Shown here: piece by piece, positions 1 to 64,000 of the stretch
Layout: each line of letters begins with the position of its first letter
How positions within the stretch are numbered: the first letter of the stretch is position 1
From: Chloroflexota bacterium
GTDB taxonomy: Bacteria; Chloroflexota; UBA11872; VXOZ01
DNA length: 64,000 nucleotides
Assembly (NCBI GenBank): GCA_965221905.1
Contig: OZ244922.1
Span: 2,656,001 to 2,720,000 of the forward strand
Direction of reading: 5' to 3'
Program-made: the position numbers and the translations under genes
Notes under the pieces: model-generated
The model's database searches: none
Told to the model about the DNA's origin: nothing
What the model saw: the letters and a program-made list of their open reading frames with translations, nothing else

Positions 1-119
1 AGGTGGAGCGCCGTTTCAGCCCACTTAATATCATTCCGTGCAACTATTTCGAGCGCATAAGGCACACGTAGTGCGCAATTGCCGTCTTTGATGCGATTTC
101 AAGCGAAGGGAGAAGAATC

Positions 120-1169
120 GTGCGCCGCGTTGTATTGTCCGGCACCCCCTATGAGATGGGCCTCCAGCACGGCACTGCTTGCGCTGAGGCCATCAGTACA
201 GCGATTGAGCGGGTAGTCTTTGGCTCAAGAATCGATGCTACCCACCGTGCACGCGTCGTCCGACAGATGGAGCGTAACATCGACCGGGTTTTTCCTGAGG
301 CGCTCAAAGAGATACAGGGCATCGCCGACGGCGCGGGTCTCAAGAGCGAGGACATCTTGGCGTATACGTCGTGTATGGAAGTCGGCCGCAGCGCGGTCGG
401 TTGCACGAACGTCGCTCTGCGCACGGACGATCACGGAGTCGTGCATTACAAGTCCAACGACGTCGGTAAGGAATCTCTCGGATCGTATATCTTCTGGGAT
501 ATTAGGCCCGAAAAAGGCCATCCGCTCATCTGCGTCTCCGGTCCAGGCGCGCCCTGGATGGGGCCGGGGCTAAACGATACCGGCCTCACCTTTGGCGGCA
601 GCAGCATCATGAATACCGATCAGGATTGGGATCACGGTATTCCTACCAACCTCCTGCAGCGCTATCTTCTGCAGTACTGCGCGGACGTAGACGAGGGCAT
701 CGCGCTCTGCGAGAGTACCCCGGTTATGAACCACGGCATGAATGTCATGCTGACCGATCCCGCCGAGAACGCCGTGGTGGTGGAACGGTCGGCAACGCGC
801 ATGGCAGTGCGGCGGATGGAAGAAGATGCGATCTGGTGTGCAAACCACTACGTGACGGCGGAAATGCTGCCCGTGGACAACCGGACAAACGCTGACTTTC
901 GCGCGAACAGCGAGGGCCGCACAGCGCTGCTAGCGGCGCTCACGGGTGAAGAAGAGCCCCATACCCTAGAGCAAGTAACACGCATCGCACGCGCTCACGC
1001 CGATCCGGTCTCGCTCTGCCAGCACGGGCCGATGCATAGCGTCTTCGGCCTCATCATGGTTTCACGTGACCGCACTCTGCTCGTGAGCGACGGCTACCCC
1101 TGCCAGAATGAGCTCGAGATGTTTTCCTTTGACACGCGCCTGACCGCACACAGTCCGTCATTACCCTGA
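120..1169 (+). CDS. C45 family Ntn-hydrolase (acyl-CoA:6-aminopenicillanic acid acyltransferase-like peptidase)
   Basis: GTPYEMGLQHG N-terminus, E..GIADGAG, autocleavage G-C-T motif (VGCTN), G.N..GL, CANHY, GYPC near C-terminus; GTG start after GGGAG RBS. Confidence 0.85.
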   Translation: MRRVVLSGTPYEMGLQHGTACAEAISTAIERVVFGSRIDATHRARVVRQMERNIDRVFPEALKEIQGIADGAGLKSEDILAYTSCMEVGRSAVGCTNVALRTDDHGVVHYKSNDVGKESLGSYIFWDIRPEKGHPLICVSGPGAPWMGPGLNDTGLTFGGSSIMNTDQDWDHGIPTNLLQRYLLQYCADVDEGIALCESTPVMNHGMNVMLTDPAENAVVVERSATRMAVRRMEEDAIWCANHYVTAEMLPVDNRTNADFRANSEGRTALLAALTGEEEPHTLEQVTRIARAHADPVSLCQHGPMHSVFGLIMVSRDRTLLVSDGYPCQNELEMFSFDTRLTAHSPSLP

Positions 1170-1189
1170 AAATAGGCGGCCTTGCTCCG

Positions 1190-1213
1190 GTAGCGTAGGT
1201 TTGAAACCTGCGC
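1190..1213 (+). repeat. GTAG-type REP-like palindrome
   Basis: GTAG-CGTAGGTT-TG-AAACCTGCGC hairpin just downstream of a stop codon. Confidence 0.5.
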
Positions 1214-1284
1214 CGCCCGTGGGAGTGACGAGCGGAGAGAATTGTCATTCTTTACTTTGGTCTAGGGTCTGTATGAGACCGGCA

Positions 1285-1310
1285 TGGATTCTCACTTGCG
1301 CGGGAATCCA
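1285..1310. repeat. REP-like palindrome (GGATTC..GCGCGGGAAT family)
   Basis: TGGATTCTCACTTGCGCGGGAATCCA; related copies at 48471-48498 and 59989-60015. Confidence 0.55.
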
Positions 1311-1334
1311 CTGTCGGGAATTGAGGAACTACAC

Positions 1335-3170
1335 ATGAATCAGCCAATCTTGTTGTTGTATTCCGACGATGCGCATACTACCCCTGTGAGCGCAGAAATC
1401 CTGCGCTGTGAGGGTTTCCCCTGGCTTGAGGCGAAACCCGCGGCATCCTTCGTCGACGCACCGCCGGATGTCGAACTCATCGTCGTCGCGGGCAGCGGCG
1501 TGAGCCGGGAAACCGCGGAGCGCTTGGCGGCTGCAGTGGCTGCCGGCACTTCGCTAATTGCCCTTGCGCCCGATCCCGCTTTGCTTGGCGTCTTTGGAGC
1601 CGCGGCGAGCGAGTCTGTAGCCGACGCGTGGCTTACGGTGCGGCAACTGCCGCGCTGGGAACATGGCAGCCTGCCGTTGCTTTGCCCTGATGACATTTCG
1701 CAACCGCTGAGCGGCGGCGAGACGATTGCTGAGCTACGGGATTTGGAGGGCACTGTCCACGGCGCCGGCATTGTGGAGACGCGGCTTGGCGAAGGCAAGG
1801 CGTGGCTGTATGGATACGATCTCTGCCAGGCTGTCGTCACCTTTCGGCACGGCGATGGAGACCTGCATGAGCGACCTAAGCAAGACATGGGGCCGCTTAA
1901 AGGGCCGCGCCATCTTTACAGCTTCTTCGAGCTTTCCGAGAAAACCACCCGCGATATCCCCGTAGCGGACGTCCATCAAGACATTTTGCGTACCCTTGTA
2001 GCGGAGGCACTGGCCGATACGCCCCTGCCGCGCCTCTGGTACTTCCCTGACGCCGCGCCGGCCCTGTGGTTCATCAAGGGCGACGGCTGCGGCGAAGAAG
2101 GCGCGCCAGTGTTAATAGACATTGTGGAGTCGTATGGCGCGTTGCTCACCTTCTACCGGGCACCCTTCAGCCGCTACGAGGGTGACCTGATGAAAGAATG
2201 GCACGCGCGTGGGCATGCAGTTTCCATAGAAGTGGACCTAACGAGCATCACGCAGTATGCCGTGCAGGAAAACGGCAAGCAGGTACGTTACGGCCGCACG
2301 CCGGAAGACTTGAACGAGAACCACCTGTCCGCATTGCGTGCGAACCTGCAGAAATCGTGGGACGTATTTCGTCGAGAGACTGGCCTGGACGTGGAGACCA
2401 TCTGTAGCCACGGCTGTCAGTGGAGCGGCAATCCGCTGCTGGAAATTATGTTGGATTTCGGTTGGTATACGCCCACACACTTCGCCTCCCATGATCCCCG
2501 CATGCGGCGGGATGACAATTACGGCCCGTACATGATCGGCACCGGCCTCTGCATGCCCTATTTTCAACACGGCGTCGGCGTCACCGATATGTGGCACATG
2601 CCGGCCCAGTGGGACGAAAGCCAGACCATCGGCCGGCACGCAGACTTGCTGGCCGGCCCGATGGCGGATACGCCTGATCGGGCCGACGGCATGGTGGGTC
2701 TCACCTCTGAAGAGTACGGCGTGGAATTGGCGCGCTTTGCCGAGAGTGCGGCCACGCGCTGGCACGTAATGCAGATCGCGAACTTTCACCCCGTCTACGC
2801 CGCCGGCCCTCAAGACCACGTCAGAGCCTCGCGCCACGCTCTAGAGTTGGGCATGGAAGGCGCGATTGCTGCCGGTTGCAAGTTCGAGAACCAAGAAGAG
2901 TATTCCAGCTTTTCGCGCGCACGCACGGGCGTGCGCTTGACAGAGTCCTATTCCCAAGACGACAGTCACTTCATCACGCTCGCAGCCGGCAATAATGTGT
3001 CCGGCCTCTCCTTACTCCTGCCGGAAAACGTCCGGTCCGTTCAAGAAAAGAGTTCAGGCGCTAGCCTGCCCATCCGTCAGGCAACGCTAGAGGGCCGACG
3101 CCAACGCGCAGTCATTGTTGATCTAGCTGCGTCAATACCTAAGACGTTGTGCTTTAGATCGGCATCGTAG
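1335..3170 (+). CDS. Hypothetical protein, possible GATase-like N-domain plus polysaccharide-deacetylase-like barrel
   Basis: Long ORF, GAGG RBS before ATG 1335; G.G.AWLYGYDL, PRLWYFP, SHGCQW, NFHP motifs; function is inference. Confidence 0.55.
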   Translation: MNQPILLLYSDDAHTTPVSAEILRCEGFPWLEAKPAASFVDAPPDVELIVVAGSGVSRETAERLAAAVAAGTSLIALAPDPALLGVFGAAASESVADAWLTVRQLPRWEHGSLPLLCPDDISQPLSGGETIAELRDLEGTVHGAGIVETRLGEGKAWLYGYDLCQAVVTFRHGDGDLHERPKQDMGPLKGPRHLYSFFELSEKTTRDIPVADVHQDILRTLVAEALADTPLPRLWYFPDAAPALWFIKGDGCGEEGAPVLIDIVESYGALLTFYRAPFSRYEGDLMKEWHARGHAVSIEVDLTSITQYAVQENGKQVRYGRTPEDLNENHLSALRANLQKSWDVFRRETGLDVETICSHGCQWSGNPLLEIMLDFGWYTPTHFASHDPRMRRDDNYGPYMIGTGLCMPYFQHGVGVTDMWHMPAQWDESQTIGRHADLLAGPMADTPDRADGMVGLTSEEYGVELARFAESAATRWHVMQIANFHPVYAAGPQDHVRASRHALELGMEGAIAAGCKFENQEEYSSFSRARTGVRLTESYSQDDSHFITLAAGNNVSGLSLLLPENVRSVQEKSSGASLPIRQATLEGRRQRAVIVDLAASIPKTLCFRSAS

Positions 3171-3315
3171 GCTGTACTCTTGGGGCTGCGCGCATAGCAT
3201 TTGACTGCGTTGTTTTAGGTGCCGCGCATAGGCGGGTCCCTTGCTTGAGAGCCGTCAGTGAACAGCTAAAGTGACTGTGCTTCAAACACCTTTATTTGAT
3301 TGAAATGGTTTAGGC

Positions 3316-3344
3316 TTGACGGCCCACAGTACGTAACCTAACAT
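3316..3344 (+). promoter_or_regulatory. Putative sigma70 promoter upstream of precursor peptide
   Basis: TTGACG-17 bp-TAACAT. Confidence 0.4.
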
Positions 3345-3600
3345 GGAAACTGCGATCAAAGATGATCGTCCCAACCGTCAACATCGGGGCTTGTTGCATA
3401 GCGTTTAAGGAGGTTACTCTCTAGTAACAGTACTCTAGGATATGTACCGTTATACCGCCCGGATTCAACTGCTAATTTTGAAGAGTGTCTGGACGCAATC
3501 GGCAAGACTTAGGAAATGGATGAGAAGCAAGGGACATGGGTAACGGCCGGTTGGGGATATGGGATACGCACGTTAGAGCTAGTCTTGGAAGGATACTGCG

Positions 3601-3792
3601 ATGAGTGAAGAAAAGTCTGCTTCTAGCGAAAAAGCCGTGGCTGCCGAGACAGAGATCGAACCGGCAAGCGGCGAGATGACCGAGGACGAGTTGTCCGAGG
3701 CCGTCGGTGGCACTGGGACCGTTGATGAACAGGTCCCGCAGACCACCGGTGACAGTGCCGGCAGCGGTTGGTGGAACGACCCCAACCTGTAG
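3601..3792 (+). CDS. RiPP/bacteriocin precursor with double-glycine leader (37-aa leader, 26-aa core)
   Basis: EMTEDELSEAVGG leader end matches the ELxxxELxxVxGG C39 cleavage motif; GGAAGG RBS; lies upstream of a C39 peptidase exporter. Confidence 0.8.
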   Translation: MSEEKSASSEKAVAAETEIEPASGEMTEDELSEAVGGTGTVDEQVPQTTGDSAGSGWWNDPNL

Positions 3793-3809
3793 GTTTTTTG
3801 GCGAAAGAG

Positions 3810-3845
3810 CGCCGGTGCGTTTGCGGCAACGCAAATGCACCGGCG
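3810..3845 (+). terminator. 16-bp stem-loop with GCAA tetraloop after precursor gene (terminator or mRNA stabiliser)
   Basis: CGCCGGTGCGTTTGCG-GCAA-CGCAAATGCACCGGCG, single G-U pair on plus strand, followed by TTGTT. Confidence 0.65.
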
Positions 3846-4317
3846 TTGTTACATATTGAGCGTCGGTTCTTGCAGGCTAAGTCAGAAACCACTCACTGGA
3901 TGCTTCCCCTTGAATGGAGGAGCCAACGAAACCCCGCGGGCCAGTAACACAATTCGATCCAGAGCCATCAATTCCTCCGATGTGGAGGAATTCTTGACTC
4001 TTGGCGCGCCCAATGCCAATTGCGGGAGACGCCCCCACCCATTTGCACTCCTCGGTCACTCAGTTTGTCAGGCCATGGTGCACCAAGTCAAGAGGGGAAG
4101 AATCCTTAATTCAACTGTCTTCAAGCCTGTTCCTTTGGGGGCTATGCCTGCTGCGGTAACCCATGTGGCAAGTTAGCCGATGAAGTCCATACCCCGCACT
4201 GTGATACAGTCATACGGCTGAAAGAAACACGGTGAATTTCAATGCTCGCGTGTATGCATCATTTCGCACATAGTTTCATTGCGGTAGAATAGCCTTCAAA
4301 CTGTCACCTGCCTACCC

Positions 4318-5226
4318 GTGAATGCCGGAGCAGCCACGTTGTCGAACAATCGGCGTTTATATCGCGAGGAAGCATTCGCCCGCAGAGGCAAGACAGAGCC
4401 TCTCTACGGCCTATTGCGTGTGACGGCGCCTCACGAGTGGATTATTCTGGTTTGCCTGTCAATTGCGTTGCTGGGCTTGGCCGCTTGGGGGCTGTTCGGT
4501 AGTGTCGAGCAAAGCGTATCGGCCCAGTGCGTGCTGATCCAACCGGGCGACCGCTATACTATCATTGCTGAGGCCCCCGGAAATGTTGTAGATCTCCTGG
4601 TGGCTGTAGGCGACGAAGTTCAAGCGGGGCAGCCCCTTGCCCGGCTCAGGACCCCCGACCTAAGCCGAGAGATCGTGCTCGCCCGCTCCCGAGTAGACGT
4701 ACTGGAGAGTAAAGCCGCAAAGATGAGCGATGCCCTCGACGAGGCGCGTAGGGAGCTCATTGAACTAGAGGCGATAGCAGCATCCGGTGAGTACATAACA
4801 ACACCATTTGCCGGCGTAATCACGACCTACGAATTGTCCCTAGGGCAGGCGATCGAGGCCGGTTCCAAAGTGGCGAATGTACGTGCAGGCGCCGGCAGTA
4901 GACTTGAGGCGATTGCAGTAGTCTTGCCGGAAAGCGCATCGCGCCTTGCAGTCGGCATGGAGGCACAAGTCCTTACTAAGGACCGGAATCGCAAAGATGC
5001 AAACGTGCTGGAAGCTGAAGTGCACGACATTTCACCACGGCCCGTCACTCCTCCCGACTGGCTCACCTCCCTCGGCCTCCCAACTCTGGCGGGGAGCCAC
5101 GTGGTTCGCGTGGCCTTGCGTGAGGCCCCACCATCTCTCCTGGCGGACGGGGATTCATGTGACGTGCGGATAGTTTTGCGTAGGACCTCGCCCGTGCGAT
5201 TGCTGCTTTCCACCGGATCAAATTGA
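4318..5226 (+). CDS. NHLP bacteriocin system secretion protein (HlyD-like membrane fusion protein)
   Basis: N-terminal LYREEAF...EPL..LLRVTAP, single TM, biotinyl-lipoyl-like VAVGDEVQAGQPLA, C-terminal SPVRLLL. Confidence 0.85.
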   Translation: MNAGAATLSNNRRLYREEAFARRGKTEPLYGLLRVTAPHEWIILVCLSIALLGLAAWGLFGSVEQSVSAQCVLIQPGDRYTIIAEAPGNVVDLLVAVGDEVQAGQPLARLRTPDLSREIVLARSRVDVLESKAAKMSDALDEARRELIELEAIAASGEYITTPFAGVITTYELSLGQAIEAGSKVANVRAGAGSRLEAIAVVLPESASRLAVGMEAQVLTKDRNRKDANVLEAEVHDISPRPVTPPDWLTSLGLPTLAGSHVVRVALREAPPSLLADGDSCDVRIVLRRTSPVRLLLSTGSN

Positions 5227-5240
5227 GGTAGCTGGATACT

Positions 5241-7439
5241 ATGCCAGCAAGTCAAGCAGTAAAACCGGCCGCAAAGCGGATGCGTACGCCACTCTTCCCA
5301 CAGCTTGAAACCTCAGAGTGCGGTGCTGCCTGTCTTGGCATAGTACTTGCTCACTTCGGGCGCTGGGAACCGATTGAAGCGTTGCGAGATGCGTGTGGAG
5401 TGAGCCGTGACGGGAGCAGCGCCGCAGACATCGTCAACGCAGGAAAACGATACGACCTCAAGATTTCCGGCTGGCGCAAGCAAGTCGGCGAGTTGCATGA
5501 CGTGCGCCTGCCGGCAATCCTCTTCTGGGAATTCAACCACTTCCTAGTACTCGAAGGATTTAGGCGCGGTCGCTACTACCTTAACGATCCCGCCAACGGC
5601 CGCCGCACCGTGGATGAAGAGACCCTTGGCCAGGCTTTTACCGGAATCGTCCTGACAGCGGAGCCGGGGCCGGGGTTTCGTACCGGCGGCTCTCCTCCAA
5701 GCGTAATACGCAAGCTTTGGCGCTGGTTGCGCGAAGTCAAGTCGCCACTCGCCTTCGTAGCTGCCTGCGGCCTCCTGCTCGCTTTGCCCGGTCTTTCCCT
5801 CCCCGTTCTCCTTAGCATGTTTGTGGACTACGTTATGAGCGGAGAGGAAGGGTCCTGGGGTGCGTTTCTTGTCGCCGCCGCGGCGATCACCGGAGGGCTG
5901 GTCTACCTGCTCACCTGGCTGCAACAGCATGCGCTTCGCAGGCTTGCTATTCGCCTGTCTGTCGTCCACGCAGAGCGCATGCTTTCACGTCTATTTAGGC
6001 TGCCCGTGGAATTCTTTGCACATCGGTTCGCCGGCGACCTGACGTCTCGGGTCCAGTTAGTCAACGAGGTAGCCAGCGGTTCTTCGCGGCAGTTGCTCGG
6101 CATCATGATCGAGCTCGTTATGAGCGGTCTATTCCTGGTGTTGATGGTCCTCTACAGTCCGCTGCTGGCCGCACTTGTGGCTGCCTTGGGCCTAACAAGC
6201 ATTATGTTAATGCACATACTTTGCCGGTTGCGAAACGACGAAAACCGCCAATTGCGGCGCGAGCAAGCCCTTCTTTACGGTACCGGATCGTCGATCATAC
6301 GCAATATGGAAGCCCTGAGGACAACCGCAGCCGAGGACGACTGCTTCGCGCGCTGGACGGGCTACCAAGCCCGGGAGCTTGTCACCCGGCAGAAGTTCGC
6401 AGAGCTAGGCCACACAATTGCCACGTTGCCCAGGCTGTTTCTCATACTGGGTGGCGTTACGGTCTTGGGATTCGGCGGTTTGCAAGTCATGTCAGGCGAT
6501 ATGACTATCGGCATGTTGATGGGATTCTATGTAGTTTCGGGAAACTTCCTTCAACCAATCGGCCGTTTCGTTCAATTCGCCGATTCTTTCCAAATTCTAG
6601 AAGCGGACTTACAACGCATTGACGATGTGCTAGATACTCCTGAAGACCCTGCGCTGAAAACAGTGAATGACTCTGCGCGAGGAAGGGTTGCTACCTTAAG
6701 CGGTCGGCTGCGAATGGCGGGAAGAATTGAGCTGCGCAACATCACCTTCGGCTACCATCCCAATCGCCCTCCCCTTATTGAAAACATGAGTCTTACCGTC
6801 GAACCAGGTCAGCGCATTGCTTTGGTGGGGCCTACGGGATCGGGTAAATCGACGTTGTTGAAGCTCGTCAGCGGCGAATATACACCTTGGTCAGGCGAAA
6901 TACTTTTCGACGGCGTGCCGCGCAACGAAGTCCCGCGCGAAATTCTTACTCGTTCGCTCTCCATTGTAGACCAGCAGACTTTCCTCTTTGCGGCCTCGGT
7001 GCGTGACAACTTGACCATGTGGAACCCAACAGCCCCCGACGAACAGGTAGTTGCTGCCGCACAGGACGCTCTCATTCACGACGAGATTATGAGCCGCCCA
7101 TCGGGCTATGATTCAAGGGTTGAAGAAGGGGGCACAAATTTCAGTGGCGGCCAGCGACAGCGCATGGAAATCGCCCGCGCCCTTGTCGATAATCCCTCTG
7201 TGCTCTTTCTCGATGAAGCTACCAGCACACTCGATGCCGTGAGCGAGAAGCGTATTGACGACAGCTTGCGGCGCCGCGGCTGTACCTGCATGATCGTTGC
7301 CCACCGCCTGAGCACAATTCGCGATAGCGATCAGATCATCGTCTTGGAACGTGGTCAACAGGTCCAATGCGGCACACACGAGGAACTCATAGCCGACAAA
7401 GACGGCTTATACTTTCAACTGATCCAGTCCCAGTGGTGA
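5241..7439 (+). CDS. NHLP-type ABC exporter, C39 peptidase/permease/ATPase
   Basis: QLETSECGAACL (catalytic Cys), CGVSRDGS, WEFNHF, NDPA; Walker A GPTGSGKS, FSGGQRQR, LDEATS. Confidence 0.93.
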   Translation: MPASQAVKPAAKRMRTPLFPQLETSECGAACLGIVLAHFGRWEPIEALRDACGVSRDGSSAADIVNAGKRYDLKISGWRKQVGELHDVRLPAILFWEFNHFLVLEGFRRGRYYLNDPANGRRTVDEETLGQAFTGIVLTAEPGPGFRTGGSPPSVIRKLWRWLREVKSPLAFVAACGLLLALPGLSLPVLLSMFVDYVMSGEEGSWGAFLVAAAAITGGLVYLLTWLQQHALRRLAIRLSVVHAERMLSRLFRLPVEFFAHRFAGDLTSRVQLVNEVASGSSRQLLGIMIELVMSGLFLVLMVLYSPLLAALVAALGLTSIMLMHILCRLRNDENRQLRREQALLYGTGSSIIRNMEALRTTAAEDDCFARWTGYQARELVTRQKFAELGHTIATLPRLFLILGGVTVLGFGGLQVMSGDMTIGMLMGFYVVSGNFLQPIGRFVQFADSFQILEADLQRIDDVLDTPEDPALKTVNDSARGRVATLSGRLRMAGRIELRNITFGYHPNRPPLIENMSLTVEPGQRIALVGPTGSGKSTLLKLVSGEYTPWSGEILFDGVPRNEVPREILTRSLSIVDQQTFLFAASVRDNLTMWNPTAPDEQVVAAAQDALIHDEIMSRPSGYDSRVEEGGTNFSGGQRQRMEIARALVDNPSVLFLDEATSTLDAVSEKRIDDSLRRRGCTCMIVAHRLSTIRDSDQIIVLERGQQVQCGTHEELIADKDGLYFQLIQSQW

Positions 7440-7467
7440 TGCAAGCCATGCAACAGAAGAGCACCGC

Positions 7468-10383
7468 ATGAGATCGAGACGATTCCATCGGCTCAGCGAA
7501 CTCGCGGTCGAGATCGGTGAGCCGGTGCCAACCGCGGGTAATCGTCCCATACGCCTTGACGATCCAAGTGTTGCTTGGTTCGTCGAGCGTGGCGACCTGG
7601 ATGTCTTCCTCTTTGAGTACCAGGACAAAGAGCTCTCTTCCAATGCGAAGCACCTACTCCGCGCCGTTGAAGGACGTCTCGTGTTCGGAGTCGGTGAGAA
7701 CGGTTCTTTGATTACCATCGCCAAAGGCACTCCGGACTGCCAGTTGCGCCGCCTTCAATTGGAAGACATCCTACAATACGATGTTGCAGAGCAGTTGGCG
7801 GGCCAAGTTGATGCTTGGCTCGCGGAGTTCGCGGCCGCCGTGGCATTGCACATAGAACCGCGCCCGCGCCCAGACGTGCTGCCAAACCCCAAAGACCCGG
7901 GCGAGCCGTTGGACGCCGCAATCGGTTGCGTACTATCGGCTCGATCGGGCGGCGTAGTTTGGGTCGCCATTGGAAACGCCGATGCGGCATATTTGGGCAC
8001 CGAAGAGCGTGACAAGGCAGGCACCGGTTTCGTCCCGCTCACCGCAGATACGTGGCTCACGCTGCAGAATTCGGCTTGTGTCAGTGGCACTCTGTCCCGA
8101 TCGTTGAATGAACAAGGAGTGCTTTTTGCAGCACTCGCGGAGTTCCATCAGCTTGCACTTGGCGCCGAGCAAATCAATCGCCTGCTGCTGGTAGCTGACG
8201 AGGCAAACGAACAGACCGCCCGCACCATCAATCGGCGCCTCGACGAAGAACGCGCCCGGCAAAATCTGTTTGGCATCCTAGGATCATCCTATCCTACTGC
8301 GGGTGAAAATGGCTCAACGCTTCTCGCCGCGTTGAAAGTCATCGGCAAACGAGAGGGCATCGAGTTTCATGCTCCGGCACGACGACGAGTAACGGTAGAT
8401 GAAGAACCTTCCCTCCAAGAAATCCTGAATTCATCCAGAGTGCGTGGCCGCAAAGTGCGCCTTGCGTTCGAGGACCGCTGGTGGGTTGGCGACAGCGGCG
8501 CGATGCTGGGGTTTCGGCAAGAAGACGGCCATCCGGTCGCTCTATTGCCTAGCATGTCCGGGCGCTACAGTGTAGTCGACCCGGTCTCGGGACGGTCGAC
8601 CCGCCTCAATGCGGAGCAGGCCAATAGTATCCGGCAAGATGCTTGGCTGTTCTACCGGCCTTTTCCCAATGACCGACCGGTGAGAACCAAAGACATCCTT
8701 CGCATTGCGACCAAGGGAATGGCCAATGACCTCAGCCGGTTTGCAGGCGTCGGCATTGTAGCCAGCCTCTTGATGCTCGCCCCTGCCGTAGCCGTTGGGA
8801 TGCTGGTGGATTGGGTACTCCCGGCTGCGGCCGGAAATGTGTTGGTCCAGATCATCATTGCGCTGACCGCGTTTGCCCTTATTGGAACGCTGCTGCAGAT
8901 ATTGCGCGGCACGGCCATGATGCGACTCGGAGGCCGCGCTACTGCTCGAATTAGCGCGGCGCTCTGGGATCGCTTGTTGGGACTGCCACCAAGTTTCTTC
9001 AGAAACTTCACCGCTGGAGAGCTTGCGATGCGAATGTCGGCGTTCCAGGTGTTGCGCGATCAACTGTCGGGAGTGGTCGCTAACGCTTTAATCTCGTTCA
9101 TCTTCCTGCTGCCAATGCTCGTTCTCCTCTTTCTCTACGACGCAGCTTTGGCTTGGCTAAGTGTTGGGATCGGCACTCTTTCGCTTGCGGTTACTCTAGT
9201 AATCGGTCTCTTGCAAGTAGCCCCGCAACGCCGTCACTACGCCGCCTCCCGGCGTCTAGCCGGAGAAATCTTCCAATACATCAGTGGCATAAGCAAACTG
9301 CGCTCTGCCGGCGCAGAATCATCGGCATTTGCTTCATGGGCCCGCGGCTATCGTGAGCAGCAGCGCGCGCAGTTGCAGATCGGCAAGCTGAATGAGCATC
9401 TGGTTGCCTTCAGTGCCGCCTTGCCGGCCTTTATAGGTGCAGCCCTCTTTGGCGTGGCACTTTGGCATGGTCCCGACCAACTCGCTCTAGGGAACTTCCT
9501 CGTCGTCTACGCGGTCTCCATCACGATCTACGCCTCGGTCATTGGGTTGGGAAACTCGTTTGAGGTCATTGCCGCTGTCTTGCCTGGGTACGAGCAAGTG
9601 AAGCCAATTCTCGCTGCGGTGCCGGAAAGTCGAATGTCATCGGCTGCGCCGGCAGACCTCAGTGGAAACATACGCCTAGACCACGTGAGTTTCCAATACA
9701 CTAAAGATGGCTCTCCCATTGTCGATGATGTCTCCATCCACGCGCGCCCCGGCGAGTTCATTGCCATCGTGGGGGAATCGGGCGCAGGCAAGAGCACCTT
9801 GCTGCGGCTTGCCTTGGGGCTGGAGGAACCTTCCGCAGGCGGCATCTATTACGACGGACGCGACCTTGCCCATCTGGACCGGCGCTCCGTGCGGCGCCAG
9901 ATTGGCGTGGTGACTCAAGATGGCGCCCTGCAACCCGGGAATCTTTTGGACAACATCATCGGTCTCAGCGATGAATTAACGATAGACGATGCCTGGCGGG
10001 CAGCCAAACTCGCCGGCGTGGACGACGAAATTTCTGCTATGCCGATGCAGATGTTCACTGCCGTGGGCGATTGTTCCTCGACCTTCTCCGGCGGGCAGAT
10101 TCAGCGTATCAGAATCGCAGCGGCCCTTGTGCGCAGCCCAAGTATCGTGTTCCTGGATGAGGCCACAAGTTGGCTCGACGCTAAGAGCCAGGCCCAGGTC
10201 ATGCAAGGAATCGAGAGCCTCGCCGCCACGCGCATCGTGATCGCTCATCGCCTCTCCACTATTCGAAAGGCAGAGCGCATCTATGTGCTACACAAAGGTC
10301 GAGTGGTCCAGGAGGGCAGCTTCATCGCGCTCTACCAGACCGACGGCCCGTTCCGCACGCTGGTGCAGCGACAAATGACGTGA
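7468..10383 (+). CDS. NHLP-type ABC exporter, permease/ATPase subunit without peptidase
   Basis: Long N-extension with WW..DSG.ML and PVALLP, FYRPFP, Walker A GESGAGKS, FSGGQIQR, LDEATS. Confidence 0.9.
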   Translation: MRSRRFHRLSELAVEIGEPVPTAGNRPIRLDDPSVAWFVERGDLDVFLFEYQDKELSSNAKHLLRAVEGRLVFGVGENGSLITIAKGTPDCQLRRLQLEDILQYDVAEQLAGQVDAWLAEFAAAVALHIEPRPRPDVLPNPKDPGEPLDAAIGCVLSARSGGVVWVAIGNADAAYLGTEERDKAGTGFVPLTADTWLTLQNSACVSGTLSRSLNEQGVLFAALAEFHQLALGAEQINRLLLVADEANEQTARTINRRLDEERARQNLFGILGSSYPTAGENGSTLLAALKVIGKREGIEFHAPARRRVTVDEEPSLQEILNSSRVRGRKVRLAFEDRWWVGDSGAMLGFRQEDGHPVALLPSMSGRYSVVDPVSGRSTRLNAEQANSIRQDAWLFYRPFPNDRPVRTKDILRIATKGMANDLSRFAGVGIVASLLMLAPAVAVGMLVDWVLPAAAGNVLVQIIIALTAFALIGTLLQILRGTAMMRLGGRATARISAALWDRLLGLPPSFFRNFTAGELAMRMSAFQVLRDQLSGVVANALISFIFLLPMLVLLFLYDAALAWLSVGIGTLSLAVTLVIGLLQVAPQRRHYAASRRLAGEIFQYISGISKLRSAGAESSAFASWARGYREQQRAQLQIGKLNEHLVAFSAALPAFIGAALFGVALWHGPDQLALGNFLVVYAVSITIYASVIGLGNSFEVIAAVLPGYEQVKPILAAVPESRMSSAAPADLSGNIRLDHVSFQYTKDGSPIVDDVSIHARPGEFIAIVGESGAGKSTLLRLALGLEEPSAGGIYYDGRDLAHLDRRSVRRQIGVVTQDGALQPGNLLDNIIGLSDELTIDDAWRAAKLAGVDDEISAMPMQMFTAVGDCSSTFSGGQIQRIRIAAALVRSPSIVFLDEATSWLDAKSQAQVMQGIESLAATRIVIAHRLSTIRKAERIYVLHKGRVVQEGSFIALYQTDGPFRTLVQRQMT

Positions 10384-10425
10384 GCAAGCCGGTCTCTGCG
10401 TGCCATCGGGGAGCACAGCAAGTCC

Positions 10426-11160
10426 CTACTGCTGCGTGGGCTTACTCAGTGCATAGACAATGAAGTTCGGCACACGGCGCTCGTCGGCGAACCCCGGATT
10501 GGCGGCTAGCTGCGCGTCTGATGGAGTCGGCTCTCGCAGCGATTCCAGGACGAATCCCGCTTCCAAAAACGCTGAAATGTGGCTGGAAAGCGTCCGGTGC
10601 ATGTTGATAAACGACTCGCCCCACCATTCAAACTCGCGCGGACCCTCGTCGGTGTAGTCGTCAACCGCATAGAACAGCTTCTTGTCGCCCAATTTGATCC
10701 AGCCGTACGGCACCGCCGTGCGCATTGGGTGGACGTTGCATACGATGAAGCGCCCACCGGGCCGCAGTACGCGAAACGCAGCCTGTATGGACCGCCGAAA
10801 ATCGAGCAGGTCCACCAGCACGATGTATGAGACCGCCAAGTCGAAGCTCTCGTCGTCTAGGCCCGTGAGGTCCTCAGCGTTTCCGATCAGATAGGTCTCG
10901 CCGCCGGATGCCAACGCGCGGGCCTGCTCAACCAGGTCTTCCGTAAGATCGATACCCGTAACGTCCGCTCCCAGTCCGGCCAGGAGACGAGAGAATCGTC
11001 CTTCGCCACAACCGATGTCCAGTACGCGTCGGCCTGCTACGTCCCCCAGCGCCTCGAGCATCCAGGAATCGAGCATGCCGATGCGGACCGACTGGTCTTG
11101 TTGCACCCAGTCTTGGGCATGTTCGGCCCACTGCGTGCGCAGTTGTTCCTTGAGACTCAT
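10426..11160 (-). CDS. Class I SAM-dependent methyltransferase
   Basis: VLDIGCGEG motif I, VTGIDL, SFDLAVS, RVLRPGG, HRTLS. Confidence 0.88.
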   Translation of the reverse strand: MSLKEQLRTQWAEHAQDWVQQDQSVRIGMLDSWMLEALGDVAGRRVLDIGCGEGRFSRLLAGLGADVTGIDLTEDLVEQARALASGGETYLIGNAEDLTGLDDESFDLAVSYIVLVDLLDFRRSIQAAFRVLRPGGRFIVCNVHPMRTAVPYGWIKLGDKKLFYAVDDYTDEGPREFEWWGESFINMHRTLSSHISAFLEAGFVLESLREPTPSDAQLAANPGFADERRVPNFIVYALSKPTQQ

Positions 11161-11205
11161 AGAACGCAAACACCACAAAGCGGGGACAAATCGTGATCGG
11201 GAGCT

Positions 11206-11280
11206 TGGCTCCGCGGCGAGGACTCGAACCTCGAACCAGACGGTTAACAGCCGCCTGCTCTACCATTGAGCTACCGCGGA
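11206..11280 (-). tRNA. tRNA-Asn (GTT)
   Basis: Reverse complement TCCGCGGTAGCTCAATGGTAGAGCAGGCGGCT-GTT-AACCGTCTGGTTCGAGGTTCGAGTCCTCGCCGCGGAGCCA: cloverleaf, TTCGA T-loop, encoded CCA. Confidence 0.96.
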
Positions 11281-11370
11281 AAGTGGACGATTCCAGTGTA
11301 CCAACGCGCACCGCACACGGTCAACGACAGCGACCGCATGACCTGGGAAAATGCCCGAAGCGAGTTCCTC

Positions 11371-12786
11371 TCAAGGCAGCCACGTGCGATCTTGCTGCAG
11401 CCGCAGCCGCGCCGAGTCTATGGCGGCCCGGACCCGCACAGGCGCGGTACCGCCGGGCATGTCGCGGGCCGCGAGCGATCCTTCCACCGAAATCACATCG
11501 AACACGTCCGTTCCGATGCGGTCGCACATCTCCCGATACTCTGCGAGCGAAAGCTTCGAAAGGCCGCAGCCGCGATCGAGACAGAGGCGCACGATGCGGC
11601 CGACCACTGCATGTGCCTCGCGAAATGGCAGCCCCTTGCGGACAAGATAGTCAGCAAGATCGGTAGCCGTCGCGAAGCTGCCACCGGCAGCCTCCGCCAT
11701 GCGCGTGGCATTCACACCGAGCGTACCCATCGCACCTGTCATTATGTCGAGACATGCTGCCGTCGTATCCACGCCGTCGAAGAGCGCTTCTTTGTCTTCT
11801 TGCAGATCGCGGTTGTAGGTTAGCGGCAAGCCCTCCATGAGCGTGAGAATGGCAAAGAGGTCACCAAAAACCCGGCCGGCCTTACCCCGCGTGAGTTCCG
11901 CTGAATCGGGATTTTTCTTCTGGGGCATGATGCTGGAGCCTGTGGCGTAGGCATCGTCGAGCTCCACAAAGCCAAATTCGGCAGACGACCAAAGGATCAC
12001 CTCTGAGGCAAGCCGCGAGAGATGCACCATTATCTGGCTGCACACGTGCAAAACCTCGATCACAAAGTCCCGGTCGCTCACCGCGTCCATGCTATTCGCA
12101 GCAATCGCCTCAAAGCCAAGCTCCTGGGCCACATACTCACGGTCCAGCGGATAGGGCGCGCCTGCCAGCGCCGCCGCGCCCAACGGCAAGACGTTCACGC
12201 GCGCCCGGCACTCCCGCGACCGCGCAAAGTCACGGGAAAACATCTCCACGTAGGCAAGAAGGTGGTGGCCGAACGTCACCGGCTGAGCTCGCTGCAGATG
12301 CGTGTAACCAGGCATACTGGTCGCAGCGTGCGCAGCCGCTTGGTCGAGCAAAGTCTGCTGAAATTGGCAGAGTTGCAGTCCAAGCGAGTCGAGCGCCCCC
12401 CGGCACCACAGGCGTACGTCGGTCGCCACCTGATCGTTGCGGCTACGGGCCGTATGGAGCTTGCCCGACACAGTTCCGACACGTTCTTGCAAGAGGTCTT
12501 CAACCGCCGAATGCACATCTTCCCAGCGCTCGGCGTCCGGGGCGATCGCGCCGCTTTCAATCTCCTCCAGAATCGCCGCAAGGCCCGCGCAGATGGCGTC
12601 GGCATCCTCGTGCGAAATGATCTCTTGCTTAGCAAGCATGCGGCAATGCGCCGTGGAACCGGCAATGTCCTCGCCGAAGAGCCGCCAATCTACCGGCAAC
12701 GACGTCGAAAACGCCAGCATGTCACCGGCTAGCGGCTTGGTAAAGCGCCCACCCCACAGGGTGGAAGGATGTTTAGTGTTTTCCAT
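11371..12786 (-). CDS. argH: Argininosuccinate lyase
   Basis: LWGGRF, HTARSRNDQ, PGYTHLQRAQP, GSSIMPQKKNPD signature. Confidence 0.97.
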   Translation of the reverse strand: MENTKHPSTLWGGRFTKPLAGDMLAFSTSLPVDWRLFGEDIAGSTAHCRMLAKQEIISHEDADAICAGLAAILEEIESGAIAPDAERWEDVHSAVEDLLQERVGTVSGKLHTARSRNDQVATDVRLWCRGALDSLGLQLCQFQQTLLDQAAAHAATSMPGYTHLQRAQPVTFGHHLLAYVEMFSRDFARSRECRARVNVLPLGAAALAGAPYPLDREYVAQELGFEAIAANSMDAVSDRDFVIEVLHVCSQIMVHLSRLASEVILWSSAEFGFVELDDAYATGSSIMPQKKNPDSAELTRGKAGRVFGDLFAILTLMEGLPLTYNRDLQEDKEALFDGVDTTAACLDIMTGAMGTLGVNATRMAEAAGGSFATATDLADYLVRKGLPFREAHAVVGRIVRLCLDRGCGLSKLSLAEYREMCDRIGTDVFDVISVEGSLAARDMPGGTAPVRVRAAIDSARLRLQQDRTWLP

Positions 12787-12887
12787 GAGTAACTACACTC
12801 AATTCTCTCAGTCTGTCCCTCCGGTCACCGGCTTCGCACCGCCTCCAACCACCGGAGGCCTGGAAATACAAGGAGAGTCCGCCAATA

Positions 12888-12911
12888 GTAGCGTAGGGGC
12901 TTGCTCCCTGC
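12888..12911 (+). repeat. GTAG-type REP palindrome
   Basis: GTAGCGTAGGGGCTTGCTCCCTGC, degenerate copy of the 20576 element. Confidence 0.5.
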
Positions 12912-13052
12912 CAGGGACAGCGTGCAAATGGGTGGGAGAGTCAGATTTCCGTGTGCGCGGGAAAGGCGGGCAACCGACGGTCACTCTCCATAGGGGCCAG
13001 CCGAGACCTCTTCCCCAATGTAGCCCCGCGTGCGAAGCTGCCAACTGCGCCC

Positions 13053-13886
13053 TTAGTCTACAATGCGATAGCCCAATTCCTTCTGCCCTTCAACTCTGCC
13101 TCTAATCAGCGCACCCCTCTCTACTTGGGCCCCAAGCAAGGCTTCAGCCAGTTTGCGTTCCCAGCCAAAGAGTAGCGCAATTTCCCGCGCCGTGCAGAGC
13201 GGAGCATTCGTCACGGCCTGGCGTACGAGCCGGGCACGCGCCTCTTCCTTTGATAAAGCGAGCGTCTTGCACGCTGGCGGAATGTGTCGCTCGACCAAGT
13301 CCCAGTCGTGCATGGAGAAGCCCTCCACACTGCCACCGGCGACAGTAATTAAGTATCGCTCCTGAAGCGTCCGCAAAGCTGCCTGATACTGCCGCTTGCT
13401 CGCACCTGAAAGTGACTGCACTTCCCGGCGCAGGTCGCGCGACCGAATTGGGCCCTGGATAGCGACCACCTGCAGCATGTGCCGCTCTACGAGACTCAGC
13501 AGTCCACTCTCCAGCACCATATCAACCGAGCCGTGCAGTCCCCACAACTTTCGGAATGCCGGAAAGAACTGCCAGGCAATAAAGACGGCACGGTGGCGGA
13601 GATAGTGACCGTAGGCGCAGCGTTTCGCTGCCGGCAGAGTGTTCTTCCAATGCCACACTTCCAGAGAAAAGGTCTCCAGGCTGCCCCTGGCGCGCAGTTC
13701 GGCATCGCTCACATTGGGCCACGGCAATCCGCCCGGCGAAAAGAGGTGAACGAAACCCCGCTCTGCCACGTATGCCGCCGCATCAGCCTCATCGAGCACC
13801 CCGCTACCGTCGCCTAGAAAAAACTTCTGCCGGCGTTCTTCCTGGAGGACTTCGGGCGAGACAGCGTCTCCAACGTCAACAGCCAT
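13053..13886 (-). CDS. Winged-helix protein, AlkZ/YcaQ-related
   Basis: W.WK..L....AYG....RAVFI...FP.F pattern and repeated wHTH-like segments; family call by recall. Confidence 0.55.
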   Translation of the reverse strand: MAVDVGDAVSPEVLQEERRQKFFLGDGSGVLDEADAAAYVAERGFVHLFSPGGLPWPNVSDAELRARGSLETFSLEVWHWKNTLPAAKRCAYGHYLRHRAVFIAWQFFPAFRKLWGLHGSVDMVLESGLLSLVERHMLQVVAIQGPIRSRDLRREVQSLSGASKRQYQAALRTLQERYLITVAGGSVEGFSMHDWDLVERHIPPACKTLALSKEEARARLVRQAVTNAPLCTAREIALLFGWERKLAEALLGAQVERGALIRGRVEGQKELGYRIVD

Positions 13887-13905
13887 GCCACTGTCTTCTT
13901 ACTAG

Positions 13906-15091
13906 GAAAGGTCTGAGCAAGTCGGGATATGCATCGGTTTATGGGTATGTGCGGGATTGTGGGGTGGTTTGAGGTGTGTCTTGGCATGTGGGAGGGGCTG
14001 TTTTGGCTTTGATGCGGTCCCGTTGGAAGCGCAATACGCTCCTGGCCGTGTTTTGGGCGCACTGCTCCCGTGTCATGTTGCCAACTGGCGTGCGGCCGTC
14101 ATCACATTGGTCAGCCCCAGCAGCAACGCCAGCCGTTGCCTGTTCTTGGACAGACCCCGGTAGCGCACCGTGGCGTAGCCGAAGTGCCGCTTCACCCACA
14201 GGAACGGATGCTCTACTTTGGCCCTAACCGATGCTTTGCGCTGCTCTGCCAGCGCCGCCGCGCTCTCAGGCGCCAGTTTCCGCCGCAGCCCCGGCTTGAG
14301 CGCCACCTGCCACGCTACGGCGCGCCCCTGATGCTCCGGTCGCTTCTGCACCCCCACGTACCCGGCGTCTCCCCACACCTGCTGCTCTGCGCCGTGCAGC
14401 AACGCCGCCGCTTGCGTTACGTCGTGCACGTTGGCCGATGTGGTGGTGAAGCTATGCACGAGCCCCGTCTGTGCGTCGACGCCGATGTGCAGCTTCATCC
14501 CAAAGTAATACTGGTTCCCCTTCTTCACCTGCCGCATCGCCGGGTCTCGCTCCCCCTCTCGGTTCTTCGTCGATGTCGGCGCCGCGATGATGGTCGCGTC
14601 CACTACCGTCCCCGCTCGCAGCCGCAAGCCCCGACCTGCCAAATGCGCGTTGATCTCCGCCAACAACCCCTCTCCTAACCGGTGCTTCTCCAGCAAATGC
14701 CGAAAGTGCAGAATAGTCGTCTCGTCCGGCAGCGCCTCTGACAGCCGCAGCCCCACGAACCGCCGCACCGGTTCTACCTCGTACAGCATGTCCTCCATCC
14801 CAGGATCGCTCAGGTTGTAGAACAACTGCACGCAGTGTATCCGCAGCATTACCGACAAGGGATACGGCCGCCGCCCCCGCCCTGGCTTGGGATAGTACGG
14901 CGCAATGCGCGCCTCCATCTCCGCCCACGGGAGCAGCGCGTCCATCCGCTCCAAGAACTTCTCCCGGCGCGTCTTGCGCTTCTTCTGCGCGTACTCCAAG
15001 TCGGCAAACGTCGGTTGCTCCATTACCCAGCTCCTCACCGTATCCTGCTTTCTTGCTATGATACTATGCCAGGGACTTGTTCAGAGTTTTC
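13906..15091 (-). mobile_element. IS5 family insertion sequence (~1.19 kb)
   Basis: Imperfect terminal IRs GAAAGGTCTGAGCAAGTC / GACTTGTTCAGAGTTTTC, flanked by CTAG and TTAG (YTAR targets); ends uncertain by 1 bp. Confidence 0.88.
14073..15023 (-). CDS. IS5 family DDE transposase
   Basis: KKRKTRREKFL, MLRIH..Q..YNLSDP.MED, PDETTI, VDATII, FGMKLHIGVD, GDAGY, RAKVEHPF, RYRGL; GAGGAG RBS. Confidence 0.95.
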   Translation of the reverse strand: MEQPTFADLEYAQKKRKTRREKFLERMDALLPWAEMEARIAPYYPKPGRGRRPYPLSVMLRIHCVQLFYNLSDPGMEDMLYEVEPVRRFVGLRLSEALPDETTILHFRHLLEKHRLGEGLLAEINAHLAGRGLRLRAGTVVDATIIAAPTSTKNREGERDPAMRQVKKGNQYYFGMKLHIGVDAQTGLVHSFTTTSANVHDVTQAAALLHGAEQQVWGDAGYVGVQKRPEHQGRAVAWQVALKPGLRRKLAPESAAALAEQRKASVRAKVEHPFLWVKRHFGYATVRYRGLSKNRQRLALLLGLTNVMTAARQLAT

Positions 15092-15095
15092 TTAG

Positions 15096-15311
15096 AGCTT
15101 GTCTCATAAATACATCGCTCTGTGTAGACCTGCCCTTCGACCCTTCGACAAGCTCAGGACAGGCAGGCTCAGAGCTTGCCCCGTACTCGATACAACGTAT
15201 CGACACGATACGGGGGCGAACGGAAAAGGCAAGAATCCGTTCGTGCTGAGCGCTGCGCGAAGCCCTTGTCGAAGCACGAATCGGCTATCGAACCGATTTA
15301 TGAGATAGCTT
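15096..15311. mobile_element. Putative MITE with nested REP-like palindromes
   Basis: TIRs AGCTTGTCTCATAAAT / ATTTATGAGATAGCTT flanked by TTAG and CTAG; no credible ORF; internal CTTCGACAAGCTCAG repeats. Confidence 0.65.
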
Positions 15312-15382
15312 CTAGCTCCCGATGCAGACCGCCAGGATGAATGGCTCCAGGGAGACCTCCACAAGGCAAGGTCGGCGCCCTG

Positions 15383-16636
15383 CTACTTTTCCTCCGCATC
15401 ATTTGACTCAAGCCGTTTGGTTTGGGGCAAGAGCGGTGTGTCCTCGCCGTGCAGTTGCTGACGCGCTTGCACCTGGGTGCTCAGGCCCCAAATCTTCACG
15501 AAGCCCTCTGCAGCACGATGGTCGAAGGCGTCGCCGCTCAGATACGTCGCCAAGTCTTCACGGTAGAGCGAGTACGGGGACTGCCGCCCCACAACGGTTG
15601 CTTGACCGCGGTATAACTTCACCCGCACCGTGCCGCTCACCGAGCGTTGCGTGCTGTCTACAAACGCCATCAGATCGCGGTTGAGCGTTGAGAACCAGAG
15701 ACCGCCGTAAACCAGGCGTGAAATCTCTTCCGCCACCACGCGCTTGAAGTGCGACTGGTCCCGGGAGAGCGCGAGTTGCTCCAAGGCCTCGTGTGCCTTG
15801 AAGAGGATTGTGCCCGCCGGACACTCATAGATTTCGCGCGACTTGATGCCAACCACCCGGTTTTCCACGTGGTCCACACGACCGACACCGTGCGCGCCTC
15901 CCAAGTCATTGAGCTCCTGGATGAGGTCGACACCGATCTTTTCCTGGCCGTCGATGGCTACGGGAATGCCTTCTTCGAACCCAATCTCAATGTAGGCGGG
16001 CGTCTGCGGCGCGTTCTCCGGTGCAACGGTCCACTCGTACGCGTCCTCCGGCGGCTCCACCCACGGGTCTTCCAATGGACCCGACTCGATGCTGCGCCCC
16101 CACAAGTTTTGGTCGAGGCTATACGGCTGACGCGACCCTTCAGGCACCGGAATCCCATGCTCCTTGGCGTAGGCTTCCTCTTGGTCGCGGGTCAGACCCC
16201 ACTCACGCACCGGCGCTATCACTTGCAACTCCGGTGCGAGCGCATGCACGGAGACATCGAAGCGCACCTGGTCGTTACCCTTGCCGGTGGAACCATGCGC
16301 TACCGCCTCGGCGCCCTCTTCCCGGGCTACGTCCACGAGGAGCTTTGCGATCAGCGGACGGCCAAGCGCCGTCGCCAAGTAATAGGCATTCTCGTACACT
16401 GCGCCGGCTTTGAGCGCCGGCCAGATGAAGTGATCGATGAAGATGTCCCGCGCATCCACTACGTGAGCATCGCGCGCGCCGGTCATAAGCGCTTTCTTGC
16501 GAATCGCGGGCAGGTCCGGCTCGTGCCCAAGATCAATGGTAAGCGTGACCACGTCCATTTCATATTCTTCTTGCAGCCAGCGTATGCACACGCTGGTGTC
16601 CAGGCCACCGGAATAGGCCAGGACTACTGTAGCCAT
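15383..16636 (-). CDS. argG: Argininosuccinate synthase
   Basis: VLAYSGGLDTS, HGSTGKGNDQVRF, GIKSREIYE. Confidence 0.97.
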   Translation of the reverse strand: MATVVLAYSGGLDTSVCIRWLQEEYEMDVVTLTIDLGHEPDLPAIRKKALMTGARDAHVVDARDIFIDHFIWPALKAGAVYENAYYLATALGRPLIAKLLVDVAREEGAEAVAHGSTGKGNDQVRFDVSVHALAPELQVIAPVREWGLTRDQEEAYAKEHGIPVPEGSRQPYSLDQNLWGRSIESGPLEDPWVEPPEDAYEWTVAPENAPQTPAYIEIGFEEGIPVAIDGQEKIGVDLIQELNDLGGAHGVGRVDHVENRVVGIKSREIYECPAGTILFKAHEALEQLALSRDQSHFKRVVAEEISRLVYGGLWFSTLNRDLMAFVDSTQRSVSGTVRVKLYRGQATVVGRQSPYSLYREDLATYLSGDAFDHRAAEGFVKIWGLSTQVQARQQLHGEDTPLLPQTKRLESNDAEEK

Positions 16637-16752
16637 ATTAGTTTTCTCCTCTTCACAATTATCGATTTAGGAATTTGCTAACTAGTGTTAACTGAGGCAA
16701 ACAGCCGTACATAGGGGGAAGCATGCAAGGCGGATATGGCGCGAGCGAGCGG

Positions 16753-17940
16753 CTACAGAATCCCGCCTAGCGTTTTCTCAATGCGCGCCAAGCCCTCGTC
16801 CGCTTCCGCATCTGTCAGCGTCAGTGCCGGGGCTATGCGAATGCTGGGCGGCGCCACACGGTTCACGATGAGGCCGCATTCCAAGGCGTGCGCAAGAAAC
16901 TTCTCTGCTCGTTCTTCACCCAGATCGAACGCGAGAAGCAGCCCTTTGCCGCGTATGTTCGTAATCGCGTTGCCGTGGCGGGCGCTGATCTCGGCAAGTC
17001 CGGCCTTGATGCGTTCGCCCTGGCGCGTGGCATTATTCCACAACTCGTTCTCGATAATATGCTTCACCACGGCTGCGGCGCCCGCACAGACGAATGGATT
17101 GCCGCCAAACGTAGAGCCGTGATCGCCGGGCACAAAAACGGCGGCGCGTTCGTTGACCATGCAGGCGCCAATAGGCAGGCCGCCTCCCAGCGCCTTTGCC
17201 AACGCCAACACGTCCGGCTGGATGCCGTAGTGCTCATAGGCGAATAAGCGCCCCGTACGGCCGATGCCGGTCTGCACTTCGTCGAGCGCCAGCAGCAAGT
17301 TGTGCTCGTCGCACAGCGCGCGCAGCCCTTGGACGTAGTCCTGGTCTGCCTCATACACGCCGCCTTCGCCCTGTATGAGTTCCACCAAAATGCCGGCGGT
17401 TTTTGGGCCCACTGCTGCCTGGGCCGCCGCAAGGTCGTTGAAGGCCACCCGCACGAATCCCTCCGGCATGGGCACAAAGTCTTCCTGATAGTGCGGATTC
17501 GCCGTTGCCGCCACGGCAGCTATCGTGCGCCCATGGAAGGCATCGCTCATCACGATGATTTCATAGGCCCCGTCGCGGTTTAGCTTGCCGTACTTTCTCA
17601 CTATCTTGATCGTGGTCTCCAGCGCCTCCGAGCCGCTATTCACGAAGAATACGCGGTCAAGCGTAGAGTTCTCAACCAGCAATTCCGCTAGTTCGTATTG
17701 CCGCGGCACGTGAAAGAGCGAAGAGGTGTGCAGCAAGGTAGTTGCTTGCTTTACGATCGCTTTCACCTGCACGGGATGGGCATGGCCCAATGCATTTACG
17801 GCTATGCCCTGCAAGAAGTCGAGGTAACACCTGCCGCGATCATCCCACACCCAGGAGCCGTCGCCGGACACCAACGTAACCGGCAAGCGGTTGAATGTGT
17901 TCATGTAATACTGCTTCTCTTTGGCAGGCCAGTCGGTCAT
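16753..17940 (-). CDS. argD: Acetylornithine aminotransferase
   Basis: YLDF..GIAVNALGHAHP, NSGSEA, FHGRT, DEVQTG.GRTG, AKALGGG, HGSTFGGNP; next to argG; GGAAGAGAG before ATG 17940. Confidence 0.9.
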   Translation of the reverse strand: MTDWPAKEKQYYMNTFNRLPVTLVSGDGSWVWDDRGRCYLDFLQGIAVNALGHAHPVQVKAIVKQATTLLHTSSLFHVPRQYELAELLVENSTLDRVFFVNSGSEALETTIKIVRKYGKLNRDGAYEIIVMSDAFHGRTIAAVAATANPHYQEDFVPMPEGFVRVAFNDLAAAQAAVGPKTAGILVELIQGEGGVYEADQDYVQGLRALCDEHNLLLALDEVQTGIGRTGRLFAYEHYGIQPDVLALAKALGGGLPIGACMVNERAAVFVPGDHGSTFGGNPFVCAGAAAVVKHIIENELWNNATRQGERIKAGLAEISARHGNAITNIRGKGLLLAFDLGEERAEKFLAHALECGLIVNRVAPPSIRIAPALTLTDAEADEGLARIEKTLGGIL

Positions 17941-18147
17941 GCCGCTCTCTTCCTTCCCACAAAGCTGAAAAAACACTCTTTGCCTAGTATAACGCAGCGC
18001 TAGTCGGTTTTGAACCGCGTTAGCCTCGTCTACACCCGGACAGACGGTGTCCACTGCTGCAATCGTGCATGGACAGAGAGCACTAAAGACGCTACACTAG
18101 CGCGCAGCAGTTGTTATTTCCTCAAATTGTCATGGAGTTCTCACCTC

Positions 18148-19008
18148 ATGAAGTTCATCCTGTTCTCCAAGCATCTTGAGCATCTCAGCTACGAGGAGCT
18201 TGCGGATACGATTGCCGGCATCGGCTTGGACGGCGTTGATCTGACTGTGCGCAGCCCAGGGCACGTGCTGCCCGAAAACGTCAAGACCGATCTCCCCAAA
18301 GCCGCCAAAGCAATCCGCGACCGGGGCTTGGAAGTCGGCTGGATTACGACGAACATCTACAGTGCCGATGCCCCCTACGCCGAGGACATCCTGGCGACTG
18401 CCAGCGACCTGGGCATATCGCAGTTCAAGCTGGGCTATCACAAGTACGAAGGCTTCGGTAACATCAAGCGCCAGATTGCCGAGGTGCGGGATGCCGTCCG
18501 AGGCATCGAACGCCTCTGCCACAAATACGACGTGTGCGGGGGCATGCACGTCCACTCCGGTCCAAACTTGGCTGCGGTGGCTCCCATCATCGGCTTGCAG
18601 ATCGAGGGCTTCGACCCACAGGCTATCGGTCTCTACGCGGACTTTGGGCACATGGGCTTGGAGGGCAGCTTTGGCGGCTGGATTCAAGGACTAGACCTGC
18701 TCTCCGATAGGCTGGTCATGCTCGCGCTGAAGAACATGGGACAGTTCTGGGAAGAAGACGCAAAGACCGGCGAGTATAAGTGGAACCGGAAGCTCGTGCC
18801 CGTCGAACGCGGCTTCACGCCGTACAAGGAAGCGTTCGGCTACCTCAAGCAGATTGGCTACGACGGCTACGCCTCATTCCACAGTGAGTACCAAGGCGCC
18901 GCCTCGTGGAAGAGCCTGGCCCACGACGAACTGATCGAACAGACGAAAGCAGACTTTGCTTATGTCAAGGGTATCTGCGCGGAACTGGGTATTCCTCACG
19001 GTGCGTAG
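18148..19008 (+). CDS. Sugar phosphate isomerase/epimerase (xylose isomerase-like TIM barrel)
   Basis: FSKHL, G.DGVDLTVR.PGHV, H.HSG, DFGH..LEG, HSEY; GGAG RBS. Confidence 0.8.
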   Translation: MKFILFSKHLEHLSYEELADTIAGIGLDGVDLTVRSPGHVLPENVKTDLPKAAKAIRDRGLEVGWITTNIYSADAPYAEDILATASDLGISQFKLGYHKYEGFGNIKRQIAEVRDAVRGIERLCHKYDVCGGMHVHSGPNLAAVAPIIGLQIEGFDPQAIGLYADFGHMGLEGSFGGWIQGLDLLSDRLVMLALKNMGQFWEEDAKTGEYKWNRKLVPVERGFTPYKEAFGYLKQIGYDGYASFHSEYQGAASWKSLAHDELIEQTKADFAYVKGICAELGIPHGA

Positions 19009-19107
19009 GAGGCACGCCGTACGGCGAAGGTCTAATGGGGACTGCCAATACGCAGCGCGAGAGGTCGCGCAATGAAACGGCACACGCATATCTAGCGAGG
19101 AGAAAAC

Positions 19108-20439
19108 ATGGCACCACAACCCGCGATTCTCGGTGGCGAACCCGCCGTCACGTTGGACCACAGCTACTACGCGCAGTGGCCGATCTACACTGAAGAAGAG
19201 GTGGAAGCAGTTTCGGACCTCATTCGCAACCACGCCCTCGCCAGCCAATTCGGTGGATCGGGGCCAATTACAGACTTGGAGCGGCAGGTAGCAGAGACAT
19301 GGGGCGTCAAGCACGCCTTGGCTCATTCGTCAGGCACGGCGTCGCTGCGGGCGGCGCTCTTTGGCGTCGGTGTCGCCCCCGGTGACGAGGTAATTTCGCA
19401 ATCAGCCATCCATCCCTTCAACTGCCTGCCGATTGTCGGCAGTGGCGCGATACCGATCTTCGCCGACATCGATCCGGTCACCCTCACCCTCGACCCGGCG
19501 GACGTAGAGCGCAAAGTCACGCCGCGTACTAGAGCCATCATGGTCGTCCATTGGCCCGGCTGTCCGGCGGACATGGACGCCATCATGGACATCGCCGAGC
19601 GGCATTCTCTGCGCGTGGTGGAGGACAACGCGATCTCGCAGGGGACAACCCATCGCGGTCGCATGGCTGGCACCATTGGCGATGCCGGCGCCATTAGCTT
19701 TCAACACGGCAAGAGCACGTCAGCCGGTGAGGGCGGCGTCTTCATGACCAACGACACGGAGATCTTCCAGCGCGCCGCGTCATTGGGTCACTACGAGCGC
19801 CTGAGGGATTTACCTGATCCAAAATGGCGCGCCGTAAGCGGCTTCAGCTTTGGCGAAAAGTACCGCATGGCGACCCTATCCGCAGCTATCGGCAGCGTCC
19901 AGATGAAATACTGGAAAGAACGTCTCGCCGTGCGGCATGCAAACACTGACAAGCTGGGTGAAGCTATAGCCGCAATCGACGGGTTTGCCGCGCCCGATTA
20001 TCCCGATTACTTCCCTTCACCCTACCAGAGCGGCCGCATCATGTTCGATCCCAATGCGCTCGGCGGCATCTCCCGCGAGCGGCTGCTCCAGGCGCTTCAA
20101 GCCGAAGGGGCGCAGGTATCTTCACCCGCTCAAAAGGACACGCACACCCCTCACGCAGGCAGACTCACGCATATGCTCCACAAGCACCCGGTGTTCGCGG
20201 GCAACGAGCACGGGACCGGAGACATCCTGTGGGAAGTACTTGGAGCAAACGTCACTCGGGTGGACTACAAGAACGTGACTCTACCCGTCACCGAAGACCC
20301 GGAGATTCCCTACGATTCAATTCGTGTGCCCAGCTTCACCCGTCCGGCGGATGAACTGATCGAACAGTACGCCGCGGCCTTCGCCAAGGTCGCCGCCAAT
20401 GCCGACAAACTGAGCGGGGCTCTAGTCGAAGCCCGTTAA
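19108..20439 (+). CDS. DegT/DnrJ/EryC1/StrS family PLP aminotransferase
   Basis: SSGTASL, GDEVI, PIFADID, VEDNA, SFQHGK (PLP Lys), GEGG. Confidence 0.9.
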   Translation: MAPQPAILGGEPAVTLDHSYYAQWPIYTEEEVEAVSDLIRNHALASQFGGSGPITDLERQVAETWGVKHALAHSSGTASLRAALFGVGVAPGDEVISQSAIHPFNCLPIVGSGAIPIFADIDPVTLTLDPADVERKVTPRTRAIMVVHWPGCPADMDAIMDIAERHSLRVVEDNAISQGTTHRGRMAGTIGDAGAISFQHGKSTSAGEGGVFMTNDTEIFQRAASLGHYERLRDLPDPKWRAVSGFSFGEKYRMATLSAAIGSVQMKYWKERLAVRHANTDKLGEAIAAIDGFAAPDYPDYFPSPYQSGRIMFDPNALGGISRERLLQALQAEGAQVSSPAQKDTHTPHAGRLTHMLHKHPVFAGNEHGTGDILWEVLGANVTRVDYKNVTLPVTEDPEIPYDSIRVPSFTRPADELIEQYAAAFAKVAANADKLSGALVEAR

Positions 20440-20575
20440 TTCATAGCCTCATTTATGTAAATGCCGGTGCGTCTTGTCCCTCGGTCGTGGCCTAATGGCG
20501 ACACTGACGGTGGAGGTGACTACGACCATCGTCCTTGTACGCTGAGAAATTCTACTCGTCAACCTCACAAAGAAC

Positions 20576-20600
20576 GTAGCGCGGGGGCTTGTCCCCCGCT
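20576..20600 (+). repeat. GTAG-type REP palindrome
   Basis: GTAGCGCGGGGGCTTGTCCCCCGCT; inverted copies at 50038, 51565, 53058, 55835, 57321. Confidence 0.8.
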
Positions 20601-20876
20601 CTTTAGCCCCTACAGAAGACCCAAATGGGTCCCGCCGCACGGGTTACCACTTCTGCGCTATACCGTCTTATCGGCGGCTCTCGAGCTACGGCAAATGCAT
20701 TCATACTCCAAGCCGACTCGGCATTCACGTGAACAGACATCCATGTCCGGCAGCCGGGTGGCGTGCAAGGGCTGACACTCACAGTCATGGCGACACCGCG
20801 ACTCCGCTATCCCTCGTCGCAGCTAGAGTTCTCCGACCACGCACGCGTCTTCCGTCGGTCCCAATCTCATCATTTG

Positions 20877-21728
20877 TCACACTATCCCCAGCAGGCGCGC
20901 CCCATTCTCCCAAATCAATGCCTGGCGGTCCTCAGCGCCGAGTTGCGCTCTATTCAAGAATTCAAGGGCGCGGCGCTGCGACATGAGAGGAAAGTCGCTT
21001 CCAAAGAGCAAGCGGGATGTGCCAAGCTGCGCACCAATCCGGTAAACCTGTGGGTCATAGAGATAGGGCGTAGCCGCCGAATCGTAATAGGTCATGCGCG
21101 TAAGCTCTTCAATCTCCGGCATGAGTGAATAGAAGAGGAGTCCGCCACCCCAATGCGCCAACACGATGGGCACGTCCTGCGCCATCCCCAGCAGACGGAC
21201 CAGCTTTTCCGGCGTCGTCCCGCCCTTACCTGGGTAGCCGTGCCCCAATGGCTCGCTGGCATGCAAGAGCATGACCATGCCGTGCGCCCGGCACGCCTCG
21301 ATGACGGGCCGCATAGTCTGCTCATCTGTTACGTCGAAGCGCTGCCCGTCCGCATTGAGCTCACCGACACCGCGAAAGCCCAGGGCAGCACAGCGCTCGA
21401 TCTCGCGTGCAGCACCCGGATCGCCCGGCACAACCGTACAAAACGGCACAATCTGGCGATACGGCCGCAGAGCTTCTAGAATAGAGTCATTCGTTTCGCT
21501 GCAGAATCCTGGGTCACACCAGCCGAAATTCAGCGCCACGGCAGCGGAGACGCCGTCACGATCCATCGCACTCGCCAGGTCGGCAGCAGTAGCCAGGCGA
21601 CTCTGAGGCGCTGCGTAGAGGGATGCAAACCAAGGCTCGTTTGCAAAGTGCCGTTCACGCGCCTTTACAACTTCCGCGGGAAAGACATGAGTATGAAAGT
21701 CAAGAACGCGCTCGCTGTCTATTTGCAC
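20877..21728 (-). CDS. Amidohydrolase family protein (Amidohydro_2)
   Basis: DFHTH metal motif, GFRGVGEL, H.SEP.GH.YPGKG, AHWGGG, LFGSDFP; nearest usable start is GTG 21728. Confidence 0.85.
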   Translation of the reverse strand: MQIDSERVLDFHTHVFPAEVVKARERHFANEPWFASLYAAPQSRLATAADLASAMDRDGVSAAVALNFGWCDPGFCSETNDSILEALRPYRQIVPFCTVVPGDPGAAREIERCAALGFRGVGELNADGQRFDVTDEQTMRPVIEACRAHGMVMLLHASEPLGHGYPGKGGTTPEKLVRLLGMAQDVPIVLAHWGGGLLFYSLMPEIEELTRMTYYDSAATPYLYDPQVYRIGAQLGTSRLLFGSDFPLMSQRRALEFLNRAQLGAEDRQALIWENGARLLGIV

Positions 21729-22886
21729 ATTCCCTTCTGTCGGGTGCGGTGTCCTTACTGCGATTTTAACACGTACTCCGGCATGCAGTCGCTCGTACCG
21801 GCGTATGTGGAGGCATTGTGTCGCGTAATTACCCGCGAGGGTGCGGCCAGCGGCTTTCACGCCGCGCGCACAGTGTATTTTGGCGGCGGCACCCCATCTC
21901 TGCTGGAGCCTAAGCACGTGGCCCAACTCATCGAAGCAGTCAATGTCGTCTTGCCGCTCACTGCAGACTGCGAAATCACCCTGGAAGCCAACCCGGTTAC
22001 AGCCGACGCCGAGCGCTTTGCCGGATTTCGGGCTGCCGGTGTCAATCGCCTCTCTTTTGGCGTGCAGAGCTTCTCGGATCGGCTCCTCAAAGTGCTGGGG
22101 CGTGACCATAATGCCGCGCAAGCCAAACGCGCCTTGCACCTCGCACGACAGGCCGGTTTCGAGAACGTAAGCCTTGATCTGATGTACGCGGTCCCCAATC
22201 AGTCGCTTGCCGACTGGCAGCATGACGTGGCGCGCGCCCTGGCGCTTGCACCGGAGCACCTGTCGCTCTACTGCCTCACCGTGGAAGCCAGCACGCCCTT
22301 TGCACGCTGGGTAACCAATGGCCGCATTAAGCTTCCCTCCGATGACATTGCCGCGGACATGTACGCGTATGCATCAGAATACCTGGCAGTCGCTGGCTAT
22401 GAACACTACGAAATTTCGAACTGGGCGCTGCCGGGCGGAGAAGGGCAGCACAACCAAATTTACTGGCGCTACGAGCCGTACCTGGGTCTGGGCGCCGGCG
22501 CGCACGGCTACCTGCACGGAACACGCACCGAGGAGATACATAAGCCCCGCGAGTACATTGAGCGAGCGCTGTGCGGCGAGTCGACCGTCCTGCGCCAAGA
22601 GAACATCTCGGAACCAACTGCTATGGAGGAGAGCATCTTCCTCAACCTACGGCTGATGCAGCGGGGAATTCTGCGTCAAGAATTTGCAGCCCGATTCGGC
22701 ACGGATCCGGTAACCCTGCTTGGTCGGGAGCTTGCAGAATTGACCCGCGCGAACCTGGTGTCAATTGACGAACAATCCATCCGCCTCACGCCAAACGGCT
22801 ACTTCTTGGCTAATGAAGTCTGCGTCCGGCTCATATCCGCACTGGATGCAGGCAGCTTAACCGCCACTATTACTGCGAATAGCTGA
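21687..22886 (+). CDS. hemW: Radical SAM heme chaperone HemW
   Basis: YLHIPFC...CPYCDFN, YFGGGTPS, EITLEANP, HYEISNWA, HNQIYW (HNxxYW HemW motif), YLGLGAGAH. Confidence 0.92.
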   Translation: MSMKVKNALAVYLHIPFCRVRCPYCDFNTYSGMQSLVPAYVEALCRVITREGAASGFHAARTVYFGGGTPSLLEPKHVAQLIEAVNVVLPLTADCEITLEANPVTADAERFAGFRAAGVNRLSFGVQSFSDRLLKVLGRDHNAAQAKRALHLARQAGFENVSLDLMYAVPNQSLADWQHDVARALALAPEHLSLYCLTVEASTPFARWVTNGRIKLPSDDIAADMYAYASEYLAVAGYEHYEISNWALPGGEGQHNQIYWRYEPYLGLGAGAHGYLHGTRTEEIHKPREYIERALCGESTVLRQENISEPTAMEESIFLNLRLMQRGILRQEFAARFGTDPVTLLGRELAELTRANLVSIDEQSIRLTPNGYFLANEVCVRLISALDAGSLTATITANS

Positions 22887-23159
22887 ACGTAGACTGGACT
22901 GTCTATGCATTGAGGGTGATCATAGCCGCGTGTCTAATGCTGTGCATTAGTTCTGCCTGGGTCTATCGCAGGGCTTACGTTGGAGTTGCTGCGCTAGTGC
23001 GCGGTCGGTACCACAACCATACCGCAGCGGCAAAGTTTGGCTACAGGTCTGAGGAAACGGCGAGGTCGCAGGTCAGCACGCCGGCCCGATTCATGAAACC
23101 GAAGACGGCAAAACCCTTGAGCTACGCCCGACGTCCCGGGCTTTCCGATTAGTCCATGG

Positions 23160-24431
23160 TCAGGGGGCCGTCGATGGGCTGGGTTGGCCTGAGGCTACTG
23201 CGCTGTCCGATTGTGGGTTGCCAGTTTCCCTCTTCCTATGGAAGTGCTGCACCATCAACAACCCAATGGTCGCGACGGTTACTATCACGATTGCTCCATG
23301 CACGAATCGGATCGCACCAGGAGGAAACGTGTCCCACAGTGCCCCTACGGCAATCGTGAATCCGAACAGCCCTAACACGAGGTATGCGACGAGCATACTG
23401 ATTTGCAGTTTCTTGGCTCTTGCTTGAGCCATGAAAAATGCGATGATGGAGTACACGGCAACGCACGAGAATGCGGTCCAGCCGGCGCGGACAAAATGCG
23501 TGCCGATCTCTGCCCCGGACAGGTGCCTTGTTCCCCACCATAACGCATCCAAAACCTCCACGGCGATGACTGCTATCAGGACGTACACCACCCGACGCAC
23601 CACCCGGTAGATTCGGTCCGGGCCGATGGCGACAAGGGACACGTACCCGCTATACATCCCACACACTCCAACGCCGATCAGCGAGAACATCGCCCGCCGG
23701 AGCTCGTTGGGGCCGCCGGCGAAGTCGGTCCACACTTGCCAAATCATGATGAATAGCCCCACGCAGAGTCCGGCCGCCCATACCATGGGTAGTTGTCTCA
23801 GGACCTGCCCAAGCGCCCCTGTCCGGTCGCGGTAGCTGAGGACAAGGTAGGCATTGGCAACTACACTCAACATGATCCCAATGATGATCAACATGGTGAA
23901 GAACAGGTCCTCAAGGTTCAAGATTGAGAGGTCGAAGCGGAGTGAAACCAGTCCGAGTACGGCCCAAGTTAGGATGCCTGCAGCAGCAGTCCAAATGAAT
24001 AGCGGTGTTACAATTGCAAAGAAGCCACCGGATGGGTCAATCCTCAGGAAGCGCCTATATCCGCTCCAAGCCTCGCCTACCGCCACCGCAGCAACATCCT
24101 TGCGCGGCTGCCTACCGGCCACGCCTGCCGCGGCGGGAGCATCATCCTGGCGCGGTCGCCTCCTGGCCTCGTCTGCAGCGGCAGGAGCGTCGTTCTTGCG
24201 CGGTTGCTCGCTGCCTTCGTCTGCCGCCACCGGAGCGTCTTCCTGGCGCAGCCGCCTACTTCCCTCATCGGCCGCCAACGGAGCGTCATCCTGGCGCGGC
24301 TGTCTGCTGGCTTTGCTTGCTGCCACGGGAGCATCATTTTGCCGGGTTGGCGTTCCACATTGCGCGCAAAACTTGGCGCCTCTATCCAATTCGCTGCCAC
24401 AGTTAGTGCAGAACCTGCTAGTAAGCTCCAT
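23160..24431 (-). CDS. Zinc-ribbon membrane protein with 16-aa tandem repeats
   Basis: FCTNCG..FCAQCG double CxxC, repeat linker, then multiple TM helices. Confidence 0.75.
   Translation of the reverse strand: MELTSRFCTNCGSELDRGAKFCAQCGTPTRQNDAPVAASKASRQPRQDDAPLAADEGSRRLRQEDAPVAADEGSEQPRKNDAPAAADEARRRPRQDDAPAAAGVAGRQPRKDVAAVAVGEAWSGYRRFLRIDPSGGFFAIVTPLFIWTAAAGILTWAVLGLVSLRFDLSILNLEDLFFTMLIIIGIMLSVVANAYLVLSYRDRTGALGQVLRQLPMVWAAGLCVGLFIMIWQVWTDFAGGPNELRRAMFSLIGVGVCGMYSGYVSLVAIGPDRIYRVVRRVVYVLIAVIAVEVLDALWWGTRHLSGAEIGTHFVRAGWTAFSCVAVYSIIAFFMAQARAKKLQISMLVAYLVLGLFGFTIAVGALWDTFPPGAIRFVHGAIVIVTVATIGLLMVQHFHRKRETGNPQSDSAVASGQPSPSTAP
24069..24344 (-). repeat. 48-bp (16-aa) intragenic tandem repeat, about 5.7 copies
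   Basis: RQNDAPVAASKASRQP / RQDDAPLAADEGSRRL / RQEDAPVAADEGSEQP / RKNDAPAAADEARRRP / RQDDAPAAAGVAGRQP / RKDVAAVAVGEA. Confidence 0.85.
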
Positions 24432-24699
24432 GCAACTACCTTTCTTCCCAGTTATCTGGTCTTTCCTGATTTCTGGCTCAGAGCCTTGTCACCACATGCA
24501 ACAAATAGCTTGTAGTGCTGACATCCAGTAGTATAAGACATACCGTGCGACTTAGTGAATCGCTGGCTATGTGCAAACCTCACTGCGCAGCGCCGCTACT
24601 TAGAAAAGTCCTGCGTACCCAACAAGAGGTGCACATTGAAGTAGCTGCCAGTAGTGATATTGCTAGTTCTACACGCCGCTCACTTTGGAGGCAGTTGCC

Positions 24700-25545
24700 A
24701 TGTTTCGCTATGTGTTGGGTTTCATACTTGCTGTCGTCATCATCACTGCCGGTATCGTCGCGATAGTAGCTTTTTACGAAGAGGAAACTCCGGCATCGCG
24801 CCCCGCGCCTGCTGAGGAAGCTGCGAATCGCGGCACCGAGTCTAAGCAATTGGCGCCCGAGCCAACCCGCGCGACCTCTCCCGCTAGCCCAACCCCAGCG
24901 CCTACAGTCCTGCCTCTGCCTACGCTGCCGCCTTTGCCTAAAGCCACGCCCTATCCTGCTGGCGACCCCGAGCTCTACGGTGCGATTTGGCGGGGTACCA
25001 GCGATGCGGAAAGGTTGCAAGCTCTCGTTAATGAAGGTAGAGAGGTTAATGCCAGCAACGATCAGGGCGATCCGTTCTTGTACACAGCGATCTGGCGGGC
25101 CTCCCCGGAGAAAGTACAGATACTTGTGGACGCCGGTGCGGATGTAAACGCGCGCGATAGCGATAATGATCCGATGCTTTACACCGCGATTTGGCGAGAC
25201 AGGATCGAAGCGCTGCGCATTCTGGTGGAAGCCGGTGCGGATGTGAACGCGCGAGACAGCAACAACAATCCGCTTCTTTACACCGCGATTTGGCGTGAAA
25301 AGAACAAGGCGTTGCAGATACTCGTAGCCGCTGGTGCGGATGTGAATGCGCGCGACAGTGACAACGACCCGCTTCTCTACACCGCGATTTGGCGGGACAA
25401 GATTGATGCGCTGCGGATACTCGTCGACGCCGGCGCGGACGTAAGTGCCCGATTGGCCGATGGCCGGTCGCTCCTGGCGGTGGCGAGTCTACAGGGCACC
25501 CCTGAAGCCGTACAGATCTTGCTTGATGCTGGCGCAAAAGAATAG
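24700..25545 (+). CDS. Membrane-anchored ankyrin repeat protein
   Basis: N-terminal TM, Pro/Thr linker, about five 33-aa repeats P.LYTAIWR.....LV.AGADVNARD; GGAGG RBS. Confidence 0.9.
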   Translation: MFRYVLGFILAVVIITAGIVAIVAFYEEETPASRPAPAEEAANRGTESKQLAPEPTRATSPASPTPAPTVLPLPTLPPLPKATPYPAGDPELYGAIWRGTSDAERLQALVNEGREVNASNDQGDPFLYTAIWRASPEKVQILVDAGADVNARDSDNDPMLYTAIWRDRIEALRILVEAGADVNARDSNNNPLLYTAIWREKNKALQILVAAGADVNARDSDNDPLLYTAIWRDKIDALRILVDAGADVSARLADGRSLLAVASLQGTPEAVQILLDAGAKE

Positions 25546-25599
25546 CAGGAAACGGAGCGGTGTGCTGCCGGGGGCAAGCCTTGGAAACCAGAGCGATCG

Positions 25600-25840
25600 C
25601 AAGACCGGCTTCAGCAGGATGAAGGGACGCTGGAAGGTGATCAATGGGTGCTGGTGTTGCCGGTTAGCAAGTGTCTAGTGTCCCGTTGCCTGCCCGGCAG
25701 CTTCACCCCCTCGAACCAACACTCTCCGGAGGCGTGTGGCACTAATTCTTCGTCCGGCCCGTAGCAACAACAGACCTCAGCCAGCTAGAAGTGTAACCTA
25801 TGTCCCCGAACAACTGTTACCCATCTCCCCGGTCTGTACA
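25600..25840 (+). pseudogene. Probable IS481-family 3' remnant
   Basis: Degraded LEPTLSGGVWH*FF segment, then tandem TGTAACCTATGTCCCCG / TGTTACCCATCTCCCCG ending in TACA. Confidence 0.45.
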
Positions 25841-26044
25841 GTTTATACAGCGGTAGATGAACAAGATGAGGATCACCGCATTGGAAACACCCACCGCATG
25901 TCCCCCTCAGTACGATGCTGTCCCACATGTAGCGTCAATACATCTCACCCACTGATTGTCCCAATCCTCCAAGGTTGCTACTATTGCATGCAGAGACGCG
26001 CGATCCAAAGCTAATTGAGAGGACCCGCGAAGGAGATTGCCCTC

Positions 26045-26410
26045 GTGCGCGCGAATTACGATAGTGCTATGCCCTTCGACTTTGACGGGTTGTGCATTCG
26101 GGAACTCACTCCCCGTAGTTTAGAAGCAGCCTCAATCGCAGCAATCGACGTACCTCCCGGCGCACGGCATCGCACCGCACGCTCAAGCAAGAGAGAAAAG
26201 CTCTACGTTTGCCTCGAAGGGTTCATTTCATTCGTCGTCCAAAACCGAGAGACGACACTAGGGCCTCTGGATGTCTTGCACATCCCCACGCACGAGTGGT
26301 TCCGCTATTTCAACGAGAGCGGAAAGCCTGCTAAACTGCTGCTGATACATATCCCGCCCTTCGATCTCGCTAGCGAACAGTTTTTGGAAGCGCAGGACGA
26401 CAGTAATTAG
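26045..26410 (+). CDS. Cupin domain protein
   Basis: PPGA.H....EKLYVCLEG, LGPLD.LHIP...W..Y.N cupin motifs; AAGGAG RBS before GTG. Confidence 0.75.
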   Translation: MRANYDSAMPFDFDGLCIRELTPRSLEAASIAAIDVPPGARHRTARSSKREKLYVCLEGFISFVVQNRETTLGPLDVLHIPTHEWFRYFNESGKPAKLLLIHIPPFDLASEQFLEAQDDSN

Positions 26411-26508
26411 GTGCAGGAGAAGAGGAGGAGTGTAGCGGAAGCAATATCGTGTGGGAACAGTAAGCCAAGTCTATGTGTAATTCAACGACAATCTAAAGGG
26501 AGAATAAA

Positions 26509-26895
26509 ATGGCGGTTTTCTTGCATACACGCATACGTGTGAGCGATTTGGACAACTCGATTAGTTTCTATAGTGAACGCTTAGGCTTCAAATTGCTAAG
26601 CCGGAGCGAGCGCTCCCCCCACGGGAATCAGATCGCGCACCTGGAGCTGCCCGGCAACCTGCATACGCTGGAGCTTACCTACTCCGACGACTATGACCTT
26701 AACGTCCCTGAGGACCTGATGCACCTCGCCATCGGCGTCACCGACCTCATTGCATTCTGCGCCGAATTGGAGGAAAAGGGAATCGAGATTTGGCCGGACG
26801 GTTGGCGCGAGGTGTTCGCCGCGGGCAGGAAGATGGGATTCATCGACGACCCCGACGGCTACGAAATCGAACTGCTCGAGCGGGCGGAAGCTTAG
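26509..26895 (+). CDS. VOC family / lactoylglutathione lyase-like protein
   Basis: LHTRIRVSDLD.SI.FY, LELTY, HLAIGV, FIDDPDGYEIELLE. Confidence 0.88.
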   Translation: MAVFLHTRIRVSDLDNSISFYSERLGFKLLSRSERSPHGNQIAHLELPGNLHTLELTYSDDYDLNVPEDLMHLAIGVTDLIAFCAELEEKGIEIWPDGWREVFAAGRKMGFIDDPDGYEIELLERAEA

Positions 26896-27168
26896 GGGAG
26901 CCGGCCCAACGTACATCGGGGAATGCGCGGATTCTAAAGCTAGGCTCAAGCGACGGACTAGTGTATCAGAATGTCGCCTAGCGTTAACTAAACTGTCTCG
27001 ACCGCAGGGAAAAGCCGCAAGAGTCCGTGCATTCATCTGGCAATTGGGGCAGCATGGCACAGTGCGCACGACCTGAGAACCAATGGATGCATTCTCCATC
27101 TCGGGCACTACAGGTTTCATAGGTCTTAGCAATTGGATCGCGCAAACAGGCCCGCTACTTCCCTACCT

Positions 27169-27690
27169 TCATGTAAGGTATTCCGGCGCGGCCTCTGCGT
27201 ACCAATTCCGATCGGCGAAGTGGCGAGTCTCCTCCAGGTCAGTTGCCGTTGCCAGGATGGCCTCCATGGTTTCCCCTGTGGTTGGGTGCTCCACGAGCGG
27301 AGCAATCTCCGTTAGAGGACACAGCGTAAAACCGCGTTCGGTGAGCCGCGGATGCGGGATAGAGAGTGATGGAGAAGCAATCTGCTCATCCCCATAGAGC
27401 AGAATGTCTATGTCTATCGTGCGCGGCGCGTTCGGAAACGATCGAACCCTACCAAGTGCTCTCTCGATTTCCAAGGCAAACCGGAGGAGTTCCCTGGGAC
27501 CTAGCTCTGTGAATCCTTCGAGCACGGCATTCAGAAACCATGGTTGCTCGGTGTAGCCCACGGGTTCGGTTTCGTAGACTGACGACACTTGCGTAAGCAT
27601 AACCTCAGCATGCAGCCGCCGGGCCGCGCGTTGTAGATTGGCGAGTCTGTCGCCGACATTGCTGCCAAGGCTGAGATAGACAACAGCCAC
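27169..27690 (-). CDS. folK: 2-amino-4-hydroxy-6-hydroxymethyldihydropteridine pyrophosphokinase
   Basis: YLSLGSNVG, SSVYETEP, FLNAV, PRTIDIDIL, IPHP. Confidence 0.95.
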   Translation of the reverse strand: MAVVYLSLGSNVGDRLANLQRAARRLHAEVMLTQVSSVYETEPVGYTEQPWFLNAVLEGFTELGPRELLRFALEIERALGRVRSFPNAPRTIDIDILLYGDEQIASPSLSIPHPRLTERGFTLCPLTEIAPLVEHPTTGETMEAILATATDLEETRHFADRNWYAEAAPEYLT

Positions 27691-27703
27691 GACCCTACAC
27701 CCC

Positions 27704-28960
27704 CTAATCCGTGGTCGTAACGTCCTCTGCGCCACCGTCACCGTGCAGCCACACCTTATGTACGGCTACGCCAAGCTCACGTGTATCCGGGGAGCCGAGC
27801 ACCTCATGCGGGTTCCATGGCTCATCCCAGAGAAAGGCAACATCAAGGCGCGTGTTAGCATCCTGCGGCACAGGAAACTCGATCTCCTGCCACTCACCCG
27901 GTGGCAACGAAACCGGGTATTTTACCTCATTCGTGTAGACGGCGCCGGTTACGGGTCTGTTCAGTTCCTTTGGACCGGAAAACAGGTTTATCGAAATAGT
28001 CTCCTGTCCGCTGTACTTGAGACGCACCAACGCATCACGGCTCGTCCACCGTATTTGAGGCGGCCAATTCTCTCGGGGATACCACCCGCCACCCAATTGC
28101 GGATCCTCATTCTCCCCCATCACAACAGCGCTCTCGGTGACGCGACGATAAGCATAGATGTCCGCGTACATGTCCTGCGGATAGCCATAGCGCGCCTTGC
28201 CAACCGCACGCGCGCGTAGCATAACCACGTCTTGCTGTCCTCTCAGCAGCCCAGTTCGCGTTGCCGCCCGCACGACTGCATCAAGAATTCGTGGATGATC
28301 GTAGGAGCAGTCGTGAATAGAGTACAGTTCTTCAACTTGATAGTTGCAGGCTTGCAATAATCGGCGTAATTCGCCGGCGCTGAATTCGCGATGGTGGCGC
28401 GCATAGCTGTTAAAGCCTGAATATGGCGGATAGATATTCTTGCCACTCAAGAACTTCAGAATATTCGTATAGCGGAATGGATTAGGCGTCGAGATAATTA
28501 ACCGTCCCTCAGGCTTGAGCACACGGTGTATTTCATACAGAGTCTGTGTGGGATCGTACGTGAGGTGCTCGATGACCTCACAGTAGAGAACGAGATCAAA
28601 GGAGCCATCCGGGTAGGGAAAGGGGTCATACTCGATATTTACTCCCTCGTATTGTATGGTCCGCGTAAACGGATACTTAGTGCTATGCAGGCGCACGGTG
28701 CCGCCATCGACGTCCAACCAATACGGCTCGTTAATTGGGGACACTGCAAAGTTGGTGTAGCGAAGAAGCAACGCCGTCATATAGTACGGCATTGCACCGA
28801 TTTCAAGTACGTTAGCTTGAGATGGCAGATCGTCTGGAATGAGTGCAAAGGTGGCGCCCAGCCGGTCAAGCGCAGTACTAAGATAGTCGCTGATCTCTTT
28901 CTGTTCCGCATGTTCGAGCGATCGAAGAAAGTTCAGCGCCTCTTCGTTGTCCAGCTTCAT
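27704..28960 (-). CDS. Class I SAM methyltransferase with C-terminal accessory domain
   Basis: VLEIGA, SFDLVLYCEVIEHL, RVLKPEG.L.ISTPN, H.RE; C-terminal GWYPRENWPPQIRWT...DTRELGVAV. Confidence 0.85.
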   Translation of the reverse strand: MKLDNEEALNFLRSLEHAEQKEISDYLSTALDRLGATFALIPDDLPSQANVLEIGAMPYYMTALLLRYTNFAVSPINEPYWLDVDGGTVRLHSTKYPFTRTIQYEGVNIEYDPFPYPDGSFDLVLYCEVIEHLTYDPTQTLYEIHRVLKPEGRLIISTPNPFRYTNILKFLSGKNIYPPYSGFNSYARHHREFSAGELRRLLQACNYQVEELYSIHDCSYDHPRILDAVVRAATRTGLLRGQQDVVMLRARAVGKARYGYPQDMYADIYAYRRVTESAVVMGENEDPQLGGGWYPRENWPPQIRWTSRDALVRLKYSGQETISINLFSGPKELNRPVTGAVYTNEVKYPVSLPPGEWQEIEFPVPQDANTRLDVAFLWDEPWNPHEVLGSPDTRELGVAVHKVWLHGDGGAEDVTTTD

Positions 28961-30621
28961 GTCGCCACCCCGCTCGGTGCAGTGTTGGGAACATCTTGGT
29001 CTGACACCACTTGAGCCACGAGCTTGAGGAGCCTGTCTGCAAACTGCTCCTCGCTAAATCGCTCAGCTCGCCTCACCGCCCCGGCACGTAACCTGGAAAC
29101 CAGCGCCGGATCGGCAATCGCGGCAACAGTATATTGCTTCAGCTCATCCAGGGTATTCCACAGAAAACCGCTCTTGTTGTGCTCTACGATTTCGGGCAAG
29201 CCCCCTTTACCCAGGACAATAGGCACACATCCGGCCGCCATTGCTTCCACCGGCGTGATCCCAAAGTGTTCGAAGCGCTCAGGATGGTGCGCTTCGTCTT
29301 CACCATAGCCTGTCGCATGCCAATAGAGGGTAGCCTGACTGTAGAGTTGGCGCAATTTCTCGTATTCCACGTTAGGGTGGAGCACCACCGGCAGACCCTC
29401 TGCCAAGTGTTGGACACGCCGGTAGTAGTCCTGGCTCAGCGAATCTTGCGCAACACCTCCCGCTAAGTGAAGCTCCCAACCCGCCAGGTCTTGGCGCGAT
29501 AGCGCTGCAAATGCCTGGATCATCTCTGGAAACTTCTTCTCATGGCTGTGGGGAAAGAACCGGCCTACGCTCAGTATGATAGGGCGTTTCTTCCCAGGCT
29601 GGAGATCGCTGACGTCCACCGGCGGGTAGAGTATTTCGCCTTCCAATCCCCATGACTTTTTTACCCAATGCGCAACGTAGCGCGAAATCGGGCAGAGTAA
29701 ATCGTACGTCCGAATATAGTCCAATGATGGGTTCTCCGGTATGCCATGGAGGCGCAAGCCAAGTTCAGAAAACTGCCGTTCAAACACTAACTCATACAAG
29801 TAGTATCGCCAACTTCGGGACCGTACGGCGGCCACTGCAATTCCGACTTGCCGATAGTCGTGCTCCTCCACCCCGGCGTCATGGGCGGGAAAGGTCTCAC
29901 ACGTCAACGTAATCCGGGCGCGGCCATTCTTGATACACCGCTTGGGGAGAATAAACTCGATATTCTCATAGTTACCCATAGTAGTTTGCAGTGTCGTCTC
30001 GCACAGCAAGTGATCGCCACACGACACCCGTACTGGCACCGGCGGACTGCCGTCAGGACGAAATGATCCCGCGACGATCTGCATCGGTGTGTCGCGTTTC
30101 CAGCCGGTAATAGGCACCTCAACTGTGGCTTGGCCGGCGGACCATCGATACCACCCTCCGCCAAGTTCCTGGATGGCATGGAAACCTTCACGAAATTGGG
30201 GCACCCTGAGTTCACGCAAAAGATGACGGCCCACCCGTTGCCGCAATCGCGCCCCCCAGGTATGCATCCCAAGAAACGGAAAATAGACGAACATGATGCT
30301 GTGCTTGGCCCGGCTTGGCACAAACGAGAAGTGCGACCCGTTAATGAAGAGGTCATATTCCGCCGTAACCGGAGCCATGAGATCGAATGGAAGATCCTCC
30401 ACACAGCGCAGTTTCACTCTGGAAAGGTCAATGTTGAGTCTGCTTCCAATTGCGGCCAGGTCCACCGGTTGATGGGTGATAAGGGTAACATCATGCTGCG
30501 CGGCGAGCGCATTCGCCGCCACCCCTGTATATCGTTCCGCACCCCCCTGGGTATGCAGCCACCGGTTGTAAATGCCAATGTTCAATTTTCTACGCACGCG
30601 TAGTGTGACCCACCTGATCAT
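28957..30621 (-). CDS. GT4 family glycosyltransferase with inserted domain
   Basis: GGAER, LYPPVD, ILSVGRF, EHFGITPVEAMAAG; start could instead be GTG 30597. Confidence 0.9.
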   Translation of the reverse strand: MIRWVTLRVRRKLNIGIYNRWLHTQGGAERYTGVAANALAAQHDVTLITHQPVDLAAIGSRLNIDLSRVKLRCVEDLPFDLMAPVTAEYDLFINGSHFSFVPSRAKHSIMFVYFPFLGMHTWGARLRQRVGRHLLRELRVPQFREGFHAIQELGGGWYRWSAGQATVEVPITGWKRDTPMQIVAGSFRPDGSPPVPVRVSCGDHLLCETTLQTTMGNYENIEFILPKRCIKNGRARITLTCETFPAHDAGVEEHDYRQVGIAVAAVRSRSWRYYLYELVFERQFSELGLRLHGIPENPSLDYIRTYDLLCPISRYVAHWVKKSWGLEGEILYPPVDVSDLQPGKKRPIILSVGRFFPHSHEKKFPEMIQAFAALSRQDLAGWELHLAGGVAQDSLSQDYYRRVQHLAEGLPVVLHPNVEYEKLRQLYSQATLYWHATGYGEDEAHHPERFEHFGITPVEAMAAGCVPIVLGKGGLPEIVEHNKSGFLWNTLDELKQYTVAAIADPALVSRLRAGAVRRAERFSEEQFADRLLKLVAQVVSDQDVPNTAPSGVAT

Positions 30622-32065
30622 CGGAGGACTGTAACCAGCGCCCAAGATCTGCCTGTGACACTGTGCGTCCGGTATCAATGACGCGTCTACTCCTCAGAAT
30701 GCTAGGAGTGAGCAAGAGCAATCGAACCCAAACTTTCAAACGGATCCACAAACGACGGAAGTGTGCGCCGGTTGCCGTTCGCCGCAAAAGCAGTCCGCCG
30801 CATGACTGGGCCAAATTCCAAGCTGTCTCGGCAGCATACCGACGCAACTGCTGCTGCGCAAGCTGCCATGGGGCGTTTTTCATGAGCATGAGCAACCGAT
30901 TCAGATCTACATTGTAAGTAAAGAGGGGTGACCACTCTCCCGCTGAACCGCTGTGCACGTGTCGCACAATTGCTTGCGGCACGTACCAGACCTTCCAGCC
31001 TCGCGCGCGGGCTCGCCAAGCAAGATCCATGTCCTCATAGTACATAAAAAAACGCTCGTCGAAGAGACCGACGGCATCGAGCATGTCTCGGCGCAGCAAG
31101 CAAGCAGCACCATTGAAGTGAAATACCTCTTCTGTGGTATCGAATCTACCATCATCCCAGATAGGGTAAACGTGTCCTTGGCTCAAACGCGTACCCCTAT
31201 CGCGGCCGGAGCCATCGGGCAAGACTGAGGAACCTGCATTCTGAATTAAGGACTCTGCATGCTGAAATAGCGATGCAGGGACAGCAACGCGAACTCTTCG
31301 CGGATTCGCGTCAACCGCTCCCTTGTACAGCGTATTTCCGGCGCACGTCAGCGATACGTGCACAGCACGGCTATCGGGTCGCCACGCGGCAAGCGTGAGC
31401 TCCAAAACCCGATCTTGGGCGCCCGATTGCCCTACCGGCAATCCAAGATCAGCCTTCGCATCTGTCCACTGCAGCAACCGGCCTTCTGCGTCATGTTCGG
31501 CTGCATAGAAACCTGCGAGCAGCCGCACCCCCCCACTCTGTTCTTTTTCACCACCGACCACTTCGGCGCCATATACCTGTACCCCCAATCTGCGCTTATC
31601 TCCCGATTTCATCTCTTCATCCGGCACAAACGACTCGCTCTGCAGTAGTAGCGGCAGATAGTCGTTCATGTAGAGCAGTTTCGCAGTGGTGGCGCCAATG
31701 CGTTGGTCGTCGGCCATTGGGCGCACGAGATGAAGCAGCCAATCTGCCTGCACAGCAGTATCGGTATTGAGAAGCGCGACAAATGGAGAGTCAATTGCCC
31801 GAATGGCCCGGTTATTCCCCGCCCCAAAGCCCAGATTGCCTCCGGTCTCCAATACCTGAATATCTGGAAAACGTTTCCGCACCCACGCGGGAGATCCGTC
31901 TGTGGACGCATTGTCGGCCAGGATGACCTTGAAGCGGTCTGAAGGATACGTGGTCTGCATGAGCGCAGTCAAGCAACGGCCCAAATACCGCAGTCCGTTC
32001 CAATTGAGCACAATAGCGGTAACTTCAGGAAGCTCTACGCTCCTATTCTGCGCCACATCCCACAT
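30590..32065 (-). CDS. GT2 family glycosyltransferase with inserted domain
   Basis: IVLNWNG, DNASTDGS, NLGFGAGNN, LLNTD, GLFDERFFMYYEDMDL.WR. Confidence 0.92.
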   Translation of the reverse strand: MWDVAQNRSVELPEVTAIVLNWNGLRYLGRCLTALMQTTYPSDRFKVILADNASTDGSPAWVRKRFPDIQVLETGGNLGFGAGNNRAIRAIDSPFVALLNTDTAVQADWLLHLVRPMADDQRIGATTAKLLYMNDYLPLLLQSESFVPDEEMKSGDKRRLGVQVYGAEVVGGEKEQSGGVRLLAGFYAAEHDAEGRLLQWTDAKADLGLPVGQSGAQDRVLELTLAAWRPDSRAVHVSLTCAGNTLYKGAVDANPRRVRVAVPASLFQHAESLIQNAGSSVLPDGSGRDRGTRLSQGHVYPIWDDGRFDTTEEVFHFNGAACLLRRDMLDAVGLFDERFFMYYEDMDLAWRARARGWKVWYVPQAIVRHVHSGSAGEWSPLFTYNVDLNRLLMLMKNAPWQLAQQQLRRYAAETAWNLAQSCGGLLLRRTATGAHFRRLWIRLKVWVRLLLLTPSILRSRRVIDTGRTVSQADLGRWLQSSDDQVGHTTRA

Positions 32066-32138
32066 TCAATCTGCCGTACCCTCATTGCTAAAACTTGCAT
32101 TCTAAGGTCTTCCTCAAGTACATGGCATCGCCAAGCGG

Positions 32139-33845
32139 TCACTCAAGCCAGACTTCACGCACTGCGACCCCAAGGTGACGTCCGTCGCGCGACCGGCCGT
32201 TTTCCTGAGAGAGCACTGTTTCATCGATGATGATTTCGATCCGCACTATCTGCCCGTCTTCAGCCGGCTGGAGCTGCCCGTTTTCAGCCGGCTGAAGCGG
32301 AAATAAATATCGTTCAAAGTCCGGTGTTGCAATTGAAAAATCGCCAATGTTGACATCTTCTACGAGTATTCGTCCGGTTACGGGATCCCCACTGTGGTGA
32401 GGACGACACATTGCAATCCCCAGAAGCTGCGCAGCGCTATCCTTGCGCAAGTAGAGGCTTGCGCGATCCTGCGTCCAGCGCACGAGAGGAGGCCAGTTTT
32501 CAACAGGATGCCAGCCTTCGGCCAAGAATTCTTCTTCCCGGTCACCCATCACAATATGGTCCGGCACAGGATTCCAGGGCACGGCCGCCGGTTTGGGTAT
32601 ATCGGCCCCAGCAACGGCGCCGCCCTCCACCACCCGCCACGAAGGATTGAACGCCATCATACCGGTTTGGCTAAATTCATCGGGCACTACCACAAAGCGC
32701 GCGACGCCTTTCCACATGTCAAAGGGTTGCCGCCAATCAGCCGCCGGCCATATCCCTACGCTAAGGTCAAAGCCTCCGGTGCGCATTGGTATCTTCGGAA
32801 GCACGCAGAGAATCTGCCCTTCACCCTTATCAAGTGCAAAGGTCATCCCTTCCGCCGCGCTGTGGCTCCCCGCAACGTACACCCCGTCGGCACGATGCAC
32901 GCCTATCCCAATACTCGCCGCAGGTATCGATTCGTGCGCAGTGTACGCAATTTGTACGTTTACGTCAGCTCCTGGCGCAACATCGATGACGGGCGTACCA
33001 GCCGAATCGGTTACCGTAACCGCGTCGATGACAACGTCACCGCTGCCCCATCGTTCTTGCCGCGTGTCTTGGACGTTCGGCAGGCTGCGCGAAGACAGAG
33101 CAACTTGCAGATCGCCTCTTTGCCGCGCCTCAGAAAGATATGCGTTGATCACGCTATCTGAGGGGCCGTGCATGCGCACCCGGCCGGCATCTATCCACAG
33201 CACCTCGTCACAGAAACGGCCGACGGACGTCAGGTCATGGGACACGAAGACGATCGTCATACCCGCCTGCTTGAACTCGCTAAGTTTTGCAAAACATTTT
33301 TGGCGAAAGGGCATGTCGCCAACTGCCAGCACTTCATCGATCACCAGGATTTCCGGATCAACGTGCACGGCGACCGCAAAGCCCAGCCGCATGTACATGC
33401 CGGACGAATAGTGCTTGACCGGCTCGTCAATGAAACGTTCGAGTTCAGCAAAGGCAACAATGTCATCAAACCGCTGTCGCATCTGCTCTCGGGGCAAGCC
33501 GAGGAAGGCCCCGTTGAGGAAGACATTCTCACGCCCGGTCAGATCGGGGTGGAATCCTGCCCCAAGTTCCAGGAGGGCCGATACTCGCCCCCGTGCGTTC
33601 GCTGTGCCGCTCGTCGGTTCGAGCACACGGCAAAGAAGCTTGAGAATGGTGCTCTTGCCTGAACCGTTGCGTCCAACGATGCCAAGGGTGCGCCCGGCTT
33701 CAAGATGAAACGAGACATCACGCAGCGCCCAAAACTCCTGGCGCGGAGCGGATCGCCGCAGCCAACCAATGACTGTCTCCTGCATCGTGCGGTGTTGGCG
33801 TACGATAAAGCGCTTCGAAACGTCCTGAAACTGGACCGCTTGCAT
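32139..33845 (-). CDS. wzt: Wzt-type glycan ABC exporter ATPase with Wzt-C domain and an extra C-terminal domain
   Basis: FWALRDVSF, GRNGSGKST, YSSGM..RLGFAVA, DEVLAVGD..F..KC, RWGSG start of Wzt-C. Confidence 0.92.
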   Translation of the reverse strand: MQAVQFQDVSKRFIVRQHRTMQETVIGWLRRSAPRQEFWALRDVSFHLEAGRTLGIVGRNGSGKSTILKLLCRVLEPTSGTANARGRVSALLELGAGFHPDLTGRENVFLNGAFLGLPREQMRQRFDDIVAFAELERFIDEPVKHYSSGMYMRLGFAVAVHVDPEILVIDEVLAVGDMPFRQKCFAKLSEFKQAGMTIVFVSHDLTSVGRFCDEVLWIDAGRVRMHGPSDSVINAYLSEARQRGDLQVALSSRSLPNVQDTRQERWGSGDVVIDAVTVTDSAGTPVIDVAPGADVNVQIAYTAHESIPAASIGIGVHRADGVYVAGSHSAAEGMTFALDKGEGQILCVLPKIPMRTGGFDLSVGIWPAADWRQPFDMWKGVARFVVVPDEFSQTGMMAFNPSWRVVEGGAVAGADIPKPAAVPWNPVPDHIVMGDREEEFLAEGWHPVENWPPLVRWTQDRASLYLRKDSAAQLLGIAMCRPHHSGDPVTGRILVEDVNIGDFSIATPDFERYLFPLQPAENGQLQPAEDGQIVRIEIIIDETVLSQENGRSRDGRHLGVAVREVWLE

Positions 33846-34706
33846 CTATATCTCTTCCACAAACCTGCTGGCATAGCGGCGAAAGAGCCAGAGCCCAATC
33901 CAGAGCAGCAGCATTGCTGTCGCGGCCGTCAACAGGAGATGCTTGAAGCGCCACAGCGGCCAGCCATAGAGTATGGCATAACGGTAGCCGGTAATGAGGG
34001 CAGCCATCGGATTGAGCATATACACCCAGCGCCACATGTCGAGACCGAGAAATTCCCGATTTGGGATTCGTTCAAGCTGGTAGACAATCGGGGTGAGAAA
34101 GAACCAGGCAATCAGGGCAACGTTCATAATCGATTCAATGTCGCGAAAGTAGACGTTTAGCGCAGCCACGATGAACGCTATGCCGGACAGCAGCAATATC
34201 TGCAAGAGTACGAGCGCGGGCAAAAACCAGATATGGTGGGTGAACGGAATGTTGCGAAAAGCGGCAAAGATGAAGTAGAGCGGCAGGGCCAGCAGAAAGT
34301 GTACGACGTTCGCCAGTACCACAGAGAGGGGAAGAATCTCCCGCGGAAAATAGACCTTCGTCAGCAGGTCCCGGTTTCCCGTAATGCTCGTCATCGCGCG
34401 CGTAATGACATCAGCAGTGAAGTTCCAAATCAACAGGCCGCCTAGCACGTGCATTGGGAAGTCCCGTATACGCGGCTCAATCCCCTCGGGGTCGGTCAAC
34501 ACACTGAAAACCAGTGTAAAGACAAGCATCATCAGCAGCGGATTGAGCAGCGACCACGCAAAACCGAGCACTGAGTTGCGGTAGCGCACCTTAATGTCAC
34601 GCGCTACGAGATTGACCAGCAGTTCGCGGTAATCCCACCACTCACGGAGGATTGCCCACACGTTCAGCGGATTGGGGAAGAGCACGAAGGACCGAATCGC
34701 GTTCAT
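33846..34706 (-). CDS. wzm: Wzm-type glycan ABC exporter permease
   Basis: RDIKVRYRNSVLG.AWSLLNP, KVYFPRE, FRD, FFLTPIVY, LNP. Confidence 0.93.
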   Translation of the reverse strand: MNAIRSFVLFPNPLNVWAILREWWDYRELLVNLVARDIKVRYRNSVLGFAWSLLNPLLMMLVFTLVFSVLTDPEGIEPRIRDFPMHVLGGLLIWNFTADVITRAMTSITGNRDLLTKVYFPREILPLSVVLANVVHFLLALPLYFIFAAFRNIPFTHHIWFLPALVLLQILLLSGIAFIVAALNVYFRDIESIMNVALIAWFFLTPIVYQLERIPNREFLGLDMWRWVYMLNPMAALITGYRYAILYGWPLWRFKHLLLTAATAMLLLWIGLWLFRRYASRFVEEI

Positions 34707-35287
34707 GTTCCGCGCAATTCAAATTGCTTGCATACTATATATTCCGCTCCGTGGGGCTTCAGATCACTCTTCATGAGCGCAATACTCTCCACCGCCAGCG
34801 CAATTGCTGTGAAATCGCGTTGTGTCGTTGCCCAGTCCTCCAGCACCTGCTGCTCCCACGGTGCAATACCGTCACGCACGCGCGCAAGCGTGATATGGGG
34901 CGAGAGCGACCGAGCTTCTCGCACAAAACCGCTGTGTTCCAGCAGACGTTCCGCGCTTCCGTGCAGCCGCTGCAACTGCTCATCGGCGTCTGTCACGGTC
35001 GCCCAGACCATCTGCGGCTTTCTCCGCCTGCGCACAATCTTTATTCCTGTGACCGAAAGCGCAAAGGGCCGTGCTCCGGCCGCCACGCCCTCCATGGTGG
35101 TCACTATAGACGCTTTCCGTTCTGCCGACATCTCGCCAAAGAACTTAAGTGTAATGTGAATGTTCTCTCTTGGCACCCAACGCACGGAGAAGGTGCGTTG
35201 GGATACGAGACGCACACTCTCCCCTAACCGACTGCGAACACTCTCGGGCAAGGTAATTGCAAGGAAGAGCCGTTCGGTTTCCACCAA
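34703..35287 (-). CDS. thpR: RNA 2',3'-cyclic phosphodiesterase
   Basis: RLFLAI, two 2H motifs HITLKF.G and PHITLAR, C-terminal S.L...G..Y. Confidence 0.9.
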   Translation of the reverse strand: MVETERLFLAITLPESVRSRLGESVRLVSQRTFSVRWVPRENIHITLKFFGEMSAERKASIVTTMEGVAAGARPFALSVTGIKIVRRRRKPQMVWATVTDADEQLQRLHGSAERLLEHSGFVREARSLSPHITLARVRDGIAPWEQQVLEDWATTQRDFTAIALAVESIALMKSDLKPHGAEYIVCKQFELRGT

Positions 35288-35434
35288 ATCATCTCAGTAT
35301 TACTAATGGACGATGCAAGATGGACTTCCTAGCACTTCCAAAATTGTCGCGCACCTCTTGGCGGGTCGCACGTCTTTGGTGACTCCTGGTCAACACGAGA
35401 ATATGGGAGTCTGCACTCTTCAAGCGTTGCTCTC

Positions 35435-35464
35435 TTGTCACGTGCTCCCTAAGGAAAGTATAAT
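35435..35464 (+). promoter_or_regulatory. Putative sigma70 promoter for galU operon
   Basis: TTGTCA-18 bp-TATAAT. Confidence 0.55.
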
Positions 35465-35660
35465 CGCTGTGAAAAGAGGCTGCCAATACAGGCTTTGCAG
35501 GCTTGTCTGCGGGCCTAACTAAAGCAAATCTCCTAGGTATCGTTCATGCCTCGGTGCGGCGCGTTTTCTCGACATTTCCAGCCGTACATGAGCGTGACGA
35601 ACACACTTCATTGCTACCGTCCTCATCTTTAACCATGGCTTTACGCGCAAGGTAAACGGC

Positions 35661-36545
35661 ATGAAAGTACGCAAAGGGGTTTTCCTGGTCGCGGGCCTGG
35701 GCACCCGGACTCTCCCCGCCGCTAAATCAATCCCCAAAGTAATGCTGCCAGTCGCGGATAAGCCGGCGATCCAATATGTGGTAGAAGAGGCCGTCGCCGC
35801 TGGAATCGAGCAAGTCATCCTCGTCACGGCAGCCGGCAACCAGGCCATCGAAGACTACTTTGACACAGCCTACCGCCTTGAGGAGAGTCTTGCCGCGCGA
35901 GGAAAGCACAAGGAACTCGCAGAGCTGAATGCGATAAAAGAAATGGCCACGGTCATCGGAGTCCGTCAACACGCGCCGCTCGGCACCGGCGACGCCGTGC
36001 GCACAGCGCGCAGTGTCGTAGGCGATGAGCCGTTTGCCGTCTTCCTCCCTGACGACATTATCGACGGCGATCCACCCGCTATTCGCCAGCTTATTGACGT
36101 CCAGGAGAGCTACAAAGGAGAGGTTGTAGCCGTCATGTCAGTGCCCGACGCGCACGTCGACCGCTACGGCATCGTGGAAGGCACACCGGTTGCGGCAGGC
36201 GTGCAACGGTTGCAAAGACTCATCGAAAAACCCCCCGCTAGCGAGGCGCCCTCCAATCTCGCTATCGTGGGTCGCTATGTGTTCACACCGGCCATATTCG
36301 ACTTCATCGACCGCACTCCCGCAGGCGCTGGCGGTGAAGTGCAAATCACGGATGCCATAAATGCCTTGGCGCAAGAAGGCCCCGTCTACTCCTGCGAATT
36401 CACGGGTAAGCGCTACGACATGGGCGATAAAGTTGGCTACTTGAGCGCCTCCATCGACCTTGCGCTCAAGCGCCCGGACTTGCGCCCGGGTCTTCTAGAG
36501 TATCTGCGTGGACTCGACCTTGACCGTTTGGATTCTCCAACGTGA
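35661..36545 (+). CDS. galU: UTP-glucose-1-phosphate uridylyltransferase
   Basis: AGLGTR.LPA.K.IPK.MLP..DKP.IQY, EKP, SNLAIVGRY, GEVQITDAI. Confidence 0.93.
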   Translation: MKVRKGVFLVAGLGTRTLPAAKSIPKVMLPVADKPAIQYVVEEAVAAGIEQVILVTAAGNQAIEDYFDTAYRLEESLAARGKHKELAELNAIKEMATVIGVRQHAPLGTGDAVRTARSVVGDEPFAVFLPDDIIDGDPPAIRQLIDVQESYKGEVVAVMSVPDAHVDRYGIVEGTPVAAGVQRLQRLIEKPPASEAPSNLAIVGRYVFTPAIFDFIDRTPAGAGGEVQITDAINALAQEGPVYSCEFTGKRYDMGDKVGYLSASIDLALKRPDLRPGLLEYLRGLDLDRLDSPT

Positions 36546-37639
36546 GCCCAAATGACCCGCGCGCTGAGTTGGCGGCGGCACTAGCCGCCCGCCGCCAGCA
36601 CGTCTACGACTATCTGCAAGCGGCAATCGACCGAATTTCTCTGCAATCACTCCATCTTGGTGAAGCAGTTGCAAGCTACGTCCGGCAGCCGGGCAAGGGA
36701 TTGCGGTCGGGCATTCTCCTTTTGTGCTGCGGCGCCACGGGAGGTGAAGAAGAGCGTGCCATCCCCGCTGCCGCGGCAGTCGAACTCTTCCACGTTTGGA
36801 CGTTAGTGCACGACGATATCATCGACCAGGATGACGTGCGCCGCGGCAAACCGACGGTTCACGCGGACTTTGTCAAACGCGCGCAAGATGAACTGGGCGT
36901 CATCGGTGATGCCGCCGCTCACTACGGACTCACCCAGGCTTTGCTGGCCGGAGACTTGCAGCAGGGATGGTCGGCGGCGCTGCTAACGGAAACCGCCACG
37001 AAACAGGGCGTTAGCGCCAACCTTGTGCTGCATCTTGTGGCTGAACTCTTTGGCTCAGTGGAAACGCGCCTCGTGGACGGTGAGGCGCTCGACGTGCAGT
37101 TTAGCCTTGAGCCGCTTGCGAATGTAACTGAAGCCGATACTCTGGACATGATGCAGAAGAAGACCGGAGCTCTCTATGCATATGCCGCCACCGCCGGCGC
37201 CTGCATCGGCCTCGACGGTTGGCAGCCGGACGACCCTGCAGTCGCGGCGCTAGCGTCATTTGGCCGCAACTGCGGCATAGCATTCCAACTGCAGGATGAC
37301 GTGCTCGGCGTGGTCGGTGACGCGGCGGTCACAGGCAAGCCGGTTGGATCGGACATTCGAGAGGGAAAACGCACACTCATCGTCTGGGCAGCACTACGCA
37401 ACGCGACGCTCGCTCAGCGCGCAGCCATTCTCAGTACCCTAGGCAATCGCGCTACCTCCGATGAGCAGGTCGAATACGCGACGCAACTACTCCAAGACCT
37501 GGGCGGCATCGCCTACGCTCGTTCGCACGCGCGAGCGTATATCGCGGAGGCTCAGGCGCGCCTCGCAACTGTCCCGCAGTCCTCCTACCGCCATCTGCTC
37601 CACTCTCTGGCAGACTTCGTCCTGGAACGAGATTCCTAG
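36542..37639 (+). CDS. Polyprenyl diphosphate synthase (GGPP synthase-like)
   Basis: GKGLR, LVHDDIIDQD..RRG.PT, KTG, G.AFQLQDD.LG, GSDIREGK.T. Confidence 0.92.
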   Translation: MSPNDPRAELAAALAARRQHVYDYLQAAIDRISLQSLHLGEAVASYVRQPGKGLRSGILLLCCGATGGEEERAIPAAAAVELFHVWTLVHDDIIDQDDVRRGKPTVHADFVKRAQDELGVIGDAAAHYGLTQALLAGDLQQGWSAALLTETATKQGVSANLVLHLVAELFGSVETRLVDGEALDVQFSLEPLANVTEADTLDMMQKKTGALYAYAATAGACIGLDGWQPDDPAVAALASFGRNCGIAFQLQDDVLGVVGDAAVTGKPVGSDIREGKRTLIVWAALRNATLAQRAAILSTLGNRATSDEQVEYATQLLQDLGGIAYARSHARAYIAEAQARLATVPQSSYRHLLHSLADFVLERDS

Positions 37640-37886
37640 CCCACATTACATTTGCAATCAAGGGTGTAGTAGCGTACGCTAGCGCCAACAAAACTAGCAG
37701 TAGGTGACTCGTCAAGCGAGCATCTTTGCAGGCGCCGAATTCGGATGAAGTTTCGCAGTCTCTTGAATATTGCGAGCGGCCAGCCTCTTCTCAACCTAGG
37801 TTGAGAGCAGATTAGAACTTCACACAGATCTTCGCTGAAATGAGAGCGGTGCCCAGGGCAAACGCATAACCTTAGGAGGATACGAT

Positions 37887-38915
37887 ATGGCAGACGTAAT
37901 GGGTGTGGGCTTGATTGGACCCGGGTGGGTCGCCAGCGAGCACATTCGCGCATTCAACAAAAATCCGCATACCCGCATGGTCGCAGTTTGCAGTCGTGAT
38001 CTAAGCCGTGCCCAGGGAGCCATCGACGAGTTCGATCTGGATGCCAAGCCTTATACCGACTATGAAAAGATGCTTGCTGATCCCGACGTTGACATAGTCT
38101 CCATATGCACGCCCAACTTTGCCCACGCCGAGCAGGGCGCATTGGCAGCGGAGGCAAACAAGCACCTTGTCATCGAGAAACCCATTGCCATCTCCGTGGA
38201 GCAACTCGACCGCTTGGTTACGGCGGTAAAGAAGGCCGGCGTTAAGAGTGTGGTCAGTTTCGTGCTGCGTTGGAATCCGCTGGTACAAACGCTCCACCAT
38301 CGGCGCGAGGCCGGCGACTTCGGACACATCGTCTATGCTGAAGCCGACTACATGCACGAAGTGGGTTATCTGCGTCCACCCGGTCACTGGGGTCGCTATC
38401 AGAAGAACGTGGGCAGTGCCATGCTCTCCGGCGGCAGCCACGCTATGGACTGCATTCGCTGGCTGACCGGCAAGAACGTCGAATCCGTTTCCGCCTACGC
38501 TACACCGGTGCGCTTGGAAGAGAAGGGGTTCGATTATCCCCTCACCACAGCAGCAGTGTTGCAGATGGAGGACGGCGTCGTTGGCCGAGTCACCGCCACC
38601 ATGGAACCCCACATGCCGTACGTCTTCCACATGTCGCTGCATGGTGATGAAGGCTCTGCCCGCAACAATCGATTTTACTCGTCAGCCTTCCCCGGAATCA
38701 CCGGCTTCATGGACATTCCCACCGTCATGCCGGACTCTGGAGACGTTGCCCATCACCCGTTCCAGGAAGAGATCGACCATATCGTTGATTGCATCCTGAA
38801 CGACGAAGACTCTTATGCCGATATTTTTGACTCCGTAAACACACATGAGGCATGTCTCGCTGCCGATATCTCCGCCGCGGAGGGTCGTCCCGTAGCATTG
38901 CCCCTTATCGGCTGA
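37887..38915 (+). CDS. Gfo/Idh/MocA family oxidoreductase
   Basis: GLIGPG, ICTPN..H, EKP, GSH..D; AGGAGG RBS. Confidence 0.9.
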   Translation: MADVMGVGLIGPGWVASEHIRAFNKNPHTRMVAVCSRDLSRAQGAIDEFDLDAKPYTDYEKMLADPDVDIVSICTPNFAHAEQGALAAEANKHLVIEKPIAISVEQLDRLVTAVKKAGVKSVVSFVLRWNPLVQTLHHRREAGDFGHIVYAEADYMHEVGYLRPPGHWGRYQKNVGSAMLSGGSHAMDCIRWLTGKNVESVSAYATPVRLEEKGFDYPLTTAAVLQMEDGVVGRVTATMEPHMPYVFHMSLHGDEGSARNNRFYSSAFPGITGFMDIPTVMPDSGDVAHHPFQEEIDHIVDCILNDEDSYADIFDSVNTHEACLAADISAAEGRPVALPLIG

Positions 38916-38939
38916 ACGTAGAACGGGCAAAATACCACT

Positions 38940-39773
38940 ATGCCGATTGTAGAGTCCCACGTTCATATCTGGACACAGCAAAAGGACTACCCGTTCTCAC
39001 CCACGTTGCCGGACGTGCCGGTGCCGGGCAGTGACGCCACCGCCGAGATGCTGCTTGCCGAGACAGGGCAAGCCGGTGTGGATCACGTGGTCTTGGTGCA
39101 GCCGAGCACCTACGGTTGGGACAATCGCTACCTCGCTGATAGCATTGCCCGCTACCCGCAGCAGCTTGCCGGCGTCTGCTTGGTGAATCCCCTCGACGAG
39201 AAGGCTCCGGAGCAACTGGACTACTGGGTCACAGAACGCGGCTTTCACGGGGTGCGGCTCCACGCGGTGCGGCCGGACAGTGCAGAATGGTTCACGACGA
39301 CGCAGACAGACCGCATCTGGCAGAAAGCCGCAGACCTCGGCATCCCTGTTTGCATCCTCATGGACCTAGACCATGCGCCTATGGTCGCAGAGATGGCGCG
39401 GCGTTTTCCCGGCGTGGACATCGTAGTCGATCACATGGGACGCATCGACGTCGCTGAACAGCCGCCCTATCCCAAGTTCAATGGCCTGCTTAAGTTAGCC
39501 GACCACCCGCGCACCTATGCCAAAGTCTCGGGCATGCTGCACTACAGTCAGGAGCCATACCCCTACGTAGATACGCATCCATTCTTCCGCATGGCTAAGG
39601 ATGCGTGGGGGCCGCAACGACTCATGTGGGGTACCGACTGGCCGATGCTGCTCGACAAAGCCGACTACCTCCCGCGCCTGACCGCCATCCGCGACGAGAT
39701 GCCGTTCTTCAGCAAAGCTGACCTCGAGTGGGTACTCGGCAAGACGGCCCTCAGACTCTGGCAGTTCGCCTAG
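38940..39773 (+). CDS. Amidohydrolase family protein (lactonase-like)
   Basis: SHVHIW, VLVQPS, GVRL, VVDHMG, KVSG, MWGTDWP. Confidence 0.88.
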   Translation: MPIVESHVHIWTQQKDYPFSPTLPDVPVPGSDATAEMLLAETGQAGVDHVVLVQPSTYGWDNRYLADSIARYPQQLAGVCLVNPLDEKAPEQLDYWVTERGFHGVRLHAVRPDSAEWFTTTQTDRIWQKAADLGIPVCILMDLDHAPMVAEMARRFPGVDIVVDHMGRIDVAEQPPYPKFNGLLKLADHPRTYAKVSGMLHYSQEPYPYVDTHPFFRMAKDAWGPQRLMWGTDWPMLLDKADYLPRLTAIRDEMPFFSKADLEWVLGKTALRLWQFA

Positions 39774-40217
39774 CGGCACTGCAATGTGGCCAGGACAGCG
39801 TTGCGCGTATTGCTGTGCGTCCGATAGTGAGACCCTGTCAGTGCCGTAGAATCCTTCATGGAGTCCCTTCAACCCAAATGGACCCGATCAGCACACGAAG
39901 CTAAGGAACTTCTCAACTCTCTCTTACAACTGTACCGCTCCCCTTCCCCCCATCAAGATGTCTTCCTACCATGTTGGCATGCCGGTATAGAGCGGTCCAT
40001 GGGCTTTCCCTATTCCATGGTCTCGAGACTATGGAGTGCAACGTCCGTACACCGCCAGGCGCTCCCACTGATGGGACATCAATCCATTAGCAGGCAGCCA
40101 TTCAATACCGCACCACTCTTGCGTAAGCACGTCAGTTTTGCAGACGCGCCAAAATGGTTTACCATGAAATAAGCATCATCCGTAAACCACCCAGCGGGAC
40201 AAGAAGAGGAACCACTC

Positions 40218-42089
40218 ATGCGCCGACGACTTAGGCAACTTGTAAATTCGCTGCTTATTGCAACGGTTCTTAGTCTGACACTCTCAGCCTTGCCGGTGGC
40301 TGCCCAAGAATCAATGGACCAGCCGATTACCGGCGGTCACTTCTATAAGCAAGCCAATGGCTTTGGCGGTACAGGCAGCCAGGGATTCTCGATTTGGGAC
40401 GGTCCGGATAGTCTTGCCTTCTATAGCAAGTTCCAGCAAGTTGGCGGCGTGGGCGGCATCGGCTATCCCGCCTCGAGGCGCTGGGAGCAGGACGGTTTCA
40501 TCTACCAGGTAACGCAGGGCGCGCTGCTCCAATACCATCCCGTCTTCAATACCGTTCTCCTCGGAAACACGTTCGAGATACTCGAGAAGGCCGGGCTGAA
40601 CGCCGCGCTCGCGGCAATTGGTATTCCCGAGTCCATCACCGATGACGGATCGGGTGGGGACTTTCAAAGGGCCAAAGAAATTCGGCTCAGCTGGCTGACG
40701 AATGACGCCATCAAGCAACGCTATTTGAGTGCAGGCGGCGAGAACGCAGCCATCGAACTCTACGGCCTTCCTATGTCGCAGCCCCAGCCATTTGGGCCGT
40801 TTATTACCCAACGCTTCCAGCGCATTGCGTTCCAGTACTGGACCCAGGATATCCCTGGAATTGCGCGTAAAGGCGACGTCACTACCATTCTCGGCGGCGA
40901 CTTGTTAAAGAAATTCGACCTGCTGCCGAGTGAGGCCAAGCTGCCGCACAGCATCGACGAGCGCCCGGCTCCTGTGAGCGGCGCAATCGGACAAGCGGCG
41001 GCCCCGCCGCCCGCGACCGGTTCGATGGTGCGTACCAGTCAGGCCGCGGACAAGCTACCGCAATACATCAACAACCTTGGCTACGGCATGCAAGCAGACC
41101 TCTTCTGGCTTTCCCCGGCGGACAAGAATCGCGCCTATCAGCTCATCAAGGACGCCGGCTTCACCTGGGTGAAGCAGCAGGTCCAGTGGGCGTCCATTGA
41201 GCCTGTAGAGAAGGGCGGCTTCGACTGGGCAGAGCTAGACCGTGTAGTGAATTCAGCTCATGATTCCGGACTCAACATTCTGCTCTCGGTAGCCAAAACC
41301 CCGAACTGGGCCTTGGCACCGGGCGTTGATCACGGCCCGCCGGCAAACCCAACAGACTTTGCTGACTTCTTACGTACGCTGGCTACGCGCTACCGAGGTA
41401 AAGTGCAAGCATATGAGATGTGGAATGAAGCCAATCTTGCCATCGAATGGAAGCCGGTGACACCAGCGCCGTTCGTCGCGTTGCTTAGAGAGGCGTATAC
41501 GGCGCTCAAGCTCGCCGATCCCAATGCCGTTGCTATCCTGGGTGCGCTCACACCCACGGGCGTAATCGACCCGAACATCGCCATAGACGACGCCGTATAC
41601 TTGCGGCAACTCGTGGCCTACAACAATGGTGAGGTTGCCAACTACTTTGACGTTCTCGGTGTCCACCCGGGCGGTTACAACCACCCACCCACAGATACGC
41701 CGCAGAACATTACACGGAACCAGTCTCGCGGCTTTAGCGGGCATCCGAGCTTCTTCTTCACCCGCTATGCCGAGTTGCACAACATCCTGGCCGCGGCCGG
41801 CATTAGCAAGGATGTGTGGTTTACCGAGTTCGGCTGGGCAGTGTCGGATCAGCCGGTTGCAGGCTATGAATACGCCGCGCATAATTCCGACCAAGACCAG
41901 GCAGACTACCTGGTGAGCTCATTCAATCTCGTCAAGCAGCGGCATCCGTACGTTGGCGTTATGATCGTGTGGAACTTGAACTTCCGCGTGACTAATTCCA
42001 AGACGCACGAGACCTGGGCGTTCGGCATACTCAATAGCGACTGGAGTCCGCGACCGGCCTACAACGCGCTTAGGAACATGCCGAAGTAA
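40218..42089 (+). CDS. Secreted clan GH-A glycoside hydrolase (GH5-like) with N-terminal cell-envelope domain
   Basis: Sec signal (PVAA-Q), two G.P.S...Q..Q/R repeats, WNEAN acid/base and WFTEFGW nucleophile, RPAY.AL end. Confidence 0.8.
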   Translation: MRRRLRQLVNSLLIATVLSLTLSALPVAAQESMDQPITGGHFYKQANGFGGTGSQGFSIWDGPDSLAFYSKFQQVGGVGGIGYPASRRWEQDGFIYQVTQGALLQYHPVFNTVLLGNTFEILEKAGLNAALAAIGIPESITDDGSGGDFQRAKEIRLSWLTNDAIKQRYLSAGGENAAIELYGLPMSQPQPFGPFITQRFQRIAFQYWTQDIPGIARKGDVTTILGGDLLKKFDLLPSEAKLPHSIDERPAPVSGAIGQAAAPPPATGSMVRTSQAADKLPQYINNLGYGMQADLFWLSPADKNRAYQLIKDAGFTWVKQQVQWASIEPVEKGGFDWAELDRVVNSAHDSGLNILLSVAKTPNWALAPGVDHGPPANPTDFADFLRTLATRYRGKVQAYEMWNEANLAIEWKPVTPAPFVALLREAYTALKLADPNAVAILGALTPTGVIDPNIAIDDAVYLRQLVAYNNGEVANYFDVLGVHPGGYNHPPTDTPQNITRNQSRGFSGHPSFFFTRYAELHNILAAAGISKDVWFTEFGWAVSDQPVAGYEYAAHNSDQDQADYLVSSFNLVKQRHPYVGVMIVWNLNFRVTNSKTHETWAFGILNSDWSPRPAYNALRNMPK

Positions 42090-42148
42090 TGTAGTTTAGC
42101 AGTCCGGACGCGCAGGCGAATTGCGCATTGCCCGCAGCGAAGAAGATT

Positions 42149-42198
42149 CAACGAGAGACCTACCTCCCGCACAATTAGCGGGGATAGGTCTCTCGTTG
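42149..42198. terminator. Long hairpin between convergent genes (probable bidirectional terminator)
   Basis: CAACGAGAGACCTA...TAGGTCTCTCGTTG 14-bp perfect outer stem. Confidence 0.7.
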
Positions 42199-42258
42199 CT
42201 TTGCGAAAGCTGAGCACCGATAGGTTATGCAAGCGACTGGCGCCGCAAAATACTGCGG

Positions 42259-43032
42259 TCAGCGGTTCATCACACGCTGCTCGAATGCGGTGACGACGGC
42301 CAGCAGTTCATCATCCAGCCGCAGCAGCACGGACTCGCGAATGTCCGCCGGCACGCCGCCAAAGTAAGGTTCTGCAATAGAGCCGGCAATGCAGGCAAGC
42401 GTATCGGCGTCTCCGCCCAGTGAAATGGCGTTGCGAACAGCGTCTTCAAAGTCGTTTGCCTCCAAGAAGGCCGTAATGGCTTGCGGTACCGTTTCCTGGC
42501 AAGACTCGTTGAACACATATGTGGGCCGTATTTCATCCAGTGTCTGCTGCAAATCGTAGCCAAGTGAAGCTTCCACAAACCGTTTTATTTCGCTCTTTTC
42601 GTGACCCGCCCGAGCCAAGAAAATAGCAGCGGCTGTGGCCTGCGCTCCACGCACGCCTTCGGGATGGTTGTGCGTAACCGCGGCGCTGCGCTCTGCCAAC
42701 GCCATTGCTTCATCGAGGCTTTCCGCAACGTAGGCCGCCGGACTTACCCGCATCGCGGCCCCATTGCCCCAACTGTTATAGGGCGCCCACGAATCAGACA
42801 TTGCCCAGTTATGAAAGGCGCCTCCGTATCCGGCGTCAGGATAACGCCGATAGTACAGTTTGAGCGTAACGGCATAGTCAAGCTCATGCAGCAATGCGTC
42901 AGCCAGCGCAATGGTGAGAACTGTATCGTCCGTGAAGAAACACCTGGGATCGATAAGTGGAAAGTCCTTCGTCTTGGTTGCGATAAATTCGTGGACCGAG
43001 CCGATAACGTCTCCCGCGATAGCGCCAATCAT
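42259..43032 (-). CDS. ADP-ribosylglycohydrolase family protein
   Basis: GAIAGD..GS..E, FTDDT, GNGAAMR, THNHPEG, GGDADT. Confidence 0.92.
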   Translation of the reverse strand: MIGAIAGDVIGSVHEFIATKTKDFPLIDPRCFFTDDTVLTIALADALLHELDYAVTLKLYYRRYPDAGYGGAFHNWAMSDSWAPYNSWGNGAAMRVSPAAYVAESLDEAMALAERSAAVTHNHPEGVRGAQATAAAIFLARAGHEKSEIKRFVEASLGYDLQQTLDEIRPTYVFNESCQETVPQAITAFLEANDFEDAVRNAISLGGDADTLACIAGSIAEPYFGGVPADIRESVLLRLDDELLAVVTAFEQRVMNR

Positions 43033-43049
43033 TGCTCGCCTCCCAGTCT

Positions 43050-43925
43050 TCAGCGCGCGTTGATGAAAACGATAGAAAACAATGCAAGAACGATGCCGGT
43101 TGCCGTCAGACGCCCAAACCGTTCGCCAAAGAGCACCATGCCGCCGAGCAAGGTCGTCGCCAGGCCTATAGTCGCCGAGAGCGGGAAGACTATTGTACCG
43201 GGGAGGACCTCCAGCGCACGCAAGAGCATAGCGATCTGAAAGAGGTTCGTTGCGCCCATCATCACTCCCAAACCGACATTATGCCGCAGCGAGGCGGTCC
43301 GCCAGTCCGGCAAACGAAAGCGCTTGCGAAGAGGCCAAACAAACGCGGATCCCAGAGTGGCCGCAACGAATACTGAGGCCGTGTACAGCGGCTGGTAATC
43401 GGGGGTGCTCCACACAGAGAACGCCTTTGCCGCTGTTAGTCCCGCCCCCGAAAGAAGCAGCGCCGCCAGCAGCACTCCCCATGTCCGAAACGAGTGCCCA
43501 CGGCTGCTGCGGGTTGCCTGGTGCGCGTCCGCGCCCAACAACGGCAGCGCAACAAACGCGAGCGCCAGACCAACAACCTGCAGTACGGCCGGCTGTTCCC
43601 CCCACAAGAAGATCGATGCCAGCGTTGGCAACGCCACTGAGAGACGAATGATGCCGAAAGTAATGCCGATACCGACGAGCTCGACTACCGTAAACAGCAC
43701 AACCAGGCTGATCTGGTACTGAAGTCCGTTGATTGCCCCCAGAATGATAACTGCCGGATCGAGGGCAGGAATTCCGTTCAACACCAACCAGCCAACCGCA
43801 AAGACTGACGCTATTGCATAGTTAATGGTCCCTACGGTTAGATAGTGGTATTGTCTGCCCCGTGCCATGCGCAGCGACATGGCAAACACGAAGTTGCCGA
43901 AGACTTGACCGGCAATATATATCAT
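43050..43925 (-). CDS. DMT/EamA-like transporter
   Basis: About ten TM helices in two repeats, LWGE / LFGE motifs. Confidence 0.75.
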   Translation of the reverse strand: MIYIAGQVFGNFVFAMSLRMARGRQYHYLTVGTINYAIASVFAVGWLVLNGIPALDPAVIILGAINGLQYQISLVVLFTVVELVGIGITFGIIRLSVALPTLASIFLWGEQPAVLQVVGLALAFVALPLLGADAHQATRSSRGHSFRTWGVLLAALLLSGAGLTAAKAFSVWSTPDYQPLYTASVFVAATLGSAFVWPLRKRFRLPDWRTASLRHNVGLGVMMGATNLFQIAMLLRALEVLPGTIVFPLSATIGLATTLLGGMVLFGERFGRLTATGIVLALFSIVFINAR

Positions 43926-44965
43926 GCCGGCCTAAAGAGGGCAGGCTGGACCGGCCTGCCGGTCTGCCAGGATTCGATCGCGGCGAGCGCCACGGCCACC
44001 GTGTTTGCGCCTTCCCACACATTGGTGAGAGGAGTCCGGTTGTGGGCAACGCACTGGTACACGTGATCGACGACGGCGGCTATCGGTTTGCCGCCGGGTG
44101 GTTGAAACGGCACGGGCCACGCTTCTTCACCAAACTCGTGCCCTTCCGAAGTGCGAAAGTGCTTATCTTGATCATGCCGGCCGCGGGCCCGCTCGATCGT
44201 GCCGTTCGTACCGAAGAGCACCAAATTGTGCATGGTCGAGCGCACGAGACCATACGAGGTGGTGCATTTCCCCACAGCGCCATTTGCAAAGTGCAAGGTC
44301 GCTATCATGCAATCCGGGAACGGGAAGTCCGGCAAAGCACGCTGCGCAGCCTCGCAGTGTACCCGGTCGACCTCGCCCACCAGCCAACGCAACATGTCCA
44401 AGGAGTGGGAACCGCCGCCAAGGATCGGATAGTGGGAGTGTTCGGTTGAACCACGCCACACCGTGCGTTCGCGAATGAGACGTGCGGTGTTATGGAGATA
44501 GTCTGCCTCGGCATAGTAGATCTCCCCTAAACCCCCGTCTGCCAGGTGCTCCTTTATCGACTGATAGTACGGGAAGAATCTCAATACCTGGTCAACTGCG
44601 AGCAGCTTGCCGGTCTGCTCGACAGCGCGAATCATTGCCTCGCACTCTTGGAGCGAAATACACATCGGCTTCTCCACGATGACGTGTTTCCCGGCATGCA
44701 TAGCCTCGATCGCCATTGAAGCGTGCAGCGCGTGAGGAGTCGCAATCACCAGGAGATCAATGCTGGGGTGAGCCACGATTTCAGCAAAGTTTTCGTAACA
44801 TCGGAGATTCGCATGCTCTTGACTGACGGCTGCCAGCACGTCCGGCTCTTTGGCACAGACCGCAGCTACTGTGGTATTGGGGTGAGCGGCAAATGCCTCG
44901 ACAAATCTCCGACCCACTCCCAACCCAACGACTCCCACGTGTAATTCGGGAAGACTTGAACCCAT
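43922..44965 (-). CDS. Gfo/Idh/MocA family oxidoreductase
   Basis: VGVVGLG.G, IATPH..H, VEKPM, GGSHSLD. Confidence 0.9.
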   Translation of the reverse strand: MGSSLPELHVGVVGLGVGRRFVEAFAAHPNTTVAAVCAKEPDVLAAVSQEHANLRCYENFAEIVAHPSIDLLVIATPHALHASMAIEAMHAGKHVIVEKPMCISLQECEAMIRAVEQTGKLLAVDQVLRFFPYYQSIKEHLADGGLGEIYYAEADYLHNTARLIRERTVWRGSTEHSHYPILGGGSHSLDMLRWLVGEVDRVHCEAAQRALPDFPFPDCMIATLHFANGAVGKCTTSYGLVRSTMHNLVLFGTNGTIERARGRHDQDKHFRTSEGHEFGEEAWPVPFQPPGGKPIAAVVDHVYQCVAHNRTPLTNVWEGANTVAVALAAIESWQTGRPVQPALFRPA

Positions 44966-45197
44966 GAAACCTGCCTTTCTCATGCCACGCAGATGAGGAT
45001 GCGCGCCCCTGCGTCCGAGCGCAGCGTAATTCATTTTATCGCATTCCATGCAAGTGCACGTATGCACTGCAAGATCAATAGTGGGATACGGGAAAGTCCC
45101 TTTGCACTGAACACTTCACAGGATCGAATGCACTACAGGCTTTCGTAGTAATATATGGCTAAAGCCAGACCGTGTGCGTAAGGGAAGAGTCCTCAAG

Positions 45198-46820
45198 ATG
45201 GCTTTCGATGTAATATTCTCAGTCGGGTTGCTAATCGTTGTCGCCAAGCTCTTGGAAGGAGTGCTCCGGCGATTTCGGCTTAGTTCGATCGTGGCCTATA
45301 CGGTTGCGGGCATAGCGTTGGGTCCCGTTGCCGGCTTGATTGAGCCTACTCAAGAATTGCAGGTGCTGCTCGGCATCGGCATCTTCCTATTCTTCTTCCT
45401 CATCGGTCTCGATGAGATTGACATCTCCGGCTTTATAGCCACTATCCGGGGTCGCTTCTTTGTGGCTGCGACCTTGTCGGTGCTGATCTCCCTCTTGTTG
45501 GCCCTCAGTGTGACTTCCGATATCTTCTTCGATTTTGGGCTGGGCCTGAACTTTACCGAAGCCCTGGCATTGTCGGGAATATTCTCGCTGTCCAGCCTTG
45601 GCTTGGTGAGCAAAGTTCTTGCTGACGAAGGTCATCTGCGCAAGCCCATTGGTATCCAAATTTTCGTCACTGTTTTGATCGCGGAGTTGATTGCCTTGTT
45701 GGTGGTGGGTTTCACCATTGGCGAGCATGTGACGGATTTAAACCTATTTAGCATCCTCATACTATTGGCAAAGATCGTCGGCTTCACACTTGTGACGTGG
45801 GTACTGTCCAGTCGCGTAGTCCCTCCCTTAATTATGCTCTTGAAGCGCTCTCTCCATGTGCCTCAGCTCTCGTTTGGCTTGCTCATCGGCGGGCTCTTTG
45901 TGGTGGTTGGTATCTCCGAAGCCGTGGGCGCTCACGGCTCGCTCGGTGCTTTGCTTTTTGGCGCCGCGCTATCGGGCCTGCCATACCAACTGCGTCAGGA
46001 AATCGTGCCGGGCATGCGGAGCGCTGCCGAGGGCTTGTTTGTGCCCCTCTTCTTTGCCTCGGCGGGGCTGCATCTCAGCCTCTCCTTCACGGAGTTGCCT
46101 GTAGCGACGATTTTGGCGTTAGTTAGTATTCCGCTCGTCGGGAAGTTCGCCGGCTCCTTGGTCGGCGCCTTTGTTTCGCGGCTGGAAATGCCGTTCGCTC
46201 TGGCCACAGGGCTGATGGCAAAGGGCGTAGCAGAAATTGCGTTGCTCTTGGTGCTGTTGGAAACGGGCACAATTGGGGATGATGTCTTTTCCCTCCTCGT
46301 GCTGATCATGTTTGCGTATATCTTGCTGGCGCCGACGGTCATCAACTACGCGGTAATTCGCGCAAAACCGTCAGAGCACACAACACTGCCAGGCTCGATA
46401 CCGGCATCCCTGGCGCGCTTTGCTCTCGACGACATCACCGTAATTGACATACTCGACCGCACCCGCAGCTATCCAAACCCAAATTTGTCTGTGCGGAAGT
46501 TTGTCGATCAATGGATCATTCCCCAGCAGCACGACTACTTGATTGTGGAAAATGGTACTGTCTCCGGGATCGTCTCATTGGGCATGCTGCGTTACTTGCC
46601 TAAAGATGCATGGTCCTCTACCCAGTTGGGGAGCGTCGTACGTCGCAAGACACCGCTGGCCCGGCCCGACGAGCCGGTGGAAGACGTGCTCCAACGGATG
46701 ACGGAGAGCACTCTAACGGTCATGCCGGTGGTTGAAGAGGAAAGTGAAGAGTTTCTGGGAATGGTTACCAGCCAGGATGTTCTGGATCTCATTACGCTGG
46801 AAGCCCGTGGAGCGCACTAG
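45198..46820 (+). CDS. CPA2 cation:proton antiporter with C-terminal CBS domains
   Basis: Many TM helices, G..LGP, LFVPLFF..G, KFAG, KGVAE; C-terminal GIVSL and MPVV..LGMVT..D CBS motifs. Confidence 0.85.
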   Translation: MAFDVIFSVGLLIVVAKLLEGVLRRFRLSSIVAYTVAGIALGPVAGLIEPTQELQVLLGIGIFLFFFLIGLDEIDISGFIATIRGRFFVAATLSVLISLLLALSVTSDIFFDFGLGLNFTEALALSGIFSLSSLGLVSKVLADEGHLRKPIGIQIFVTVLIAELIALLVVGFTIGEHVTDLNLFSILILLAKIVGFTLVTWVLSSRVVPPLIMLLKRSLHVPQLSFGLLIGGLFVVVGISEAVGAHGSLGALLFGAALSGLPYQLRQEIVPGMRSAAEGLFVPLFFASAGLHLSLSFTELPVATILALVSIPLVGKFAGSLVGAFVSRLEMPFALATGLMAKGVAEIALLLVLLETGTIGDDVFSLLVLIMFAYILLAPTVINYAVIRAKPSEHTTLPGSIPASLARFALDDITVIDILDRTRSYPNPNLSVRKFVDQWIIPQQHDYLIVENGTVSGIVSLGMLRYLPKDAWSSTQLGSVVRRKTPLARPDEPVEDVLQRMTESTLTVMPVVEEESEEFLGMVTSQDVLDLITLEARGAH

Positions 46821-46886
46821 CAACCGGCTTCCCAAACCCTCGGGCAAGGGCGTCGCCCATTCATCCTCTGCCAGCGAGGGAAGACC

Positions 46887-47138
46887 GTGACGCGGACTGC
46901 GTCAGGCATGCAAGAACCGGTCGGCATCGAAGTGATTGGCCTCGGCCCCTGGGGCGAACTGCACCTGGTGGGGTACGATGCCCTCCCTCACGCTACGATC
47001 ACATTTGCAACGTGCGGGCAGACCGGCACACCACCTGCAATCATCACCCCCGCAGACGCCTACCGGGGTCTGCAGATAACTCCCGCCATAGTCGAATCTG
47101 CTACCATGGAGCGAGATGTGACGGTAGACTTAGCATGA
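46887..47138 (+). pseudogene. Probable Gfo/Idh/MocA N-terminal fragment
   Basis: PVGIEVIGLGPWGELHL..Y.ALP resembles a Rossmann start, then similarity is lost. Confidence 0.4.
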
Positions 47139-47160
47139 AGCGACAGGGAACAGGACTTCT

Positions 47161-48339
47161 ATGAGCGTCGTCGACGAAACCCGCATTCAAGAATCTGCGG
47201 AGCTGCTATCCGCGCTCGTGCGCATTCCGAGCATGAATCCAGCCTTTATGGCCGATGGCTCGGGTGGCGAGAGCGGGCTTGCCGATTTCGTGGAATCCCA
47301 GCTACAAGACCTCGGCCTGGAGACGCAGCAACACGAAGTGCTGCCGGGTCGGTCAAACGTCTTCGGCCGCCTGCGCGTGCCAAACTCCAAGGGTCTCCTG
47401 CTCTTCGAGTGCCACATGGATACGGTGGGCGTTGACACGTGGGGGCCGGCAGCCTTGGAACCACGGTTGGAGGGCACCACGCTGCACGGCCGCGGCTCCT
47501 GCGACGCAAAGGGGTGTCTTGCCGGTATGCTGCTCGCTATTCGCGAATTGGCGCAGCACCGTGAAGAACTCGCGGTGGATATTGGACTGCTGGGCGTCGT
47601 GGATGAGGAGTACCGCTTTCGCGGCATCGTCGGCTTCATAGAGCAAGAGATTCAAGCGACTGCAGCCGTAATCGGCGAACCAACCAGACTTGAGCTGGTG
47701 ACCGCCACGAAAGGGGCCGTACGCTTTACGCTGGAGACCAAGGGCAGGCCCGCCCACAGCAGCCAGCCTGAAAGGGGTAACAACGCCATCTACCAAATGG
47801 TCGACGTCATTCAGCACCTGCGCGAGACGTTGGACCCGCGCTTCGCGGCGCGCTCGCATCCGCTGGTGGGATATCCCACCTGGGCCATCGGCATCATCCA
47901 CGGCGGCCACGCCGCCAACGTCATACCGGAGACCTGCCAGGTGGTGGTCGACCGTCGCATCATTCCGGGCGAGACCTCAGAGGGGGCAATCCGGGAATTC
48001 GAAGAGGCCATGGAGCAACTTGCAGAGACCAAGTCCGACATGCATCCCAGTGTCGCATCGCGCGACCTCGGTGACTGGCCCCTTGATACCGCGAAAGACG
48101 AAGAGATCGTGCAAGCAGCCATGCGCGCCCTGCAAGCCCACAATCTCCCGCCGGAGCCGCAGGGAGTGACCTACGGCACGGACGCGAGCAAGCTCCAGGT
48201 GAAGAGCAACGTGCCCTGCATCGTTTACGGTCCCGGTGATATCGCCTACGCCCATACCGATCACGAACGCGTCGACCTCACTGAAGTCGCCCAAAGCGCA
48301 GAAATCTACGCCCAAATCGCCCGTGAGTTCAAGCCCTAG
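47161..48339 (+). CDS. M20 family metallopeptidase/deacetylase (ArgE/DapE-like)
   Basis: HMDTV, GRGSCDAKG, DEE, GEPT, AHSS.P..G.NAI, GTDA, GPG...AH. Confidence 0.92.
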   Translation: MSVVDETRIQESAELLSALVRIPSMNPAFMADGSGGESGLADFVESQLQDLGLETQQHEVLPGRSNVFGRLRVPNSKGLLLFECHMDTVGVDTWGPAALEPRLEGTTLHGRGSCDAKGCLAGMLLAIRELAQHREELAVDIGLLGVVDEEYRFRGIVGFIEQEIQATAAVIGEPTRLELVTATKGAVRFTLETKGRPAHSSQPERGNNAIYQMVDVIQHLRETLDPRFAARSHPLVGYPTWAIGIIHGGHAANVIPETCQVVVDRRIIPGETSEGAIREFEEAMEQLAETKSDMHPSVASRDLGDWPLDTAKDEEIVQAAMRALQAHNLPPEPQGVTYGTDASKLQVKSNVPCIVYGPGDIAYAHTDHERVDLTEVAQSAEIYAQIAREFKP

Positions 48340-48506
48340 CGTTCCTTGGCACAAGAGGAATGTGGCAGTCGCACTTGGACCGCTTCTCGCTAGCCAAGGT
48401 GCAGAATTCCGTCATTCCCTGGCAAGAACACTATCCACTATCAGCGTGATTTCACTTGACTCTCAACACAGATACTCCCGCTTGCGCGGGAATGCATCTT
48501 CTGCTT

Positions 48507-48573
48507 TCTTGCTGCAAAACTCTTAGAGTACGGAGCAGCCTAGGTTGACCGCGGAGGCCACGCTGTCGCCGCG
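48507..48573 (-). pseudogene. 3' remnant of an eighth solute-binding protein paralog
   Basis: Minus strand reads RGDSVASAVNLGCSVL*EF, matching paralog C-termini (RGDDVASAVNQGCSTLYE). Confidence 0.75.
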
Positions 48574-48650
48574 CTACGGTTGGCGAAATGTCTGGATAGT
48601 GTCGACAACGAAAATTAGCCAAGGAATCACGTCTACTCCCGTGCCGGTCC

Positions 48651-49922
48651 TCAGGCTTGTTGGTATTCACGCACGATGGAGCAGGCCTGGTTGACTACAG
48701 TCGCCACATCATCGCCGTCCACGAGAGCTTCTTCCAAATACCGGTTTGTACGCAGTTGCACCCCAGTCTGCGGCCAACCGCTTTCATGTTTCATAGACTG
48801 CTGTAGCGCGGTCACTTCTTCCGGTCGCAGGTCCTTCCGGGTCTCTCCTAGCATCGCTACCGCTTCTCTCTGTGCGGGCACAGTCACGTACTTCTGCATG
48901 ACGTTCGCCAGACCCCTCAGCGCTGAATACGCGGCCTCCGGGTTGGCGGTTCTCGCCGCAATCGCAATCCCGAAGTCTCCAAGCACCGGCACGGCGCGCA
49001 CCTTGCCGCGCGGGATCTCTGCCAGCCGGAAGTCGCCGTGGGACGGGCGCTTCGGGGCAAGACTGTAGACCATCGCCGGCGGCGTCCCCGACTCAAAGAT
49101 CAATTTCCCTAACTCTCTGTACAAAGCGGGCGAAACTCGATAGGTATGGAGTAGGTCGCGAAAGAACTGCAGGGCTTCAATCGCCGCCGGCTCCTGCAGC
49201 CGGCACTGCAACGTGTCCGGGTCTACCGCGTCCGCTTCGTTCTGCCAGAGCGCCCACCAGAGCCCATTGCTGTGTGTCGCCAGCCCCCAGCGCGCCACGG
49301 CGCCGTCTGCTCTCCGCTTCGTCAGCTTTGCCGCATTCGCCACCAGGGCATCCCAGTCCCAGTTGCTATCCACCGGCGGCACGCCCTCCCGCCGGAACTG
49401 TGCAGCATCATAGTAGAGCACCTGCGGGCGCACCCCTACCGGCAGGGCGTAGAGCGCGCCATTCGCTCGAAATTGGGAAAGTACATTGGGATAATACTCT
49501 TGCTCAATGTCAGGTCCATCGGTACCGCTGAACCGGTCCAGGGGCAAGAGTACCCCTCTTTCTCCTAGAGCCTGCGCATCATACGACGCCACCGTCACGA
49601 GGTCTGCTTCAAGGTCTTCCAGCAGTGCAGCATACTCATCCCAATGCGGAAACGTCCCGATTCGGCGCAGGGCAAGGCTGTAGCGGCCTTGTTCGAACCC
49701 ATAAGGATCATCTGCATCCTCTGCAAGCTCTGCCACTGCCTGTCGGTATTTCTCAAGAGGTCTCACCCCGTGTGTACCAGCGAGACTTGCAATCGAATCG
49801 GAGAACGCCAGATTCAAGCTTGTTTCTTGCAACGGGCCTGTCACCTTCGACTGAGAATCGAGGAAACCACAGCCCGTGGCGAGTAACGACGTGGCTATTA
49901 GCATGTTTCGGCGTGATAGCAT
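48651..49922 (-). CDS. Extracellular solute-binding Tat lipoprotein, copy 1
   Basis: SRR + LATGC lipobox; GVLLPLD, GALYALP, LYYD..F, W.WD.L...A.KLT family-1 SBP motifs. Confidence 0.85.
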   Translation of the reverse strand: MLSRRNMLIATSLLATGCGFLDSQSKVTGPLQETSLNLAFSDSIASLAGTHGVRPLEKYRQAVAELAEDADDPYGFEQGRYSLALRRIGTFPHWDEYAALLEDLEADLVTVASYDAQALGERGVLLPLDRFSGTDGPDIEQEYYPNVLSQFRANGALYALPVGVRPQVLYYDAAQFRREGVPPVDSNWDWDALVANAAKLTKRRADGAVARWGLATHSNGLWWALWQNEADAVDPDTLQCRLQEPAAIEALQFFRDLLHTYRVSPALYRELGKLIFESGTPPAMVYSLAPKRPSHGDFRLAEIPRGKVRAVPVLGDFGIAIAARTANPEAAYSALRGLANVMQKYVTVPAQREAVAMLGETRKDLRPEEVTALQQSMKHESGWPQTGVQLRTNRYLEEALVDGDDVATVVNQACSIVREYQQA

Positions 49923-50135
49923 CTTCTTGCTCCTTCTCAGCGCCGTTTCACTGCTTGTCTGCGGCAAACTTCCTCGCGCACGAACCAGGCGATCTTTCAA
50001 TTGAATTCTAGGTGCGTTTGGGCTTCTTGCGCCGGATAGCGGGGAACAAGCCCCCGCGCTGTGCTGGCTAGAGTGACAGTCTAGTGTTGACAAGGAGCAT
50101 CAGCCAAGGGTCGCCGTTTACTACCGAGCAGGGCT
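49923..50135. repeat. Spacer module type II with REP hairpin (50038-50062)
   Basis: Closely similar to 57205-57409. Confidence 0.8.
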
Positions 50136-51448
50136 TTAGGCTTGCTGGTTCTCGTAGAATACAGTGCAGCCTTGATTGACCGCGGAGGTCACGTCGTCGC
50201 CGCGTGCGAGCGCCTCTACCAAGCGGAACATGGCACGGCGCTGCGCTATGTCATCAGGTCTCCCACGTCCGTATTCCATTGACTGTTGTATCGCCGTGAC
50301 CTCTTCCGGCTGGAGGTTTGGCTGGATCTGCCCGAGCCGCGCCACCGCCTCGCGCTCGCTAGGTACTCTGACATGCGGTTGCATGGTCTTCACAAGTCCC
50401 CTGAGCGCCATGTAGGCCGCCTCGGGATTGGCGGTTTGCGCGGCAATCGCAATCCCTGGGTAGGGATTGACCTGCGTGCTTGGCACCTTGCCCCGGGGTA
50501 GCTCTGCTCTACGATACTTGGCGCCAATCGCGAGGTAAAGGACAGGAAAATATATCATAGCCGGTGGGGATTCCAATGCACCATAGACAAACCTGTCCAG
50601 ATCATTTCCGGCGGCCGCGGGCGAGACAACATGGGTGTGCATCAAATCCCAAATGTACTCTCTAGCGCTTTGACGGCGGCCGGTTCCTGCAATCGGCATT
50701 GCGACGTTAGCGCGTCAGCTACCTCCGCTTCGTTCTGCCACAGCGCCCACCAAATTGAATAATCGTGCGCTATCAACCCCCAGCGCGTTACCGTGCCGTC
50801 CTCCTCACGCTGCGTCAGCCGCAGCGCGTTCTCAACCAGGACGTCCCAGTCCCAGCTACCGTCCGGCGGGGCCACCCCCATGCTTTCGAAATAGTCCGCA
50901 TCGAAAGAGAGCATCAGCGGATCCGCGCCTACCGGCAGAGCGTAGAGCGCGCCCTTCTCACGGTAATAATCAAGGACAGACGAATAGTATTCGCCACTGA
51001 GCCCGGACCCATCGCCGCTGAACCGGTCCAGGGGCAGCAATGCGCCCCGCTCCCCTAAGGCGCGCGCTTCGTCATGCCACACGGTCACGAGGTCCGCGCC
51101 AATTTCGTTCAGCCAGGATGCCAAGTGCTCGGGCTTGTAGAACTCCTCCGCTTCGGGATCCGAGTAGGGACCCGCGTAGCGCTCAAAGTATTGCAGTGAC
51201 AGGCTGTAGCGCCCGCGCGTGGGACCGAAGGCGCTGTCACTGTCTTCTGCTAGAATCCGCTCTATCCGCCGAAGTTTTTCCTCAGGCGACGCCACAAGGT
51301 GCCCAGGACCGAGACCGGTTATTATGTGCGAAACCCAAGTCAATGGGGTAATCTTCGGAGCGCCCAGCACCGGAAATGGAATATCCAGCCCGCCACAGCC
51401 GGCCGCGAGAACTGCCGTACTTCCAATCAACGTTCGGCGTGATAGCAT
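50136..51448 (-). pseudogene. Solute-binding lipoprotein copy 2, frameshifted
   Basis: ORFs 50642-51448 and 50136-50699 join; CTAGAGAGTAC has an extra AG relative to in-frame CTA GAG TAC at ~50660. Confidence 0.8.
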
Positions 51449-51660
51449 GACTTCCTTCCTTGCCATGAATCCTACATTCTCAAGACTGCAGGGCGCTCCC
51501 TAGTGCATAGACCAGCCCACCTCCCAACAGCTATCCCAGTTGGTTCATGCTTCTTGCGCCAGGCAGCGGGGGACAAACCCCCGCGCTACGACTGGGGGAA
51601 TGGCGAGTTAGAGTTGGCAACGAGAACTAGCCAGTTCCCACGGCTAATTTTCGCTGACTC
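51449..51660. repeat. Spacer module type I with REP hairpin (51565-51589)
   Basis: GACTTCCTTCCTTGCC.TGAATCCTACATTCTCAAG...CCCCCGCGCTAC; repeated at 52942 and 55719. Confidence 0.85.
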
Positions 51661-52941
51661 TCACGTCCGCTGGTTCTCGTAGAGGGTGGAGCAGCCTTGG
51701 TTGACTGCGGAGGCCACGTCGTCGCCGCGCACGAGCGCCTCCACCAGGTCGTACATAGCGCGATGCTGGGCCGGATCATGCGGCTCCGCGCGACCGTGTT
51801 CCATCGACTGCTGTATCGCCGTGACTTCTTCCGGTAGGAGGTCTGACCGGATCTGCCCAAGCCGCGCCACCGCTTCTCTCTCAGCGGGAATATAGACATG
51901 TGGCTGCATAGCGTGCACGAGTCCCCTGAGAGCCGTGTAGGCTGCTTCCGGCTTGGCAGTTTGCGCGACAATCGCGATTCCCGGATCGGTCCTGACCGGC
52001 ACGCTGCGTACTTTGCCCACGGGTAGCTCTGCCCGGCGATAATGGTCATACGGTGGCCCAATGGGGACCGGGCGATACACCATCGCAGGCGGCACTTTCC
52101 ACTCCCATTCCGCAGGAGAGACGCGGTGGGTGTGTATCAGGCCGCGGACATAATCCAAGGCTTCGATCGCTGCCGGTTCCTGGAGCAGACATTGTGAGGT
52201 AAGCGGGTCAATCATCTCGGTTTCGTTCTGCCAAAGCGCCCACCAAACAGAAAAGCCGTGTGCTGCCAGCCCCCAGCGCGACACTGTCCCGTCCTCCTCC
52301 CGCTGTGTCAGCTTGAGCGCGTTTTCCAGCAGGTCGTCCCAGTCCCAGCTACTGTCCGGCGGCACTACTCCCACCTGCGCAAAGTAGTCAACATCGTAGT
52401 AGAGCATCTGTGGGCCAGCGCCTATTGGCAGGGCGTAAAGCGCGCCGCTCTCTCGATTCGGATCAAGTACAGACGAGTAGAACTCCCCATTGAACCCAGA
52501 GCCATCGCCGCTGAACCGGTCCAAAGGCAGCAAGACGCCCATCTCCCCGAGCGCGCGCGCCTCGTCAGGCCACACGGTCACGAGATCTACGTCTACTTCA
52601 TCCAGCCACGCCGCCAAGTGCTCCACTTTGCGGAACTCCTGCGCAGCGGGATCAGAGTAGGATCCTGCGTAGCGCTCAACGTATTGCAGGGCAAGGCTGT
52701 AGCGCCCGCGCATGGGACCGAAGGGGTTTTCATCGTCATCCGCCAGTTTCCGCTCCATCCGTCGAAGCTTTTCCTCAGGCGGAAAGATACCGGGCCCAGT
52801 GCTGAAACCGGGAAGCGCGCGAGAGACCCAGGTCAATGGAGTGACCTTCGGAGTGCCTAGCTCTGGAAAGGAAAAATCCAGCCCGCCGCAGCCGGCCACC
52901 AGCACCGCTGTGCTTCCTATAAGCGTTCGGCGTGAAAGCAT
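51661..52941 (-). CDS. Extracellular solute-binding Tat lipoprotein, copy 3
   Basis: MLSRRTL..LVAGC, same SBP motifs, GGAAGGAAG RBS. Confidence 0.87.
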   Translation of the reverse strand: MLSRRTLIGSTAVLVAGCGGLDFSFPELGTPKVTPLTWVSRALPGFSTGPGIFPPEEKLRRMERKLADDDENPFGPMRGRYSLALQYVERYAGSYSDPAAQEFRKVEHLAAWLDEVDVDLVTVWPDEARALGEMGVLLPLDRFSGDGSGFNGEFYSSVLDPNRESGALYALPIGAGPQMLYYDVDYFAQVGVVPPDSSWDWDDLLENALKLTQREEDGTVSRWGLAAHGFSVWWALWQNETEMIDPLTSQCLLQEPAAIEALDYVRGLIHTHRVSPAEWEWKVPPAMVYRPVPIGPPYDHYRRAELPVGKVRSVPVRTDPGIAIVAQTAKPEAAYTALRGLVHAMQPHVYIPAEREAVARLGQIRSDLLPEEVTAIQQSMEHGRAEPHDPAQHRAMYDLVEALVRGDDVASAVNQGCSTLYENQRT

Positions 52942-53155
52942 GACTTCCTTCCTTGCCGTGAATCCTACATTCTCAAGACTGCAGGGCGCTCCCTAGTGCA
53001 TAAACCAGTCCACCTCTCAACAGCTTTCCCAGTGGGTTTACGCTTCTTGCGCCTGGAAGCGGGGGACAGGCCCCCGCGCTACGATTGGTGAAATGGCGGG
53101 CTAGTGTCGACAATCAGAATTAGCCAAGGAATCACGTCTACTCCCGTGCCTGTCC
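52942..53155. repeat. Spacer module type I with REP hairpin (53058-53082)
   Basis: Direct repeat of 51449-51660 and 55719-55932. Confidence 0.85.
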
Positions 53156-54466
53156 TCAGGCTTGTTGGTATTCACGCACGATGGAGCAGGCTTGATTCAC
53201 TGCAGTAGCAACATCGTCACCGCGTACGAGACCCTGAAGTGCTGAATCCATCGCAAATAACGCCGGGGCGCTTCGCGGCTGGGCGCGACCATGCTCCATG
53301 GACTGCTGAATCGCCAGGACCTCTTCAGTATGAAGGTCTGACCGTAATTCCTCGAGCCGTGCTACCGCATTTCTCTTTGCGGGAATTACCACATGCTGCT
53401 GCAAAGCGTCGACAAGACCCTTTAGTGCAATGTAGGCCGCCTCTGGCTTCTGTGTGCGCGCGACAATGCCAATCCCTAGGTCACCGTACACTGGAACGCT
53501 GTGCACTTTCCCCTGAGGCAACTTTGCTAGGTGGTAGTGTCCCGGCGGGCGTATGGGAGGACTGCTATACACCATGGCTGGCGCGAACCTTGCCGGCTCA
53601 AGAACGAGTTTCACTAAATCCATGTAGAGGAGCGCAGGAGAAACACGATGAGTGTGCAGCAGGCTGTGCACGAACTGCAGGGCTTCGACGGCGACCGGTT
53701 CCTGCAGCCGGCACCGCATCGTCTCCAGGTCAACCACGTCCGCCTCGTTCTGCCACAACGCCCACCAGAGTTGACTTCCATGCGCTGCCAACCCCCAGCG
53801 CAAGACTGAGCCATCCGCCCTTCGCTTTGTCAGCTTTAGCGCGCTTTCAACGAGATCATGCCAGTCCCAGATGCTGTCTACTGGCGGGGCAACATCCTCC
53901 AGCGCAAAGTAATCAACATCGTAGTAGAGCATCAGCGGACGTGCGTCGACCGGCAGGGCGTAGAGCGCCCCTTGCCGAAACTGCTCGAGCACACTTGGGT
54001 AGAATGCCTGTTCAAGGGCAAAGCTGTCGGATGAAATTAGCTGGTCTAGAGGCAGCAACACGCCTTCTTCCCCTAGCGCCCTTGCCCCCTCCGGTCCCAC
54101 AGTTACGAGGTCTGCCCCAAGATCGTGCAGCCATTGAACGAACTCTCCCTCGGCCAATTCCGGCAACTGTTCCACGTGGCGCAAAGTGAGGCGGTACTTT
54201 CCACGCTTCTGACCATAAGGGTTCTCTTCATCCTCCTCAAGGGCAGATACGGCCTCTTGGTATTTCTCCACAGGGCGGAGGCCTGCAATGGGATTCATAA
54301 GGCCAGGGAACCAGCTAAAGGTCACCCAGGTTAGCTCCGCCTCTTGTGGTGAGCTTGGCGCGGAAAAGAATGACCCAAGAGGACCACAACTGGCTGCGAG
54401 CACCGACGCGCCTCCGATCATGGTTCGGCGTGTTAGCCTGATTCTCCGGCGAAGTTCCATAGTCAC
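53156..54466 (-). CDS. Extracellular solute-binding Tat lipoprotein, copy 4
   Basis: LTRRTM..LAASC; GTG start overlaps stop of copy 5; same SBP motifs. Confidence 0.85.
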   Translation of the reverse strand: MTMELRRRIRLTRRTMIGGASVLAASCGPLGSFFSAPSSPQEAELTWVTFSWFPGLMNPIAGLRPVEKYQEAVSALEEDEENPYGQKRGKYRLTLRHVEQLPELAEGEFVQWLHDLGADLVTVGPEGARALGEEGVLLPLDQLISSDSFALEQAFYPSVLEQFRQGALYALPVDARPLMLYYDVDYFALEDVAPPVDSIWDWHDLVESALKLTKRRADGSVLRWGLAAHGSQLWWALWQNEADVVDLETMRCRLQEPVAVEALQFVHSLLHTHRVSPALLYMDLVKLVLEPARFAPAMVYSSPPIRPPGHYHLAKLPQGKVHSVPVYGDLGIGIVARTQKPEAAYIALKGLVDALQQHVVIPAKRNAVARLEELRSDLHTEEVLAIQQSMEHGRAQPRSAPALFAMDSALQGLVRGDDVATAVNQACSIVREYQQA

Positions 54467-55718
54467 CCACCCGATGGACCACCTGTTTGCTGGTACTCCC
54501 GCAAAACGGAACAGGCCTGGTTGACCACGGTTGAAACGTCTTCGCCCCGTACCAGACCCTCTGCTATCGCACTCATGGCGTACAACTCCGGCTTGCCTTG
54601 CGGCAGTCGCGGCATCTCCCGTTCAGCCGCCATGGAACGCTGAATTGCCTGGATTTCGTCGGAGCGGATGCCGGGCTGAAATTCTCCGAGCCGTTCGATT
54701 CCGTCCCTGGTTGCGGGCACGGTGGCATGCCGCTGCATGGCGTGCACCAGACCCTGGAGGGCCGTATAGGCCGTCTCAGGACTTTGTGTTCCCGCGGCGA
54801 TAGCAAGCCCAACGCCTGCCCTCACCGGCACGGCCTGCGTCTTGCCTTGGGGAATCTGAGCCAAACCGTACGAGCCAAAACTCGGGCGCAGCGGCGGGTT
54901 ATTGTAGACCATAGCCGGTGGCGGGGTCACCTTCATCAAATCCATGCCGAGAGCAAGTGGCGACACCTGCAAGGTGTGCAGGAGTTTCCACACAAATTGC
55001 AGCGCTTCGATTGCGGCCGGTTCCTGCAAACGACACTGCAACGCTGCCGGGTCCGCTACGTCCGCATCGTTTTGCCACAGCGCCCACCAGAGCTTACTAT
55101 GCGCCCGCAATCCCCAACGCCGCACTACGCCGTCTTGCCCGCGATTAGTTAGCTTCGCCGCATTTTCTGCCAGTTCGTCCCAGCCCCAACTGCTGTCAAC
55201 CGGCGGCACTCCCCGCTGTGCGAAATACACTCTGTCGTAATAGACCATCACGGGCAAGGCGCTAACCGGCAGCGCATAGAGCGCCCCTTGCGCCCGAAAC
55301 TGATTCAGTACCCCCGGAAAGAACACCGCGTTGAGCGCACTTTCATTGGCGTCGCTGAACCGATCCAGAGCATGCAACACCCCCATTTCCCCAGTAACCT
55401 TGCCTCCTCCACGGACACTGTGAGCAGGTCCGCCTTGAGCTCGTGCCATGCATCCACGTCGTCCCAGCGGGGCGCCTGCTGTATAGCGCGAACTTGGAGA
55501 CGGTAACGCCCGCCCGGCGGGCCAAGCGGATTCGCTGGGTCTTCATTTAGGGCGTCGACTATTTGCTGCTGATTGCCAATGCCGAGGAATGGCCTCCAGA
55601 CCCACACGAGCTCAGTCTCGTGGAGCGTGACCGGTCCGGACACTAGCGACTCAAGCTGACCGCAGCCAACGGCACATAGGGCTGCCGCGCTGACTGTCAA
55701 CGCTCGGCGTGAAAGCAT
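54463..55718 (-). pseudogene. Solute-binding lipoprotein copy 5, frameshifted
   Basis: ORFs 55305-55718 and 54463-55449 join; G4 run at 55389-55392 (minus) is one G short of CTG GGG GAA ATG. Confidence 0.8.
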
Positions 55719-55932
55719 GACTTCCTTCCTTGCCGTGAATCCTACATTCTCAAGTCTGCAGCGTGCTCCCTAGACCAATAACCAGTTCACCTCTCAACAG
55801 CTTTTCCAGTGGGTTTACGCTGCTTGCGCCAGGAAGCGGGGGACAAGCCCCCGCGCTACGATTGGTGAATTGGCGGGATTGTGTCGACAACGAAAATTAG
55901 CCAAGGATTCACGTATACTCCCGTGCCGGTCC
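55719..55932. repeat. Spacer module type I with REP hairpin (55835-55859)
   Basis: Direct repeat of 52942-53155. Confidence 0.85.
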
Positions 55933-57204
55933 TCAGGCTTGTTGGTATTCACGCACGATGGAGCACGCTTGGTTGACTACAGTCGCCACATCATCGCCGT
56001 TCACGAGAGCTTCAACTAAATATCTATCTGCACGTAATTGCACCCCTGTTTGCGGCCAACCGCTTTCATGTTTCATAGACTGCTGTAGCGCGGTCACTTC
56101 TTCCGGTCGCAGGTCCTTCCGGGTCTCTCCTAGCATCGCTACCGCTTCTCTCTGTGCGGGCACAGTCACGTACTTCTGCATGACGTTCGCCAGACCCCTC
56201 AGCGCTGAATACGCGGCCTCCGGGTTGGCGGTTCTCGCCGCAATCGCAATCCCGAAGTCTCCAAGCACCGGCACGGCGCGCACCTTGCCGCGCGGGATCT
56301 CTGCCAGCCGGAAGTCGCCGTGGGACGGGCGCTTCGGGGCAAGACTGTAGACCATCGCCGGCGGCGTCCCCGACTCAAAGATCAATGTCCCTAACTCTCT
56401 GTACAAAGCAGGCGAAACTCGATAGGTATGGAGTAGGTCGCGAAAGAACTGCAGGGCTTCAGTCGCCGCCGGCTCCTGCAACCGGCACCGCAACGTGTCC
56501 GGATCTACCACGTCCGCTTCGTTCTGCCAAAGCGCCCACCAGAGCCCATAGTTGTGAGTCGCCAGCCCCCAGCGCGCCACGGCGCCGTCTGCTCTCCGCT
56601 TCGTCAGCTTTGCCGCATTCGCCACCAGGGCATCCCAGTCCCAGTTGCTATCCACCGGCGGCACGCCCTCCCGCCGGAACTGTGCAGCATCATAGTAGAG
56701 CACCTGCGGGCGCACCCCTACCGGCAGGGCGTAGAGCGCGCCATTCGCTCGAAACTGGTCGAGCACATTGGGATAATACTCTTGCTCAATGTCAGGTCCA
56801 TCGGTACCGCTGAACCGGTCCAGGGGCAAGAGCACCCCTCTTTCTCCTAGAGCCTGCGCGCCATACGACCCCACCGTCACGAGGTCCGCTTCAAGGTCTT
56901 CCAGCAGTGCTGCATACTCATCCAAACCCGGCCACGTACCGACTCGCCGCAGGGTAAGGCTATAGCGGCCTTGTTCGAACCCATAAGGATCATCTGCATC
57001 CTCTGCAAGTTCTGCCACTGCTTGCCGATATTTCTCAAGAGGTCTCACCCCGTGTGTGCCAGTGAGACTTGCAATCGCATCGGAAAACGCCAGATTCAAG
57101 CTTGTTTCTTGCAACGGGCCTGTCACCTTCGCCTGAGACTCGAGAAAGCCGCAGCCAGCGGCAAGCGCCGCTGTACTTCCAATCAGCGTTCGGCGTGAAA
57201 GCAT
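55933..57204 (-). CDS. Extracellular solute-binding Tat lipoprotein, copy 6 (near-identical to copy 1)
   Basis: MLSRRTL..LAAGC; long identical stretches with 48651-49922. Confidence 0.87.
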   Translation of the reverse strand: MLSRRTLIGSTAALAAGCGFLESQAKVTGPLQETSLNLAFSDAIASLTGTHGVRPLEKYRQAVAELAEDADDPYGFEQGRYSLTLRRVGTWPGLDEYAALLEDLEADLVTVGSYGAQALGERGVLLPLDRFSGTDGPDIEQEYYPNVLDQFRANGALYALPVGVRPQVLYYDAAQFRREGVPPVDSNWDWDALVANAAKLTKRRADGAVARWGLATHNYGLWWALWQNEADVVDPDTLRCRLQEPAATEALQFFRDLLHTYRVSPALYRELGTLIFESGTPPAMVYSLAPKRPSHGDFRLAEIPRGKVRAVPVLGDFGIAIAARTANPEAAYSALRGLANVMQKYVTVPAQREAVAMLGETRKDLRPEEVTALQQSMKHESGWPQTGVQLRADRYLVEALVNGDDVATVVNQACSIVREYQQA

Positions 57205-57409
57205 CTTCCTGCTCCTTCTCGGTGCCGCTTCTTCTCTTGTCCGCGGCGTACTTCCTCGCGTACGAACCAAGCGATCTCTCAAGGGAATCCTAAGTGAGTT
57301 TGGGCTTCTTGCGACGGATGGCGGGAGGGGGGGGGGGACAAGCCCCCGCGCTGCGCTGGCTAGGATGACAGTTTAGTGTTGACAAGGAGCATCAGCCAAC
57401 GGTCGCCGT
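57205..57409. repeat. Spacer module type II with REP hairpin (57321-57354, expanded poly-G)
   Basis: Closely similar to 49923-50135. Confidence 0.8.
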
Positions 57410-58675
57410 TTACTCCTGCGTCTTCCCACCTGTTTGCTGGTACTCACGCAAGAGGGAACAGGCCTGGTTGACGACCGTCGACACGTCGTCACCGCGCACA
57501 ATTCCCTCTACTAGTGCTGCCATGGTGTAGAGTTCCGGCGCGCCCTGCGGCATACGTGGCATCTCGCGTTCGGCTTCCATTGACCTTTGAATTGCCGTCA
57601 CTTCCTCCGGCCTCAATCCCTTTTGGAACTCCCCAAGCCTTTCAATTGCTTCTCTCGCTGCGGGCACAGCGGCATGCCGTTGCATGGCATGCACCAGACC
57701 CTTCAGCGCCGTGAAGGCTACATCAGGCTTCTCAGTATTTGCGGCAATACCGACTCCCACGCCCGCCCTCACGGGTACAGCACGCACTTTGCCATGAGGG
57801 ATCTCTGCCAAGCGGTAGGAGCCATAATTCGGACGTAAAGGGGGATTTGTATAGACTATGGCTGGCGGCGGAGTCATCCTCACTAAGTCCATATTGAGAA
57901 GGGGAGGCGAAACTCGGTCTCTATGCAGTAGCCCGCTCACGAATTGAATGGCTTCTACAGCGGCTGGTTCTTGAAGCCGACACTGCAATGTTCGACTGTC
58001 AACCATCGCCGCTTCGTTCTGCCACAATGCCCACCAGATTTGACTATGTGCCGACAATCCCCAACGCCGCACGACGCCATCTTCCCCACGATCAGTCAGT
58101 TTCATCGCGTGGCGTGCAAGCTCATCCCAACTCCAATTCCCCTGCACTGGCGAAACCTGCTTCAGGGCAAAGTAGTCAACGTCGTAGTACACCATCAATG
58201 GCAATGCACTTGCGGGCAGCGCGTAGAGCGAGCCCTGTGCCTGAAACTGATTGAGCACACCCGGAAAGAAGGCCGAGTTGAGCGCAGCCCTATCAGTGCC
58301 ACTGAACCGCTCCAGTGGCAGCAGCACTCCGTTCTCCCCCAATACCTTCGCCTCTTCCGCCGACACGGTTAGCAAGTCCGCCTCAAGACCGCGCCATGCA
58401 TTTAGATCATCCCAGCTTGGCGCAAGAGCCAAGTTGCGCAGCTTAAGTCGGTAGCGTCCCCGCTGTGAGCCTTCAGGGTTCTCATCGTCTGCGGCGAGCG
58501 TAGCAATTATCTGCTGCGGATCATCAAGTCCAACTAGCCGCCGCGAGACCCAGGTAAGTTCAGTCTCTTTGGGCACGCTCGGCCCGGAAATAAGTGACTC
58601 GAGTGGGCCGCAGCCGACAGCAGCAAACGCCGAAGCGCTGGCCATCATTACTCGGCGTGAGAGCATAGTATTCAT
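57410..58675 (-). CDS. Extracellular solute-binding Tat lipoprotein, copy 7 (first transcribed)
   Basis: MLSRRVM..AVGC; same SBP motifs; closest to copy 5. Confidence 0.87.
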   Translation of the reverse strand: MNTMLSRRVMMASASAFAAVGCGPLESLISGPSVPKETELTWVSRRLVGLDDPQQIIATLAADDENPEGSQRGRYRLKLRNLALAPSWDDLNAWRGLEADLLTVSAEEAKVLGENGVLLPLERFSGTDRAALNSAFFPGVLNQFQAQGSLYALPASALPLMVYYDVDYFALKQVSPVQGNWSWDELARHAMKLTDRGEDGVVRRWGLSAHSQIWWALWQNEAAMVDSRTLQCRLQEPAAVEAIQFVSGLLHRDRVSPPLLNMDLVRMTPPPAIVYTNPPLRPNYGSYRLAEIPHGKVRAVPVRAGVGVGIAANTEKPDVAFTALKGLVHAMQRHAAVPAAREAIERLGEFQKGLRPEEVTAIQRSMEAEREMPRMPQGAPELYTMAALVEGIVRGDDVSTVVNQACSLLREYQQTGGKTQE

Positions 58676-58736
58676 CCTAGATTTACGGTTTTGGATTCTT
58701 GCTGCATCCTTTCATCCGATTCGCAGCCAAGAAACC

Positions 58737-58782
58737 GCAGAGTGCCCAAGAAAATGTCGATGTCTACTCCTGGGCACTCCGC
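58737..58782 (-). terminator. 15-bp stem-loop after the Cys-rich peptide gene
   Basis: GCGGAGTGCCCAGGA...TCTTGGGCACTCTGC pairs fully only on minus strand (two G-U), followed by GGTTTCTT. Confidence 0.6.
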
Positions 58783-58848
58783 AAGTCCCCTCAGCCCTCC
58801 TTCCACTCGCATTTTAAGGAGAGAAGCAATCTACCAGAATGCGCTTTG

Positions 58849-59169
58849 TCAACTGCACGAAATGCACCCTACTAAGGTGACTTCATTGTGGCAGGCCCCT
58901 CCTGAGAGGCAGTGAACTCCTGTTCGCACGTGGTACCTGCCTTTGTCGTTACCGCAGCCATGGTCGCCGCAGAAGCCATTAATGTGGTAGCTACCCGTCT
59001 CGCAGAAATAGGGTCCCACACAATGATTGTCGGCAGAAACTCCTACAGCAGCGAGACCGGTGAGCACGGCAGCGCCTGTGGTGGCGCGCACCAGTCTTCC
59101 CAGAAATCCGCGTCGGTTCATGCTGGCCTTTGCCAGGCCGACACTCGCATTCGCAAATAGCTTATCCAT
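58849..59169 (-). CDS. Tat-exported Cys/His-rich peptide with MauA-like leader
   Basis: GGGAGG RBS; MDKLF...NRRGFLGRL Tat motif, VSA cleavage site; 60-aa mature part with 8 Cys, 6 His, 0 Trp. Confidence 0.8.
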   Translation of the reverse strand: MDKLFANASVGLAKASMNRRGFLGRLVRATTGAAVLTGLAAVGVSADNHCVGPYFCETGSYHINGFCGDHGCGNDKGRYHVRTGVHCLSGGACHNEVTLVGCISCS

Positions 59170-59271
59170 GGGTTTACCTCCCATGCTTTGCATGCATTGC
59201 GTCTGTGATGCGACTATCGCGTGGGACATCTTTACACTTGGTGTTCGGGTTCCACGCTCTGTGCGCGGATG

Positions 59272-59844
59272 TCACACGCTCTCATTCTTTGGCAAGCTGC
59301 CGGTCGTCACATCAGTAGCGAGCAGCTCGCCTAGCACATGCACATCGTTCACCACCCCCTTTCCAGCGATTTTGCCATCGGCATCGACCACGAAGCCGTA
59401 CGGCGTCCAACTACTGCCGTACAAGTCGGCTATCTCATGCTCCTGCTGGATCACCAGCGGACACGAGAGCTTGAATTCTGCAATCATCTCTTGGTTCTGC
59501 TCACGGCTGCCGCCGCTTACGAGCACCAAGCGCGCGCCTTGTTCCTCAATGCTGTTCATTTCCCCATTCAGGCTCGCGAACAGTTCCTTGCAGGGCGGGC
59601 AGGTGGGATGAACGAAGAGCACCAACAGCCGCTCGCCAGCCATGGTCTCCAGGTCAACCGCCCCATTGAGACCCTCTCCTTGGAAGAGCGGCGCTTTGTC
59701 ACCGACCGCGATACCGTTCTCGCGCTCTTCCCCGACGCGTAGGCGCAACTCGCCAATCTGCCGCATGAGGCCAATGACGACGAAGGTGAGCAGGCCCATG
59801 AGGACCCATTGCAGTAGGTACGATGCCAGCCAGATGCCTTCCAT
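59272..59844 (-). CDS. MauD-like membrane-anchored thioredoxin-fold (redoxin) protein
   Basis: TM then MRQIG.L, G..VGDKAP.F, LFVHPTCPPCKEL (CxxC), TPYGFVVD..G.I.GKGVVN; CAGGAGG RBS. Confidence 0.85.
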   Translation of the reverse strand: MEGIWLASYLLQWVLMGLLTFVVIGLMRQIGELRLRVGEERENGIAVGDKAPLFQGEGLNGAVDLETMAGERLLVLFVHPTCPPCKELFASLNGEMNSIEEQGARLVLVSGGSREQNQEMIAEFKLSCPLVIQQEHEIADLYGSSWTPYGFVVDADGKIAGKGVVNDVHVLGELLATDVTTGSLPKNESV

Positions 59845-59888
59845 GCCTCTTGCCTCCTGATCCACTTTGGCGACCGGTTGCCGTTGAT

Positions 59889-59936
59889 GCTTCGACCCTT
59901 CGACAAGCTCAGGACAGGCAACCTCAGCACGAACGG
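59889..59936. repeat. Nested CTTCGACAAGCTCAG REP-like element
   Basis: GCTTCGAC[CCTTCGACAAGCTCAGGACAGG]CAACCTCAGCACGAACGG, same nesting as 15133-15172. Confidence 0.7.
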
Positions 59937-60029
59937 ATCCGCGCATGCTCACCATAGTGTGTTAGAGCCTAGCCCCTCCGCCCCGCCTGGATTCCGGCTT
60001 GCGCCGGAACGACGGATAGTTGCTTTCCT

Positions 60030-60620
60030 TCAATATGATTGGGGAATAGTGCGCAGCCGCAGCAATTCGGCGGCGACGAAGGCCACCGCCCACGCCCCGA
60101 TCACGAACAAGGCAACCCCTGCCACGCTGCTGGCGTCCCCAGTGAGACCGACCTCCACTAGCCAAGTTGCACCGGCAGTGGGCGCCAGGAGTACAAGCAA
60201 TGTCAGGATGACGACCTGCTTGATGATGGTGGCTTTGCCCAGCGGCTGACGGCCCGCGCCGAAGCAGTAGCAGTCGATCCCGCCCCGGCCCTGTGCTAAC
60301 GCCACGGACGAGGCTACGATGAAAGCTACCACCAGGATTACGCCCAACCACACACCCCATGCCACGGCAAAGCCCGTGATGAGCAAAGTGCCACAGAGGA
60401 GTTCCAATACGGGGATCGCGCCACTCACCGGCTGGAGCGCGCGCACCGGCACGAGACCAAATCCCTGCACCGCCGCTTTGAAATCGGACAGGTGCAGCAA
60501 CTTGGCGGCGGCAGCCAGGAGAAAAACGCCACCCACCAGGAATTGGAGCACGAGCACGCCAGTTGCAAGCATTAGCCCGTTCCTTCCAGATCGGGAGGGA
60601 CCTTTTGGCATATCCTCCAC
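60030..60620 (-). CDS. MauE/DoxX family redox-associated membrane protein
   Basis: VFL.AAAAKL...F...V..F.LVP, P.LEL..G..L, L..F......GRGGIDCYCFG (DCxCFG motif). Confidence 0.88.
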   Translation of the reverse strand: MEDMPKGPSRSGRNGLMLATGVLVLQFLVGGVFLLAAAAKLLHLSDFKAAVQGFGLVPVRALQPVSGAIPVLELLCGTLLITGFAVAWGVWLGVILVVAFIVASSVALAQGRGGIDCYCFGAGRQPLGKATIIKQVVILTLLVLLAPTAGATWLVEVGLTGDASSVAGVALFVIGAWAVAFVAAELLRLRTIPQSY

Positions 60621-60681
60621 GATCTCTCTCCCAACCCACTTTTAGCGTCATTATTGACTAGCACTGTTATGTCATACATGC

Positions 60682-60709
60682 ATGCTAGCACATAATAATA
60701 ATGTGTCAA
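60682..60709 (-). promoter_or_regulatory. Putative sigma70 promoter (extended -10) with overlapping palindromic operator
   Basis: TTGACA-16 bp-TAGCAT with TG at -15/-14; CACAT-AATAATA-ATGTG palindrome overlaps the spacer. Confidence 0.55.
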
Positions 60710-60864
60710 TAGTTAAATGAACTAACTCTTGAGATTCCGTGAGATACTGCACGTTCTCAGATAAGAACGCGGTTGCTCACCTTGCAAGAATGGTGGGCAT
60801 GCGGGGATCCGGCGCCCAGGAGATCAGCGAGGGGGTAACAGCGCCTTGAGCCAAGCGCTTGAGG

Positions 60865-61662
60865 CTATGCCTCTAGCTGTGGCGGGGGAAGGAGCTGAGT
60901 GATGTGCGACATGGCGGCGTCTACGTGGCGCTTGCCGTCCTGCAGCGAGAAGCTCCCGTGGCCGGGGAATAACTGCGTGAATTCCAGCTCAGCAAAGCGC
61001 TTTACGGTGGCGATGGACTCCTCAAGCGAGCAATCCCAGATGTTCTGGAGAATGATGCGGCCGCCAGAAAAGAGGGCATCGCCGCTGAAGAGAGCGCGGT
61101 GTGCGCCGCCTCCGCGTTGCGCGCCGCCTCCTCGTTGCGGGCAGTCTTCGCGTTGCGCGCAGTCGTCAACAAGGAATGCCAGGTGGCCGCGGCTATGGCC
61201 GTCGGCTTTCAAAACCGTCACAGTGAGCGACCCAACGTTGATGACGTCGCCATCCGCAGCAGCGGTCGCGGACGCCACCGGCCGCAAGCGGTTTTCTAAC
61301 GGATACATGCCTGTTTGACGCGCGGCAACCAGGCTCGCCGCCTCTTCATCACCGGTCTCGAGCCAGCCGGCAACGTCCTGGGAAGCGATTATTTCGGCGC
61401 CACATAATTGCTGCAACTCCGCGGCGCCACCGGCATGATCGAGGTGCAGGTGCGTGACGAATATCTTGGAAATGTCACGGGGATCGAAACCGGCGGCCTC
61501 AATCTGTGCCGCTATCGCCGGTGTGTCCCTGCCGACGCCGGTATCGATGAGGGCCAGTTCCGATCCTCCGTCGAGCAGATAGACGTGGCAATCGAGCGGG
61601 TCGGTGAGGCTAAAACCGCTTTGGCCGCTGCCAACAAGATGAACGATATTCGTGAGTTGCAT
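60865..61662 (-). CDS. MBL-fold metallo-hydrolase
   Basis: LIDTG, THLHLDHAGG, GHSRGH, FSGD, PGHG. Confidence 0.92.
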   Translation of the reverse strand: MQLTNIVHLVGSGQSGFSLTDPLDCHVYLLDGGSELALIDTGVGRDTPAIAAQIEAAGFDPRDISKIFVTHLHLDHAGGAAELQQLCGAEIIASQDVAGWLETGDEEAASLVAARQTGMYPLENRLRPVASATAAADGDVINVGSLTVTVLKADGHSRGHLAFLVDDCAQREDCPQRGGGAQRGGGAHRALFSGDALFSGGRIILQNIWDCSLEESIATVKRFAELEFTQLFPGHGSFSLQDGKRHVDAAMSHITQLLPPPQLEA

Positions 61663-61740
61663 GAGTCGACACCCTCTGTGTAGACATCCTTGCAAAACTC
61701 GTCTAAACGAGCGGGATTGGACTGCATTGACTAGGATTCA

Positions 61741-61782
61741 CCCTCACCCTAGCCCTAGCCCTCTCCCTCAATTGAGAGGGGA
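61741..61782. repeat. CCCTCACCC..CCCTCTCCC..GAGAGGGG REP-like palindrome
   Basis: CCCTCACCCTAGCCCTAGCCCTCTCCCTCAATTGAGAGGGGA in an intergenic region. Confidence 0.5.
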
Positions 61783-61826
61783 TACTAGACCACCGCCCCA
61801 CGCTATGCAAGGAATTCCTATAGTTT

Positions 61827-62336
61827 TCAACGTCGGATAAGCCGGAAAAGGACGTAAATGAGGCCGATAACGAGACCGCAGATCGCCGCGCCGCGTGTAT
61901 CGAGGAGTGTATTGACGTTTCCGTTCACGCGACCGCCAATCACCACCACACTTGCCACCTGCTCCGCCTCGATCTGCCCGCCGACAATCCATTGCGATAC
62001 CGAGTAGTTCGTATCCACACTGCCGCCGACCACCAGCCACGTCGCCCCTTCTGTCACGCTCACTTCATGGCCGGCCGCGATTCCTGTCAGGCCCTGCTGC
62101 AGCGACGCAGCCTCCGCTTGCACGACTCCGGTAGCCGTATTCTGCATGTCAATATCATCGGCGACCACGTGCCGCACGAGACTATTCGCAATTTGGAAAC
62201 GCTCGTCTACTTCCGTTGCGTCTCCGGCAGCGTCTTGCACGCCGTCACCCATTGCTTCTCTAGAGACGTCTTCCGAAACGTCATTGTCTACCGGCACTTG
62301 CCCCGGCTGCACCTCAGAAGACCCCATATTGGGCAT
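61827..62336 (-). CDS. Hypothetical acidic protein with C-terminal TM anchor
   Basis: GAAGAAGGG RBS; beta-helix-like middle, C-terminal hydrophobic helix ending RR. Confidence 0.65.
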   Translation of the reverse strand: MPNMGSSEVQPGQVPVDNDVSEDVSREAMGDGVQDAAGDATEVDERFQIANSLVRHVVADDIDMQNTATGVVQAEAASLQQGLTGIAAGHEVSVTEGATWLVVGGSVDTNYSVSQWIVGGQIEAEQVASVVVIGGRVNGNVNTLLDTRGAAICGLVIGLIYVLFRLIRR

Positions 62337-62440
62337 CCCTTCTTCTCAACAGTTTTTCTTGCCGCTGCTCTCGCGCGTTCTTACAGGCCACCCCTCTCAC
62401 TCTATGATAGCAGCCCAACATAAGTGCAGAGAGAAAACCG

Positions 62441-63607
62441 CTACTCAGATACCGCGCGCGCGTAATCCATCACCTGCTTCACCGGCACCTGTGCCGCCGT
62501 TGCAACTTGCAAGCAGTCTTCGTACTCCGGACTGCGATTCACTACCTTGCCGTGCCAGTGCGCGACCTTGATCCGCACCGCACCCCACGGTGTGCCCACG
62601 TGCTCCACCTGCCGCTCCAGCTTGATCCGCTCGACCCGGTGCATGCGTACGCCAATCGTCGTGGTCTCTTGAAAGACAATGTCCAGCAGGGGCGTGTGGT
62701 CTGCGGCTTCCGTCAGCACACTGAGCACGTGACCGGGCCTGCCCTTCTTCATCTGAACGGGGGCCAACATCACGTCCAGCGCGCCGGCCTTGAATAATTG
62801 CGCGGAAACGTGACCATACAACTGCGGATTCATGTCGTCGATTGTGGTTTCGATAACGGTTGCCATGCCATGGGTGTTTGCAGCCGTTTCCTCCCCGATG
62901 ATGAGGCGCAATACGTTGGGGATTTCGCTGTCGCGCATGCCCGCGCCGTAGCCCACGCGTTTCACCTGCATTGTCGGGATTGGGCCGAACTCATCCGCCA
63001 ACTCGCTCAGCAGGAGCGCGCCGGTTGGCGTTAGGGTCTCACCCATGTCCGCCATGGCATAGATCGGTTTGTCCTTCATCAAATCCAGCGTCGCCGGACC
63101 CGGAATCGGCCACCAACCGTGACGAGTCTGAATGGGCGCGCTGCCTCCGATGTTAACGGGTGAGCAGACGATGCGCTCGATACCAAGCGCCCGCAGTCCC
63201 GCCACCACACCGACGACGTCGAGGATTGAATCGACCGCGCCGACTTCATGAAAGTGCACCGCCTCCGGCGCCACGCCGTGCATGCGGCCCTCGACTTCCG
63301 CCAAACGCTCAAAGAGTCGTTTACTTGCCGCGACTACGTCCTCGTCGAGGCTGCTCCCTTCGAGGAGCTGCACAATATCGTGGAGGTTTCGCTCAACCGT
63401 ATGCTCATGCGCATCAATGTCGATGTGAACTTGCAATGCCCGGAGCAGCCCCTTGCGCACTTCCTCCGACCGGACCTCATAGCCGCCGAGCGGAATCTTG
63501 GCGAACGTGGCCTTGAGATCGTCCAGCGCCCAGCCGCCATCCACCAAGGCGCCAAGCATCATATCGCCCGATGCTCCGGCAAAGCAGTCGAAATAGGCGA
63601 CTCTCAT
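62441..63607 (-). CDS. larC: Nickel pincer cofactor biosynthesis protein LarC
   Basis: [59 protein letters not shown]. Confidence 0.95.
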
Positions 63608-64000
63608 GGCTCCTCCTGCGTGTCACCGCTCTCGGCAACGCGACAAATCAAACCGGCCATGTACCCGGCGCCGAACCCATTGTCGATGTTTACGACGGAT
63701 AGACCGGCGGCACAGCTATTGAGCATGGTGAGAAGCGGCGTGAGCCCGCCAAGGGAAGCGCCGTAGCCTACGCTTGTCGGTACGGCGATTACCGGACGAT
63801 CGATCAGTCCGGCAAGTACACTCGGCAGCGCACCCTCCATCCCGGCCACGGCGACCACCACGCGCGCCTGTTGCACGACTGCGATATTCAGCAAGAGCCG
63901 ATGCAGCCCGGCCACGCCTACGTCCGCCAGGCGATCTACCTGACAACCCATCAGCTCCGCTGTCAGGCAAGCTTCGGCAGCCACCGGCAAGTCCGCCGTG
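63604..64000 (-). CDS. larB: Nickel pincer cofactor biosynthesis protein LarB (5' truncated by window)
   Basis: [48 protein letters not shown]. Confidence 0.93.

Follow-up and report, generated by a model that had tools for sequence, protein, structure and literature searches.

A 3.52-Mb, 99.64%-complete genome of a Chloroflexota bacterium carries what looks like an undescribed ligand-and-binder system. In the window (the whole stretch of 64,000 nucleotides analysed here), a mauE gene is followed by a mauD-like gene, by a gene for a small Cys-rich protein with a twin-arginine leader, and by genes for lipoproteins with a solute-binding protein (SBP) fold (Table 1). We suggest, with slightly better than even confidence, that this is a dedicated cassette for oxidative folding and secretion. 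It would deliver mini-proteins oxidised by MauE and MauD (MauED), each paired with a cognate binding lipoprotein. The cassette is not methylamine dehydrogenase (MADH). A literature search, which was not exhaustive, found no published description of such a cassette. An earlier note on this DNA had picked out the trio of mauE, the mauD-like gene and the 106-residue ORF, and all three do lie on the minus strand at the positions it gave. It overlooked the SBP lipoproteins, their arrays, the other loci and the parallel cassettes described below.

Table 1. Features of the cassette and of the array that follows it, in positions of the window
Feature	Position	Strand	Basis
Promoter-like site (TTGACA, 16 nt, TG-TAGCAT), upstream of mauE	60682..60709	-	Consensus match only
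mauE, putative membrane disulfide-forming protein, C-Y-C-F-G site	60030..60620	-	PF07291
mauD-like gene, putative membrane-anchored thioredoxin-fold protein, CPPC	59272..59844	-	AhpC-TSA, TIGR02661
Mini-protein leader, residues 1-46 (n-region, N-R-R-G-F-L-G, V-S-A)	59032..59169	-	Alignment of 49 sequences
Mini-protein mature 60-aa core, 8 Cys, and stop codon	58849..59031	-	Alignment, AlphaFold2
SBP-fold Tat lipoprotein, predicted peptide binder	57410..58675	-	Directly after peptide gene; SBP_bac_1
Six more SBP-family genes, one array	48651..57282	-	Profile matches
Array SBP gene	55933..57282	-	SBP family
Array SBP gene (broken)	54463..55718	-	SBP family
Array SBP gene	53156..54466	-	SBP family
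Array SBP gene	51661..52941	-	SBP family
Array SBP gene (broken)	50136..51466	-	SBP family
Array SBP gene	48651..50093	-	SBP family

The assignment of mauE is clear, at 80.7 bits against the Pfam family PF07291 (cut-off 27). Its product carries D-C-Y-C-F-G, as the earlier note had read it, that is, a CXC active site followed by F-G. A preprint (10.64898/2026.03.05.709764) reports CXC-F-G as the active-site motif of MauE and describes MauE as complementing an E. coli dsbB deletion through this site. By sequence, the protein encoded here is probably a disulfide-forming, DsbB-like enzyme. There are three mauE copies in the genome, two of them broken, and the copy in Table 1 is the sole intact one. 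Since the genome also encodes a separate DsbB (52.3 bits), MauE is not its sole oxidase but an additional one. The mauD-like gene directly after it was listed as an ORF at 59272-59955, which extends across a repeat element. The true start is probably the ATG at 59844, judging by the AGGAGG 9 nt upstream. The product has a hydrophobic N-terminus and a CxxC thioredoxin domain of the AhpC-TSA/Redoxin fold (AhpC-TSA, 61.9 bits), with the CPPC noted earlier. Its best NCBIfam match is MauD (TIGR02661), though the score of 67.1 bits is below the equivalog cut-off of 188.6. Compared with plasmid-borne genes annotated as MauD, it is 28.6-33.2% identical to the nine best covered, over 92-97% of its length.

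The mini-protein ORF (58849-59169) starts at an ATG at 59169, with GGGAGGT 7 nt upstream, and encodes 106 residues. The twin-arginine motif is N-R-R-G-F-L-G (TIGR01409, 15.5 bits; cut-off 16.7), the leader ends at a predicted cleavage site, V-S-A, and TatC is encoded in the genome (209 bits). Export by Tat and cleavage after V-S-A are thus predicted from sequence. The mature 60 residues hold 8 Cys, 6 His and no Trp. The earlier note had described this ORF in the same way, including its strong ribosome-binding site. Its description of the peptide as Trp-free is right for the window copy and does not extend to the family, in which 17 of 24 aligned relatives contain Trp (0-3 residues, at positions that are not conserved). 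In an alignment of 49 sequences the leader is conserved, with M1, L4, S9, L12, A13, R19, R20 and F22 invariant, and the core varies on a fixed frame of eight Cys. These (C50, C56, C67, C72, C87, C93, C102 and C105) are invariant or at least 90% conserved and form four near pairs at strand ends, C-x5-C, C-x4-C, C-x5-C and C-x2-C. The AlphaFold2 model of the core has three beta strands (pLDDT ~83). A conserved leader with variable Cys-rich cores beside mauED is the pattern that the earlier note had proposed to look for. The net charge of the cores ranges from -8 to +4, unlike the cationic profile of many membrane-active bacteriocins.

No search placed the core in a characterised family. Pfam gave nothing recurrent across all 49 members, and NCBIfam gave only the Tat signal. 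A profile search of PDB sequences returned only NosZ twin-arginine signals (E ~0.8), and Foldseek found no PDB match at E <=0.001, with laterosporulin only at E = 2.1. The best Z from a VIA-align wide comparison was 3.5, with the MADH light chain not among the matches listed. The ESM Atlas held no usable match. In a search of 1.84 billion representatives only 13 clusters matched, none of them MauA. Positive selection on the core was looked for and not found. No dN/dS value exceeded 1 among the 87 of 276 pairs that could be used, dS being saturated in the rest, and the median was 0.32.

The ORF is not a chance frame, since its homologues in a profile search fell into 48 clusters and whole-genome searches found 26 peptide copies in 12 genomes of one genus. 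The peptide occurs in 11 of 16 sister species, and outside the genus there was only one weak match. MauE and the peptide are both present in 9 of the 16 species and both absent from 5. Two have the peptide without MauE: G010, with an intact peptide-SBP pair and no MauE found, and G009, with only a degenerate peptide copy. MauE without the peptide was seen in none. At 15 of 18 loci, mauE and mauD stand directly upstream of the first peptide gene, and this conservation of the ORF beside mauDE homologues, together with their co-occurrence across the genus, bears out the pairing that the earlier note had supposed. Arrays consist of one mauE-mauD head followed by one to four peptide genes, and as many as 8 peptides and 25 copies of the SBP occur in a single genome. 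The genome studied here has two further peptide loci besides that in the window. The same layout recurs with unrelated Cys-rich cores in other Chloroflexota genera and families (loci L022, L023, L026, L060 and L062), in the order MauE, thioredoxin-fold protein, unrelated Cys-rich small ORF and SBP_bac_1/8 lipoprotein.

An SBP-family gene follows the peptide gene directly on the same strand in all 26 cases. In the window this SBP scores 39.5 bits against SBP_bac_1 (PF01547; cut-off 26), and four of the six other genes of the array also exceed the cut-off. Of the two broken genes, just the larger fragments match PF01547; the remaining pieces, 55305-55718 and 50136-50699, hit no family. No ABC permease or ATPase gene was found in or beside this array or the genome's other arrays. 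The SBP family also occurs without peptides, with about nine copies elsewhere in this genome and 3-11 copies in each of the five peptide-free sister species.

Structure prediction suggests that the peptide is bound by the neighbouring SBP lipoprotein. Three runs for the pair gave ipSAE values of 0.93, 0.93 and 0.94, and the best of three controls reached 0.63. At least 89% of contacts recur between runs, the partners have pLDDT of at least 87, and the peptide is placed in the SBP cleft. In the model, peptide residues 61-74 touch SBP residues 45-48, 105-107, 303-305 and 374-386. Of 80 solved complexes 58 attain the ipSAE mark, as do 2 of 110 mismatched pairs, counts that hold only roughly here since our own alignments were used. 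The control at 0.63 was an unrelated 62-residue protein, so the cleft may attract small proteins in the model. Averaged over all pairs from 25 loci, leaders are 72% identical, cores 43% and SBPs 56%. Core identity correlates with the identity of the adjacent SBP (Pearson 0.77, reached in 0 of 2000 Mantel permutations), a correlation that can come from linkage alone, and for the leader the correlation is only 0.25. The 36 SBP residues at the predicted interface are the most variable part of the family, with a mean column entropy of 2.19 bits against 1.12 for the other 363 (Mann-Whitney p = 1.6e-11); such positions lie on the surface, however, where variability tends to be high in any case. Since peptide cores and SBP clefts vary together, we read the modules as polymorphic ligand-binder pairs.

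We propose the following mechanism. The 106-residue precursor would be exported by Tat through its conserved long leader and cut after V-S-A. We infer that MauED forms the disulfides of the mini-protein. Membrane-anchored MauD, with its CPPC thioredoxin domain outside, would put up to four disulfides into the 60-residue core, and MauE, a membrane protein that resembles DsbB and has a CXC site, would reoxidise MauD. The three-stranded mini-protein would then insert a conserved G-x-C-G hairpin tip and its variable flanks into the cleft of the SBP encoded downstream. Genomes have one mauED head, one to four peptide-plus-SBP modules and extra SBP genes that lack a peptide. As for the role of such pairs, antagonism with a sequestering immunity protein, or strain recognition, is a tentative reading, and we lean to it over peptide signalling.

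The gene order recalls the MADH cluster. We confirmed the order mauF-B-E-D-A-amicyanin-J-G on a plasmid of Paracoccus denitrificans PD1222, in agreement with the mauB-E-D-A order cited in the earlier note. Here too, mauE and mauD come before the gene for a small protein that is rich in Cys and has a long leader of the twin-arginine type. In contrast to that cluster, the cassette has no beta-propeller heavy chain before it and lacks MauB, MauG, amicyanin and a PF02975 light chain. The window core is 60 residues long, against about 130 for MauA, and lacks the tryptophans of TTQ. Peptide genes come in several variable copies, every one with the gene of an SBP-fold lipoprotein after it. MauA (PF02975), MauB (PF06433) and MauG (PF03150) had no match in the whole genome, which extends to the genome, and to mauA, the absence of mauB and mauG that had been noted for the window. 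Though the earlier note had seen a MauA-type pattern in the n-region of the leader, an HMM of the n-region found 0 of 16 test sequences, and hhalign aligned only 20 twin-arginine leader columns with MauA, at a probability of 1.5%. A specific n-region motif common to MauA and the peptide was therefore rejected as unsupported. With an HMM of the whole leader, a genuine MauA and five further peptides linked to MauE ranked higher than all other frames of the genome. The MauA of Methylobacterium, at 15.1 bits (E = 0.047), came out ahead of the 38,730 background frames, and that of P. denitrificans was not in the top 40. The earlier note had the cassette repurposed from mauEDA; the data give no direction of evolution. 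We put forward, as speculation that we would not call probable, that MauE, a MauD-like thioredoxin, a Cys-rich mini-protein with a MauA-type leader and an SBP-fold lipoprotein make up a hitherto unrecognised, Chloroflexota-wide class of extracytoplasmic ligand-binder modules, whose hypervariable cognate pairs mediate strain-level antagonism or recognition. The mauEDA core of MADH would on this view be a specialised offshoot of the older cassette for peptide maturation.

The likeness to MADH raises an obvious alternative, that the locus is a decayed MADH cluster and the small ORF a truncated remnant of MauA left after loss of mauB and mauG. The order of mauE, mauD and a small ORF fits this, and in a MAFFT alignment residues of the leader and several of the Cys do coincide with those of MauA. 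However, the ORF is intact, conserved and multi-copy, with its fixed 8-Cys frame kept across 12 genomes. PF02975 picks up none of the 49 members even at E values as high as 10, the core shows no similarity by hhalign, and MADH genes are missing from the genome. We have rejected this reading, whose chance of being right is close to nil. It is also improbable that MauE and MauD are a general, housekeeping disulfide system, with the adjacency to the small ORF and SBP genes being functionally meaningless. The preprint cited above (10.64898/2026.03.05.709764) argues that MauE is a generalist and reports MauA in only 10.2% of the 6,470 species where MauE occurs. Such a view is in line with the genus-wide expansion of the SBP family away from peptides and with the peptide that G010 keeps without MauE. 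Against it, 7 of the 16 sister species do without MauE, including all 5 that lack the peptide, and DsbB is at hand in the genome. The position of MauED directly before the first peptide and the recurrence of the gene order with unrelated peptides in other families also argue for a functional link.

A third reading, no less improbable than a housekeeping role, concerns the Cys themselves. The mini-protein could be metal-binding, with Cys pairs and His that hold Zn, Cu or Fe in the cytoplasm, Tat exporting the folded metalloprotein and MauED only protecting or editing thiols. The Tat route is typical of proteins that are folded or cofactor-loaded before export, the four near Cys pairs at strand ends resemble those of zinc knuckles, and the window copy has 6 His. 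However, only H49 is conserved among the His, whose number ranges from 1 to 10 across relatives, and the tightly linked genes encode a DsbB-like oxidase and a thioredoxin-fold partner. MauA is also a Tat substrate, yet it gains its disulfides after export. Harder to set aside, though still rather unlikely in our view, is that the oxidised mini-proteins are secreted pheromones and the SBP lipoproteins their receptors, which would pass the signal on to a sensor or transporter in the membrane whose gene lies elsewhere; the variable pairs would then be pherotypes. The SBP fold is a classic extracytoplasmic ligand receptor, the docking is predicted to be in its cleft, ligand core and receptor cleft vary together, and the parallel cassettes of genome G026 include LuxR-type response regulators and S26 signal peptidases. 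However, no kinase, chemoreceptor or ABC permease was found in or beside any array of the genus, and the numbers of peptides and SBP copies per genome are unusual for a pheromone system. A 60-residue knotted protein would also be too large for an ABC importer.

Parts of the proposed ligand-and-binder cassette have counterparts in known systems. The LanI-type immunity lipoproteins of lantibiotics (NisI, SpaI) are surface lipoproteins encoded beside a secreted peptide, which they bind and sequester. They are small and do not have an SBP fold, and the likeness would hold only under the antagonism reading. The sublancin operon of Bacillus subtilis SPbeta (sunA-sunT-bdbA-sunS-bdbB), as outlined in PMC6391423, likewise encodes a secreted disulfide peptide along with a dedicated thiol-disulfide oxidoreductase of the membrane, BdbB, and the thioredoxin-like BdbA as partner. 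Sublancin differs in that it is glycosylated and exits by an ABC transporter-protease, and in that BdbB is DsbB-like and not a MauE. Immunity there comes from a separate gene, for the small membrane protein SunI and not an SBP-fold lipoprotein, and the account in PMC6391423 includes no variable-copy arrays. The MauE of the preprint (10.64898/2026.03.05.709764) has the CXC followed by F-G, has a putative thioredoxin-fold partner and occurs without MauA, as here. It is presented there as a generalist, whereas the MauE of this genus is accessory, stands beside DsbB and is locked to one client family. No mention of a peptide/SBP cassette was found in the sections of that preprint consulted.

MauA is, to our knowledge, the one characterised client of MauED. 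If our proposal is right, MauE and MauD, whose long-standing place has been that of assistants to a single enzyme, gain a second defined class of clients, and their role outside methylotrophs becomes directly testable. There would also be a family of secreted proteins that are small, stable and knotted by disulfides, and whose binding partners are identified by gene order. These would be useful for the study of interactions among uncultured Chloroflexota and as scaffold-binder pairs. The findings also suggest that the SBP fold can capture a folded mini-protein with no transporter attached.

Some further observations concern transcription. The very high depth at 59881-60082 was rejected as a sign of expression, since its source is a genome-wide repeat. 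The RNA data are assembled contigs from four RNA runs, which carry no levels and no strand and whose RNA origin is itself unproven; among them, one contig spans 58796-59058 with zero differing letters, a weak hint that the peptide gene is expressed. Several other parts of the window were left uncovered by these runs, from which nothing follows. Upstream of mauE, the promoter-like site matches the consensus at 10 of 12 positions and is the best of 6 sites in a scan of 53000-61000.

On the minus strand of the window, mauE, a mauD-like gene and a small ORF are arranged head to tail, and the gene for a lipoprotein with an SBP fold (hereafter the SBP) directly follows. Their coordinates, motifs and profile matches confirm the three genes that an earlier note had read here, namely mauE, a mauD-like gene and a 106-residue Cys-rich twin-arginine ORF. 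The top NCBIfam match of the mauD-like protein is MauD, at 67.1 bits, far below the equivalog cut-off of 188.6, and its identity to the nine best-covered annotated plasmid MauD genes is 28.6-33.2% over 92-97% of the length. Two short repeat elements in the mauE-mauD spacer are the source of a spurious N-terminal extension of the listed mauD ORF. The small ORF encodes a leader with N-R-R-G-F-L-G, then V-S-A and a 60-residue core, which in the window copy has eight Cys, six His and no Trp. Just 5' of mauE is a promoter-like site (TTGACA, 16 nt, TG-TAGCAT); a search for terminator-like sites gave none in the interval from the small ORF to the next gene of that strand. As a side observation, in two sister genomes a 253-281-aa ORF, whose N-terminus is near-identical, adjoins mauE at the orthologous locus.

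Coordinates of the cassette, its surroundings and related loci
Feature	Sequence	Position	Strand	Description
mauE	window	60030-60620	-	Pfam MauE 80.7 bits (cut-off 27); C-Y-C-F-G
mauD-like gene	window	listed 59272-59955	-	most likely start ATG 59844, AGGAGG 9 nt upstream; thioredoxin fold, hydrophobic N-terminus, CPPC
small ORF (peptide gene)	window	58849-59169	-	ATG 59169, GGGAGGT 7 nt upstream; 106 residues
SBP gene	window	57410-58675	-	twin-arginine lipoprotein
spacer repeats	window	59888-59936; 59981-60020		about 48 and about 52 genome copies
broken SBP genes	window	54463-55718; 50136-51466		each split into two overlapping frames
MBL-fold hydrolase	window	60865-61695		5' of cassette
169-aa protein	window	61827-62336		5' of cassette; without family
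LarC	window	62441-63607		5' of cassette; nickel-pincer cofactor gene
LarB-like	window	63604-63999		by reading of its sequence; nickel-pincer cofactor gene
broken mauE, loci L002 and L003	G000:C1 (this genome)	about 981121-981690; 3083399-3083957		mauD and peptide genes intact
peptide-free SBP arrays	G000:C1 (this genome)	943-948 kb; 1096-1103 kb; 1565 kb; 3501 kb		no ABC permease or ATPase nearby
336-aa ORF	L019 (G005)	10281-11291	opposite	between mauE and mauD
LuxR-type response regulator	L022 (G026:C1:4012000-4031999)	4493-5149		
ORF resembling it in sequence	L022	14271-15065		

The closest known arrangement is mauEDA within the methylamine dehydrogenase cluster; plasmids of P. denitrificans PD1222 and of a Methylobacterium provided the reference order mauF-B-E-D-A-amicyanin-J-G. 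A six-frame search of the whole genome, a single contig of 3.52 Mb that is 99.64% complete, found no MauA light chain (PF02975), MauB heavy chain (PF06433) or MauG (PF03150). PF02975 has no match among the 49 small-ORF family members even when E values up to 10 are allowed, and a profile-profile alignment of the family with true MauA covers just 20 columns, in the twin-arginine region, with a probability of 1.5%. The lack of mauB and mauG that the earlier note had seen in the window extends to the whole genome, and the cassette does not encode a methylamine dehydrogenase.

The small ORF belongs to a genuine gene family of narrow distribution. Two further loci of this genome, at about 980 kb and about 3,084 kb, repeat the gene order, and each encodes a paralogous peptide. 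A profile of the three paralogues recovered 48 protein clusters among 5.8 billion, the sole name among them being 'hypothetical protein' of a Chloroflexota MAG, and a scan of 1.84 billion representatives gave 13 small-ORF clusters only. Whole-genome searches found the family in 11 of the 16 other species of the genus and in no genome out of 24 that represent five further families of its class; in a phylum sample (401 genomes, 217 genera) it is confined to this genus, apart from one weak match. Genomes carry one to eight copies. In the 49-sequence alignment the leader is near-constant (invariant M1, L4, S9, L12, A13, R19, R20 and F22), each of the eight Cys is invariant or at least 90% conserved, and the residues between them vary. 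Thus, a conserved leader with a variable Cys-rich core beside mauED, which the earlier note had proposed as a check, was found, while the Trp-free character that it had stressed belongs to the window copy and not to the family, since Trp is present in 17 of 24 aligned relatives. AlphaFold2, given this alignment, models the core with three long beta strands (pLDDT about 83) and the leader as disordered; Foldseek returned no fold match for the core at E values up to 0.001, and the best VIA-align Z was 3.5. The net charge of the core ranges from -8 to +4 across the family. Pairwise dN/dS of the core, a crude measure with saturated dS, has a median of 0.32 and never exceeds 1. Among the peptide genes of 24 loci (alignment A4), the leader has a lower median dS (0.79) than the core (1.94), and recombination between copies may homogenise the conserved 5' part.

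Read from 18 loci of 12 genomes, the cassettes form arrays in which variable modules follow a single mauED head, and their unit includes the SBP-fold lipoprotein. One mauE-mauD pair is followed by one to four peptide genes, and after each of these come one to four SBP_bac_1-type genes of one family, on the same strand and with twin-arginine lipoprotein signals. An SBP-family gene lies directly 3' of all 26 peptide genes (25 intact, one with an internal TGA), and mauE-mauD lies directly 5' of the first peptide in 15 of the 18 loci. Modules change position and keep their partners: the window peptide type and its SBP stand first after mauED here, and last or third in two other genomes (G004, G005). 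The window array extends from mauE down to 48651; among its seven SBP genes two are broken, and it has neither an ABC permease nor an ATPase. The two split genes are probably pseudogenes or sequencing frameshifts. At locus L019 of one sister genome (G005), the ORF between mauE and mauD looks by sequence like an insertion-sequence transposase, which would separate the two genes.

The SBP probably binds the neighbouring peptide. Across 25 pairs, peptide-core identity follows the identity of the adjacent SBP (Pearson 0.77, reached by none of 2000 Mantel permutations), the value for the leader is 0.25, and in 13 of the 25 both genes have their closest relative from another genome at one and the same locus. 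Linkage by itself could explain this pattern. Complex prediction for SBP residues 23-421 and peptide residues 47-106, from paired alignments that took in 24 of the 25 pairs, gave ipSAE values of 0.93, 0.93 and 0.94, and 0.63 for the best control, an unrelated 62-residue protein. Of 80 solved complexes, 58 attain the calibration mark, and so do 2 of 110 mismatched pairs; since our own alignments were used, these counts are approximate only. Contacts agree to at least 89% between runs, and partner pLDDT is at least 87. The model, which as a prediction supports binding, places the peptide hairpin 61-74, with its conserved G65 and C67, between the two lobes of the SBP. The 36 SBP residues of the predicted interface form the variable portion of the family: their mean column entropy is 2.19 bits, against 1.12 for all other 363 residues, buried ones included (p = 1.6e-11). 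The pair reading is limited by the breadth of the SBP family, which exceeds that of the peptide family. This genome has 22 SBP matches and a sister species up to 25; about nine of the 22 are in arrays far from any peptide and without transporter genes nearby. The SBP family occurs in 16 of 16 sister species, and the five peptide-free ones hold 3-11 copies. A profile of the peptide-adjacent SBPs scores the peptide-locus copies of this genome at 654-710 bits and those elsewhere at 509-562; a peptide-linked subclade seems to have originated within this broader family. Among solved structures, sugar-binding proteins are the closest relatives of the SBP (E = 3e-7 or weaker).

Whether MauED is dedicated to the peptide can be weighed from its distribution. 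A 2026 preprint (10.64898/2026.03.05.709764) describes the MauE active site as CXC followed by a conserved F-G, reports that MauE replaces DsbB in E. coli, and calls MauE a generalist; by its count, just 10.2% of the species with MauE also have MauA. Among the 16 sister species, MauE is present in nine with the peptide and in none without it, and absent from two with the peptide and five without. The two exceptions are G009, with a degenerate peptide copy of six Cys, and G010, with an intact peptide-SBP pair. Because the window's genome has a separate DsbB gene (52.3 bits), MauE is an additional oxidase there; no VKOR was found in this genome. By this co-occurrence, MauE behaves in this genus as an accessory gene tied to the peptide. 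What speaks against strict dependence is that, of the three mauE copies in this genome, a TAA interrupts one and a frameshift another; should these breaks be genuine, all three loci would have to rely on a single copy. In G015, mauE has an internal TAG.

Cassettes of the same kind, with other Cys-rich peptides, are present in other Chloroflexota. MauE occurs in 89 of the 401 genomes of the phylum sample, a count that includes two flagged as unpublished (G249, G171), which no other result draws on. The 30 best-scoring loci comprise 15 with long fused MauE (at least 360 aa), 12 with stand-alone MauE and three without a CXC-motif ORF. The order MauE, CxxC thioredoxin-fold protein, small ORF with 8-20 Cys recurs at stand-alone MauE genes of other genera and is clear in four of those 12 loci (1.5-kb flanks). 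These small ORFs usually have a twin-arginine leader, and their cores are unrelated to that of the window. Lipoproteins of 445-579 aa nearby match SBP_bac_1 or SBP_bac_8 at L026 (a third locus of G004), L022 (G026), L062 (G087), L060 (G065) and L023 (G020); at L060 and L023 no Cys-rich ORF adjoining the MauE gene was identified, so the lipoprotein there only accompanies MauE. The G026 cassettes also carry S26 signal peptidases and a LuxR-type response regulator. L022 itself holds three MauE cassettes in 20 kb, SBP-fold lipoproteins, two S26 signal peptidase paralogues and Cys-rich small ORFs, two of which lack a twin-arginine motif. At L061 (G247:C39:1-16000), the fused MauE proteins are 506 and 535 aa long; downstream of one come a 16-Cys small ORF with a twin-arginine motif and then three similar ORFs, of which one matches the phosphoesterase family, with no SBP following.

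A leader HMM (family residues 1-46) was run on all of the genome's 38,733 open frames with a length of 50 aa or more, together with 16 test proteins, namely two true MauA and 14 MauE-linked Cys-rich ORFs. Below the genome's own three copies, the next six ranks are all test proteins: G065a (24.8 bits), G041 and G087 (18.6 bits each), Methylobacterium MauA (15.1 bits, E = 0.047), G023 (12.3 bits) and G065b (10.5 bits). The top background frame, from a background that includes the genome's many twin-arginine lipoprotein signals, scores 10.3 bits, and P. denitrificans MauA is outside the top 40. These ranks hint, weakly, at a leader type common to MauED clients. An HMM of the n-region only found none of the test proteins, which leaves the specific n-region pattern named in the earlier note unsupported.

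The central idea of the earlier note, in which a small exported Cys-rich protein other than MauA is the client of a MauE/MauD pair, stands; it lacked the SBP, the arrays and the cassettes of other genera. In the literature searched we found no description of such a MauED-peptide-SBP cassette. The sublancin operon offers an analogy, in that it has its own BdbA/BdbB oxidoreductases (PMC6391423; see also PMC4336743). For the role of the cassette, we tentatively lean towards antagonism, with immunity by sequestration, or strain recognition rather than signalling.

Parts of the window are present as assembled contigs in four metatranscriptome runs. Run X17 has contigs over the peptide gene (58796-59058) and the SBP gene (57444-57662), with zero differing letters and a depth of 3-6; such coverage in RNA-library contigs is no proof of transcription. 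In run X19, one 997-nt contig from a 90-95% relative spans mauD and mauE. Contig depth rises to about 5,450 in the mauE-mauD spacer because of the two genome-wide repeat elements there.
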